A stretch of DNA of 64,000 bases, taken from positions 41,540,001-41,604,000 of the forward strand of contig CM060731.1 of assembly GCA_030704615.1 (NCBI GenBank). The letters run 5' to 3'. Numbering within the stretch: the first letter of the stretch is position 1; each line of letters opens with the position of its first letter. The notes below the pieces were generated by a model that was given only the letters and a program-made list of their open reading frames with translations, was not told the DNA's origin and did not search any database. This stretch comes from Takakia lepidozioides (taxonomy: Eukaryota; Plantae; Bryophyta). Position numbers and translations under genes: made by a program. This document shows positions 1 to 64,000 of this stretch, piece by piece.

Positions 1-9
1 TCTGGATCT

Positions 10-1557
10 TTGATGTCTCTTGTAAAATGGCCTTTAACAAAAACACGACTTTTGGAAAGTGGGAGACTACTCTCAAATGATCTGGAGAATTTTATTAGAT
101 CCTCTGACAATATCTTGTACGAAGATCACGAGGCAGGTGTAAAGAAAGCGGCGTATCGGCATTTTACGAGAAAGAAGAGGGATCGAGATTTGGAACACTC
201 CAAAAAAAGAATGAAGAATCTTACTCTGGAGGAAGTCCGGTCCGTGAGCAGCAAACCTTGCTGCAGACTTCACTACTGTCAATATTTCGATTGGCGAAAA
301 ACCTTGGCTATCCGTACTTCATTTTGGGGATCCACTTTCGATGAGAGGAGAGAACATGGACTGAATGTTTCGAAACGACTTCACATGCTCGAAGGGACCT
401 CTCGCAGGGCATACGTTACGATTGAGGGTGTGGATGTATGTGAGACTGCTTGGTGGACAATTCATGGAATTGGCAAGTCCACATACATGGAGTACAAAAA
501 GTTGAGTAAACAGGGTTGGTTGTCAAGTCTCATTTTGTCAAGGGCTGTATTCTGGATGGAAAGGAGGCCTTGGTCGGGATTTCGGAGATGCACGTCTTCC
601 GTTTTTTTAAGGATGCGGAGGGCTGGCCTGTCATGAAGTACAAGAAGTCCGCTACTGATTCGGATTGGCTTCCAACAAACAATAGCGTGAAGATGTGGAA
701 GTCCAATCCTGACGGGACTCCGACGCTCCCTGAAGGAGACCCAGACGCCGTTCCAAGGAGACCTATCTGGGGAGTCGGGGATGACTCCTCCGAAAAACAG
801 TCATTCATTAAGAATGCAATAAAAAAATACAGGGATTTTTGGACGAAAGGAATGATGCTTGACGATCATTATAGAGGTCGAATGGAACAATACGACCAGT
901 ACTGGGGAAACATTCTTGCCGAGTTAGATAAGCCAATTCCAGAAGCTCCCGACCGTATTCAGCTTCTTGAGGGATTCTGGCCGAAAACAAATTGGTCCAA
1001 GAATCATCACAGAGATGGTCCATCCACATATATTGCCAGATGTGGAAGAAGAGGATGAAATCCTAGAACCTTACTGTGGCCCGAGGTGTAAGCGACCAAG
1101 AGTATCCCTGAATCCGTTCAAGGATATTGAGAAAGGGTTTTTTGTGCTCGTTCGCCTTTATGACCCAAGTACGTGCCCTGTCTGGATGGGGGTGGCAATA
1201 TCTGACGTAATCCGCGAAAGGGAAGATCCTAATTTTAAGAAGGTGAAGGTGGAGTGGTGGAGACCGAGAAAAGGTGGTAACCCAACAGACTTGGAAAGGT
1301 ACAGGGACTGTTGGTCAAAACTTTGGGAGTATAACTCGTCAGATCCTTCTCAATGGATCCACGTGAACAATGTTGTGTGGACAATGCCTCCACGAAAAAA
1401 TACGACAAGGAATAGCACTAAGAGAATTACTGCCGCCGAAGCAGTGAAGGCGCGCGTTAATTTGGAGGAGGCTAATCGTCAGTCAGAAAACGAGTCGTGC
1501 GAGCGAGTTCCAGACCAAGGACATATTGTTGAGGTCAACTCCAGTACTTCGATTTAA
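10..1557 (+). pseudogene. Internally deleted, frameshifted DNA-transposon ORF (Sola1/DUF7869-like transposase N- and C-terminal parts plus a C-terminal SH3/Tudor-like segment)
   Basis: ORFs 10-636, 516-1058 and 967-1557 overlap in successive frames. Motifs: CC..HYC and VCETAWWTIHGIGKSTY (N-terminal); LVGISEMHVFRF...KYK....DW (C-terminal); DIEKGFFVLV...PVWMGVA...VKVEWW. No catalytic core is visible between them. Family assignment is from recalled motifs. Confidence 0.5.
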
Positions 1558-2229
1558 GAAATAAATTTTTCTTCTCTATATGGCCCTTCTTGTTTGCGTT
1601 GGGGGATCCTTTTTGTTATCTTCTTATGTCGCACTGAACCTCGAATGTCCAGTGGACGTTCTTGTCCTTTGTTTCTGGTTTGCTGGATGCTGGATTGCTG
1701 TACGTCATAGTCAACAAAGATGACCCTGTGGGGGAGTTTCGCCTACATAACATATAGATCACAAGAACAAAATGGGCGGGCACGACCACTGGAGTCTTCA
1801 AATTCGGTCAAAGAGGTTTTTAACAACGGAAGAAAATAGCCCATTTCCAGTCCTTCTCTGAAACATTGGACTTGCTTTTCACATAACCAATTCTCCCACT
1901 GAAGCCTCCCACTAGGATCGTTGTTGACATACAGTTTTTCAATTTGCCAGTCCTCAAGTTTTTTCTATGAGGTTTTCCTCCATTTTCCCTCTAAGCTCTA
2001 CGACTTTTTTGCACCAAATTTTCATTTCATTTCATTTTCATACTTCTCATCTTTGGCCCTGGTTTAAGAGGGACCTTTTCCGTTGTTCAAATTTTAAGCA
2101 ATTTTTATTTCTCATAGTTTTTATTTGGTGGTCTGACTTTTTATCCTCTCTCATGTTTTCTTCAGATCCATTTTCTCCCATGAGATCCAGGCGCTTCCCA
2201 AAAGTCGTTATATAACGCCATTTTCTTTC

Positions 2230-3850
2230 CAAATCTATTCATACCATAACCATAGCAATAACCATATCCATTATGGTTATTGAAATGTCTTCTCCCTTCA
2301 CATTTGCGCTAGCTTTTTTCTTTGTTTTGGATTGACATGCATTTAGGCATGTTACAGTTTGCTTTCTATGTTACATCTTAATACTAGGTCCAGGTTCCAA
2401 CGACGAGTCTTTCATTTAAATACTTGTCCATATTATTAGGGTTTTTTTTTTTTTTTGCTTACTAGTACCCTACTAACAACACTAAGTTCTAGCGAAGTCT
2501 GGAGTTTTCCATAAGACTTAGTGTTTGTCTATTTTGTAACTTAAACAAAAACCCTAAACCCTTACCCTAAACCCTTACTAGAAAACCCTAAACATTTACC
2601 CTTAACCCAATACCCCAGAACTCTTTCCCTTCCCTTTGCAAATGGGAATCAACTATCCATACCATAATTATAACCATTTTGGTTATCCAAATCTCTTCAA
2701 TGTAACGGAATTTCCATTTTGTACCATACTAACACACACTAAGTTGTAGCGAGTGCGAGTCTTCCGGCATGTATGCTCACCATTTCTGCCTTCAACCCAA
2801 GCCCTAAACCCTTGTCGAAAACCTTAAGGAAAACCCTACGCCATTGTTACGTCTAAACCCTTACCCTTCCCCTACAACTGGGAATGAAGTATCCATACCA
2901 TAACCATAATTATTTATGGTTATTCAAATCTCTTCGCCCTTCACCTTGCACAAGGTTTTGCCTTTGGTTTGGATTGACATGCACTTACCTTTTTTTTTAT
3001 CAAACTTTGTTTTCTATGTATCTTAATACCAGGTTCCAAGGACGAGTCTTTCATTTAAATACTTGTCCGATGCAATGACTACACTTCCATAATATTAGGT
3101 TCTTCATTTTTATTTTGCTTAGTACTACCTTACTAACAACACTAAGTTATAGCGAGTGTGAATCTTCCGGCATGTATGCTCATCATTTCTGCCTTCAACC
3201 CAAACCCTAAACCCTCGTCGGGAACCCTAAACAAAACCCTACGTCATTGTTACGTCTAAACCCTTACCCTTCCCTTGCAAATGAGAATGAAGTATCCATA
3301 CCTCTTAATACCAGGTTCCAAGGACGAATCCTCAATCTAAATACTTCTCCGGCCCAATGACTCTTCCATAATATTTGTTTCTCCATTTTTTATTTTATTT
3401 TTTATCCTTCTAACACACACCAAGTTCTAGCGACTGTGAGTCTTCCATATTTGTTTGTCCAATAGTGTTCTTAAACCCAAACCGAAAACCCTATCTTTAC
3501 CATCACCCCTAAACCATTAATCTTACCATAAACCAATAACTTTAGTGTACTACCCTAGTTACACTCTAAACCTTATTGTACTACCATGTTACATCTTCTC
3601 AATGTTTCATGCTCTTTTAATATTTTCTTTTGTTGGATAAGGTATGATAGAATGATTACAGGGATATCAAATTCCTCAACCATTTCTACTGAGTGTGAGT
3701 CCATCATATTTGTTTGTCTTTTTGTACCCTAAACCCTTACCCTTACTGTAAACCCAAACCTTATTACACTTCTCTCTAGTTACACCCCAAACCTTATTGT
3801 ACTACCCTAGTACCTCTTCCGAATGTTTCATGCTATTTTAATATTTTACT
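2230..3850. repeat. AT-rich degenerate repeat block with telomere-like AAACCCT motifs, probably non-coding transposon sequence
   Basis: Recurring segments: ataccataaccata (2241, 2660, 2895), caggttccaa(c/g)gacgagtctttcatttaaatacttgtcc (about 2390, 3030, 3312), taacaacactaag..tagcga (about 2474, 3135), and many aaaccctaaaccct. Confidence 0.6.
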
Positions 3851-4690
3851 GCCCTTGTCACATCCAAAACATGATTCATTCCAATGGCGTGGTATGTGAA
3901 CATTGTGCTTCATATGAAGATTCAATCAATAAAATTACTAGCAAGTTGTATCGAGTATGGTACAGTACGAGTTTGGCCCATGTTCGATGCGACCCATTTG
4001 TTTATCATGATGACCTGCAATGGAATATTACTTTATTCGACTTCCAAGTGGACGTTCAATGAATTGTTCAATACTGCTACTTCACATTGAGCACTTCAAT
4101 GTCAAATGGACCTCTTCTATGACACATTTTGAAACAAGTATGACATCACCTGAAATTTCACAAAGTTCAGTCACACATTACACCATGATATTATTAATAT
4201 TTCAATTAAATTTAATACAAATATATATTAAGTTTAGTCCGGATTTAAGCCAAAAGTCCAAAATTAATTAAAATATGGTTTCACATTAATAAACAAAAAT
4301 TGGTTGATAGTGTGAATGCGTCATTGGGGGGGCAAATGATTTTGTTTGGGTTTGAAACTTTGCATGCGTGTACGTTGCGCACATACATGTAATTATTGAA
4401 TGACATATTTGATGCACATACACACTGAAGGTTGTTGTTTGCATTTCGCTTATAATGAGTGTATGGTTGCAAGGACACATTATAATATATGTCCCTATGT
4501 TCATTTGTTCGTATCAGGACTTTGTCCATTCCTTCCCGGTCTTTTCTCTTGACACCCCATCTGAAAACAACCCAAGTACATCAGGCGGGAGCCGTGGGCG
4601 AGACGCCGCCCCCACGGTACCGGACGATGATGACGATGACAGTGATAGTGACAGTGACAACAACAATGAGCATGGAATTAACCAGGAGAT

Positions 4691-7600
4691 GTGCAAGCCA
4701 TGGAGGATATCTTAATGCATCATGTGGGCGCTGATGCATCCCATGAAGAGGGAACCCGACCAATCGATGATCCTGAAATGGCCCCCTCAAATGACATGGA
4801 GAGGGAGGCGAGAACTCCCTTGTACGAAGGGGCGAAAGTGAGTCGACTTTCAACAATCTTACTTTTATTCAATCTTCAAATTCGATTTGGTATAAGTAAT
4901 GTTGGGATGTCTGCCATAATGCGAACTATTGCAGACTATATCCTTGTTCCACACTTGAAACCCAAGATGCCACGGTCGCGGAAAGAGGCGCGCGAAGTCT
5001 TGGACTCTGTGGGGATGGGCTATAAGATTTTTCATGCATGTCCATGTGATAAAACCCTATACTACGGAGAGGATTCACATCTCACCAAGTGCCCAAAGTG
5101 CAAGAAAGACCGATATCGGGATGATGTCCAAGGGAAAAAAGTATCACGCAAGGTATAAGCGCCATTCCCCCTCGCATGGAGATTTCTTTAATCTTCTCAA
5201 TGTATGTAAAGTGTATTCCACAAAGTTTAGGGTTTAGAGAGTAATACTCATGCAAGATCTGATTGTGGTTTTGGAAGAAGTGAGTGAGGAGTGGAAGGAG
5301 CGACGTTTGGTTTTGACCATTCACACCCAAATGAGGGAGAGGCTGCATAAAAGGAAAGGCATAAGGGTGTTGTATTATGTGTGCTACTGGGATGATTACA
5401 TGTGGGGGGCGTGGGGTATTTCATCCTAGAAAATGCATTACTTTCCGATCATCTCGCGATTGAGGGCACAGTACCAAAGCCCCGAATTGGCCAGATTCAT
5501 GAGATGGCACGCCTCGCATCGGAGCCCCCCGGGAAAGGTGTGCGGGCCACAAGATTCACAAGCATGGAGGCATATTGAAGAGATGTGGCCTTTTCTCTTG
5601 GAGGACCCACGACATGTCCACCTCGGCTTCTCATCGGATGGGGTCAACCCATTCTCTGTCCAGTCATGTAGTCATTCCACTTGGCCGGTGACCATGGTGA
5701 ATTACAACATCCCTCCGTGTCTTTCAATTAAAAAAGATCATATCATGTTGACTGCCATTGTGCCAGGTGAGTGTACTCATTTCATGTTTATTATTGCCTT
5801 CGACTTTACATTAAACTTCTGATCTTTGATGCAATTCGGATGCAAGATTGATGAGTGACATAATCATGAAGTAAGACGTGTAATTCATTTTGTAGTATAA
5901 TCTGCATATTGGTGGAGCATTGAAACAATGATGTGAATGTCTCATAGGGAAAAAACAAGTGGCAAACATGGACACGTACTTATGACCTCTTGTTGATGAA
6001 CTTAAAGAGCTATGGAGGGGGGTCCCGACATTGGATGCCTCACTTGACCTTATGGCCGGACAATCTTTTCAGATGAGAGGCATCTTGCTTTGGACAATGC
6101 ATGATTATCCAGGTATATTATGTTTCCCATGAACAACCCGCGTACATTCACTTGTCAATGCCGGATAATATCGATGAAAATTGGGATTGATTGAAGTAGC
6201 GGCGACAGTCTTGTGCATCGTAGTGGGGTAGATGGCATTATGAGCCATGCACATGACAACTTTTTGTTTTTGCTAATGTGGCGGGATGTGTAGTACAAGA
6301 CTAACTGTTTGCTCGGGGCTAAGCACCAAAGGGTACCATGCATGCTTGCATTGTGACGATGATCTTGATGCACATAGCTCCCGTCATCTTCACAAGATGG
6401 TGTATCCCAACTACCGCAAATTTCTTCATATGAGCCATCGATGGAGAAGAAGAGAGAAACACTTGTTTGATGGCAAAGAGGAAGTACGTCCCCCCCCCTA
6501 TGACACCGTCCGGACAGTATTGGGAGAACCGGGCACGAACGGTGAAGTGGACGTGCCCGGCATGAAACGACTTTCAATCTTCTACGAGTTGCTATATTGG
6601 GCGGTACATATTCCACAAAAACACCGTCAATATCCCTATGCATGCATGTGATATTCCACATTTGGTATGCATTGCATGCATTGTCACTTTCACGTAAAAA
6701 AAATTTGTGTAAGTCTTTGTAGGTGGGGATATATGTAGGATTTGAAGATTTGCCATCTTCTAGATCCCATGCATATTGAGAAGAATGTCTGCTCGTCCCT
6801 TTTTCGGGTTTTTCATGGCACGCCGGCAAAGAAGGGAGCGGCTGCAAAAGGAGATTCTCTCGGTGTTAGAAAGGAGCTTGAGGAGCAGGGTCGTATGCGC
6901 CATCTATGGGCTGAACAAAATGGTGTGGACCCAAAGGGTGTTGTACGGTGGAAGTATAGGCGCGCACCTTGGCAATGGACAGAGGAGGAATACAAGAAAG
7001 TGATAGCCACCATAAGTGCTGTCCGAACACCAACTGGTTATGGGTCATCCCTCCGTACGAAGTTCAGCGAAGAAGACGGGGTCCATGGTTTGAAGTCTCA
7101 TGACTACCACAATCTATTGCAAGACATCTTGCCCATTGCAGTACGTGGGACATTGACTCTCGAGGTTCATGAGATAATCTATAGATTGGGAGGCTTGTTC
7201 CAGTGGATTTGCTCCAAAGAGTTGGAAGAAGCAGATTTTCCACGCATGAAGAAGGAGGCGACAGAGGTAATATGTATGTTGGAGATGCACATTCCTCCCT
7301 CCTTCTTTGACATCCAAGTGTACTTGGTAGTGCACTTAGTGGAAGAGGCTTCAATTGCCGGCCCCGTTCATTCTCGGTGGATGTACTTCCTTGAGCGTTA
7401 TATGAAGATTTTGAAAGGATTTGTAAGACAAATGACGCACCCGGAGGGTAGCATGGCGGAGGGGTATACGTTGCAAGAAGCTATGTTCTATTGCACGGAG
7501 TACATGGCAAGGGTGGATGAGGAAGCCCCTCGGATGTGGAAGGAAGAGGAGGATGCACGAACCAATGACATCGTTTTGCCCAAAAAATCGAAGAGGGTAA

Positions 7601-8712
7601 AATTGCCGACCTTGGTGATTGAGCAAGCGCATGACTTCATACTGAAGAACACCCCATCTATACATGAGTGGGAGACAAGATACAATAATCTTGTTCAGCA
7701 ACGAGAGGAGGAGACGTTTGCATGGAGGCGGAACCTTCCAAGGCCGGTTACTAGACGCCCACGACAAAGAGCGGGCCGCCGGAATGTTCCTTCACAAAAT
7801 TTGCCCATGGAATTGCAGCCTCTAAGTTGATTCCAACAGTGGCTTTGGATTTCAGGTTATGACGCCGTTGCTCAAGGAGAGGTGGTTTCAGATTTGGTGC
7901 AAGACATTGTAAGGGGCCCCTCTCAATTCACGACCTCATACACGACGGTTTGGGTTCACTGTCGTCATTTTCGCATTCGTGCTCTCGACATGAAGCGCAA
8001 AACAACCTTTGATTCTGGCTTGTGTGCCACATATTGGCAAGACTCCGTGTGGGGCAAGGGAGATACACGACCTGCTATGAGCAAACTTGAGTACATTGGA
8101 GAGCTTGAGAGCATACTCTAACTTCAGTATACAAGGTACCGGCCTCTTCTCTTCAAGGGAAGGTGGTTCCAGCCACATCTTGTGGGGCCCTCCGCAACAC
8201 TAGTGCAAGATGATTGTGGTTTCACACGCGTCAATGCAGATAGGCTCAACCCTACTCATCATCCCTCCGATGAGCCTTTTTCACGGCCTTCAGACATGGA
8301 GCAAGTTTTCTTCTCTGATGATAAAACAAGAGGGGGGAATTGGAAGGTGGTTGTGCATGCTCAGCCAAGAGGAAGACGTATCTATCATGGTCTCGGATCT
8401 TCATTGGGTGAGGTAATTACGGTGGACGGAGAGACTGGTCATAATGATGCTGATGATGGAGGTTGGGTAGAGGGGGTAGAAGAGGATGATGACGCCCCGG
8501 ACAATGCATCATGTACCCTATATGATGAAGCTCTAGAAGATACGGATGTTGAAGAAGGAGATGAAGACTCGGCCATTGACAACAAGGTAGAGGATGATTC
8601 GGAGGTACCTTTTGAGGGCCGAGCCATTTATGACGATGACTCTAATGACCAAGAAGACTTGCAGCTTGATGAGGATGAAGAGACTCCGGATGATGACGTT
8701 CAAGTTGATTAG
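4691..8712 (+). pseudogene. CACTA (En/Spm) TnpD-like transposase, multi-exon, with premature stops
   Basis: Motifs HACPCDK..CPKC...RY; YFPIISRL..MRWH; AWRHI..DPRHVHLGFSSDGVNPF..HSTWPV; LLWTMHDYP; LDPMHIEKNV; GLKSHDYH; GPVHSRWMYFLERYMK.LK..V....PEGSMAEGY; DEPF...QVFF..D...W.VV. These correspond to the Transposase_21/DUF4218/DUF4216-type regions. GT-AG introns lie between the ORFs. Confidence 0.9.
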
Positions 8713-9049
8713 ACACAAAATCAAAGCTACATAACAATTCTCGCACCGAACTGGACCCATCCCTTCGATTGATTGTACATGTACATGCATATTGTACTTT
8801 ATTTCTATGATTCATCAAATATGGCTGTGGCTGGTAGTCTTTCAAGAAAGAAGGCAGAGGCAATGAATATGTTGGAGCAACACATACAGATGTGGTATCA
8901 AGAGAATTATCAAAATGAATGTCACAATCTACAAGAAGGTCCACAACAACAAGCTAAACCATAAAGAAAAACAAACACCCTACCCCAGTACCATATGAAG
9001 AAAAAAAAAAACTAAGAACCCCCAAAGGCCCTAAACCTAAACCTAGAAA

Positions 9050-9554
9050 GCCCTGCCGTCGCTGCCTGCGACCCCCACGCGTCACCACCTGCGACGCGGT
9101 TTTTAGGCCAGGGGTCGCAAATGGTGACGGCCAACCGTCGCCATCTGCGACCTGTTTTTTTGAATGGATTTATGAGGCCGGGGGTCGCACACGGCAACGG
9201 CCAGCCGTTGCACACTATGATCCGTTTTTTTTTTTTTTTTTTTGCAAGAATAGGGCAGCCGGGCGGTTTGCGACGCCCGGCTGTCGCAGGGGCCTTTTGC
9301 CCTTCATGCCACCATGCAACGGCCTGGCGTCGCAAGAAAGGGCTGCGATGAAAGAAGGGTTTTTTTTTTTCCGGCGTGCGACGAGCGGCCGTCGTCTGAA
9401 AGGGCTGCCTTTTGCCCTTCGCTGGGGGCGACGCTTGGGCGTCGCACGGAAGGGCTGCCATTTGCCCTTCATCACTCCGTGCGACGGCCAGGTGGCGGCC
9501 CGCGGGGCGTGGGGGCGCGGCTGGCGTCGCAAAACCCCCCCATTTGCTGTAGTG
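9050..9554 (+). mobile_element. Right end of the CACTA element: GC-rich subterminal GCGAC/GTCGC repeats and terminal inverted repeat
   Basis: ccccccatttgctgtagtg ends at 9554 (reverse complement CACTACAGCAAATGGGGGG). It is preceded by dense direct and inverted gcgac/gtcgc motifs, directly downstream of the TnpD gene. No left TIR was found in the window. Confidence 0.8.
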
Positions 9555-9647
9555 CCTGTGCAGGCTGGCTTTCCCCCGTTTTTTTTTTTTTTTTTTTTTT
9601 TTTTCTGCATTCACATTTGTGTTTTCCCACAACAGATTCAGACCACT

Positions 9648-10418
9648 ATTAAGGTGTCGTCAGCGATGCCTTACTATGACTCTTCCTCCCTGCTTCTAAA
9701 TACGCCCACCTATTGAAAAGTACACTTCATATGCTTCAAAGTATATACCACATTCGAAATAATATCATAGATCAAGCTGTCGTCTGTCGTCACACTCTGG
9801 ACCCATGAGAGTGTTCCTCTCCAATTCAAAGTAAGCATCAATGTGTATTTGACAGGACAGAATAAGGTGTCGTCAACGATGCCTTAATCTGCCTCCTTAT
9901 TTATGTTTAAAACACTCATTCAATATGACTACTCTCCACACCCCATCCTTTTCCTCTATGAATCGAAGTCCTGTTTATACACTCCAGATTAAGGTATTGT
10001 CAACGATGCCTTAATTCGCATCTTTATTTATGTTCTAGACATCCCTCAAAGTGCAGATTACCCACCACTAATCCTGTTCAGATTTGCTTCAAAGTATGCC
10101 TGAAAAGTGTATTTGACAGGCCAAATTAAGGTGTTGTCAACGATGCCATAATCTGCCTCATTGTTTATGTTTAAAACAGCCCTCCAATGAGCATATTCTC
10201 AACCCCTGATCGTGTTCATCTCTGTTTCATAGTGTCTCCAGAAACAGATTTTACACTCCAGATTAAGGTATCGTCAACGAAGTCTCCTCCTTGTTTATAT
10301 GTAAAACAGCCCTTCAATGAGCATATTCTCCACCCCAGATCGTGTTCCTCTCTGTTTCATAGTACCCCAGAAACAGATTTTACACTCCAGATTAAGGTAT
10401 CGTCAACGATGCCTGAAT
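9648..10418. repeat. Left array of six 28-bp near-palindromic motifs (ATTAAGGTGTCGTCAACGATGCCTTAAT)
   Basis: Copies at about 9648, 9861, 9988, 10125, 10262 (partial) and 10391. Confidence 0.85.
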
Positions 10419-11059
10419 TGGCATCCCTCAAAGTGCAGACTACCTCTGCCTCGCCGACGTGTAGTAAAGAGACTTACTACGCGACCTCTTCTTTGCAGAA
10501 ACAATGATGTTCTTGGGGGGCTCTAGTGTGAATAGTTCGAAATGACACTTACGGGACACTCATCTTCCAACACTCCATTAGGGTCCAGGAAACGGATGGA
10601 TGGACGGCGGTTGGGGTTTCATCTCCGAAATCATCCATTTGGGATTTTCCCATAAAACAGAAACGACTCTTTATTGACTTGTTCGAATTGCGGCTGGGGG
10701 GGTTGTCTGGTGTGCAACTTGGTGATGGCCAATTGGCATGGACCATCATTGCCGGTCTGGGCCCTGTAAGTGGAACCTCTATATGGAGACCACGTACCCG
10801 TGGGTGTCAGATGGTGTTTGACCTACATAGGGGTCGTTACGGAATGGGCTGCGGGTTTGTCCGTGGGAAATATGTCATTGTCAGAAAATTGAACGCACCC
10901 TCGTAATTCTTAATACTGCTTAGTTGTTTCTATGGCGGCGAAATGCTGCATGATTACCATGAGAATGATGGAAAGGACAAAGTACATTGTGCGAAGATAA
11001 ACAGTATGAACACATAAGAGGAGTCGCCCCACATTGTCCAGTGTGCTTCACCCCAGTCC

Positions 11060-14000
11060 ATGCACATAATGTCTCCCACCTCAAACGTGGTAATACTGTA
11101 CTCCCCTCTGCAAGCCAAGTACCTGAGCGTCGTGGCCGACGACAATGGACTGGCCGTTGTTGAGGAGGATTTGATTTGCATAACATTCCGCTTTGAGCCA
11201 GGGACCGTCCATGTGGTCAGAGAGGTGTACGATAGTAGTGGGAAGGTCGAGGGAACACATGTTCAAAAGCCGCATAAATGGGATGGTCGAAGAGAGTGGA
11301 GAGTTCCACCCGCCAAGTACCGCGCTCATGGAGATCAGATACGCCTTTCATCGGACACTATACTCACGCCCGGAATAGCAGCTTCGGTGGCGCAGGCGCC
11401 AAAATCGGTCCCCATCAAGACAGAAGAAACTACCTCCACGACATTTGTCGACCTCTCGGACAGTTCAGAAGACGAAGTCACAGAGGTCCCTCTTCCTACG
11501 AACCCTCCTATACTGGTAGACCCCGATGTCCAGGAGATCATTAGTGTCATTCCCAAGTTGCAGTCGTTGAGAGGGTTGCCAGGATGCAAGAGCGATGTGA
11601 GAGGCATTGTTTGGAAAACACAGCGGATCCAAAGAGCAAAATTTCTACCCGCTGATTTTGATGGAGACATCGTTTTTGAACTGCCACCTCCGACGTCATG
11701 TGGAGGTTTGGCTGGACTCATGGCGAGCATGGACAAGAAACACGATGGACACCCATGGTGTCGGACTAAAACTTCCAACATCTGTAATCCGCATGGCTTG
11801 AAGTTTCGGAGATCCATTTGCGCTGGGCACTTGCGTTGTGTAAATTCGGATTGCTAGCATTTCCAAATGGCCGGTGTGGAAAACGAGACGGAGTGGGAGG
11901 GAGTCTGCGACAACCCATTTCAAGTAGGGTGTGCTCCTCCAAAGAGCAGTTCCGTCGTTTGCAAGTTTTGTAAAGTCGTGCCACAGTGCATGGCGGAATG
12001 CAATGCATGGATGTACTACATGCTGCACCGTATCAACCACCTCACACGGGCTTGTATCCATTTGGGCACCCATGCACATCCAGTGTCGCAAGGAGATTGC
12101 AGGGAGAGTGTTGACACAGTGTGTTCGCTGCTTCAGCAAGAATTTCAAAATGCTCTCACTGCATCACCGTCAACCATTGCTATGGCAGCAAGCAAAGGCT
12201 TCATGCAGAAACATCTGTTGGGGGAGTCGGACGAGACAACGACTAAGTTTGATAGTGCATCGCTTGACTTTGTGATGGACCATTTCTCTACATTGGCTTC
12301 TCCAAATGCTCGTTATCAAATCAACGTCCTTAGGACTGGGGCAGGCAACAAATGATACGTAGATAACATCCTAGAATTGAAGCGTAGAAGTCGATACGAC
12401 TTCATCCAGGACAGTGTTTTCCCAGGACAGGGGTCCCAAAAAGTGTACTTGTTCAAGATGTCCACAGTTGCGGAGGGTTCTAGAATTAGCCTGGTGCGTA
12501 GAAGGCAGGCCCGGGGTGATCTTCATAAGTCCTGGGTAATGTTTGATCACGTGAAGCGAGTGAAGGATTGGACGACCATGGCCTGTCATGTGTATGATCC
12601 TACGTACCAGCGAGTTATGACTATTGTTGTTTGTGACATGCAGTCGGAGGACACAGAGTCCCAAATTCGTATGTGGAAGGCTCTAGTTAACGTCATGAGA
12701 GTTCATGGTTTGCCAGATGCAAATTTCACAGGGTTCATTGCAGCACAATGCACAAGCTAATTGGAATGTTGTGCGGACTGTGTTTGGCTCTGGTGACCCG
12801 AAAATACCAATGCAAGGCCGGGAACGCACTTGCCTCTTTCATTGGACCCAGTCCCTTCGACGGCACACACAAAATTCCATAAAATTGGAGTTGCAAGAGG
12901 AGCAACTGCGACTATGCAGTCTATACAAAGATGCCACCTCATAAAGAGAAGCAAATGCCATGTTTCAGACTATGAGAGCATGGTGGTACTCCTCTGAGGC
13001 GGCGAGTCTGGAGGGGATCAAAGAGCTAGAAGACTGGTTGGGCTTTTGGTTGGGCTTTGGCACTTCAGATACAGACAGTGGGATGCCTTCATGACCGCTG
13101 TATGTTAGACTCATACTACCATGATTTTCAATTCTTCTTATATATATGGGGGTGTGCACCAGCGGCCTTGCTGTCCAGTCCAGTCCAGTTGAATGCTACT
13201 CCACATAACAGTGGCATGTGTGTGGCATTTACCTGCAGATATATCACTGGAAGACATTGCGGATATGCCATCCTGCAATCTCGCGGAGACTGTTCATAGC
13301 ATGTGGATGGCGCAATCTGGTAAGAACGGCCGGAACCTTTACGTTGCAACTGCAGATGACCTTATCCGCGCTCTTTCGCAACAAACAAAGTACCGAGACT
13401 TCCTCAGGGGACGGGGTGCTGGTAAGGGGCCAGACAGGGCAGAGTTGCTGCTCAGGGCTGATAACAGATGCAAGCATCCTGCAAAAATGGCGCAGGCTGT
13501 TAACGAGTACACGATTGGAACACCTTTGCAGTCCAGGCTCCCACATTTGGAAGGTGAGGAGAGATTCGGATCATGCAAGCGCAAACTGGACACCCCTCCA
13601 GGATCGGCGGGTGACTCCCATCGACATGATAAAGATAATTTCTCCATACCTCGTGTGCCTGTGCCACCCAATTTTGGATGTACTACTCCATCTGTGGATG
13701 CAGGTTGTTCTGCAGATTTCGATGCAACATATGCCACAGCTCCGGCACGGGGAGAAGGACGGACGCTGCTGCCGGTTGAGGAAACCGATTGTGGTGATGC
13801 AATGTGGCACATAGAACGGATTCCGAAAGGATCAAAAGTTGGTTTTCTGCTATCAGGGCACTATCTTTTGTGAAGTGCACAAGTAAAATTTGCAGAGGCA
13901 CTGGCGGGACTCCAGCACCGACATTCATAGGTTTGTTCAAATATTACTCAACGCGGGAGTCTAGACCTCACAAGTTCTGGTTCTGCCCCGATGACATTCA

Positions 14001-14560
14001 ACGTTGTGTGATGGGGACTTGTCGGGATTTAGTCATCAGCAAGCCTACCATCCCTGTCGTCTGGCCAGTCAAGGTCGGAACATCTCTCTCCAAACAAGAG
14101 ATTGACATGCTGGAGGATGCAGGGTTTTGACTTTCAAGAGGCCCAACAGTCCTAACACCAATATTATCTCGTGGTACGCCATCCGCATTCCCTGCACGTC
14201 CACCACATGGGAACGACTGGCCAACGAAAAGGAATGGAAAACCGGTTCGTCGTGTTGAGGCAGGTGCAGATAACCAGTGCAAAATTGAGTTTGCGAGAAC
14301 CCTGCAGTGTTGGGTTACCCAAATTGTGAATGTCCCCCCTCCAGGCTATGGGTGGGTGTACAGTATGGTGACTTCGGGATCGGTTCTTCATGATAGGACT
14401 TATGAGATTACTATTGGGAATTTTCCTAATTGCACATGCCCGGACTTCGACAACACGATAAATATTAAACAGCTCCATTAGAAAGAGAGGTAAATTTGTT
14501 CCATGCAAACATCTTTACTACATCTACATTCACAGGATGTTTTGTGATCCTCAACGAGAC
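11060..14560 (+). pseudogene. Mutator-like (MULE) transposase with N-terminal WRKY/GCM-type Zn finger and C-terminal SWIM finger, degraded
   Basis: CKFC...C.A......CIHLGTHAHP; WVMFDHVKR; F.GF...AQANWN..R.VF...ERTCLFHW.QS (MULE CxxH); CNLAETVH; SWIM-type YEITIGNFPNCTCPDF...PCKHLYYI near 14400-14525. Stops and frameshifts throughout. Confidence 0.7.
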
Positions 14561-14899
14561 ACGTGCATTCACCAATGCACAATGGGTCCCAGTGACGTTC
14601 AAACACTTCTGTGTAGAGAGATAGGATAGTTGACATCTGATGTGTTTTCTCGAAGTTCTATATGTGTCAATGACTCCACTTTGCTGAATTACTTTGATAT
14701 GCTCTACTATCGTGAGTTCACCAATGTTTCTTAATTTGTCCACTATTGGAAATGAGACCAGTCACTCTTCATGGATCCACTTTGCTCAAGTAAACCCAAA
14801 CCTTTCCCCATTTTTGGGCTTTTATTTATTTATTTATTTTCTTTTATTTTTGTCTTTTATCGTATTTGGTGAAATTCCCATGTCCAAACAGGGCATGGG

Positions 14900-15417
14900 A
14901 TTAAGATGTCGTTGACGACATCTTAATTAGTGCTTCCCTGAGCAGGATTACAGTTCCCCCCTATGGGTCTCTCCAGGCAATCTTTTTTTATATGCGAGCC
15001 ACTATCGCAGGTTCACCAATGTTTTGTAATAGATCCACTAATGCAGTCACTATTCATGGATCCACTTTGTTCAAGTAAACCCAGGCCTTTCTCCATTTTG
15101 GGGCTTATATATATATATTGTGATTGATCCTGTTTGGTGAAATTCCCATGTTGAAAGAGGGCAGGGGATTAAGATGTCGTTGACGACATCTTAATTCGTC
15201 ATTCCCTGAGCAGGGTTACAACTCCCCCCTATGGTTTTTTCCAGGCCACATTTTTTTCTTGCAACGATTTTCATGGGTTCATTTCTCATGCTGCGCATGC
15301 GATTTAAGATGTCGTTGACGACACCTTAATGCCTGGTGCATGCGCTTGCTGATCCCTCATTTGACTTTCATGGATCCACTTTGTTCAAGTAAACCCAAGC
15401 CTTTCTCCATTTTTGGG

Positions 15418-15455
<38 letters not shown>

Positions 15456-15664
15456 GTGTTATCCTGTTTGGTGAAATTCCCATGTTCAAAGAGGGCAGGG
15501 GATTAAGATGTCGTTGAAGACATCTTAATTCGTCATTCCCTGAGAAGGGTTACAACTCCCCCTATGATTTTTTCCAGGCCACATTTTTCTTCTTGCAACG
15601 ATTGTCATGGGTTCATTTCTCATGCTGAGCATGCGATTTAAGATGTTGTTGACGACACCTTAAT
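14900..15664. repeat. Right array of five 28-bp palindromic motifs (ATTAAGATGTCGTTGACGACA(T/C)CTTAAT), inverted relative to the left array
   Basis: Copies at about 14900, 15168, 15303, 15502 and 15637. They sit within ~310-330-bp duplicated units (about 15054-15360 vs 15368-15690), and there is a (TA)n tract at about 15420-15451. Confidence 0.85.
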
Positions 15665-16039
15665 GACTGGTGCATGCGCTTGCTGAGCCCTCAGGAGACA
15701 TGCTCATACAGTCCTCCATAGTCCCCTCATCTGGACAACTTCTCATCCGTGCTTCATCCAACGTTCATCCATTACATCCCAAATCCATTCATCCGTGAAT
15801 GTATCATCGTGCATTCGTGCCACTTTGTCGTCATGGAGCCTGTCTGTCTTCGGTCCGATGGAGCGGAGACTGCGTCTTTGCAGTGAAGTTGGCGTCCACG
15901 GAAATAGGCCCACTTGTTCCCACGGTTTTGGGGTCCAGCGCGAAATCTACTCACGCTTTGATTCTACTCACGCTTCGGGAAATCTGCTCACGCATCCAGG
16001 AATCTGCTCATAGGTTCTGCTCACGGCTTTGCTGCCCTC

Positions 16040-16216
16040 TTAGAATAAGACAACACCTAATAAAGTCATATGTTGTTGCCAGCTCATCCTCATGCGCAAG
16101 GTGTAAGTTCATCTAGACTTCATCCTGGCTCCGTCCATCCTTAAATCATCCAGGGCGCATCCCTCCTCCGTTCATCCAAGTCGAAAAAGAAAATGAGAAG
16201 GAATCCTAGCTCCACA
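16040..16216 (-). repeat. LTR-like direct repeat, 3' copy (partner 23807-23983)
   Basis: ttagaataagacaacacctaataaagtcatatg...gctccaca occurs at both positions with a few mismatches. It begins TGTGGAGC on the minus strand. Confidence 0.75.
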
Positions 16217-18067
16217 TATGTGAAGTCTGCTGGGGCCACTAGAAACTACGAGCCCCTGCGAGTGATGAGCTCAGGAAGAACAAAAACGAAGCCTAGCCAA
16301 AACAAACTACACACTCGGTACACAAGGGATGAAAAAACCTAGGGAAGAAACCTCTCCCTGCAAGTTGGGTGGAGGACAAAACATCCCATAGGAAAAACCC
16401 CAAGTGCTACAATTGGTGCAGAAAACTGTCACGAAATTCAAAAACTACTCTAAAGAAGAAGATGCCATGGTCTGATCACGAGCTGTCCGAGCTGTGGGGG
16501 TGAAGATCACCTGACGGTTCTCAACATTCAAACATGTTAGATCAAAAGTAAGAGTGCATGGAACAAACAATGAAACATGAATGGAGCTAGCTAAGTGAGG
16601 AGTAGAAGCATGTTGGGGGAGCAAGACATATTGCCTGCCAGGAAGAATATCAGAGATAAGGTAAGGGCCATCAATCCTACGTTTGGCCTTAAATATCTGC
16701 TTACCAGGCTGGAGCCTGACACAAACAGACTAGCCTACCTTGAATGACTCAGAATACACAACACGTCTGTTATAATTCTTGGCCTGAGCAGCTTGGGCAA
16801 ACACAATGTTAGATTTAGCTGTTTCACGCAAACTACGTCGTCTAGCATCCATGGAAAGCAAAAAGACTTCCCAATTCTCAGGCTCAGTAGCGGATACCTG
16901 CAGCCAGGAAATATGCAAAGGAGTTCTACATTTCGTATCATATAAAAGTTCAAAAGGTGAGATTTTGGTACTGGCATGGATATAAGTCCTATAGGCAAAG
17001 AGCAGAATAGGCACGACAATATCCCATTCATCAATTAGTGTTCCATTCTTCTCGAGCATCTGGCATATAGTTTTGTTAAATCGTTCTGTCAAACCATTGC
17101 ATTGGGGATTGTAGGGAGCAGTAACGGCATGCTTAGTGTTGAGATTAAACAAGACAATCTCCATAAGTTGATTGCAGAACTCGGTACCTTGATCCATGAG
17201 GATTTCAAGAGGGCAACCATGACAAAGTATCATCTTATCAAATAAGAACTGCACCACCTCATCACTATCCTTAGCAACCAGAGGTTGGGGCTCAACCCAT
17301 TTCGTCAGGTAGTCCGTAGCAACCGCAAGGTATGCATGGCCCTTAGACATGGATTTAAGGGGTCCAACTAGATCTAAGCCAACCTTGGCAAATGGTTCAG
17401 TCACCGGGATTGGCTGCAAAGATAAGGAAGCTTCGGTCCTAGGTAGGATGGTCTTAGCATGACAGGGCATACATCTTGCAATGAAAGCTGAGAAATCTTT
17501 AACTAAGCCTTTCCAGTGATACTCCTCCTACAATCTTTTGACAGTTTTAGCAACCCCCAAATGGCCAGCATAAGTAGAAGCATGGTACAATTCGAGTAAA
17601 GCAGGGACAACGGACCTAGAAGGGACTTCCACAACAGAGGTACCTTCCAAAGCAGTAACTCTGAACAATCTCCCTTCACTTTCCCAGTGGCTCGGTAAGT
17701 GATAGTTGACTTGCCTCATGATCAACTTGGATATGCCACTAAGGTGGGTGCCGGTCTTGCACCTATGGAGAAGAGCATCGTATAATGGATCATCCATGCC
17801 TACATCACTCATGGCCACACAACAGCAGGTTAGTGGAGGCGAGAAGAAAGTGGCAGCTCCCCCGTTCTCTTCTTTTCGTGACCCTGACTTCATTTTCAGT
17901 TGGCTGCCTATGAGGAGGCCAGCAGGCTGTAGGGCGCAGCTCAGTCCCTCGGTCGGGATACAAACCAAGGCAAGCACAAGACAAGATGAACAGTCCTAAG
18001 GTAAGGGAAAGTACCAGACCCTACTGTAGGATGCCAGACTAGAATTCATGCTAATACCAAAGGAAAT

Positions 18068-20200
18068 TCAACCACCATCAAACTGAAGTAGATCCCAAGT
18101 ACTATCAAGCAGATCTGGAGGAACATAAGGATAGTCCAGCAAATGACACAAGGCAAAGGGATCCAAAACAGGCACAACAGGTGGTGTAGAGCATGCAGTA
18201 TGAGGGACTAGGTCATTTAAGGTAGTGTAAGGTTCAGGGATTTTGGGTTCACCTCGAGTCCAAGCATCTGCATTAACATTATCCTTCCCACGCTTGTAAG
18301 ATATGGTGAAGTCATAGCCTTGCAGTATTAGAGCCCGCCGAGTTAATCTGCTAGTGAGTTCACGAGGAGTTAGCAAGGCTTTCAAAGGTAAATGATCAGT
18401 CTCAATGGTAAAATGACAACCATGTAAATACTGCCTAGAATATTTGACTCCAAAGATAACTGCAAGGCCTTCCTTGTCAGTGATAGAGTAATTACGCTCA
18501 TGTTCATCAAGGCGGCGGGAGGCATAGGCAATGGCATGCTCCTGACCATCCTGAATCTGGCTCAACACTGTAGAGATAGTTAAATCAATGGCATCAGTTT
18601 GCAAGATAAATGACAAGGTAAAATCAGGAAAAGCAAGCATAGAAGCAGAGGTTAGTGCAATTTTGAGCTTATCAAAGGCGGATGTTTCAACAGTACCCCA
18701 CACAAAACGAGCATCATTGGATAACAAGCGAGTGAGTGGAGCAGCTAGTTTGGCAAATTGAAAAATGAAGCGACGATAGTAAGAACCCAAGCCCAAGAAG
18801 GCCTTAACACATGTTTTATCTCTAGGGGTTGGATAGTTCCACACAACCCGGATCTTAGTTGGGTCAGGACTGATGCCAGCAGCAGAAAGCAGATGGCCCA
18901 AGAAATGGAGTTGTTCCATACAAAAATCACACTTCTTGGCTTTAACTTTAAGCCCGGCTGCACGAAGTCTGCACACAACCCGCTGTAAATCCAGTAGATG
19001 AGCATCAAACGTTGTAGAATAAATGTTGATGTCATCAATGTAAACTAAAGCACACTCCCAACGAAGGTTTCCTAAAACAATGTCCATAAGGCGCTGAAAT
19101 GTAGCAGTGACATTGCAAAGGCCAAAAGGCATTGTTTTTAATTGGAAGAGGCCCATCCTGCAGGTGAAGATAGTTTTCTCCTTAGCAGTGGCAGTTAAAG
19201 AAACTTGCCAAAAGCCAGAGGCTAAATCCAATGAAGAGAAGATATTGGCCCCATTAAGTTGATCTAGCGTTTCGTTAATGCATGGCAAAGGGTAGACATC
19301 TTTCTTTGTGATGGCATTTAAACGTCGAAAGTCTACGCAAAAATGGGTTGAGCCATCCTTCTTACCCACTAAGACAAAGGGACTGGCCCAAGGGGATATG
19401 GAGGGGGTGATCACACCAGCATCAAGCATCTTGATAATCTCTTCATGAATGACTTTGCGCTCACGAACACTCTCCCTATAAGCATGTTGTTTGATAGGCT
19501 TACCATCTGTGATGATGTCATGATCTAGAATGGTGGTGCGGCCTAAGTCATGGGGCCCTTTACTAAAGATGTCGAGATTGTCACGGAGAAATAGGTGCAG
19601 GTGACTAATCTGCTGGGGAGTAAGGTGATCACCCACTTTGATATCCTTTAAGACCTGCTGGAAATGTTGCTCGTGTTCGGGAGTAAGCGTGCCATTGCCA
19701 GTGGAGCCGGAGTGAGAGGCAAACGCCTGGAGTTGGTCAACGGGGGAGTCCACCAGTCCAATATCATGAAGACTGAGGCCTTTTTGAACAGAGGCCAACT
19801 CAGACAAATGAGAAACAATGAGCCTAGCAAGGACCTGACCCTTGCAGACACTGATGGTGATACGTTCTGGATTAGCAACCAGTAATCTGACCTCTCCATT
19901 AAATCCCATGTCTAAAACCCCAGAAGCAATCAGACAGTGCTTTTGGAGGGTAAGTTTTTTCCAGCCTTTAACCTCAAGGAAATGACATATAAGGCAAGCA
20001 AAAGCTAAGCATGTAGGTACTATGCGCTGAGAAAAAGCTGGGATAATGAAGTCAACTGGAGAACGTAGCAACATGGTATTCTTTGCCACAGGCAAGGGAG
20101 GTCCAGACTTCTTACCTGGTGGAGGGAAATGCCATTGGTACAGATTATCACCAAGTGGTTGGAACTGGCTGAATCTGGCCCAATTATAATGCAAACCCAC
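18068..20200 (-). CDS. gypsy pol segment: dUTPase-like domain, reverse transcriptase and RNase H (710-aa open frame)
   Basis: aa 44-130 LLRSPVDFIIP....IVPT.LAF...ASGVLDMGFNGEVRLLVAN......VCKGQVLARLIV, followed by canonical RT and RNase H motifs. Confidence 0.8.
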   Translation of the reverse strand: MGLHYNWARFSQFQPLGDNLYQWHFPPPGKKSGPPLPVAKNTMLLRSPVDFIIPAFSQRIVPTCLAFACLICHFLEVKGWKKLTLQKHCLIASGVLDMGFNGEVRLLVANPERITISVCKGQVLARLIVSHLSELASVQKGLSLHDIGLVDSPVDQLQAFASHSGSTGNGTLTPEHEQHFQQVLKDIKVGDHLTPQQISHLHLFLRDNLDIFSKGPHDLGRTTILDHDIITDGKPIKQHAYRESVRERKVIHEEIIKMLDAGVITPSISPWASPFVLVGKKDGSTHFCVDFRRLNAITKKDVYPLPCINETLDQLNGANIFSSLDLASGFWQVSLTATAKEKTIFTCRMGLFQLKTMPFGLCNVTATFQRLMDIVLGNLRWECALVYIDDINIYSTTFDAHLLDLQRVVCRLRAAGLKVKAKKCDFCMEQLHFLGHLLSAAGISPDPTKIRVVWNYPTPRDKTCVKAFLGLGSYYRRFIFQFAKLAAPLTRLLSNDARFVWGTVETSAFDKLKIALTSASMLAFPDFTLSFILQTDAIDLTISTVLSQIQDGQEHAIAYASRRLDEHERNYSITDKEGLAVIFGVKYSRQYLHGCHFTIETDHLPLKALLTPRELTSRLTRRALILQGYDFTISYKRGKDNVNADAWTRGEPKIPEPYTTLNDLVPHTACSTPPVVPVLDPFALCHLLDYPYVPPDLLDSTWDLLQFDGG

Positions 20201-20597
20201 CTGCTCCTATCTGCTCAGCTTGAAGCTTGAGATGAGAATAGTTGGCCATAGAGGTCCCAGCGGCAATAGTAACATGGCTTAGACTCCTTTGTAAGGTTGC
20301 CCCTCACCATTGTGAAGGCACATAAGATTGTTCATGATGTCAATGTTGGACTCTGCACCCTTCATCCAATCCAGTCCCAATAAAATTGTTTACCCGTGGT
20401 GACAATGCAGGTCAGCAAGACAGTTTTCCCACTAATGCGGATAGGCAAGGTGACCAACCCTATGGGTTCATATGCCGTGCCATCAGCTATGGTAACTTCA
20501 AGGCCATGGGCAGGGCTAATTTTTTAATCCAAGAATGCAAACTGTATTAAGTGGAATGGCAGACATGGTATATCTAGTATCAATAACACATGAAAAG

Positions 20598-21229
20598 GAA
20601 AGGTGGCCCACATGACATTGTGTCATCAGTGGGTGGATCCGGTCCCTACTGATGCGCTTATAGGCCTCACAATGCATGAGTTTGAAATCACGAGAAAGAA
20701 TAGCACTTACCATCGTTTTGGGGTTCTTACCATGGTCATCTGGCACCCTCACAGACGACCGGATTCGTTTAAAGTACCCCTCTATTTTTTGTCTCTTTGC
20801 AACTGTTCAATTAGAGCAGGTAAGTCAGATTGGTAAGGGCACCACCTGGTGTAATGCTTAGTGGACTTGCAAATCATGCATGCCACCATGGAAGTCCTGG
20901 CTTCATGACGAATGAAAGGTGGCCCACATGACATTGTGTCATCAGTGGGTGGATCCGGTCCCTACTAATGCACTTATAGGCCTCACACTGCATGAGTTTG
21001 AAATCACGAGAGAGAACAACACTTACCATCGTTTTGGGGTTCTTACCATGGTCATCTGGCACCCTCACAGACGACCGGGTTCGTTTAAAGTACCCCTCTA
21101 TTTTTTGTCTCTTTGCAACTGTTCAATCAGAGCAGGTAAGTCAGATTGGTAAGGACACCACCTGGTGTAATGCTTAGTGGACTTGCAGATCATGCATGCC
21201 ACCACGGAAGTCCTGGCTTCATGACGAAT
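20598..21229. repeat. 316-bp tandem duplication across the gag-protease junction
   Basis: 20598-20913 and 20914-21229 are near-identical, which produces duplicate ORF pairs (20603/20919, 20676/20992). Confidence 0.9.
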
Positions 21230-23253
21230 GCCAGCATTGGTCTTACCTTGAGGCCCAGATTTGGCAGTGACTGTAGAGTTCCAGCCTACCTCGGCTTTGA
21301 AGGCTTGAAGTTCTCCCTGGATTTCATTACGAAAAGATGACAACTCATGCACAATGGAAGGGACCAGATCTTCTGCAATACCTTTCACCCCAAGGTCCCC
21401 ATCAGTATGCTCTACACAGTTACCATCACTAGCCAGATAAGTGTGTTTTGTGTTGGTAACTTTAGACAAGCCTGCCTTGGCAGCTTTGAGACGTAACCTT
21501 TCTTCAATCAATTCCACCATCTCATCTTCAGTGGTGTAAGTCTGTTTTTGCAGAAACACTTTCTCAGCAGGGGGCAAGCCCTTTACAAAACAATGTTTCA
21601 AAATAGCAGGTCTCTCTGAGGCAATTAGAACTGACTTACAGATTGCGGTTCACAAGTCAGTGTAGTATTTCCACACACTGTCGCCATAATGAAATTTTAA
21701 GTCTGGTGTGGTGTAAGCTATGGGCTGTTCTTCACGAAAGAGCTTGCGAGCCAATTCTCTGGCTTCTACCCAAGTAAGATCATTTTTGTCCTTAATATTG
21801 GACTCAAACAGTTGCCTGGCCTCTCCCTTGAGACAGATCTGAAAAAACTTTACTTGGAACCGTGGGAGAACTCCATTCATTTCAGTGCTGATTTCAAAAA
21901 ATTCCAAGAAGGACTCAAAATCCTCCCCTAAGTTGTAGTCAGGGTATTGTTGCTTATGCATTCGCTCCCCATGATCAGTTTTCCGTGGAGTGGTATCTGG
22001 AACTTCCCTTTGTTTCAGCAACATCTTCATAAGCGGGAGGCAATTTGAAATCACCCCCATGGCTTCACACAGCTCGTCCAAATCAAATGTGGGTTGAGGC
22101 ACAGTCGTCGGATCCTTGTGATCTCCGGACGACTCTCCCCTTTCCGTATTATTTCTTTCATTAGTTGTTGTCTCTTCCCTCTCCTCCGCTGCACATTTTT
22201 CCAACTCACTTAGTCCCATCGTCTCTTCTGCTTCTCTCTCTAATATAGATCTTGTAAATACAGGCATGAGAAGAGGAGTACACGGCTACCTGTCCGAAGG
22301 GGCACTGAGCTTCAAATCCCACCTAGACACACAGTGAGATGTGACGAAGCGATGCTTGTGCAGCAGATACATTCCTTCCCCCAAGAAAGCCCATAGTTCC
22401 TCTTCACCCTTGAGCCAAAAAGTCACGCGCACGATGCTGCGTACCACCCTTTCCTTCACCAACAGCATATGGGCAGGATATGCCTTGGCTGCTTCAGCCT
22501 TGTAGAGACCTACTGTTTCACGTCGAAAACACACCCCCGGAAAGATCAACACATCACTGGGACAAAAAGGGAACTCAGAGTCGGGAATACCAGTGATGAG
22601 CTCTTCCCAAGTGGGGTCTCGGGTAGGGGCTGGCGGAACTCGAGGCTTAAATTAGCAAGCAGAATTGATGTACCTCCTTTAACTAGTTCCCACAATCGTA
22701 GAGGGCTCGGCTTGTCAGGAGGCAGGAAGCTCTCAAGCTCTACACCCAATTCTCGACTCACAGAGAATTGTGGAACGCCCAAGACAGCCCAACTAAGTTT
22801 CTCACCACTCTCCAACTGCTCCTTGCAGGCACTAGCAAGGGGAATCTGTAGAGTGACTTCCCTGGAATGAAGCTTGAGGAGAAGGCGTGTGGCGTAGGCT
22901 CCCTGAAGAGACTCGCGAATGCGCCGACTCTGCTCCCTCTGCTCCGCTTTAGTGTGTATGGGCTTGCAAGCTTCTTTGCGTGCAGTTTCCTCAAAGGTCT
23001 TGGCCCAGAACTCTGAGGGCGTGTCCAGCGGGAGCTCATGCCATGGAATAGGTTCTCCCTCCGGATAATCGACAAACACCAGCTGCTCAGGTAACAGGTT
23101 GCATGCAAGCTCACAAATGTAGCAAGATTCCAACGTCTGGGTTTGTCTCAAGCGCGGGACCTCGAATTGATCAAGCTCAAACCAACCACGCTCAGAACTG
23201 GAAGCCATAGTGCTCACTTGCGAAACTCTCAAAACACAGAAAAGCTCGAGCAG

Positions 23254-23258
<5 letters not shown>

Positions 23259-23298
<40 letters not shown>
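23259..23298. repeat. (CT)n microsatellite
   Basis: About 20 CT units. Confidence 0.95.
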
Positions 23299-23302
<4 letters not shown>

Positions 23303-23806
23303 ATGACATACAAGCCGTCATTTTGCCACTACCTCTCCCCTCAATCATGCAGGATCACCCGTACACAATCTACTGCTCTCAGGTGTTTTGTACAAGCCAA
23401 ATTCTCTTTTAACCATTTTTTAGTTACCCCGCATCTCTCGCATTATTCCGGCGCTATGGGTTTAATCCCCTTTCTCTACCGGACTTAATCCTATCTGGGG
23501 AATATAGTCGATAGATGGGCCTGGCAGAGAAGACGGAATCTCACGAAGAGGACGCAACAGAGTCGGACTTCCAAAATGCATTCATCCACACACTCAAGCA
23601 CACCGTTACACCAAGCGTATACTCGCGTAAGACCCAAAAGCCACCACCCTCACTGCCACGGCAGTCGAGCTTAAATAGTATTAGGTCGTAATCTAATCTT
23701 AGTGCCGCGTGACACTTACATATAGGCCAGCCAGATGCCCTTCCAGCATAGCCATAGAAAGAAGCCTGATCACCATATCCATCCTAATCTAATCCTAAAC
23801 TAGCTA

Positions 23807-23983
23807 TTAGAATAAGACAACACCTAATAAAGTCATATGCTGTTGCCAGTTCATCCTCATGCGCAAGGTGTAAGTTCATCCAGACTTCATCCTGGCTCCG
23901 TCCATCCCTAAATCATCCGAGGTGCATCCCTCCTCCGTTCATCCAAGTCGAAAAGGAAGGTGAGAAGGAATCCCAGCTCCACA
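23807..23983 (-). repeat. LTR-like direct repeat, 5' copy (partner 16040-16216)
   Basis: Matches 16040-16216 by direct sequence comparison. Confidence 0.75.
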
Positions 23984-24623
23984 AGACAACACACATAATT
24001 GGAAGTCCACCCGAGAGAATCCATTCACGAGAGGCTTTCTAGACGCAGAGTGCGCCACTTTGCACGCTCCACTATTCATTCCATTCTGTATCCAAATTGA
24101 CAGAATAAACTGATGTTTCCAGTTTCCACCAATACATATGAATGTACATCTACTGCCCAAGAACCTGGGTAAGTGTTGTTCCTGTAAGCAACACACAAAT
24201 TAGAACACATGTAGTTGAACCATTTTCAGAAACTAAGACTCTCTGAATCAAACAGTAGGTTTACAGTGAAGCTGCATCAGAGTTCTAAGCGGAAGTCACC
24301 CGAACCCCTACCCAAACCCCCACACCCAAAAGTGTAATCCTTATCTGTACTTCTACCCTCGGACTCTAAAAGCAACCACGGAAAGCAACGTGTGTAACAA
24401 AACTACAAATAATAACAAGCTTATGAACAATCACTCATGGGTGCTTCTAAGTATCTCATAAGCGTCTTACAAGTTACTTAAGACTAAACATCCAAACAAC
24501 CACATCAAGCTCACACCAAAGGCAAGGTAAAGAATGAAACACAACGCTTTGAAACAGAACGCTTTGAAACAGCATGTAACACTTGGTTAGGCACAAGACG
24601 TCCCAACAAAGCTTTGAAACTAG

Positions 24624-25206
24624 CATCAAAGACAGCTGGGGGTCTGGACGTACACAAGCTAGTGTCCATCCTACAATTTCCTCCAAAAAGAAGGAAGAAG
24701 ATGGAATGCGTTACTGAGGTCCCTATCGAACTGGAAAACTTTGATGCAAGGGACGTTGCTGCGATGCCCTTGCAAGCTGCGCTTGGGTTCAGGTTAGCAA
24801 TAATTGTGGCCCACAATCTAGCCAGAGGGTGGGTGATTGATTTGCACATATTCTTTTTCCCAATTGCAGGGGGGGATGGAGGCCCCTCGATCCAAGCACC
24901 GTATGGTGCAGGCCCAAAAGATAAAGCAGGTACTTAAAGGGTGCTGGCTAAAGCAACATCTGCACTTGTAGCTTCAAGATCTTAACACATCAACATAATT
25001 GTCAATCATTGTCTTGGAGGACAGAAGTTCTTGTAGCATTTATAGGCCGTAGGTGTCCATTGTCATACAGATCCTTTCTGTCATCGCAGGCACGTTCTAC
25101 GTGCTTTTCAGTACATTCCATATCCAGCTTCTTCCTTCTTCTTGGAGGAAATTGTAGAATGGACACTAGCTTGTGTACGTCCAGCGATCCCCAGCTGTCT
25201 TTGATG
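24624..25206. repeat. ~78-bp inverted repeat pair with a ~430-bp spacer
   Basis: catcaaagacagctgggg..ctggacgtacacaagctagtgtccat.ctacaatttcctcc (24624-24700) is the reverse complement of 25128-25206. Confidence 0.85.
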
Positions 25207-27076
25207 GGAGGAAATAGAGGAAATAGCTAGCCACCGTCGGAGCATCACTTTGCAAGTCTATTAATTACTCCTAACTGCTATACTTCCTAATCAAGTTTAG
25301 AATCAATGAACTTCTATGGGTGCACCTTGAAACACGGAGTAGACTGTAGTGCACCAACACACACACCTGCCAAACGCAACCCATAGCACTAGAAGTGCAA
25401 CGTTTGGCCCCCCACCTGGCAGCTTCATCTGCATCTCAAACTCACTCAACTTAGTGGACCTAGAATCAAGAGGACCTGGAGGACCCACAAGGTCATTCAG
25501 CGTGCATGGGACTGATCCACTGTTTGGCCTGGAGAGACCTCCGCAATGGCCTCAAATACTTTGCTTTTTGCCTGGAAACGGCCACATCACTAATCTAGAA
25601 AGAGCCAACAGCCTGCATGCAATCTCTCTCTATCCACTGTCTGTTCCAAGGTAAGTCATACTACCGGCGTCAGCCCCCTGACAAAGGTAGTTTCTGTCCC
25701 TTTGTAATTCCGCTCAACTGGGCGCGGGGTCAATGGCCACAAGGCTACGGAAAACAACCTCTTATGAGTACATTCTATCCACACTTCTATTAGAGGACGG
25801 GAAATCGTGAAGGACTGTAAGGAAAGAGAATGTACTCACAACAACAGCATCACTAGCAACGTGGGCAACAGAGTGGCCCCCCGGCATTGCACGCAGCCTG
25901 TGCATGGCAGCAGAGTTTGGGAGCTGATCATGGCCGCCACCTTGAAACCTTTGCGTCTCCTTGTCTGCACTTTCGTCCAGTAGCTGCAATCGACCAGTCT
26001 TTCAGAGTTGTCCCTTGTAGATGCCAGTTGTTCCTGTATCTGGTTCAAGAATGTTAAGTCGTGCCCTTGGGCAGCCTGATAGTATCACAAGGTTTTCAAA
26101 AGAGATTGGAGGCCACAGACACAAATTATTCTCCCATTCCATTCATGTTGCAGGTTTGTATCTACTAGTTAAGTTTGAGACTTCCACATTAATCATTGTC
26201 ACAGTACAATGTGACCGACTGTTACCTTGACAATGAAAAGCAGACTGATTGCACGTATCAGACCTGAGGTGCCATCATTGAGTTTTGGTATACATGTGTC
26301 ATGGAGAAGGCCTTTGATCTGATGAAGAGTCCAGCTCTCTCCCTCTGGTACATAAAAGTCTATAACTCCCTCCCCTTTTCTTATCCTTCCCCTCTTAATG
26401 TTTTGTCTAAAAACTTGCAGGTCTTGCAATGACAAGGCCCTCTGTTTGTGCCTTTGATGATATGTGAATTGCCATAGGGTTTCAGGTTGATGGTTACTTT
26501 GGGTGAGCATTTGCTTTATGGCCAGGGTAGATCATGTCCTTGTGAAATCTGATGGCTGCTGGAGTCCTGTTCTTCCAGGCTCGCAAATGCACAGCTCCCA
26601 CTTCACTGGTCCCGCAGCTTTACTAGTTGTGTGTTGTTGTGATGGCAGATCAATGCGCTCAAGGCAGGATGCTCCTGTCGATCTTCTTGGTGTACCAATG
26701 CACCTTGTGACCAAAGTCTACACCTCAATAGTGGATAGGCCATAGTTCTGGTGATATTGTAACTACAATGTTGGCTTCGGTAGAATCAAGATAATAAAAC
26801 ACTTGTTGAACGTTCAAACATCCCTTCAAACCTCATTTCTTCAGTGTAGGGCCCTTCTGGCCTACACATAATGGCAACAAGAGAGACCTTCATTTTGAGT
26901 TGAGCTTTTACAGTCTCTCCACAATTCCACCAGCATCTCCTATTTCGAATGGTCTACTGTGGGAGGGATCACCTTTCTGTTCCCACAGGAACGTCTCGCA
27001 CGTTAAAAGGAAGGCAACACAGCCAGTTTCATCGCTTGGAGCGATTTCTTCACCTTTACCGGTTAAAGAGCCAATG

Positions 27077-27215
27077 CCTGTTTCTGTCATTATTCCAGTA
27101 TATAATGAAGTATCCTTCATAGGGATCCTGGTGGAAAGAGTGGGAGCTGTGATGCGCAGGCGGGGAGGGCCTAATTACGAAATCATTTGCATTGAGGACG
27201 GACCTACTGACGGTA
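27077..27215 (+). pseudogene. GT2 glycosyltransferase (DPM/ArnC-like) N-terminal exon fragment
   Basis: VSVIIPVYNE..I..LV.RV.......YEIICIEDGPTDG, ending at a GTAAGG donor-like site. Confidence 0.7.
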
Positions 27216-27297
27216 AGGTCCTCTTCTGTAGTGAAAAGCGTCTTGTTTCATAGGAAGCTCGAGTACATGTAGACCTCGTTTCCGAATAGTCAGTAAC

Positions 27298-27352
27298 GAT
27301 CCGACTTAGCCCATACTTAGACTTCCCAAATATCCGTGGGTGATGCTGCACC
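27298..27352 (-). pseudogene. GT2 glycosyltransferase C-terminal motif fragment, in inverted orientation
   Basis: VQHHPRIFGKSKYGLSRI (V.H.PR..G.SKY motif), following a CAG acceptor-like site. Confidence 0.55.
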
Positions 27353-28264
27353 TGCGGCAGCAAGGAACACTTTATGGGAGAATTTACCTCTGTGAAAGTA
27401 GTGCCTTGCAAGACTGGGAAAACAACAGAACCGACAATAAATGGACCAGCTTGAAAAGGTCCAATATAGCTAAATGGAACTGAGCATGCACCACAGAACC
27501 AGAATGACCAGCACAGAACTGGTAATATTGACCAACTAGTGCTGGTAGAGGTTAAAGTCAACCCACCCTGGATCTCTGAAATGGCAGCCCCCTCCATGGC
27601 TGCAAGGGCAGGAATCAAGCGATGCTTTTCTCCATACCAGCGAGATTTGATACCAGTGATGCTCGGTAGGCTTTCAAGCTGCAGCCATAGTCATGTAGTT
27701 TAACCTCCATCCATCCCACTGCCAATATATTGGACTTGGTATCATATAACCATTGCTATGAACTACAAATCAAGACCGGGGTTGTGAAAGAAGTGGTTGG
27801 GATTACAAGCACTTCCCAAAATTCTAGGCTTTCCAGAAAGATCCTCTCTCTCTCTCTCGCTCATTCCTCGTCGAAGCTGGCACCTTCGCAAATTCGCAAA
27901 CCCCTACCTTCTGGCTTTTTGTGTCCTGCTCGGGCAGCCCCAGGCCCCACATGGCCACAGGAAGGCATGGCACCAGATATTGCCCACACCGATCTAACCG
28001 CATTGCTCGTAACCCAAAATATGCAGCAGGAGTGAGCGAGGGAAACTCAGGGGATGCGTTTCCAGCATCATCCAAGGCATGTTTGCCAGTTGCCCAGTTT
28101 GCAGTGACAGCCGGTGTGAGCCTTCTTTCATCTTATGATTGACTAATTGAGTTCTGCATATTCATATGTTTTTGTTGCTGAAAAGGTCTCTAGATAGTTA
28201 GTAGGGTGGCGGCTGCGTCACAGCCAGACATTGCATGCGCGGCACGTCTCCTCCTCGACTCGTC

Positions 28265-28300
28265 TTTCTCGATCCTTCTGGTCCCTCTCCCACTTATAAA
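28265..28300 (+). promoter_or_regulatory. Heat-shock element-like triad and TATA box of the sHSP gene
   Basis: tTTCtcGATccTTCt (28265-28279; nTTCnnGAAnnTTCn with one mismatch) lies ~15 bp upstream of TATAAA (28295-28300). Confidence 0.6.
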
Positions 28301-28455
28301 TTTGGTACCCAGATACACGCCGATGTAATGAGCAGGCCTCCATGCTCCATACGTCGGAACTTTTGAAATACTGCTAATTGAACGCTAGTAAGTTTCAGTG
28401 TCGTGGTCGATCTAGCTGCTTCGTGACAAGTTTTGTGTTGATCGATCGAGGAAGG

Positions 28456-29102
28456 ATGGCACTTAGTCCATTTCTCGGGCCTTCCGCAACCGGAAGCTTG
28501 TGGGACTTTGACCCACTGATTGATACTGCATTCTCTCTCTTGGATAACACTCCCCGCCGCTCGCATGCACGGGACGCTCTCTCCATAGTCAACACCAATG
28601 TCGATTGGCTCGAGACACCCGATGCACATATCATCAAGGCTGATCTTCCAGGTATGTCCATCGTACTACTCATCTATTTCCATTAACTGTGCATGACGTT
28701 TATGTATTCGATGCTCACCGGGTGGCCGGTACATGGCTTGCAGGCGTGGGTAGAACGGACATCACAGTTGAAATTGAGCCTCCCCGGACGCTTGTGATCA
28801 GTGGGGAGCGGGTGAAGGAGGAAGTACAGGAGGGTGAAACTTGGCACCGTGCGGAGCGCGTTCGTGGGCGCTTTATGCGAAGGTTTGTCCTACCAGAGGA
28901 TGCGAACTTGGATAAAATCACAGCTGAGGTCGATAATGGCACGCTGAAGATTACAATACCCAAGACTGCCGAGAAGAAGGCAGAGAGCCGCAACATCGAA
29001 ATCAAACAGAGAGAGAGAGGGGAAGCTATCACTGGAGGAGAAAGTGCCGGCGGGGGGAAAGCTGGTGGGGAAGCAAAAACTCCCACTCCACCCCAGAAGT
29101 AG
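28456..29102 (+). CDS. Small heat shock protein (HSP20/alpha-crystallin, cytosolic class I-like); exons 28456-28651 and 28744-29102, 184 aa
   Basis: SLWDFDP, VDWLETPDAHIIKADLPG|VGRTDITVEIE..LVISGER, WHRAERVRGRFMRRFVLPE..NLDKITAEVDNGTLKITIPK, IEI motif. A phase-1 GT..CAG intron of 92 bp restores the frame (196+359=555 nt). An AATAA-rich poly(A) signal lies near 29174. Confidence 0.95.
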
Positions 29103-30111
29103 CTCTGGAGTTTACAAGCTTGAGCTGATCAAAAAAGCTGACTTTGTACATAACACCGAACTTGTGCACTTTGAATAATAAAATACATGCTTTGAGGTTT
29201 CGTTGCAGCCTATGGTTCTCTAACTTTGGCTACAGGCCGACACTATTCCTGCTTCTGTCTTGCTCTTTTGGATCCTCTAGTCCTGTCACCAGGCTTGCTC
29301 CCTGCAGTAAATAGTGTTATAAGCTCCATCACTGTGCGCTGGTACATTCTCATTTTTTATTTTTATTTTTTTATGTTCTTCCAAGGAAACACCAGCCCCA
29401 GCAACTGGGCCATGAGGGGGCAAATAAACAAATAAACCCCCTTTCTGAGCCAAGGGGGCATTAACTTACAGGGGCAGAGCCCCAGCCAGAAAGGCAGATG
29501 GACAGACGACAGGGGTTTGAACCCCAGACCCACAGGCCAATACACACTTAGTGGGCTTACAACAGGGACACAGCCATGTTGTGTTCTATTTTATTTTTGT
29601 AAGAAGCTTGCATTATATTTTACTGGGAAAATAAATAAACCCCTTGGAGGCCATAAGGCTCAATATACAGACCCCTGAGCGTTTATTTTTTCACTTATCC
29701 AAAATCGTTGCACGGGCCAAATGTAGATTGTAGGGTTAGAAAAGTGGGCAAAATCAAGCTCATGATTTTTAATTTTTAATTTTTATATTTTTATCATATA
29801 TGTTATGATATTCAACTTGTAGCGCTGTGTGGCGAATTTTTTGGTTTTTACCCCCCATAATTCCTTTGTACAAGTAGCTGACCCATTTTCCAGGTTGAAA
29901 TCTAGCGATTTTTCGCCAGTAAAAAAAAATACTGATGCCCATTGCCTGAGGGAAGAGCCTATACAGACGAGAGAATAGGTGGAGCCCTACTTTTTTAGGG
30001 GAATAATGTAACAACTTAATGCACACCTGCAACCCCGACAGGATAGTACGCAGGTTTCTGGCATTTCAAATCCTCCCCACCCTCTCTTGAGAGTGACATG
30101 AAACTGAAGGA

Positions 30112-30340
30112 GTGTCAACTCCAGTCGGGGTTACACTGGGTTTCACGACGAGGTGTGTAACTCCACTCGGGGTTACACAGAATGGAATGTAACTCCACTC
30201 AGTGTAACTCACACTTGGTCTCGAATCTAACTGTCCAAATCTGGTTAAGTATAAAATGGACTGACCAGAGTTACATGAGAAACCGGGGTTACAGAGGGTT
30301 ACACCAATTGGAGGGTTACACCGACCGGGGTTACACTACA
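30112..30340. repeat. Cluster of direct and inverted GGGTTACAC / TGTAACTC motifs (transposon subterminal-like)
   Basis: gggttaca recurs at about 30128, 30170, 30286, 30296, 30313 and 30328; tgtaactc at about 30156, 30188 and 30203. Confidence 0.6.
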
Positions 30341-31872
30341 AGTGCATCCCACCACGTGTCGAACCCTGAACCTCGCCTTCACCGCCTGCAATGCTATCAA
30401 CTTCCCGGCACGCTACCCACCACAGCTTGCAAACCTCTTGGATTCTTAAGTATTCATAATAGGGACACCGAGGTAAGAGGGGTGGGGAGGATTTGACATG
30501 GCCCATGCCGGAGGAGCCCAAGGTGCCGGAATCCGGCGAAAGCACCGTCAGATCACAGGCGTGCATTAAGTTCTTACATTATTCCTATTGTCCATTAAGT
30601 TATTACATTATTTTTATTATTCCTATCATCTAGAAACAACAAAATTCGTAGATAGATCTTCTGACGTAGCGCACTGGTTCCGACTCTCACCTATGTGGCG
30701 CTTTGGCATTGATGCAAAGGTGAGCCGGCTACAGGCCGTAGTGAACGGCCTTGTGAGCCGCTTTGCAGCCTACTGAAGTTCTTTCTTGATTTCTTTTGCA
30801 TTCAAAGATTTCTTTCAATAGTTTGAATGCCAATTACACAAAATCTGCCTATATGGATTGTTGCCACATTTTAATTTCAGACTGGGACCTGCACTGGTTT
30901 AAGCGCGTCAGTTCAGCTTGCTTGAATCTTCTTTGGACGTAGAGACTTCTAACGCGACCCTGCCTAGGAGAGAGAAAGAAGATCAACATATTTTTCTTTT
31001 TCTTTTCTTTAGCTATAGACTGCATCATGAATTCATGACGTGTAGTGATTAGTTTTGGTTAGCCTTGACTAAAGGTGATCTTACATAATGGCAGGTTGGC
31101 CATTCCAACTCTCCACCCTTCAAATCTCTGGTCATATTCAGCCCAGGAGCATTTCAAGGTGGGTACTTTGATGTACAAGCCTAAGAGTTTTCAGTAACCA
31201 CAGTAATCACTGGTGTTCTAGTCCACAAGTAACAGTGATAAATTGACTGATGTGGTACAGATCCTATAAATGGACATTTCTTTATCTCTGACATTGAGTG
31301 CTAGTTTCAGGCTCTTGGGGAGGTAATGTATAGAGAACAAGTTGCAATAAAGAGCTTTTGAAATCAAATCAAGTGAACTAATAATGCAGTTCATCACTCG
31401 TTAAATCGGTCGTAATGCATGTCCAGGAGGACTCTGGAGAGAATGCCTCGAGATTGGCATGAGCCCGCATGTCCATTGTCATACAGACATGTATGGGATT
31501 GAGGAAGAAGTAGACGTAGAGGTGGTGGCTGCTGCAAGAATATGCGGATGGGGACTACCTACTTTGTGATTGTACTATCTAGGCTTTTTGCGTTGAAGAT
31601 GAGTTAAAATGATGAAGCTGGTGTTGGTGAAGAATTATACGGCTGCACATTGGGGGCCATTGATATTGTATAACTTTTGACGTTTTTGGGATCGTGGAAG
31701 GAGGACTCCGTGTCCAGGCGCAGGTGCAAATTCTCAACGTGACTGAAATTGTTTATTATGTTAGGACAAGGAACTAGGGATGTTCTGTGTAGTTAAAGGG
31801 CTCTTCTGCCCGAAATAATTTGATGGGCAATTGCTTGGCCACACCCCAACACAACTCACCTTGGTTCTTGAT

Positions 31873-32192
31873 ATTGGCCTCAAACAAGGTGCGAGCCTCA
31901 CCCTTGAGGCCAAATCAAAAGGAGTTGGTCACCATATTAGCATGTAGTTCATTAAACTTAACACTCATTTCAAAGAAATTGAGATTTTTTTTGAAATCCT
32001 GAACACCTCCATACTCTGGATACTTATCCACGAGACTGTATCCAGAAAATGAGGTGGGTCAGATTGCAAAAAAAATCTCAGCTTCACTTGAAATGAGTGT
32101 TAGTTACATGATACCTACATGCAATATGGTCACAAAACTACCTGATGATTTGAGCCTTTGCGATGAGTTCTAAGACCAATTAATGAGGCCAA
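31873..32192. repeat. Imperfect long foldback (MITE-like hairpin)
   Basis: Nested complementary pairs: ttggcctca/tgaggccaa, accatattagcatgtag/ctacatgcaatatggt, taacactcatttcaa/ttgaaatgagtgtta, gagattttttttg/caaaaaaaatctc, tctggatac/gtatccaga. Confidence 0.75.
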
Positions 32193-33141
32193 TCCTACTA
32201 ACCCTCACTATACTACATTAACACATAGACTAGTATGAGAGTATCTCATGTTAGTTCTAGAATGTTATGGGGCTGTCGCTCGCAAGTTTTCATTAAAAAA
32301 AGTAAAAACATAATTTACGTTCCCGCCTATTTTCGATGCGTTCATGTGGCAGCAGTTAAACCTATTATTTTTTTCCTTCGCGGATAATCGTACATAATAG
32401 CATCAATTTTTATATTTTTGCCGATCCTAAGGTCATTTTAGGTTTCCGCGTTGTGTTATGTGAAACGGTATTATTTAAAGTTCTTTCTTAAAAACTCTTT
32501 TATGTGGTGGTGATTTTCTCCCACCAAAATCATGTATATATATTTATATATTTATATTTATCTGTCAATTCCAACTATTGATAAATCATATGGATTTGAT
32601 AGACATTTTATTTATTGCCTTAAAATATGATATTATTACTATAAATACTATAAAATACACAAACTATAAAGTTATTTTCATAATTTGCTCATAACATGTC
32701 TGTCTTATTGCAACAGACAGTTTTAATTATATATTTTTTGTTTGATCTTTTGGAATTGTAAAATATGACTTATATGTAGAATTGGTTAGATTAATGTTAC
32801 AAATCATATTTATTAAGATTAAATTGTATAAAATGAATTATGTTTTAAATTCAATCATATATAAAATAAGATATACTAATAAATAAGTCAATGTTTGTAG
32901 AGATCGCGGAATCAAGCTTGTTGAATTGATAAGTATCGTTATCGTTGCAAAAGGATTATTGGTTTGTTTTGAGCCAAATCATGTGTTACATACAATTCCT
33001 ATTAAAAATTCGGAAGTTGCGGTTCATATCAAATAAGTTTTGGTGCCAAAGACTAAAGTTCACAAAGGGTTTTTTGGATACAATGGAAGAGTGCATCAAG
33101 AAAAGATGTTTGTGGATCGTTTAGAGAATACCTTGGCATAG

Positions 33142-34176
33142 AAAGAGTTTATTACTCCTCATTTACCAACTGGGCGGGATGCGTTTGTCGACATTAGCCA
33201 ACCACATCATTTCAGGTTCTTCATGAAAGATAAAACTCCTCAAATCCAGTACAAAAATCATGCACGAGATTCGCAGTGGAAACCCGATGGATGCCACCCA
33301 TTATTGAAATCTATCCCACATGCACGGTCGAAACCAGGTTTTGCGGAAGTCCATTTGGCAGATCCTTAAGAGATTGCTACTTTTGCACGAGTTCATCTCA
33401 TGGAAATAACGTTAAGTAGCAAGACTCAAACACGTTACATCAAACTTGGATGTCATTGAAGAAACAATGAAATTTATCAAAAATTTATAGGATTTTCCAA
33501 AACAAGATCGTTCGAATATGGTGTCTTCAAAGATGTTTTGACCAAACAATGATCATATATTGATCAACCCTCAGTGGAGATGAATACGGACAATGTTGAA
33601 GAATCATCATGGACTGGACTTATTTCATTAATGCCTGAGGTGAAAACTCGCAAATACTTCAGACCTAAGAGAGGACAGCCCAAAAAAACCAATCGAAAGA
33701 CACATACATCCACATTGCAACAACCATTTGCAAATGATGTCAATTTGGCTACTAATTTTGAAATATCCGAAGAATTTGATCAACGGAAAGACATCGAAGC
33801 AGGACATTTTATGGGTGTGCATGTTGAAGACGAACAAGTACAAAATGGTGTTCCATTTTGGGTGGGTAAAGTGTTGAACATAATGCGACAAACGCATGAT
33901 GATGACGAAATCCGTATTATGTGATACTGGCCAAAAACACCCAAAAACATTCCGAAAAATGTAAATGTATTGTTACTACAGTACAACAACTGTTTGTATA
34001 GAACTTGGGTACCAAGTGATGATGGTGAAAACGACATTCCAGTGGACTTTGTATTTATTTCGTGGAAAAATACAGAGGCAGAAATTGTTATTCCCAAAAA
34101 CTTGTATGAACATTTCAAAAATCATATGTTGCTTACAGATAATGATGTTGCCGACGAACATCAAGTTACAATTTAG
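33142..34176 (+). pseudogene. Second Sola1/DUF7869-like C-terminal remnant, homologous to 516-1557
   Basis: KEFITPHLPTGRDAFVDISQPHHFRFFMKD...QYK....SQW aligns with KEALVGISEMHVFRFFKD...KYK....SDW. DIEAGHFMGV...PFWVGKV aligns with DIEKGFFVLV...PVWMGVA. Confidence 0.55.
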
Positions 34177-34330
34177 GATCAAAATTCATAGTTTCAAACA
34201 GAAACTATGAAAACATTCTACATGTTCATAATGTTTTTAATAAAACCATTATGTTTTAAATAATATCAAATTTTCTCTCCCAATTGTTTGTATTTTTGTA
34301 TTTTTGGTTTGACAAAACATGAATTAATGA

Positions 34331-34366
<36 letters not shown>

Positions 34367-34439
34367 TTAAGTATTTACGTGTATGTGAGTATGTATATAT
34401 ATATATATATGATATCATTACAATGATAAAATTTTATGA

Positions 34440-36970
34440 CACTATCATCTATATATTGCACCGTATATATTGCTTTGATTAAATCTACTACCCACCAATA
34501 TAGCATCATGTTGGTGTGCTGTATTAGGCACTGCATTATAAAGTCTAGACTAACAGACTCCCATGTGCCTGATGGAATGGGCAACGGCTGTAGAAGTCCC
34601 GTAGGTTTTTTTTTGTTCTACTTTAGTCTGCCGACACCGAATATAGGCTCTATTGAATATCTTTACATCCTTGACCATAAATGGTAAGTTCGTTTAAGAA
34701 CTCGTAGCATTTAGCCACCCCAAAATGACCAACTACAGTAGACGAATGATGGTCACGCAATAATTGCATACGCCATTCTCCTACCTCCTATCGAAGTACT
34801 CCGTCGTCCAACGTATAAGCGTATAAGCTCGTACATCATTCAAGGTTTGGGAAACCCTCTCCCCCTGATGTACTAGTTGGGTATAAATTTCACCAAAGTA
34901 TGGGTCGTGTTCATATAGCCATTTTAGTGTTTCAACAATGAATTGTGGACAACACTCAAGGCTTGCAAAAACACTCGACGACTTAATGCATCGGCCGCAA
35001 CATTTTTTTTGCCGGGACGATATTGCAAACCGTAATCAAATAATGCAAGGAAGTCTTGCCACCACGCTTGTCTCGTTGACAAGTTGGCTGAGTTTCAAAA
35101 AAAACTTCAAACTAGCATTATCGGTGATAACGGTGAACTTTTTCTCCATTAGATAATATCGTCATGTACGTAGAGCATGAACAGTGGCATATAGCTCTAA
35201 TTCATGAACATGATAGTTACATTTAGCATTACTGAGCTTCTTAGACTCACAGGCAACTGGGTGCCCATCTTGATATAATACTGCACCAAGCGCAGTTTGA
35301 GACGCATCAGTATGCACCTCAAATGGCCTATCAGGTTGTGCAATTTTTAATACAGGAGCGGTGACTAATTTTTCCTTTAACTTTTCAAAGGTCTCTTGAC
35401 ACCGAGAAGTCCACACATAGCTAACATCTTTCTTTAATAAATCCGTTAGTGTTGCATACATTCGTGAAAATGCATATACATATTTTCTATAAAAATTTAC
35501 AAGTCCTAAAAAAAGTTGGAGTTCGTGTACATTTCTTGGTACTACCCAATCCATAATAGCTTGGATTTGGGGTCCATAGCAATACCTTGATCCCTGGCAA
35601 TGTGACCAAGAAATTCAATGGATTTCACAAAAGACTCACATTTGGAGAGTTTTGCATAGAGTTTATTCTTGGACAAAACCATAAAGACTTGTCTTAGATG
35701 TTTTTTGTGCTCTTCAACTGACTTACTATAGATGATTATATCATCTAAATATACCACTACAAACTTATCCAAGAATTGACGAAGCACTTTATTCATGAGT
35801 CATAAAGGTTGCTGGTGCATTAGTAAGCCCAAATGACATTACTAAATATTCATAACTCCCATATCTAGTGCGACATGCACTTTTCTCTATGTCACTTGTC
35901 TTTATCCAGATTTGATGATAGCCTGATCGTAGGTCTATCTGACTAAATACAGTTGATCCATGCAACTGATCTAATACATCGTCAATCCTCGGTAGTGGAT
36001 ACTTATTCTTTATTGTGGCTTTAATCAAAGCACGGTAATCCACACACATCCGCTTTGTTTTATCTTTCTTACTTACAAAGAGGATGGGAAAACCATATGG
36101 GGACCTAGAGGGTCTTATAAAGCCTTTCTTCAATAGGTCTTCTAATTGCGTCTTAAGTTCTTTCAACTCTGCAAAACTTAACCTATATGGAGCTTTAGCC
36201 ATGGGACTTGTCCCAAGTAACAATTCAATGGGATATTATATACTCCTTGACGGAGGCAATTCGTTTGGTAGATCTTTAGGAAAGACATGATGAAACTCTT
36301 TCAACAAGGCCTCTGCTTCTAGAGGGATTTGTTGCTTAGGTTTATCTTCTTTCTTATCTACCAAATACAAAAACCCTCATGATAAGCCTTTTCTTACCTG
36401 CTTCTTGAATTGCATTGCAGACAAAATTGTCTCTTGACCCTTCCTTAGGGGGCTTGAAATTTTAAGACAATGTTTTTTATTAAATAACTTAATAATATTT
36501 TTTTAACAATTAATTAGTGCCTTATGAGCTCTTAGCCATTCCATTCCTAGGACAATGTCATGTTCACCTAATGGCACTAGTGAGAAAGAAACATTCTCTA
36601 TTAATTCCCCTAGTTTAATGGATAACTGGTTCACTACCAAAGAATATTTCTCAATTCTTCTCGTAGCTAATTTAACACTTACTCCTTCAGGAGTTGTCTC
36701 AGTCCGAACCACTAACTTCTTGACTATCCTTTTAGACAAAAAATTATGGGTGGCCCCAGTATCAATTATGAATGATACTATTTTACCCAACATATATCCT
36801 CGCAAATGAAGTAAGGAGGAATTACCAATATGGCAGGTGTTATTGTTTCCTCAACAACTTTGTTGCCAATTCCACTAGTACTCTCGGCAACTTCTTCTTC
36901 CAAATTTCTTTGCCGCTTGACTAACATCCTTGGTTCATGATAAGCTAGTATGGTGTCTGGCTTCTGCACC
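34440..36970 (-). mobile_element. Decayed Ty3/gypsy (chromovirus-type) pol: PR-RT-RH-partial IN
   Basis: IIDTGATHNF; PYR...ELKELK.QL..LL.KGFIRPS.SPYG; MCVDYRAL; [10 protein letters not shown]; VYLDDIIIYS; VHTDAS; WESVSLDFI. Frameshifted; no LTRs found. Confidence 0.9.
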
Positions 36971-37135
36971 AATATTTGTCATGATTGTGTCATTTTACAT
37001 GAAAGACAACTCTTCGTTAAAATGTTTTATTATCTATGTCATTGGAAACAAAGCCTTGCTGTAAACTCATGGTGTTGTCATTGTGCATGACTGTAGGTGG
37101 ATTTCTTCACGCGCTTTAAGATGTGCTTTCCTTAG

Positions 37136-37920
37136 GTGACGGTGGGATTGCGAGCCTTCGAGGGGCTGAAGCCTTTTTTTGTGAAGAAATTAAGGGACAG
37201 AAATACTTGCTGCTGCAAATACCACACAGAGCTTAATGTTTTGAGGGAAGGGTGGAACAATATGAGAGGGGGCGTTGAGATGAGCCTGCATGGGTCTCAA
37301 TGCTCTTGCACATGTACAACAGTCTGCAGCCATAATGGTGATCACAGTTCTGGAACTGGTAAGTGTATGGCTTCCCTCACAAAATGTAATTGAATCACGA
37401 CATTTTGGGAGCTCATACTTTGTCCAAAAGATGATCTTGCCGAGTGGCACAACCGCAAGTGTCTTTATGGTGAGTGTTCAAATTGTGGCATTGAAACCCT
37501 TCCTCTTTGCCCCAGTGAAACATCAAGAGGCTCTGATGACAAACTTGTCCAATGGAGATGCTATGGAAAAGTTCTTGCAGGGCGGACTAAGAAAGGTGAG
37601 CCTAAACTGTGACGTGACTTCAGTATAAGGAAACACCAACTGCTGAATTCATCAAGTACCTGAAACCAAAATTGGTGACGTTTGTGCTTCACAACTTTAC
37701 CGCAAGATGGCAGGACAAACAATTCAAAACCCCATCGGCAGAGCTACAGGAAGATACCATCTTTTCGGTCATAGACTTTGCTGAGAACTACTCATTCCAA
37801 GAGCAGAATGAGATACAAGAAATGCATTGGTACTCATGCCAATGCACAATTCTTGTCCATATTACGTATAGATTGAATCCAGATTTCAAAGGAGAGCCTG
37901 AACAAACTCGGATTTTTAAG
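37136..37920 (+). pseudogene. Sola2-like DDD transposase fragment
   Basis: RNTCCCKYH, C..GECSNCG, FVLHNFTARWQ, VIDFAENYSF..QNEIQ.MHW...Q.TILV (DFxENY-type motif). Truncated after about 37920. Confidence 0.55.
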
Positions 37921-38121
37921 GTGAGAAAACTGCCTGAGTCAACCCAATCAGCAATGTCTTTATATTTGAGCAGTCTCCATTAGAAGTTGGGGGAATTTAG
38001 GCTACAATGTAACCAAGGCCTAGTTCAACCAATACCCACATAGCATAATCTCCAACATAGAACACCATGCATCTAAGCAAAAAGACCACCTAGAGTCATA
38101 CAATGTAGGTAACTTCTACCT

Positions 38122-38901
38122 TCAATCCTTTGCCCCCTTTGCAGTTGCCTTGCATCGAGACTCGCAGGCTAGTTTCAATGGTGTACGAACTGCACCCAAA
38201 CTCTTCATTGCTTTTGGAGGGTTGTCCTCTGTCGCGGCGACCTCCACTACTTTCTTCTTGCGACCACGTTTCTTCTGAGGCGGCTCATCCTGATCTGATT
38301 GAACATCCCCACGACTGTTTCTACCACCCTTTCCAGATGTGGTAGTCACAGTTGCCTTCTTCTGACGGCCCCTCTTGCGAGGCGTCTCCCCAAACCTCAC
38401 TCCCTTGGGCTTGTTTATTTTCTTCTCCATTTTTCCCCGCCCAAGAAGATGATTTGATAAAGACGGATCAGCTTCAAGTGATGCACGGCTGTCCACCTTG
38501 GCACCCCCAATTGGCTTCTGTTCTGATTCACCTTCACTGTCCGATAAATCTGTCTTTTTTCCAGACATTTTTTCACTTTCAGAGCTTAGGGTTGTGACAC
38601 TGGAGCTTGAATCATCACTCTTGGGCAACTGTTTAATAATAGCTTCATCAGATGTTCCACTTCTCTCAGTACTAGAGTCTTCACTGTAGTTATAGTCTGG
38701 TTCCTCACACTGCACACCCCGCTTACTCCTCTTCTTTACATCCTTAACCTTGAGGCGTGAAAGATGCTTCTCGTGTTTTCGACTTTTACAAGATGGCTCA
38801 AAAGAGCCCCACCCAAGGGAGGCCTGGTTGGAGATGAAGAAAGACATGGCACGCAAGTTGACAAGTAAGATACTATGGCCACAACACCTTCCCTCCTCCA
38901 T
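38122..38901 (-). other. Lys/Ser/Glu-rich low-complexity ORF with AT-hook-like RKRGRQKK/KKRGRKKK motifs, probably a transposon accessory exon
   Basis: 259-aa open frame; the call rests only on composition and basic motifs. Confidence 0.35.
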
Positions 38902-40098
38902 GGGTCTCTGATCTATTTGTCAGTTTACCAATATGTTTTGTACACTGATGAGTGAGGGCCGTGAATGCCATATGAACATGATATGAGCGAGCTATGAATG
39001 TGCATTGTCTATCTCCTGTCATGAGTTATAAACCAAACTCATAGAAACTAACCGAAGTCATGATGAGCAAGTTGTGAATGTCATGTGAATGTGAATTAAC
39101 TATCTCCTGTCATGAGTTCTAAACCAAACTCATTGAAACTGACCCAAGTCAACTTTCATAATGGAAAATACTGACATGATCTTTCCAAGCTAGCTCATGA
39201 CAATGTGTCAGAAAGCATGACAGATCCAGTCATTATTCCTACAAATGGGTCATTAATTTTGGCCATTAGTCTTCCATCATAGTAGTGTGCCATGATTCAT
39301 GACCTAACAACTTGACAAATCATGTACTGCCAGTTCATCCATATCTGGAACATTGTACATGACTAGTCAGGTATGATGTCGTGAATAACTTAAACATTGG
39401 TCAGTTGTTTTCATGCAGCAACAACCACCAGCATGGATGTCATGAATATCTTACATCTATCAGTTGTTTTCATGCAACAACGACCACTAGCATGGAGCAA
39501 GAGGTATTGGCCTCTTGTTCCCTTTTGGACCCCAATTCCACGAGCACACTATCGGGCTCCAAACATGCAGGAATTTCATATATATTCAAGGGGGAGCATA
39601 TTCAAGTGTAGCAGGTGGGTTTCAGGCCCCAAGTAGTGCTCTCCATTCGCCCTTTGTTGTGTCATTATCTCCATCCAATTCTCCTGCCGGATCTCCTATA
39701 CAAGTCCTAAGTGGTCTATCAACTCCTATGTCACATACTGGTAGTGCCACATGAGTGAAATTTACGTTACAAGACTCCAAAGTGGGTGAGGATGACCATC
39801 AGCCATCCTTAACACAAATCATTGAAATCCCTGAGTGAGTTTCAAAGGTCCAGCCTGTGCCAGTCGATGTCAAGGTCCAAGCAATACCTGATGTACAAGT
39901 ACCTTCAGAGGTCAAACAGTTGGAGAAGTTAGCGTGTTCTGCACTTATTCACAAGAACAATGCTAAAGAGATACTCAGCCCATATGATCTTGATATACCC
40001 CGAGGTGTTATCCCAAGACGTCCACCCACTCTGAACTTGGCACGGGCTTGGAGCAAACCAAATGTTGCAGCCGACAATGGTTGCAAAGTGGCAATGCC

Positions 40099-40584
40099 TT
40101 ATGATCCTGTGTCTAGGTCTAAGGAAAAGTCTACAGCTGGTTTGAAAACTGCCTCTGGAACTGGACGGTAACCAAATGAAGTCCACCAATCACGGGCAAA
40201 AGCTTTCCCACAGTGTTCAGCCTTGCAGACATCAGATTTTTGAATATGAACTGACATGCAAAAAGGATGGTAAGTGTGACCACAGCTTGCAACCAGAATA
40301 TTGTTGCAACTGTACCACTCGTTACATACAGGGCAAGGCTTGATCAGCATGTATGTCTTGCTGGGAGGCTCAAGAGGGTTGACAATTGGTTGTGGCCAAG
40401 TGCACATACCCTGTCCTGCTTGCATTCGGTTCACCTGCATTTCCAAGACTTCCTTCTCACACTCGACCTCTTCTATCTTTGTGTTGATCACCTTCAAGTC
40501 ATGTTGGAGGCGATCAAAGGTACCTGTATACCTTGCCAAGTCTCCTTCACCATCTCTTGCCCTCTTCTGCATCCTCAACTTCAC
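40099..40584 (-). CDS. Coiled-coil plus RING-H2-like zinc finger exon, probably transposon-associated
   Basis: CPVC...(SC)GHTYHPFC......C...C pattern, preceded by a heptad-rich helix. Confidence 0.55.
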   Translation of the reverse strand: MKLRMQKRARDGEGDLARYTGTFDRLQHDLKVINTKIEEVECEKEVLEMQVNRMQAGQGMCTWPQPIVNPLEPPSKTYMLIKPCPVCNEWYSCNNILVASCGHTYHPFCMSVHIQKSDVCKAEHCGKAFARDWWTSFGYRPVPEAVFKPAVDFSLDLDTGS

Positions 40585-41119
40585 TAATACAGAAACCGGT
40601 TTTTTTAACAGCTCTTCTTACACATTTTGGTGTGAAAAGAGCCCAAGTTCACACCCCCCCTTGGTGTTAGGTTAACCTAGTCCTTTGCACCACATGTGAA
40701 CTTTCTTGGTCCTGTGAAAAAACCCATCTCACACCAAACTTGCACCTGATGCGGCAGTAGGTTTAGGTGGCTCTTTTGACGGATATTTTGACGGCCGTTT
40801 TGACTGGTTAGTTCAACTACTATTTGACTAAGTAATCTTAATGGTCTTTCTATGGTACTTATTACACCTCGTTGCCACCATGTCTGCCACATGTATGTCA
40901 AAGGGAATGCCACGTAATAGAGTCCATCAGAATTATTAAATAAATAATAGATATTAAGGGCTCTTCTTACGGATTCTCTCACACAGATTTAACACCAGGT
41001 TCAAGTCGTGGTGTGATCACAATGACACTAGTGTGAATACTGTCACATCCACTGTTTTGTTCATATTGGACGAAAAGTAAACAATTATTATTTGTTGACA
41101 AATGCCAAAATGAATAGTC

Positions 41120-41154
<35 letters not shown>

Positions 41155-41423
41155 AATGGGATAGCACCCCAAAAGCCATTGACTGCTTGATTTAATATGT
41201 AATATATTATTATTTTAGAATTTTTATTTGTTTTGTTTCATTTAAACAAAAGCTTATTTAAAACAGGGATAATAATTGTATTTTTAACCACATTGACCAG
41301 TAGTAATGTTATTAATATTAAATATAGCAAACAACCAGCAAAATACCACATTCATGTCTACACAAGAAAAATTTGGCTTGATGTGGGAAAATGAAGTTGC
41401 CCTTGAACAAGGGGATCTTGTGA

Positions 41424-41975
41424 TCATACATGAGAATAGCAAGAGCATGTGTGATTTGCCCAATAACTAGGCCTCAGGAGGGCTTGGGCTTTTGGCTCAG
41501 CCTTGAGACTTTCAAAGTTGGTAAACAGAGGTGCATGCACAATTCCCTTGATATATTTGAAGAGAGCGTCTCTTTGGTGAGAGAACCCTGGATAGTGTAT
41601 CAGATAATGAGTACCGTCTTCAGATTGCCCACACAACGGGCAATTGCACTCTCTCTTTCCTCTCTGCTTCTGTTTGTTGTTCAAAGGTAGGCTTCCTACC
41701 CTGAGTTTAAATTTCAGTCTAGTGCCGAGAGTGGGTAGACCCTTGAGGTCATCCAAGATGTCCTCCCCCATGTCACTGACTGGAAACAAGTTCAGGGAAG
41801 TCTTCTGCCTAACTTCATTTTCATCAGACAATCTGATGGCAACAGACATGGCTTTGGAAACTACAGCCTCTAAGTCAGATTTATCAACCCATATTGCAGA
41901 TCCGTACTCCAAGGCAGGTCTAATAATGCGACAAAGCATGGTTTTCTTAACCTCAGAGTTGACCCTTCTGCAGAA
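41424..41975 (-). mobile_element. LINE ORF2 3' fragment (internally deleted copy of the 49120-49913/61029-61340 family)
   Basis: IIRPALEYGSAIW; CPLCGQSED..H.L (C-terminal Zn motif). Near-identical to 49150-49591, joined to the 49904/61029 segment through TTATC microhomology. Confidence 0.85.
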
Positions 41976-44900
41976 AAAGTTAAAAAGAGAGATGGAAGAT
42001 ATTCATGTCATGTCAAGACATGGACAAGACCCACTAGGGTCATTGTCAATTAAAGACATAAACAGCCCAAAACAGGGCACCATCTAACATTTCCATTCTT
42101 GTCATAGCTTCCCATGAATTGACATCACCCATCAGTCATGATAAACAGGGTGGGAGGGCGGGGTTTGTTCATGTAGGGGATGCAAGCTCTTGAACACCCG
42201 AGATCCGGCCATCTTGGCCAATGAATCATTTGTTCATGTGTGGGACAAGATAAGATATTGCTGCCCCTGTGCAGGCTGCAAGGCCTCTTGGTTCAGCTTG
42301 CACACATACCTTACCAACAGGTCATGTCTTGAAGGAGCACAAAAATGTTGAGGTCATGCAAAGGGCAAGGTACCATGGTCCAGCCTGCCCTATTACCATT
42401 TCAAGACACGTTTTCACACATACATCTTGGACGTGACCCACAGGTTGCAACATCTTACCTTTTCAGCCATTAGTTATGGCAGGTCATGCATCAGCCAAGG
42501 CATAAGGACCAGCCTGCAATTTGTCAGAATCACAATATGCCACGGAGCAATCCTACTTGGGCATGATGAAATAAATTCCATATCATTTGTATTCTCCCCG
42601 AGACATGTTATCATACAAGGTGTCAAGGGAATGTGAATTCAGCCAGTCAAATTGCAGGTTCAAGACTTGTACATACAAGCAACTTGAACAACCGAGATCC
42701 AACCTCTTTTGCATATAAAAAACCAGATTGCAGGTCATAGGCTTGATGTCATGACAAAGCCAAAACTATAGGTAGGATCCCATTGCAGCTTACCATCCTC
42801 ATCCTTCAAGAGTTCCATGCTAAAGCATGCAAATAACACCTCACTATGATCCACTGCACATCATAAACAGGCCCGAACAGGAGCAGGTCGGTGTCTTATC
42901 AGGCTGCTGCCATAACATTCAAGGCCACCATGTCCATAGAGACCCAAAACCGCCAGAAACATACCACCTAAAACCAGATCCTCTTTGGCCAAAAACACTT
43001 ACAACCTAGCTCAATAATCCACAAGCCCTGCTGTCAAAGATCAAAAAGTAGGGTATGGTTTGTATGCAAGCCTTAGGAAACAGGCCAGACAGGCCGAGCT
43101 GCGCATCGACGGCAGAACGACAAAGGCCAAAACATAGGGCCAAGCATTAGATGGGGCCCTGGAGTTGAATGTGAGGGAGCCGGCTCAGCCAGCGTGGACC
43201 TCCCGCCACCCCACGCCCACCCCCGCCTCCATCGCCCCGCGTGGCACGCCTCCCGCGCCTCATGTTCCCGCTGCCAGGACATGAGACGTGCCCTCTCCCG
43301 CATCCCCCATCCCTCCTCCCATCCTGCCCTCATGCATGGCATTGCCCTCATCCCCCATGCATGCCTTCATCCTCGCCATGCTACATGGTATCCCAATGCC
43401 CTCTTTCAAAAATCGTGTCGGTTGCTTAGCTGCACCTGCTCGTTTTCAGAGACCACTCCAAAATCTCCACACTGCAGACATAAGCTGGTTTGGCATCTAT
43501 GTACATTTGGACATGGTATGTCCTCGTTGTGGAGAGTCCAATGGAGCCCATGTTGATGGTACTGTAACCCCACTTATCTTCCACAGGTGATATGGCAAAT
43601 GTTGCCACAAAGAGATTTCACAATGTTGTTGAAAGCTCACTAGCACCCCTTCGTAAAGGAACTTGTCAAAATGTTGATGCTGCGGATTTTCGGGCACAAA
43701 AGTCTACCTTGGAGCACGGAGCAGAGTTGGCATGAGTTCTTTAAGGATCCTTCACGATGGAGGGACAACCGTAATCGCAAGGTGTGGCTTTCTCTTAATG
43801 TATGAGGTGAAGAAGTTTGGCTGAACGAAATGTGGTGTCATGGAACGCGATGTTCGTAGGATATGCACAGCACGGGTGTGGGATGGAGGCTTTGGAGACC
43901 TACGAGCAAATGATGCACGGATGGGCTTCAGAAGGACATAATGCATAGCTACACCACATGACAATGTCTGATGATTATGACTGTTTGGATTGTTTATCAC
44001 TAGAAGCATTCGTGTCATTTACCACTGGGGTAACGACTCATTTTGAGTCGTAAAAGTCAAAAAACAGGGATCGACTGGAAGTTACAACAGACCAGTTACA
44101 ACAGACGTGGTAGTTGGGTTGGACATCCAATGATTGGAGTGGTAAAGGACGTAGACGCGCGAACAACTGCTCAACGATTAATGCAATTAATGCTGAAGAA
44201 CCACGTGGCGTAACCAGGCGGGCCGCCCGTGTGTCTGATGTTTTGAGCTGACTTTGACTTTTCCCTCCGGATGAGTGGACTGACTCATCCGGGGCGCGGT
44301 GACACATGGACGCGGACGTGGATGCGGACATGGATGCCGATGTGGCGGCGCCGCGACGAGCGGTAATGCCACCGCGTGGCCACGGGCTCAAGACGCCACA
44401 TCGCAGTCGGCCACATAACTTGGAGTGCTGCATGTCACGTGGCAAGCCACTAGCGAAGTCGACTGCACAACTGCCGGCAGACGAATCCACGGGGACCACG
44501 TGGAGAGTGTGTGGGTCGACGCGTGGCGTCGTCCCCCGCAAATGGCAGTGAGGGGTACGACTGCTAGTGGAAAGACGCAGAGTGCTTGTGCCATCTCGGG
44601 ACTGTTTTGGCCAACTCCGCTGCCACTATGCTAGTTGGTTGCACTACAGTAGGAAAGCACTACAAATGAGCACTTGTAGTGGTTTTGTGTGAGTTGTCCA
44701 ACTGACTTGCATTCTAAGCTGAAAATATGGTTCTGATGCATTCTACTGGTTTTAGTGGTTCACCCATATGCAGGGGGAATTGAGAGCAATGATACTGGGC
44801 GACACTCAGAACACAGACCACGATGCATGCACAACATCACGTTAATGAACCAAATAGACGAGGCAACAGGGAGACCAAAGACCATCACACATACACATAG

Positions 44901-45129
44901 AAGGTGGACGGACACGACGACAAGTCAGGAAATGGAATATTGCATTCAAATTGGAGACCGTCACGGCACACCTGCATATGAGCAAGACTAAATGCCAATA
45001 TACATGGTTGCCAGACATCACTTAAACTGTCATGGCCCAAATGTACAAAACTGGTAACGTGAGAATCATACACACTTCTATGAGTATCATTACACACCCA
45101 ACAGGGACTACAAACATGAAATGTCACTT

Positions 45130-48100
45130 GATACCTTCACCCCTCCTCATACTCTTCTCTGGCCACAGAGTCACCGTGCCTTTCACGTGCGCTAGTGTGG
45201 TCTGGGGGGGGGGCATCGTCCACATTTGGGCAAGGTAGTGTAACACTTGGAAGCATGATCTCGTGGACTTTCACCTTGTACCACCCGGATGGAATGTCCT
45301 TGCAGTGGAACTTGTCAACCCCGGCTATTCCCACCACTTCCGCCTTGGCGGCGGCTGTCTTTGACCGCTTGTCATGGGGGTTCAGGAGAAACACAAGATC
45401 TGATATCTGCAGACACCAACATCAGGGTCCACTCAGCAACAAACATAGCAATGACAGGGTGAAAGTCAAGCGCAGCTGGGCATGGAAACGATCTTGGTTG
45501 CCACAATACTGAATCAGCAGCAAATTCATGGTGTACCAACCTACCTTGAAGCGAAGCTCGTCGCTGAGGGTGGCAACTGAGGAAAGCTGCCCACGTGTCT
45601 TCAACTGCAGCAGCAAAAAGAGGTTTAGTCACGGATAAGAATAACATGAACTTTGGTGGTTGCAATGGTATAAACACACCTCCACGGAGCAAGCTAACTT
45701 ACACCCTGCTCAGACCGTGCACACTACAACCTCCTGGCAAAAATAACCCTACTAAAAACCAGCCAGGCAAAGCAAGGAGCCATGAATGCATGCCTGGGGA
45801 ACCACGTCCTGCTGCGATGATGGTGCCGGGGACAGCCCACTCCTCTTGCTCACCTGCAATGAATACACATTGCAACGCAGGAAGTGTATCCATAAAGGAA
45901 AATAAAAAGTAAGTTTGCGGAGAGGGGCTGGGAACAACCATACCTTGGAGCCTGCCTCCTCATGCCGGGGGGGAAATCCGGAATGCTGCCGCCGTAGCAC
46001 TATGGTCCTTGGCGCAGGACCCACCTTCTTCACAGATGACCCCACTGCCACTCCCTGTACATGTCCCTGCAAAACATATAGTGCCAGCCTTGCGTGAGAG
46101 GGCATCCGGGGGGAACAAAACAAACATATCTTTTGGGTTCGATGTCATGTTGCAAACAGTAAGGTTAGTTTCACCTGCATGGGCGCAGAAGTACTTCCCC
46201 CAACGACCCCATCCTCTCCCACATTCAAGCTGCCAGTCGGGGTCAGCTTCCGCGTGCTTGTGAAGACACGCACATCCTTGGAGCAAAACAAATCTTGGCA
46301 GTAGGGCCAGACTGTTTCTAAAAGGTACTCTGAATCGGGCCCCTCACTGACATTGCCAGTGACATCAAACGACAATGGATGGACCATGTTCAAAGGGGAG
46401 TTCCCCCTCCCCTTGTGTGGTGAATCATCCACTAGGAGGGTGTTGGATTCGTTAAATCCAGAAAATTCCGACCACACCCTCGACAGTCTCTTCTGTAAGT
46501 TCTGTACGGCAGGCCCTTTTTGTGGGGTGTGGCTCTGTCAAGGGGTCACACTCCTCTTGTGACCACACAAAGAGGGGAGAACCCTTGACCCCCTGCATCA
46601 CCACTTTGAAGATGTCTGCAACATTCCCCTTGGAAGCACAGGACCATATCCCAACGTAGAAATGCCGGAAGAGAAGGTTTAAAAACTCGCAGACCTGGGG
46701 CCTTGGGAAAACATACTTGTTGGTGGTCAACACCCATGGCCAATGACGCCTCGGGTTGGGCTGAAAGTTAGGAATAGAGTGGCACAGGATCCGTTCAGGT
46801 CTAGAACAATTAGTTTCGACTTTTCTATGAAAGGAGCTTTTGAAGGGGTGTCACGGGGTCTCACCTCAGTGGGTTGGGAGACAACAGTCACCCCGGAGGG
46901 CAAAGTTTCGGTCCCCCTGCAGCCTGGACCAGGCAAACTACCACCCTCTCCCCCTACAGCTTCCCCTTTTCCCTTGATAGAATGAGCAATGACCCCCCCA
47001 TCGTCCATGTCATCCCCAAACTCGCTGGACCTCTCTCCTCTTCAACGAGTGGACCCTGCCCCCCACTGTGAATATCATCAACAACAGGCTGGACCTCTGT
47101 CACATCCCTACCCACTACAATTACTTCCTCCTTCTCAGGTACAATGGTCGCAGCAGGGGGGTCTTCCATAATGCCACCCGTCACACCCCCTTTTTGCCTC
47201 ATCATGAGTTCCACTATCTTCTTCAGTTGTGCTTCCATTCCCCTCTCCCGCTCCGCAGAGAGAGCCGCAAGCCTCTCCAGGGCCCCGATGCGGGCTGCCA
47301 TTGAGTTCCCCGCTCCCTACGCATACAAACACCCACCGTACTGTTAAAAACCAGAAGAAGAGGCCGAATGTGCAGGATTTCAGGCATTCGGAGATGGCTG
47401 GGTTTGGCATAACACCCCTCGTGTACCATGCGTGGGGGCCCCACATACCCACCAAATCTTAGTACAACAACAGATTCATGAATGGAAACCGGACTTCAAA
47501 ACATACCTGGCTCAAAACAGACTCTGATGGGGTGCCAGTCGCATAGTTCTTTTGCTCCCCCGAGCTCGGACAGTGACGGGCTCCGCGCTTTGCGTCTTTT
47601 CTGTATTTGCCCATCCACACACACTGTGTCAGTACAAAATGCCAGGAGCATATGGACAAAGCACTGCCCTGCATATCACATAACAACTAATTCTGCACAA
47701 GCAATAAAACCCACTCGTGGGTGTCTCTTCCATCAGAACATGCCACAACGTAGGAGCAATGAGAAGGGGGTGAGGAGATTACCAAACGGGCTGCTTGGCC
47801 TGCAACTCCTGCCCGGCCCCAACGCGAGGGGTTCGTGACACAAGCACGCGCTTGCTTCATCCCTTCAGCCTTTGCAAGTCCACGAGGGGACTCCCAGTAG
47901 GCAACAAGCTTATCCCAATAGGCGGGTTCAGTGTTCATTGGCCTCACACCAGTCTTTGCCCATTTATCTTTCAGTTTTGCTCTTTCTCTTTTCATTATCT
48001 TCCCACATTGCTTCACTATAAAATCACGATTGGCAGGGATAGGTCTGTACTCGTACATTCCATTTATGCCCTCTATTACTGTTGACATGGCACTCTGGGA

Positions 48101-48300
48101 CTGCTGGTCAATGTCTTGTACGCTTGAGTCAAGGTAACGCAATGCCAGGCCACGCAAATGTCACGCTGCCAGTGTTCCTTACCTTCGCAGCCAACATTGA
48201 TGACTCCATTTCCATGCACCTCCACCTTGTGGCGCTTTAGCCCTGCAGCCACCCTTCCCTCTCCATCTCCTTCCCATTGTTTCATGGCATGGCGTCGTTC
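45130..48300 (-). pseudogene. CACTA accessory (TnpA/ORF2-like) gene with an embedded FCP1/NIF HAD-phosphatase-like domain
   Basis: 48157-47780: YWDKLVAYWES....KAE.MK.AR....NPSRWGRAG (Ptta/En/Spm-type). 46830-46240: KLIVLDLNG, FPRPQVCEFL..LF..F.VGIWS, PLFVWSQEEC, NTLLVDDSP.K (FCP1-like). 45394-45137: AKAEV......FH..DIP.GWYKVKV.EI......LP.P (Tnp1/En/Spm-like). Confidence 0.65.
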
Positions 48301-49119
48301 CTTCCTCAGCTCTGATGTCCGTTTCCTGCCCCCATGCTCTGGAACAGCGCTGCATACGTTGTGGGGGGTGACTGATGTGTGCCGGAGGGGGGAGGGCCGT
48401 ATGGAGATGTGGGAGGCCCCCATTGTGACGTGCCAGCATCAGGAAGCCAGCGCCACGACCCCGAAGCAGGGGGGGCTCCCCATGGTGCACTCTGTTGTGG
48501 AGACCGTGCGGCAGGGGGTGGGTGCCAAGGTTGGTGTTGGTTGGCATTGTGTGGTGGCTGTGAGTGCTTTGCTGCAGCTTCACTCCCCTTCCACTGCCAA
48601 AAACATCCCACACACAAGGTGCATCAGCTGTAGTCCTACTGAACACAACGTCACCAGAGCACAAACGATCCCACAACCACAACTATGGATTGGCTGACCT
48701 CAAACCCACTCCCCTGCAGCGCAAGTGCCAAAAACTGAAAAGGAGAGGGACAGAATGTCCTCATAACATGTAAGGCCATTCATTGGTGAAGAAACATAAT
48801 GTGGGCGGGTTCACATCAGTACCATCATACACACTTACCAGGAAACAGAACATCCATCTGGGTTTTGCACATAGGAGTGGACATCTATTCACACAATCAG
48901 CAAATGGCTGAATGGCGGAGCCCAGCATCGGAGCCCCAAAAGGCCTAAAGACTCTCAATGTTTGTAAACACAGGTGCAAACACAATTCAATTGATAGCTT
49001 GGATATCCGGTGGTCTGTATGGTGATAGCACCCCGGGCAGTGCGTCAGACAATGACCCTATGACATTGGTAGTAAGACTTACCTTCGTATAAAGCATTGA
49101 TCCGGGTTTTCCAGATATC

Positions 49120-49913
49120 CTCTAGAAATCCCTTCACACAAGCATCAATCTATTGTGTGTGATTTGCCCAAAAACTAGGCCTCAGGAGGGCCTGGGCTTT
49201 TGGCTCAGCCTCGAGTCTTTCAAAGTTGGTAAACAGGGGTACAGGCACAATTCCCTTGATAGAATTGAAGAGCGTCTCTTTGGTGAGAGAACCCCGGACA
49301 GCGTATCAGAAAATGAATATTGTCTTCAGATTGCCCACACAACGGACAATTGCACTCTCCCTTTCCGATCTGCTTCTGTTTGCTGTTCAAAGGTAGGCTT
49401 CTTGCCCTGAGTTTAAATTTCAGTCTAGTGCCGAGAGTGGGTGGACCCTTTAGGTCATCCAAGATGTCCACCCCCATGTCACTGACTGGAAACAAGTTCA
49501 GGGAAGTTCTCTGCCTAACTTCATTTTCATCAGACAATCTCATGGCAACAGACATGGCTTCAGACACTACAGCCTCTAAGGCAGATTTATCCAGCAGGGT
49601 CAAGACTTGCGGATCCAGGTCCAGGTCCTTGAGAATCTTTTCTACTCTCTTCTGCAGGACTTAGTCTGTTTGACAGGCGGTCCTGTTTTCCAAGATTTAG
49701 AGTCGATCAACTTAGGATATCTGGTGTTGGGCATATGTTGCAGCTGACCCCACCATCTGACCTTGAATTCATCTCGTCGGGAGCTTAAGGATGGGATGCC
49801 AAACTCACCCCCGAACAGCCACATTGGCTGTTTTCTCCATGCTAACATACACTCCTTAAGCACCCCCACTTGAATGGATTCTAGAGACTTAGCCTGGTTG
49901 GAGTTATCAACCC
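49120..49913 (-). mobile_element. LINE ORF2 3' part (left flank of the gypsy insertion)
   Basis: GEFGIPSL..RR...K.RWW..L..MP..RYPK; CPLCGQSED..HFL..CP. Continues at 61029 after the insertion. Confidence 0.85.
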
Positions 49914-50229
49914 TGTCAAGTTATTTTACCACTAGTGTGAAACTAGCTAGGAAATAGCTAGCTTTTACATATTGACATTTGGGATTGGCCCAAGTGTCAA
50001 TCCAGGGGTCAAGGCAGATTTAGGCCCTGGAGTGGTTATCTTCACGGCAAGCGCGGAGGCTCATCTTTCTCGAGTTGAGCCTCACCGCGCCTAGCTATGG
50101 CGCCGTAGTGTGGATTCCCCATGGCGTGGGGTGCACTTGGCTTGACTTGTATTTGAGTGATGAGGTTATATATGCATGAGTTTATGCTTCAGCTTTGTGA
50201 GCTCGTGCTTGTATTCTTCTTCTTTATCA
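49914..50229 (+). repeat. Terminal repeat A1 (316 bp)
   Basis: Identical by eye to A2 (60523-60839) except a 1-nt indel (ggaggc/ggaaggc). Confidence 0.95.
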
Positions 50230-50245
50230 CTCGAGAAAGATGAGC
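50229..50245 (+). promoter_or_regulatory. Candidate self-priming primer-binding site
   Basis: ACTCGAGAAAGATGAGC, at the end of A1, is the exact reverse complement of 50059-50075 inside A1. There is no TGG-type tRNA PBS. Confidence 0.65.
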
Positions 50246-51734
50246 TCGTATCTGTGAGTGCCAGATACGAGTTAGTTGTAGCACTTGGTTTTTGCTTGAG
50301 AATGAGAGAAACCAAGTTGTTATGCAAGGAGCACCGTGGAGCTCTTGGTTGTTAGAAGCGGAGGCGATGTGGGTTACGAGGTGGTAGACCTTGGCATTCG
50401 ATCTTCAGCTTCAGAGATGAAAGCACCATGCTGCAGGTAATTCCAGAGCACCTTGATGGTTTCAGATTGTGTACATGCATGAGCAAGCACGATTGGGAAG
50501 AGGACCAGTCAAGAGCAGGTTATAGTGGCTTTGGTGGCAAAGCTGAGAACTGGACTTGGGAATGCGAGCTTTCATTGTGTGAAGGATTGCAAGACCAAGC
50601 GAAAGGGCTGATTTGGCTTGGGGCAAATCAGTGCACTTTGTGGAGTATGGTGAGATTGGGTTTCAATCTCGAGCTTCAGCATTGAGAGGGCTCTTGTCAT
50701 GGCAAGAGCAGGGCTGGAACAGGAGCTAAGAGGTGCGGCAAGGCCATGGAATGTGCACCTAGGGTTTCAGAGCTTGGAAGAAGAGCTCTTGCACACAAGA
50801 GAAGTGTCTTGTGGCTGGAAATGTAAGCCTTAGGGTTTCAGGAGCTTGGCAAAGGCTGTGGAGTGCTTAGTCTTGTCTTAGAGAGCATCAAGGAGCCAAG
50901 GAGCCAAGATAGGGGGCTGATATCTCTTGTGTGAAGAGGTTGCATGTGGAGCATGTATTCAGCTCATTGAAGCTTCCATCTTCAAGCTTGGAGGGCAAGC
51001 AAGGAAGAGGGAAGGGCTGACTTCCCTTATGTGAGGGCAATGCATGTGTGGAGCATGCTATCAGCCTGGTGAAGGCTTGCACTTTCAGGTGTGGGAGTGC
51101 AAGAAAGGAAGGAAGGGGCTGGTTTCCCTGTAGGGCATGTGGAGCATGCTTTCAGCCTGCTGAAGCTTGTATTTTCAGGTTTGTGGGTGCAAGAAATGAA
51201 GCAAAGGAGCTGATTCTCTTATGGTGAGAGTGGGGCATGTGTGGAGCATGCCTTCAGCCCATTGAGGCTCTTGTTTTCAAGCTTTAGAGAGCTAGAACGG
51301 AAGGTCTAGGGCTGGTTTCCACTTGGAGTGAAAGAAAAGCACTTGTAGGGCCTATGTGAGTTGGGGTTTCAACTTCAAGCTTGAAGGGAGCGCAACTCTT
51401 GAAGCAGCAGGTGTAGGGGCTGGAATAGGCTCTAAGACAGATGCTATGGCCAAGGAGAGTGCTTGAATGAGTGCTCACAAGGGCTGGGAACCAGCAGGGC
51501 TTGGTTGTTTGCCATTGAGTTTAGTGGCGTGTTTGGGAGGCTAAGTGAGAAAGAAGGCTTGGTTTGTGGCAACCACCTCATGGCTTAGGGCTACTATGGT
51601 GGTGTGTGGGAGCCGAAAGAGCAAGAATACCTTGCTGATTTCCTCACACCATAGCTCGGTGGAAAGAAGCCTAGAGTCCAAGAGACACAAACCCTAGCTT
51701 GGCGTGGCTAAACCCCTTGGAGAAATGGCTAACT

Positions 51735-52170
51735 GCCAGAGATGGGCTGTGGGGCTGTGACAGGCTGTGAGGCTGTGTGTGGGGCTGTGAAACGGGCTGT
51801 GTGTGACAGGAACTGTGAGGCTGTGCTGTGTGTGACGGGCCTGTGTGTGTGTTGTGACTGTGTGTGTGACACAGGACGGCTGTGTGTGACGGGCTGTGAC
51901 AACCTGTGACAGGCTGTGACGGGCTGTGAGGCTGTGTGTGGCCTGTGTGTGGAGTGGGGCTGTGAGGGGCTGTGACAGGAACCTGTGGAGGCCCCCACCC
52001 TGTGAGGGGTGACAGGCAAATGTGGAAAGAAAATGTGCCTGAACCTGTGACAGGCTGTGTGACACGGCTCAACTGTGACGGCTGTGGAGCTGTGTGGGCC
52101 TGTGCTGGTCTGTGGTGGCCCGTGTTGACCTGTGGACGGCCTGTGCTGACTCGTGGAGGCACTGGTGGAC
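51735..52170. repeat. GGCTGTGTGTGAC-type low-complexity tandem repeat in the element leader
   Basis: Dozens of ctgtg/gtgac units. Confidence 0.85.
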
Positions 52171-53027
52171 TGCCTAAGGACTGGCATGTGGTCTGGAAGG
52201 CCGAATTTTGAAGCTCGTGGAGGGCGGTTTGAGGAGTATCTTCATGATATTCCCATGGTCATGCAAGTGAGGGAAGAGAGGAGAGGAAGAGTGTTGGGAT
52301 GAGGGCATGCTGGGGTTAGGCATTGCTTTAGCTTCTCTTCCTCGTAGTTTCCACCCTCTCATTAGGCCAAGACCTTTCCGTAGGTGGAGGCAAGAGTCAG
52401 TCCGGGTTTGGGCTGGGGTGTCCTTGCAGGAGCAACACCGTGGAGTTGTTTTTGGTGTGGGGGAGTTGTCGTTCTGATTTCTTGTGTTTGGATCCCCTCC
52501 ATACCTGCATGCTTGACTGTGCGCCATGCTAGTTTTGTGTGGGCGCTTGTTTTTATAGGTGATTGGTCCGGATTTGATCACCGGCCAGTCCTAGAGCATG
52601 CTGTCGATGGTGAGGCTGGGGTGATGACCAGCCAGACCATCATTGTTTCTCCTGTGGTGAGGTTGGAGGTGATGACCAGCCAACCATAGGAGTGCTTGCG
52701 GTGGATGCAGGTACAGGTGTAGGCTATGTTAGGAACTTAGTATTCCAAACCATAAGCCGCAACAGGTTCTCTACCCGGTTACCTTGTGGAGAGGGGGTTA
52801 GGGACATGTTCATGACCGGTTGAGTGTCAACACGGAGGTGCCACTAGTTGCTGGGGACAGTGCCGGTTCGAGCACTAGCGATACTAGTGGGTACACGAGA
52901 CGAGGTGTGCGGTTTTAGGCCACCTTCACCTCCTGTGTCTTCTACGGAAGGTTCTGATTCGGATTGTGAATCAGGAGGACTCATACCGGCGGTGCAAGTT
53001 GTTTCTTTGCCATTGTTGTGGGACACA

Positions 53028-54250
53028 ATGGAGGAGATGTATGGAGCTACCAAGGGGCCACGAAGGTACTCTGGGGCGGTGGGCACCATCGAGTTGGATG
53101 ATTTTATCCAAGAGTTTGATAGTTGGTGTGATTTGCAGCAAATGCGCAATCCACAACTATTTACGCCTTTCATGGCATGGAAGGGGCTGTTTCAGCCCTT
53201 GAGGGCCGCCTATGGATGATTACCATGAGTTCAGGCGGGGGCATGAGGTTGAGATCGAGGAGTGGAGGATGTACTGGTCACCCGACTATGTCTCCATCAC
53301 TAGGGGCACTAGAGCCACGAGGGCAGTGGCTACACCTGCCGCTGCACCGGCAGCTTCAGCAAGTAGCAGTGGGACTGGTGGTACAGTAGCTACGACGTCC
53401 ACCCAAGCCACTACCGCACCAGCACTAGCACCCGTGCCTGCCTTCAACCCTGTTGTGGAGTTCTTCGAAGAGTTGAGAGGGAACTACCAAGGGGTGAGGA
53501 CAGAGAAGTTGCGGAGCTTGCAAGAGTTCCAACGGAAGCCGACCGAGAGCTTGAGGGAGGCTTTCACTCGCATGAGGCGCTTGATAAATGTAACCCAAGG
53601 GTTTACGGAAGCTCAGGCAGTCCAATTCTGGTATGGGATATTGGACAAGGAGCTGAGGAGAAGGGTGCGGGATGCAACTCTCCTACAAGCGGCCCAACCC
53701 ACCTTAGCAAATGTGTTTTTGCTGGCAGAGCGGATAGAGCTCAACATGGTGGAGGAACGAGTGGTCATGGTGGGATTTGCTAAGGAGACACCACGGGGTA
53801 GTGGTGCTCCTAGCCAACCACTACCTCAACGTGCTCAAGGCAACAAGGGGGCTCAGGTGAAGCTCAGGGAAGGGCAGAGAGGACCTCAGATGCAGGGTCT
53901 CTCCCTTCATTTGCTGGCCAACAACGGGCGGATGTGGTGTGCTGGACATGTGGAGGACCCCATGTCAAGAAGGATTGCCAGAGGGAGGCAAAGGGCCGGC
54001 ACATGCACAGCCTGCACAGTTGCAGTGTGGGCATTGTGGCAAGCACGGGCATGGAGAGGCCCAGTGTTATGGTTTGCATCCTGAGTTGCGCCCAGGCCAG
54101 TTCCAAGGGAACAATGGTGGCCGGGGCGAGGTGGAGCAGCCCAGAGAGGACGAGGTGGCCAGCCACGAGGCCAAGGGCAAGCTCAACATGGCCAAGGACG
54201 CGGAGGTCAGGGTGTTGACCAAGGCATGGCCAACCGGCTTCAGCAGCTAG
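53028..54250 (+). CDS. gag-like ORF (frameshifted) with two CCHC knuckles
   Basis: LDDFIQEFDSW; LQEFQRKPTESLREAFTRM...AVQFWYGILDKELR (retrotransposon gag core); CWTCGGPHVKKDC and CGHCGKHGHGEAQC. Confidence 0.8.
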
Positions 54251-54989
54251 AGCAGAGGCTCGCTGCCATGGCTACAGCTCAGGTGGTACCGGCTCTAAGG
54301 CCGGATGGTCCACCTCCTGCTCCTGAGGGAGGAGATATGGGAGGCATGGGATTCATGTGTGGAGCAGCACTACCACTAGTGCAGGTGGAGTCTGCTGCAG
54401 CCGTGACTCGAGGAGCAGCACGAGTTCCTGAGCCACGAGGTGCAGAGGTGGAGTTGGATCCACAGCGTGGGGAGGCAAGCCGTCAGGCTAGGCTTCCTCA
54501 GTCATTCACATTGGCGGAGACAGTGTCGACGCCATCCATGGCACCTAGTTCTCGCCCGACTGTTACCGAGGCGGAGGTTACTATGCCATTGGGGAGAGCT
54601 ACACGGGTAGCACCACTACCTAGTGTTGCCAAGGCTACGGCAGCTAGTGTGCTGCTAGGAGCGGCCACATCTGTGAGGCTCCATTGTTTCGGCTACCATG
54701 ATTGCGACGCCGGGGGTAAGACCAGCTGAGGTGTTCAGGCTGGCAGCTACACTCTGTGAGAGTGGGGAGGTTACTTCATCTTCTGCGGAGATAGTGGGAG
54801 GTGTAGTGCCGGAGGGATCCTCGGATTTGAGGGTCAAGACTGCCACGGCGCGCCATGGCAAGCTGCAGCTGCCAGGTTGATGGAGCTGCCAGCTAGGCCA
54901 GCCATTGAGCGCGCCATGGTGACACCTGGAGTTGTCATGTTAGACAACCAGGATGGCATTTTCTGTTTGAGTGGACCGGCAGGCAAGAG

Positions 54990-55320
54990 GTACCGGCCAC
55001 TGCGGTCTTGTTGGACTCGGGAGCTCAGCCATGATGCTGGGCAGAGCTGCTATTGCAGGCTTGGGCCTCACGGAGGCGGATATGGAGCCTTGTCCTTTCC
55101 AGATACAGACGTCTCTGGGAGGATCGGAGCAGGCTCGGGGCATGACACGGCGTGAGTTGGCTATCAGACTACGGCCGGATCACCCTACAGATGGCTCAGT
55201 GATGCGAGCCAAGGCCATTGTGACAGACGCGTCTCATACGATGTCCTGGTTGGTGGGGCAGTGTTGTACCCCATGGCTTCACCCTGGATTTTTGGGAGGA
55301 GTCAGCTTCCTATAGGCCTG
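54990..55320 (+). CDS. Aspartic protease domain
   Basis: VLLDSGAQP, with DSG at 55014-55022; downstream YDVLVG-like motif. Confidence 0.75.
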
Positions 55321-55719
55321 CATGGCAGTCAGGGGAGGGCCGGCGTGTGCAGCTCCCTGTGACGTTCATAGGAGGAGTTGCGGTTGCCCAGCGAGGCAAG
55401 ATGCCGACACTAGCAGCATTCACAGCGCAGTGAGTTGGCCTAGAGAGTTGCTTGAGGGCAATGCTCATTCAGAGGATGTACCACCTCCGGGAGAGCAGGA
55501 TGACATGTATGGTATGGCGGAGTTGCCTACCATGGTTGCTCAGACTCCATTGTGGGGCACGAGCAAGGATTTGCAGCGGGATGCTGATCGACGGGTGCAA
55601 CAAGCCTGGGTGGAGGCTTTTGTACCGTCAGGAGAGGAGGAGAGTGCGGGGATTGCACCAGGACCACCTCAATTGTCTCCATTGGACACCACACCTATTG
55701 TGTGGCAGTATCCGGATGA

Positions 55720-56680
55720 AGGCATTTGTCTTCTGGACTTGTTTGCGGGATCAGCACCGGATTGGCTGCTGTGTTACAGGCAGGTGTACGAGTTCGGCGT
55801 TACCTGTATGTGGAGAGGGATGAGACTGCACGACGCGTTTCACTTCGCCATGTTGCTCAGTTGGTGCAGCGGTACCCTGAGTTGTTGTCGGTGTCTGCAA
55901 TTCGTGGATATCAGCAGGCCTTGCCAGCAGACATTTCGTTGCTGGGGGCGCAGGATTTGGAGCGGGTTGGCTCCATTGATCTGGTAGTGGCAGGTTGGCC
56001 CTGCCAAGGGCATTCATCAGCCGGGCATGGCAATGGATTGCGAGACTCGAGGTCGGGTCTGTTTTGGGAGATGGTGCGGGTTTTGCGCCACTTGCAGCTT
56101 CATCAAGCTGTATCTCCAGCATACATCTTGGAGAATGTGCCACTGATGGGCGATTCTCGGGCCAGGGGATGGCCAGTGTGCATCAAGTCCGGTCGTGGCT
56201 TGGGTCAGCAGTGTTTGCTAGATGCAGCTACAGTGGGGTCACGGGCTCATCGTCCACGGCTATGGTGGACTAACTTGATGCCACCCGCACTGCTCAAGCG
56301 TGCATTTGATGGGGTGCAGCGGCCAGCACATCTCACAGTGGATAGCATTCTGGACACAGGGAGGCAGTCTCAGCGTGTGAGACACGATGACCGTTCGCCT
56401 TTGGCAGTGGTCAACAAGGTGGGTCAACCACGAGCAGCATTACCTACACTGCTCAGCTTCCCAGGATCGCATGCTTTCCGGGATAGTGGACCTGGCCTCC
56501 TGTGGGATGCTCAGTTGCAGCAGTTAGTGGAGCCTAATGCTGACGAGCGTGAGCGGGCAATGGGTTTTACCACTGGTACCACGGCGGTGTCGTCTCTTTC
56601 TGAGGCATCACGTCGTCAAGTGTTGGGGCAAGCAATGGATCTCAATTGCTTGACCTGGATTATCAGCTTGGCTCTGGCTG
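55720..56680 (+). CDS. C5 cytosine DNA methyltransferase domain (DNMT3-like, non-permuted motif order) within pol
   Basis: Motif I LLDLFAG(I)STG (across a 1-nt frameshift near 55750); II YVE.D; III ADI; IV DLVVAGWPCQG (catalytic Cys codon at 56002); SGLFWE; VI YILENV; VIII RAHRPRLWWTN; IX ERERAMGF..GTT; X RRQVLGQAMD. Confidence 0.92.
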
Positions 56681-57099
56681 AGCAACGCAGAGTGCGGAGT
56701 ACACTTCCCTCAATGGTCTCTCTGCCTACCGAGACGGTACAGGCAGTGAGTGGGGGCGAGCATGTGAGGACCACGGGGTGCATGCATCCATGGCACACGT
56801 GGGAGGTGCTCGAGGTTCAGAGGGAGTTGGCAGCCAAGGCGGCTGTGATGATGAGGTTGGGGATTCTTCTCGGGTTGAGGAGGTCCTCAAGGATGAGATG
56901 ATGGGGCAGGATGAGGCCTTGTCATTGACTGAGCAGGTAGGAGTACTGCTCAAGAGGTTGCAGCATAGCAACCACGGGACGCGTCCTCTACCTCTAAGCC
57001 CACTGGACTTAAGGTTGTAGTTACGGAGGACAATTGGGAGCCTGACATTGGACCCATTGTCACCGGAGGAGAGAGACGACGTATACGGCGGTTCCTGAG

Positions 57100-59900
57100 G
57101 GCTTACAGGAATTGCTTTGCCTTCAGTTTGAAGGACTTGGGAGCACTGAAGGGTCAAGAGATCCGTATTGAGTTGGCCACTGACACGCCAATCTTTCGGA
57201 GACCCTATAGATACAGTGACATGGAGAGGTCTTTGATTCAGATGAGGACTCAAGATCTCTGGGAGGCAGGTTTGGTGGAGCTCTCTGGTGGAGAGTATGC
57301 TTCAGCCACAGTGATGCCAGCCAAGAAGGATGTCTATGGCAATTGGACGAGAGACGTATGTGCGGTGATTACCGGCCTGTAAATCGTCAGACCAAGTCCG
57401 ATAAGTATGCCATGCCAACACCAGAGGAGATCTTTGATGCCATCGGGCATGCTAAGGCCTTTAGCACTTTGGATTTACGATCCGGATATCACCAGTTGCC
57501 AATCAAGGAGGCGGACAAGCAGAAGACGACATTCTGGGGGATCAATGAGCACGGCAAGGATTGCCTATATCAGTGGCGGTTCTTACCATTTGGGCTTAAG
57601 AATGCTCCTGCAGAGTTTCAGAGTCATGGATAGGATTCTAGCAGGGTGGACTTTGCTCGGTGCTACATAGATGACATCATCATCTTTAGTGTTACGATGG
57701 AGGAGCATGAGAGACACCTTCAGGTGGTATTGGAGCGCTTGAGAGCGCACGGATTGAAGTTGCATCCGGGGAAGTGCAAGTTTTTCCACAACCAGATTGA
57801 GTATCTGGGTCATGATATATCCTGGAGGATTGGGGGTACAGCAGACTAAGGTAGAGGCCATTGCACAAATTCCACGCCCCACGGATGTGAGCCGAGTTCG
57901 AGCTTTCATGGGGTTGGCAAACTATTATAGACGGTTTGTCAAGGGATTTAGTACCATTGCAAAGGCTCTAACCAAGCTGACCAAGGTGGACCAGGAGTGG
58001 CAGTGGGAAGATGAGCAGGAACGAGCTTTTCAAGAGCTCAAGGCGAGGTTGACCTCGGCGCCTATCTGAGACGACCTATCAGGGGGCGTCCCTTTCAGCT
58101 GCATACGGATTGGAGCATGCTGGGGCTTGGAGCGGTGCTCACACAGGTGGATGATGAGGGAAGAGAGTTCGTAGTGGCTTACGCTAGCCGCTCGAAACGC
58201 TGCAGAGGCTAAGTACAGCTCATATGAGGGAGAGTGCTTAGCTGCAGTGTGGGCCGTGGCACACTTCAGGTGCTATCTATACGGCAATCTTTTCACCCTT
58301 GTCACGGATCACCAGCCACTCAAGTGGTTGATGGAGTCAGACAAGCTTACGGGGAAGCTTGCACGGTGGGCACTTATACTCCAGGAGTATGACTTTCAGG
58401 TTGTGCATCGACCGGGTTTGGTCAATCGGGATGCGGATGGATTGAGTCGCAATCCATGCATGAGCCAGCAGGATGACACTGGAGCTCGGTGGCATGGTGA
58501 GACGGACGAGGAGATGGTGCCGGGATGGCACGCATCTGCATTTTTGTGTATCTTGGCATCGGGAGGTCAGATTGGACCTACAACAGGGATGACTGTAGAC
58601 GGAGTGTCTGAGGACCCTGAGGCTAGTGATGAGCTAGGTGGTGCCAGAGATATACATGAGGATTCGGCTGTGTTGGACTACCTCCGCACGGGAGACACGG
58701 CAGCCACTGTGACTGCCAGGGAGGGATCGGATCCTGCAACGAGCCAAGAGGTTCAAGTGGGAGGGGATACACCTACTTCGAGTGTGGGAGGATGGTCGGG
58801 TGAGGATTGTGCCTCACCCCACACAGCGTGCACGGTTAGTGCGGCATGCCCATGAGGAGTTGGGGCATTTTTGGAGTGCGACGCACTCACAGTTTACTGC
58901 AGGGCAGTATTGGTGGTGGTATGCATACAGAGGTGCAACAGTTCGTGGCTAGGTGCATGGTGTGTGACAGGGTGCGTGCTTCATTCAACGCCCCTACACC
59001 ACAGTTGCATCCTTTACCAATCATGGGATTGGGCTACAGGTGGAGTCTTGACTTCGCAGGACCGTTGCCACTGACTATGCGCCACCACAGATGTGTTGGT
59101 GATGGTGGAGCACTTCTCCAAGTGGATTGAGTTGGTTCCATTGCCTGACAAGGCTAGTGAGGGGGCTGCGTATGCATTCTTGGATCGTGTGCTTAGCCGA
59201 TTTGGTGCTCCAGCTGAGGTACTCACGGACCAAGGGAGAGAGTTCTTGGGGGAGTTTCAGGCTTTGTGTGATAAAGCCTTGATAGACCACCACCACTTCT
59301 CGGGATCATCCTGAGGCCGATGGCTTGGCAGAGAGAGTTGTTCAGACGGTGAAGAGGGGTTTGCGCAAGTATGGCTTGCAGAAGGGACACCTAGGAGATT
59401 GGGATCTTCAGGTTCCTTGGTTAGCCATGGGCTACAGGTTCAGCAAACAAGCATCACTTGCCTCCTTCTCACCATATTTCCTTCTCTTTTGGCCGAGAGC
59501 CGGATTTGCCTGCAGCCATTCGTAGGGACACTGCTCAAGTCCTTAACCTTGACGATCCGGACGTGTGGGTACGTGCATGTGATCAGCGTGCAGAGTTGTT
59601 CAAGAAAGTCATGCCCATGGCTTTTGAGAACCTTGCCATTGCACACACCGTGATACGTTGAGGTATGCCACTATACGTGGTGGAGGATATCGTCCTGGGG
59701 TTCGGAGGTTTAGCCCTGGTGACTATGTTTATTTGCAGCAGACTGCTCCTACGACTCTGGATGTTACTGCAGGGCGTGTTATTCTGAGGGTTCGAGAGGT
59801 GTTGCCCTCAGGGGTCCTGATCTTGGAGGGTCGGGATGGCATGACTTGGAAGGACCATGTGCGTAATTGTGCGCATGTCACCTTCCCAATGTCGATGGCA
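57100..59900 (+). CDS. RT, RNase H and DDE integrase of the DNMT-carrying element (several 1-nt frameshifts)
   Basis: [36 protein letters not shown] (57664), LHTDWS..GLGAVLTQ, VAYASR, TDHQPL, HEELGHFG..C..C, WSLDFAGP, LTDQGREF, GLAER. Confidence 0.92.
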
Positions 59901-59941
59901 GAGTTGACCCAAACTTGGCAGTGGTACCTGCAGGTTTGAGG

Positions 59942-60084
59942 TGCATGCTCTGTGGGTCTGCCAAAGGGGCAGCCACCATGCTGGTGTGTGATCGATGCTC
60001 AAGGGTTGGCATATGGGATGCTTGACACCACCTCTTGAGAAGGTTCCTGACGGAGATTGGTTGTGTCCACACTGCTTGGGATAG
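59942..60084 (+). CDS. PHD finger (C4HC3) at the integrase C-terminus
   Basis: CMLCGSAKGAATMLVCDRCSR(G)WHMGCLTPPLEKVPDGDWLCPHCLG*, with one 1-nt frameshift near 60004. Confidence 0.88.
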
Positions 60085-60329
60085 TGGCAGTGGACATGAC
60101 TGGAGGCAGCTAACAAGACATGGGAGGCCAAGCTCATAGGAGTCAATACATGAGATCCCAAGCTCAAGTTCACAGGTTGCAAGACGGCGACTAACGATGG
60201 GGCAACTCTTGCACCCGGCCTCTTGATCTATCGAGTTTGAGTGTAGTAGGGATAGTGGTGGAGGACTTAGTGAGGCTATGGTCACTATCACATCTTGTGG
60301 CTACCTGGACTTAGAGGGACCTAAGCACC

Positions 60330-60343
60330 AGCTAGGGGGGCGA
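60330..60343 (+). promoter_or_regulatory. Polypurine tract
   Basis: agctaggggggcga lies just before TGTGTGG, the start of repeat B1. Confidence 0.7.
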
Positions 60344-60344
60344 T

Positions 60345-60520
60345 TGTGTGGACTAGTGACTGCCATAGTGGGCAGCATAGTGGCAGCCTAGTGACTGACT
60401 AGTTGTAGCCTAGTGGTTGGACTAGTGGTGGACTAGTGGTATACTAGTGTGTGGTGTGCACATGTGTTGTGTGGTTTTGGACAGCGATGTAGTTGTGTAG
60501 CGATATGTATGCGCACGACA
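60345..60520 (+). repeat. Terminal repeat B1 (176 bp)
   Basis: Matches B2 (60841-61028), which carries one extra 12-bp GTGGCTGGACTA unit. Rich in ACTAGT palindromes. Confidence 0.95.
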
Positions 60521-60522
60521 GC

Positions 60523-60839
60523 TGTCAAGTTATTTTACCACTAGTGTGAAACTAGCTAGGAAATAGCTAGCTTTTACATATTGACATTTGGGATTGGCCC
60601 AAGTGTCAATCCAGGGGTCAAGGCAGATTTAGGCCCTGGAGTGGTTATCTTCACGGCAAGCGCGGAAGGCTCATCTTTCTCGAGTTGAGCCTCACCGCGC
60701 CTAGCTATGGCGCCGTAGTGTGGATTCCCCATGGCGTGGGGTGCACTTGGCTTGACTTGTATTTGAGTGATGAGGTTATATATGCATGAGTTTATGCTTC
60801 AGCTTTGTGAGCTCGTGCTTGTATTCTTCTTCTTTATCA
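60523..60839 (+). repeat. Repeat A2 (317 bp)
   Basis: Copy of 49914-50229. Confidence 0.95.
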
Positions 60840-60840
60840 T

Positions 60841-61028
60841 TGTGTGGACTAGTGACTGCCATAGTGGGCAGCATAGTGGCAGCCTAGTGACTGACTAGTT
60901 GTAGCCTAGTGGTTGGACTAGTGGCTGGACTAGTGGTGGACTAGTGGTATACTAGTGTGTGGTGTGCACATGTGTTGTGTGGTTTTGGACAGCGATGTAG
61001 TTGTGTAGCGATATGTATGCGCACGACA
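60841..61028 (+). repeat. Terminal repeat B2 (188 bp)
   Basis: Copy of 60345-60520; ends GACA, followed by the TSD. Confidence 0.95.
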
Positions 61029-61340
61029 ACCCATATAGCAGATCCGTACTCCAAGGCAGGTCTAATAACGCGACAAAGCATGGTTTTCTTAACCTCGGAG
61101 ATGACCCCTCTGCAGTGGAAAAATTTAGTGAGCCCCAGAGCTTTGCCCTTGCCAGTTTGAACAACTTTCCGTATATGTGCATCCCAATTACAATTGGAGG
61201 AAAACTCAATGCCTAGGTAAGTGTAGGAAGGGAGGACCGGGATCTCTTGGCTACCCCACTGCCACTTAAGATCACTTCCTCCCTCTCCTCTGTCGTTGAT
61301 TGCTACCACTGCACATTTCTGCCTAACTTCATTTTCTGCC
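61029..61340 (-). mobile_element. LINE ORF2 segment (right flank, continuing the LINE interrupted at 49913)
   Basis: YTYLGIEF...NW..HI...; VKKTMLCRVIRPALEYGSAIWV. Confidence 0.88.
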
Positions 61341-61344
61341 CAAT

Positions 61345-62450
61345 CACATCTCCTCTACGCTGATGATGTTGCCCTTTTGGCACAATCCCGGTCTTTCTGC
61401 AACGCCATCTCTAAATTTGGAACAGTTCTGCAAAGACTATGGGATGCAAGTCATCTTAGCAAGACCAAGATCATGGTCTTCAATGGCCAGGCTGATCGTA
61501 GATTCATCTTCAACCAGCAGTAAATTGAGATTGTCAAATCACACCGGTACCTAGGTCTGGTTATCCACTCCCCCAAGTTTCACTTTGCAGCCACTGCCTT
61601 GGACAGATTGACTAAAGGTAAGGCGGCCTCCGTCCGCCTTCACGCCAAATGCAAGCAAACATGTGCGGCATCCCCCGACCAAAAAGTGTCTGTTTGACAC
61701 CGTCGTCAGCCCTGCTACCATCTATGGTTGTGAGTTCTGGGCACCTGGTGTCCCTATCTCCTGGTGGAAAAAGATTTTGGAACCATTACAGTCATCTTTT
61801 CTCCAAGCAATGCTTGGCGCCAGGAGCACAACTCCCTCTCAGATCCTAGGTGCAGAGTTCGCATGTGTACCATTGCAATCCGAGGCACAGTTCAGGCTTA
61901 CAATCTGTGAGGAATAGATTGCAGGCCCTTCCACCCAAAGGGCTAGTGGCAAGGCCCTCACAACATCTATGAGGCTCAAAGCTGCAGGTTTTCGGGAACT
62001 CCTGGTATGCTCGAGTGGACAGTTTATTTCAACGTAACCGACTTTCTACTACTTTCCTATTACCAATGAACCCAGATGAGGTGGACATCACATCCACACA
62101 TGACCGCAACAGACTCATTCGGAGAGAGCTTGTGGAATTACATGTGAGAGAAACTTGGATGCTACCCAATCACAACAAAGCTCCACTTCTATCGAGAGAC
62201 ATTCTTGGTGCTCCGCGATGATAGAATCTTGAGACCAAATTACCTTTCAGCACCCCTTAGCTCCTTCCCTCTTGAGGGCATTGGGGCAGTTCAGGGTGGG
62301 TTCCCACAACCTACGGATAGAGACTGGCAGATGGGAAAACTGCAACGGGAGGACCGCCTATGTCCAGCTTGCATAGGGCGCAGCAAGGAAATTGAAACTG
62401 AAGAACACTTCTTTCTTCTACTGCCCTCTATACTACGAGATCCGATTGAA
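61345..62450 (+). mobile_element. Second LINE family RT 3' fragment
   Basis: LLYADDVALLA; SKTKIMVFN; YLG; PATIYGCEFW; R.DRLCPAC....IETEEHF.L. Confidence 0.85.
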
Positions 62451-63469
62451 CAACTTTATGGATATGTGCATCCCAGTTTCAGTTTTAGGAGAACTCAACG
62501 CCCATAGAACATGAACAGAAGTAGGGGTAGAACTCACCTCATGCGCAGCGGGTTTTTGTGCCGTTTGCGCACCTTTTGGAGAGACTCTGCAGATGGAGGT
62601 GCAATTTCCGCCGAACTGTCCTCCACCTCATCGTCGTCGCCCATGCTATAGTCGCTTGTGTCAAATCCGAACTGGAAGACCGCCCACTGCTCTGCCTTCC
62701 CTCTCGCACCGACGCCATCTGTACCAGATTCAGTCGAGCCAGGCGGGGGCTCCTTCGCACCGCGGGGCTGGAATGTGCACAAGTGGGAGGAGGTGATGCT
62801 GCCTCGGCGGTCGACCGCTTCTTACTAGGCGTGGACATAGACCATGACAAAGATGAAGACGAGCGAGGACATAGACCATGAGCAAGACAAAGACGAGCGA
62901 GGAAGACCAAGACATGCAAAGGAGGAAAGAAGGACAAGGAGGGGAGTGTGATCACACACCCCCCGAGCTCAAGGTGAAGATCCGGCCGTTGTTGATTTCA
63001 AATATGAACACGTGTCGTGCATCCGACACTATGGCCTTTTCGACTTTGAGACGTTAAACCCTAAACCACTTACAGTCCTCCAGACAACTAGATGTAGTGA
63101 TTCACACAACTGACATTTGGTTGGCTTGTTATGCAGGCTTGTTCTGTAATCTCCAGTAGACATCATACAGTTTCTTTGTTTCTTTCATTTTTTGTAATGT
63201 TTGTACAGTTCATATCCTCAATGTCTCAAGCAAATGAGAGGTAGTCCTGGTAGGATGGTCAATGTCCTTAAAAGCGGCCTTGTCTATTATCCATCCAAAA
63301 ACTAAAGGTCTCATCTATCATGGTTAATATATGTTTGGATAAGAAAATGACTCGGTATGTCTTCTTTTTCACAATCACGGGGAGGGTTACCTCAACTCAC
63401 TAGCTGATCTCTTAGCACAATTGACACCAAGCCCTTGACACGGTTTTCATGTGCATGTCAGCATGCTCC

Positions 63470-63570
63470 AAAACAGCCAATGTGGCTGTTCGGGCGAGTT
63501 TGGCATTCGTTCCTTAAGCTCCCGACGACATAAATTCAAGGTCAGATGGTGGGGCCAGTTGCAACAATGA
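63470..63570 (+). mobile_element. Short LINE fragment (reverse complement of about 49735-49835)
   Basis: aaaacagccaatgtggctgttcgg..gagtttggcat...ttcaaggtcagatggtgggg matches the LINE at 49735-49835. Confidence 0.8.
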
Positions 63571-63769
63571 ACCGATATTAGCCTTGAGTAGTTCTCTGAC
63601 TCTTTGTGGGCCCTTCTATGGTTATTTGTTTGTTGTTCTACTCCTTGTGGCCCTTAGGAATCCCACAGACGTGATACACATATCTTTCCTCTTCTCACTT
63701 TCGGTCCTTTACTAACTACCAGAAATGTCACACGTATGTCTGCATCTGAAACTTTTCACCTTTGAGACA

Positions 63770-63965
63770 ACATTCTGCAGCACGCTCTGCTAGCTTCACA
63801 TTGCCATGTATTCTGCAGGCACCAAGTAAAGCGCCACACTAAAGCATCTGGTTTAATTGGCATTCTGTTGATGAAATTCTCCGCCTCATCCAAGCGCCCT
63901 GCACGGCCAAGAAGGTCAACCATGCAGCCAAAATGTTTTCCTGTTGGAATGATTCTATTATCACA
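63770..63965 (-). pseudogene. PLS-class PPR protein fragment (last repeat and start of the E domain)
   Basis: HFGCMVDLLGRAGRLDEAENFINRMPIKPDALVW, then after a frameshift LLGACRIHGNVKLAERAAE. Bounded by LINE sequence. Confidence 0.85.
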
Positions 63966-64000
63966 CACAGCAGATTGATGCTTGTGTGAAGGGTTTTCTA

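Follow-up and report, generated by a model that had tools for sequence, protein, structure and literature searches.

Retrotransposons that bear a DNA methyltransferase (DNMT) domain were described by de Mendoza et al. in 2018, who reported KnitGypsy-Dnmt3 from Klebsormidium nitens and SymbioDIRS-Dnmt3 from Symbiodinium (PMC5890265). In the sections of that paper devoted to KnitGypsy-Dnmt3, the element has the Gypsy domain set and an intron-less, non-permuted DNMT3-like domain under purifying selection, placed in the same open reading frame (ORF) as the reverse transcriptase (RT) and RNase H, and a legend gives its repeats as "the same as a DIRS"; self-priming, a polypurine tract (PPT), a palindrome, the length of the target-site duplication (TSD), and a PHD finger are not mentioned in those sections (PMC5890265). 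The Klebsormidium domain produced no methylation in yeast, a result called inconclusive by its authors, and the SymbioDIRS-Dnmt3 domain methylates CG in the same host; SymbioDIRS-Dnmt3 also has split A/B repeats, and methylation of its cDNA was proposed (PMC5890265). In the passages that touch on the subject, a 2019 opinion paper holds that land plants such as tracheophytes lack transposons encoding a methylase (PMC6338049), and later papers cite the family for "streptophytes" without naming land plants.

The window, i.e., the whole 64,000-nucleotide stretch of DNA that was analysed, contains an 11.1-kb Ty3/Gypsy element (49914-61028) with a 4-bp TSD and the domain order gag, zinc knuckles, protease, DNMT, RT, RNase H, integrase, and PHD finger, all on the forward strand. 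The gag with its zinc knuckles (53028-54130) is broken by indels in this copy and scored under the cut-off against PF03732 (E 0.0015), and it is 55-83% identical to Marchantia Mp_4g09160. It is followed by an aspartic protease (54975-55330, with an LLDSGA motif near 55005), the DNMT (55720-56691), and an RT with the YIDD motif plus RNase H (57035-58480; PF00078 E 5e-11, PF17917 E 5e-22). A DDE integrase with an HHCC finger (58740-59890) was located by tblastn with P0202, P0015, and P0193, which match rve and H2C2, and a PHD finger at its C-terminus (59942-60075) matched Marchantia Mp_7g09570 at 64-77%. The gag-PR-RT-RH-IN order, the DDE integrase, the PPT, and the TSD place the element in Ty3/Gypsy, and the presence of a DDE integrase and a protease excludes it from the tyrosine-recombinase group (DIRS/PAT/Ngaro). 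Likewise, SymbioDIRS-Dnmt3 shares the DNMT3-like domain and the split repeats but relies on a DIRS tyrosine recombinase, in contrast to the DDE integrase, 4-bp TSD, protease, and PHD finger found here. By sequence, the element belongs to the KnitGypsy-Dnmt3 lineage, of which it represents a variant with the DNMT outside the RT-bearing ORF. The K. nitens protein KFL_009030040, which we take to be KnitGypsy-Dnmt3 from its host and domains, has the same PR-DNMT-RT-RH-IN order and is 45% identical in the DNMT.

The first-pass annotation had described a young, TSD-bounded copy, and both points held. The TSD reads ACCC on the left (49910-49913, inside a LINE remnant) and on the right (61029-61032), and contigs spanning the empty insertion site were found in 4 of 4 runs. 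The terminal repeats are near-identical and differ only by indels. A frameshift-aware alignment to intact relatives indicated about 32 apparent single-base frameshifts but not one premature stop across roughly 2,230 codons, with some of the 32, those in poorly conserved linkers, possibly being alignment noise. Nine of the 11 element indels best supported against sibling contigs fell at runs of at least three equal bases, compared with a background of 20%. Since the frameshifts come without nonsense stops, the repeats are near-identical, and the indels sit at homopolymer-type runs, this copy is likely a young insertion carrying assembly errors.

The LINE remnant interrupted by the element is of a high-copy type, lies on the minus strand (49123-49913 and 61029-61354), and encodes a C-terminal CxxC-type finger; a second copy is situated at 41424-42087. 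Elsewhere in the window, a fragment of an HSP20 small heat-shock gene (28644-29102) had nearest database matches of only 36-46% identity. On the minus strand, a further element of Gypsy type (16037-23983; RT/RH 18068-20206, integrase 16730-17527) has 180-bp direct repeats that are 93% alike and no DNMT that we noted, and served as the outgroup of the RT tree. Pieces at 4682-8712 and/or 2533-3492 presumably resemble a CACTA-type transposase, and CCCTAAA-like telomere-type repeats occur among the pieces in these two stretches. Within the 11.1-kb element itself, a strong G skew runs along its whole length, and the 5' leader of about 2.8 kb (50230-53027) includes degenerate repeats (50945-51303) and a CTGTG-rich tract (about 51740-52160). 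Joints with GT..AG ends (52266-52690/52711) were present in DNA runs and thus exist as DNA.

The DNMT domain carries motifs I, IV, VI, VIII, IX, and X in linear, non-permuted order: FAG (55742-55750), PCQ (55999-56007), ENV (56131-56139), RAHRPR (56242-56259), ERAMGF (56551-56568), and LG (56623-56628). When searched with the Pfam profile, the frame at 55720-56898 matched PF00145 above the curated cut-off (E 2.1e-13; 50.8 bits against 22). The best sequence matches in the PDB were DNMT3A (E 1.5e-7), then DNMT3B/3C and HhaI, with entry 4onj at 0.009. An AlphaFold model built on an 18-row alignment reached a pLDDT of 87.5, and its top Foldseek match was DNMT3A (TM 0.71), all 34 matches listed being DNMT3A/B/C. 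By sequence and by modelled fold, the domain is thus DNMT3-like, as the motif reading had proposed, and nearer to DNMT3 than to bacterial methyltransferases or DRM. The motif order stands, but motif I is out of frame with the others, the break falling near 55745, and two frameshifts that compensate each other (about 56165-56217) leave some 16 codons after ENV off-frame in this copy.

The annotation had further envisaged that the domain might evolve neutrally with loss of its catalytic residues, which was not observed. The catalytic Cys is kept in 206 and the Glu in 210 of the 212 full-length homologues, and Cys, Glu, and both Arg are each retained in more than 95% of them. As an additional observation, motif IV reads ECQ instead of PCQ in 25 of 81 loci, with the catalytic Cys retained. 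Among 22 pairs tried for dN/dS, many of them saturated, five pairs from the better-preserved lineages gave 0.09-0.17 for the DNMT, similar to their protease (0.08-0.24) and above their RT (0.04-0.08), and one algal-type pair gave 0.03. In decayed moss-like pairs, the DNMT value (0.41-0.78) exceeded that of the RT (0.27-0.49) in seven of seven. It is very improbable that the domain has ceased to be a DNA methyltransferase and persists as a nucleic-acid binder, an RNA methylase, or a tolerated passenger. The inactivity of the Klebsormidium domain in yeast (PMC5890265) speaks for such a loss, as does motif VIII, which has decayed in old moss-like copies and whose Arg is kept in only 30 of the 47 covered loci with the DNMT before the RT; the retained SAM-binding and catalytic residues, a dN/dS of about 0.1 in intact lineages, and the DNMT3A-like fold speak against it.

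A search of representative proteins with the domain returned 226 representatives at E ≤ 1e-30. The named matches included the pair Marchantia polymorpha and Calypogeia fissa (up to 73% identity), four species of Sphagnum, Klebsormidium nitens, Spirogloea muscicola, Closterium, Scenedesmus, and Monoraphidium, with vascular plants absent from the names among the matches listed. In 222 DNMT-matching proteins, RNase H lay upstream of the DNMT in 61, gag/protease before or RT after it was found in 51, and 110 showed no neighbouring domain with the probes used. Contigs matching an 11.5-kb stretch, which includes about 390 bp of the flanking LINE, numbered 109,431 of 2,790,647 and 112,058 of 3,038,600 in two runs of a single sample, possibly the source of the window; the depth is not a copy number. 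In runs X1, X3, and X5, coverage of the DNMT bins was like that of the gag and RT bins; run X12, whose RNA nature is a guess, gave thin cover of the DNMT core, which counts neither for nor against the domain. The element family is highly abundant, and a DNMT is no rarity within it, which differs from the 33 DNMT genes given for K. nitens in the part of the paper that treats them (PMC5890265).

These data bear directly on the suspicion that this copy alone captured a host or bacterial methyltransferase, or that the assembly is chimeric, as the many indels of the window copy might suggest. With 226 representatives, retrotransposon domains in the long matches scanned, and even coverage of the DNMT bins, this explanation is rejected as having next to no probability, the DNMT recurring across the family in confirmed and intact loci. 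Absence of the domain from other copies, the other outcome foreseen by the annotation, is likewise not what was seen; the domain is a family trait across bryophytes and green algae. A viral origin found only weak and mostly partial matches (E ≥ 7e-13), and a prokaryotic origin found three strong matches among 13 loci from prokaryotic genomes, which were whole retroelements on short contigs of metagenome-assembled genomes (MAGs). These three loci (L140 at 1-8209, L141, and L142) are complete DNMT-bearing Gypsy elements from three prokaryotic MAGs, likely eukaryotic contamination of the bins.

The elements fall into two arrangements, since chlorophyte-type relatives carry the DNMT between RNase H and integrase. 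Trees of RT and DNMT were quick IQ-TREE runs (LG+G4, SH-aLRT only), with 24 of 58 RH-DNMT-IN rows and, in the DNMT tree, element-borne domains only. The arrangements separated in both the RT tree (SH-aLRT 98) and the DNMT tree (94), and the window and K. nitens KFL_009030040 fell on the DNMT-before-RT side in both; the window copy has a long branch in the RT tree, owing to its off-frame stretches. The DNMT of the window grouped (99) with Calypogeia, Marchantia, Sphagnum, and locus L001, which supports the land-plant-like host supposed at first reading; by sequence, the host is likely a land plant of liverwort or moss type. The topology fits one capture of the DNMT, its co-inheritance with the RT, and one relocation, in trees that are unrooted as to direction.

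The annotation had placed the methyltransferase inside the pol region; it instead ends the Gag-protease ORF and is outside the RT-bearing one. Between the two, at 56966-56974 on the forward strand, we identified TAG CAA CCA, a putative readthrough site separating ORF1 (Gag-PR-DNMT) from ORF2, in which the stop is followed by CARYYA in frame with the downstream RT ORF, the arrangement expected of readthrough of the tobacco mosaic virus (TMV) type. UAG-CAR-YYA is the TMV readthrough signal, with about 10% efficiency in vivo, and UAA is likewise read through, according to the relevant passages of PMC2754532. The sites seen here resemble it in their stop context and differ in standing between the DNMT and RT of a Gypsy element and in a last base that is often C or T. 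The loci obtained were the best 80 of 138 confirmed. Among 35 elements with both the DNMT end and the RT start, 32 (the window plus 31 of 34 related loci) begin the RT frame at a TAG or TAA that has CAR-YY behind it, compared with a background of 108 in 9,383 TAA/TAG triplets (1.2%) in the loci examined. The strict CARYYA occurs in six of the 35, the window included, and the other 26 of the 32 signals are CARYYC/T, most of them from one moss-like family. Four lineages share the signal, although the peptides on either side of it differ between them and do not align. It is absent from three elements, L024 (TAG TAG CCA), L025 (TAC CAA at the site), and L038; the TAC of L025 encodes Tyr, the residue that TMV inserts on readthrough, which may be chance.

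The layout is best seen in the intact locus L028, where a 1369-aa Gag-PR-DNMT ORF, a single TAG, and a 1047-aa RT-RH-IN-PHD ORF share one frame, and the same layout and stop signal were present in L140, which was obtained later. Across the set, the DNMT end and the RT start share a frame in only 25 of 35 elements, and because of indels between the DNMT and the TAG, frame continuity is not directly demonstrable in the window copy. The Marchantia and Calypogeia proteins stop about 75 residues past the DNMT, as predicted by a stop after Gag-PR-DNMT. The statement in the corresponding section of PMC5890265 that a single ORF encodes DNMT, RT, and RNase H is true for the Klebsormidium and Closterium proteins and untrue for the window lineage, where the conserved stop divides the DNMT from the RT. 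In Klebsormidium, Closterium, and others, the DNMT is fused to the RT without a stop; Gag-level dosage is therefore not essential. A CAR-YY stop at the start of the RT-bearing ORF was found in none of 18 chlorophyte-type loci. In these, the gag-pol junctions vary among in-frame TAG ACA GC or TGA CT stops, overlapping ORFs, and a single ORF (for example, L067 at 1397-1405, L070 at 2796-2804, L071, and L075 at 5105-5113), with the DNMT downstream at the Pol level.

Given that the DNMT precedes the in-frame TAR-CAR-YY stop, it would be made at the Gag level, and by analogy with TMV the stop is probably leaky, which predicts about ten times as much DNMT as RT and integrase. Suppression of a stop codon is also known for the env of SIRE1. 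It is improbable, by comparison, that translation of the RT ORF depends on splicing or re-initiation, a route with a precedent in Ogre-type elements, and that CAR-YY is incidental, in which case the DNMT would still be at the Gag level. A Met does lie between the stop and the RT core in 29 of 35 elements, most moss-like copies reading CAA CCC ATG, but the window, L001, L019, L028, and L058 have the signal without such a Met; moreover, a single in-frame CAR-YY stop is kept across lineages with non-aligning flanks, and an intron needs no frame.

The first-pass annotation did not notice that the termini of the element are split direct repeats. The layout is A1-internal-PPT-B1-GC-A2-B2, a permuted LTR pair, rather than one full LTR at each end; the plain-LTR reading was rejected, A1 standing without B. 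A1 (49914-50229) starts with TGTCA, ends with CA, and differs from A2 (60523-60839) by no substitution and one 1-nt indel; transcription may start near 50059 within A1. The PPT (60334-60343) is situated directly before B1 (60344-60520, a putative U3 start with the end CACGACA), and its end, GGGGGGCGA, is shared by six of the seven moss-like loci shown, L019 having one substitution. B2 (60840-61028) abuts A2 bluntly in what may be a 2-LTR circle junction, and the element ends in GACA. No tRNA-type primer site was found after A1, and no tRNA gene within the window. Instead, the putative primer-binding site (50229-50245), which directly follows A1 and lacks the tRNA-type TGG start, has a 17-nt complement at 50059-50075, the predicted RNA 5' end and self-primer; none of 300 random internal positions was as good, and the fold had a z of -6.8. 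Such a complement was significant in eight of 12 5' ends, and its sequence differs between the window and the moss-like copies (two lineages). Priming by analogy fits the self-priming of Tf1/Tcn1-type elements, which also lack a tRNA primer site and have an LTR stretch complementary to the sequence after the LTR; Tcn1, as presented in the pertinent part of PMC6317226, is a chromovirus with ordinary LTRs, in contrast to the PHD finger and permuted termini found here.

Taken with the PPT before B1, the self-priming site implies that the ordinary LTR would be B-GC-A, and the A2|B2 joint then brings a primer-defined right end bluntly against a PPT-defined left end (window and L018; one base off in L032). 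Inside this LTR, at the B1-GC-A2 junction (60517-60526), lies the palindrome GACAGCTGTC, a candidate internal integrase attachment site, and all integrated ends seen fall on its halves (GACA-GC-TGTC). Thirteen exact copies were counted in 633,723 bases of related loci (about 0.6 expected), all of them 3' of the PHD, and the palindrome is conserved in both domain arrangements (DNMT before RT and RH-DNMT-IN); only 15 of 38 loci showed it downstream of the PHD, many of the loci being single forms or ending early. L032 has the double form with TSD AAGG; the single form, A-internal-B, is seen in L019 (TSD TACA) and, with one mismatch, in L025; L034 is rearranged.

The simplest reading of these sequences is that 2-LTR and 1-LTR circles would have been integrated through the internal attachment site; the single forms could alternatively stem from recombination between B1 and B2. 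A symmetric 2-LTR circle should also give the reverse permutation, but none of 12 5' ends (10 distinct flanks) showed it, which the circle model leaves unexplained so far. The nearest precedent is the foamy-virus integrase, a DDE integrase that cuts a palindrome in circular cDNA, as set out in the relevant sections of PMC1180852. In foamy virus, those sections place the palindrome at the LTR-LTR joint and keep the linear ends as normal attachment sites (PMC1180852), whereas the palindrome of the window lineage is internal to the LTR and coincides with each of the integrated ends seen.

Our main reading, to which we assign a probability of roughly 0.6 for the whole chain including leaky stop, self-priming, and circle integration, is that the DNMT, produced at the Gag level, enters the particle and methylates the cDNA of the element, or its circle, before integration. 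Ribosomes would pass the stop in about one of ten passages, taking the TMV figure in the section of PMC2754532 that reports it, giving a roughly tenfold excess of Gag-PR-DNMT over RT-RH-IN-PHD. The RNA would prime itself and yield an ordinary linear cDNA with LTR = B-GC-A, the ends of which would be joined into a circle, and the integrase would open the circle at GACA-GC-TGTC, so that a 2-LTR circle would give A-internal-B-GC-A-B and a 1-LTR circle A-internal-B. The abundant DNMT would methylate the cDNA, so the new copy may arrive in chromatin already marked, and the PHD finger likely guides the integrase to a histone state. Methylation of cDNA by a packaged enzyme, which the first reading had put forward, thus remains plausible.

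Fusion to Gag favours packaging into particles, and this point, together with the retention of the domain within the polyprotein in both positions and the existence of intact loci without a stand-alone DNMT ORF, counts against action in trans, i.e., a Gag-level DNMT working in the nucleus on integrated copies or host chromatin, either as self-limitation or as interference with silencing. We regard this alternative, the main rival, as unlikely; the predicted excess of DNMT over RT is more than one cDNA would need, the weaker constraint relative to RT in all seven moss-like pairs fits a shared product, and self-limitation is raised in the discussion of the subject in PMC5890265. Returning to methylation before integration, a wider historical scenario is offered more tentatively, with the odds somewhat against it: an old Gypsy clade of the green lineage, from chlorophytes to bryophytes, would have abandoned linear-end integration for a DDE integrase that inserts circles via the LTR palindrome, and a DNMT3 captured once would have moved from a Pol slot (RH-DNMT-IN) to the Gag slot before the leaky stop, where the particle-loaded methyltransferase would pre-mark the circle and possibly choose the palindrome cut.

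As to whether the family had been described, about which the first-pass annotation was unsure, the kind is known since 2018 as KnitGypsy-Dnmt3, and the land-plant variant was not found in the literature. Specifically, the literature covered, for the most part open-access main texts, gave no description of copies in land plants, of the readthrough site or the palindrome, or of the second position of the domain. Gene annotations list copies of these elements as host "DNA (cytosine-5)-methyltransferase" or as hypothetical genes, and any LTR finder that requires two full terminal LTRs would be expected to mis-delimit or miss them. Why retrotransposons carry their own silencing enzyme has been an open question since 2018, in hosts that are hard to work with genetically. 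The clade is abundant in the land-plant-type genome of the window and present in Sphagnum and in Marchantia polymorpha, the latter with a 1278-aa Gag-PR-DNMT protein (Mp_4g09160), which makes the question testable in a genetic model. The putatively leaky stop predicts the dosage of the enzyme, and the arrangement of the termini predicts that a DDE integrase inserts circles.
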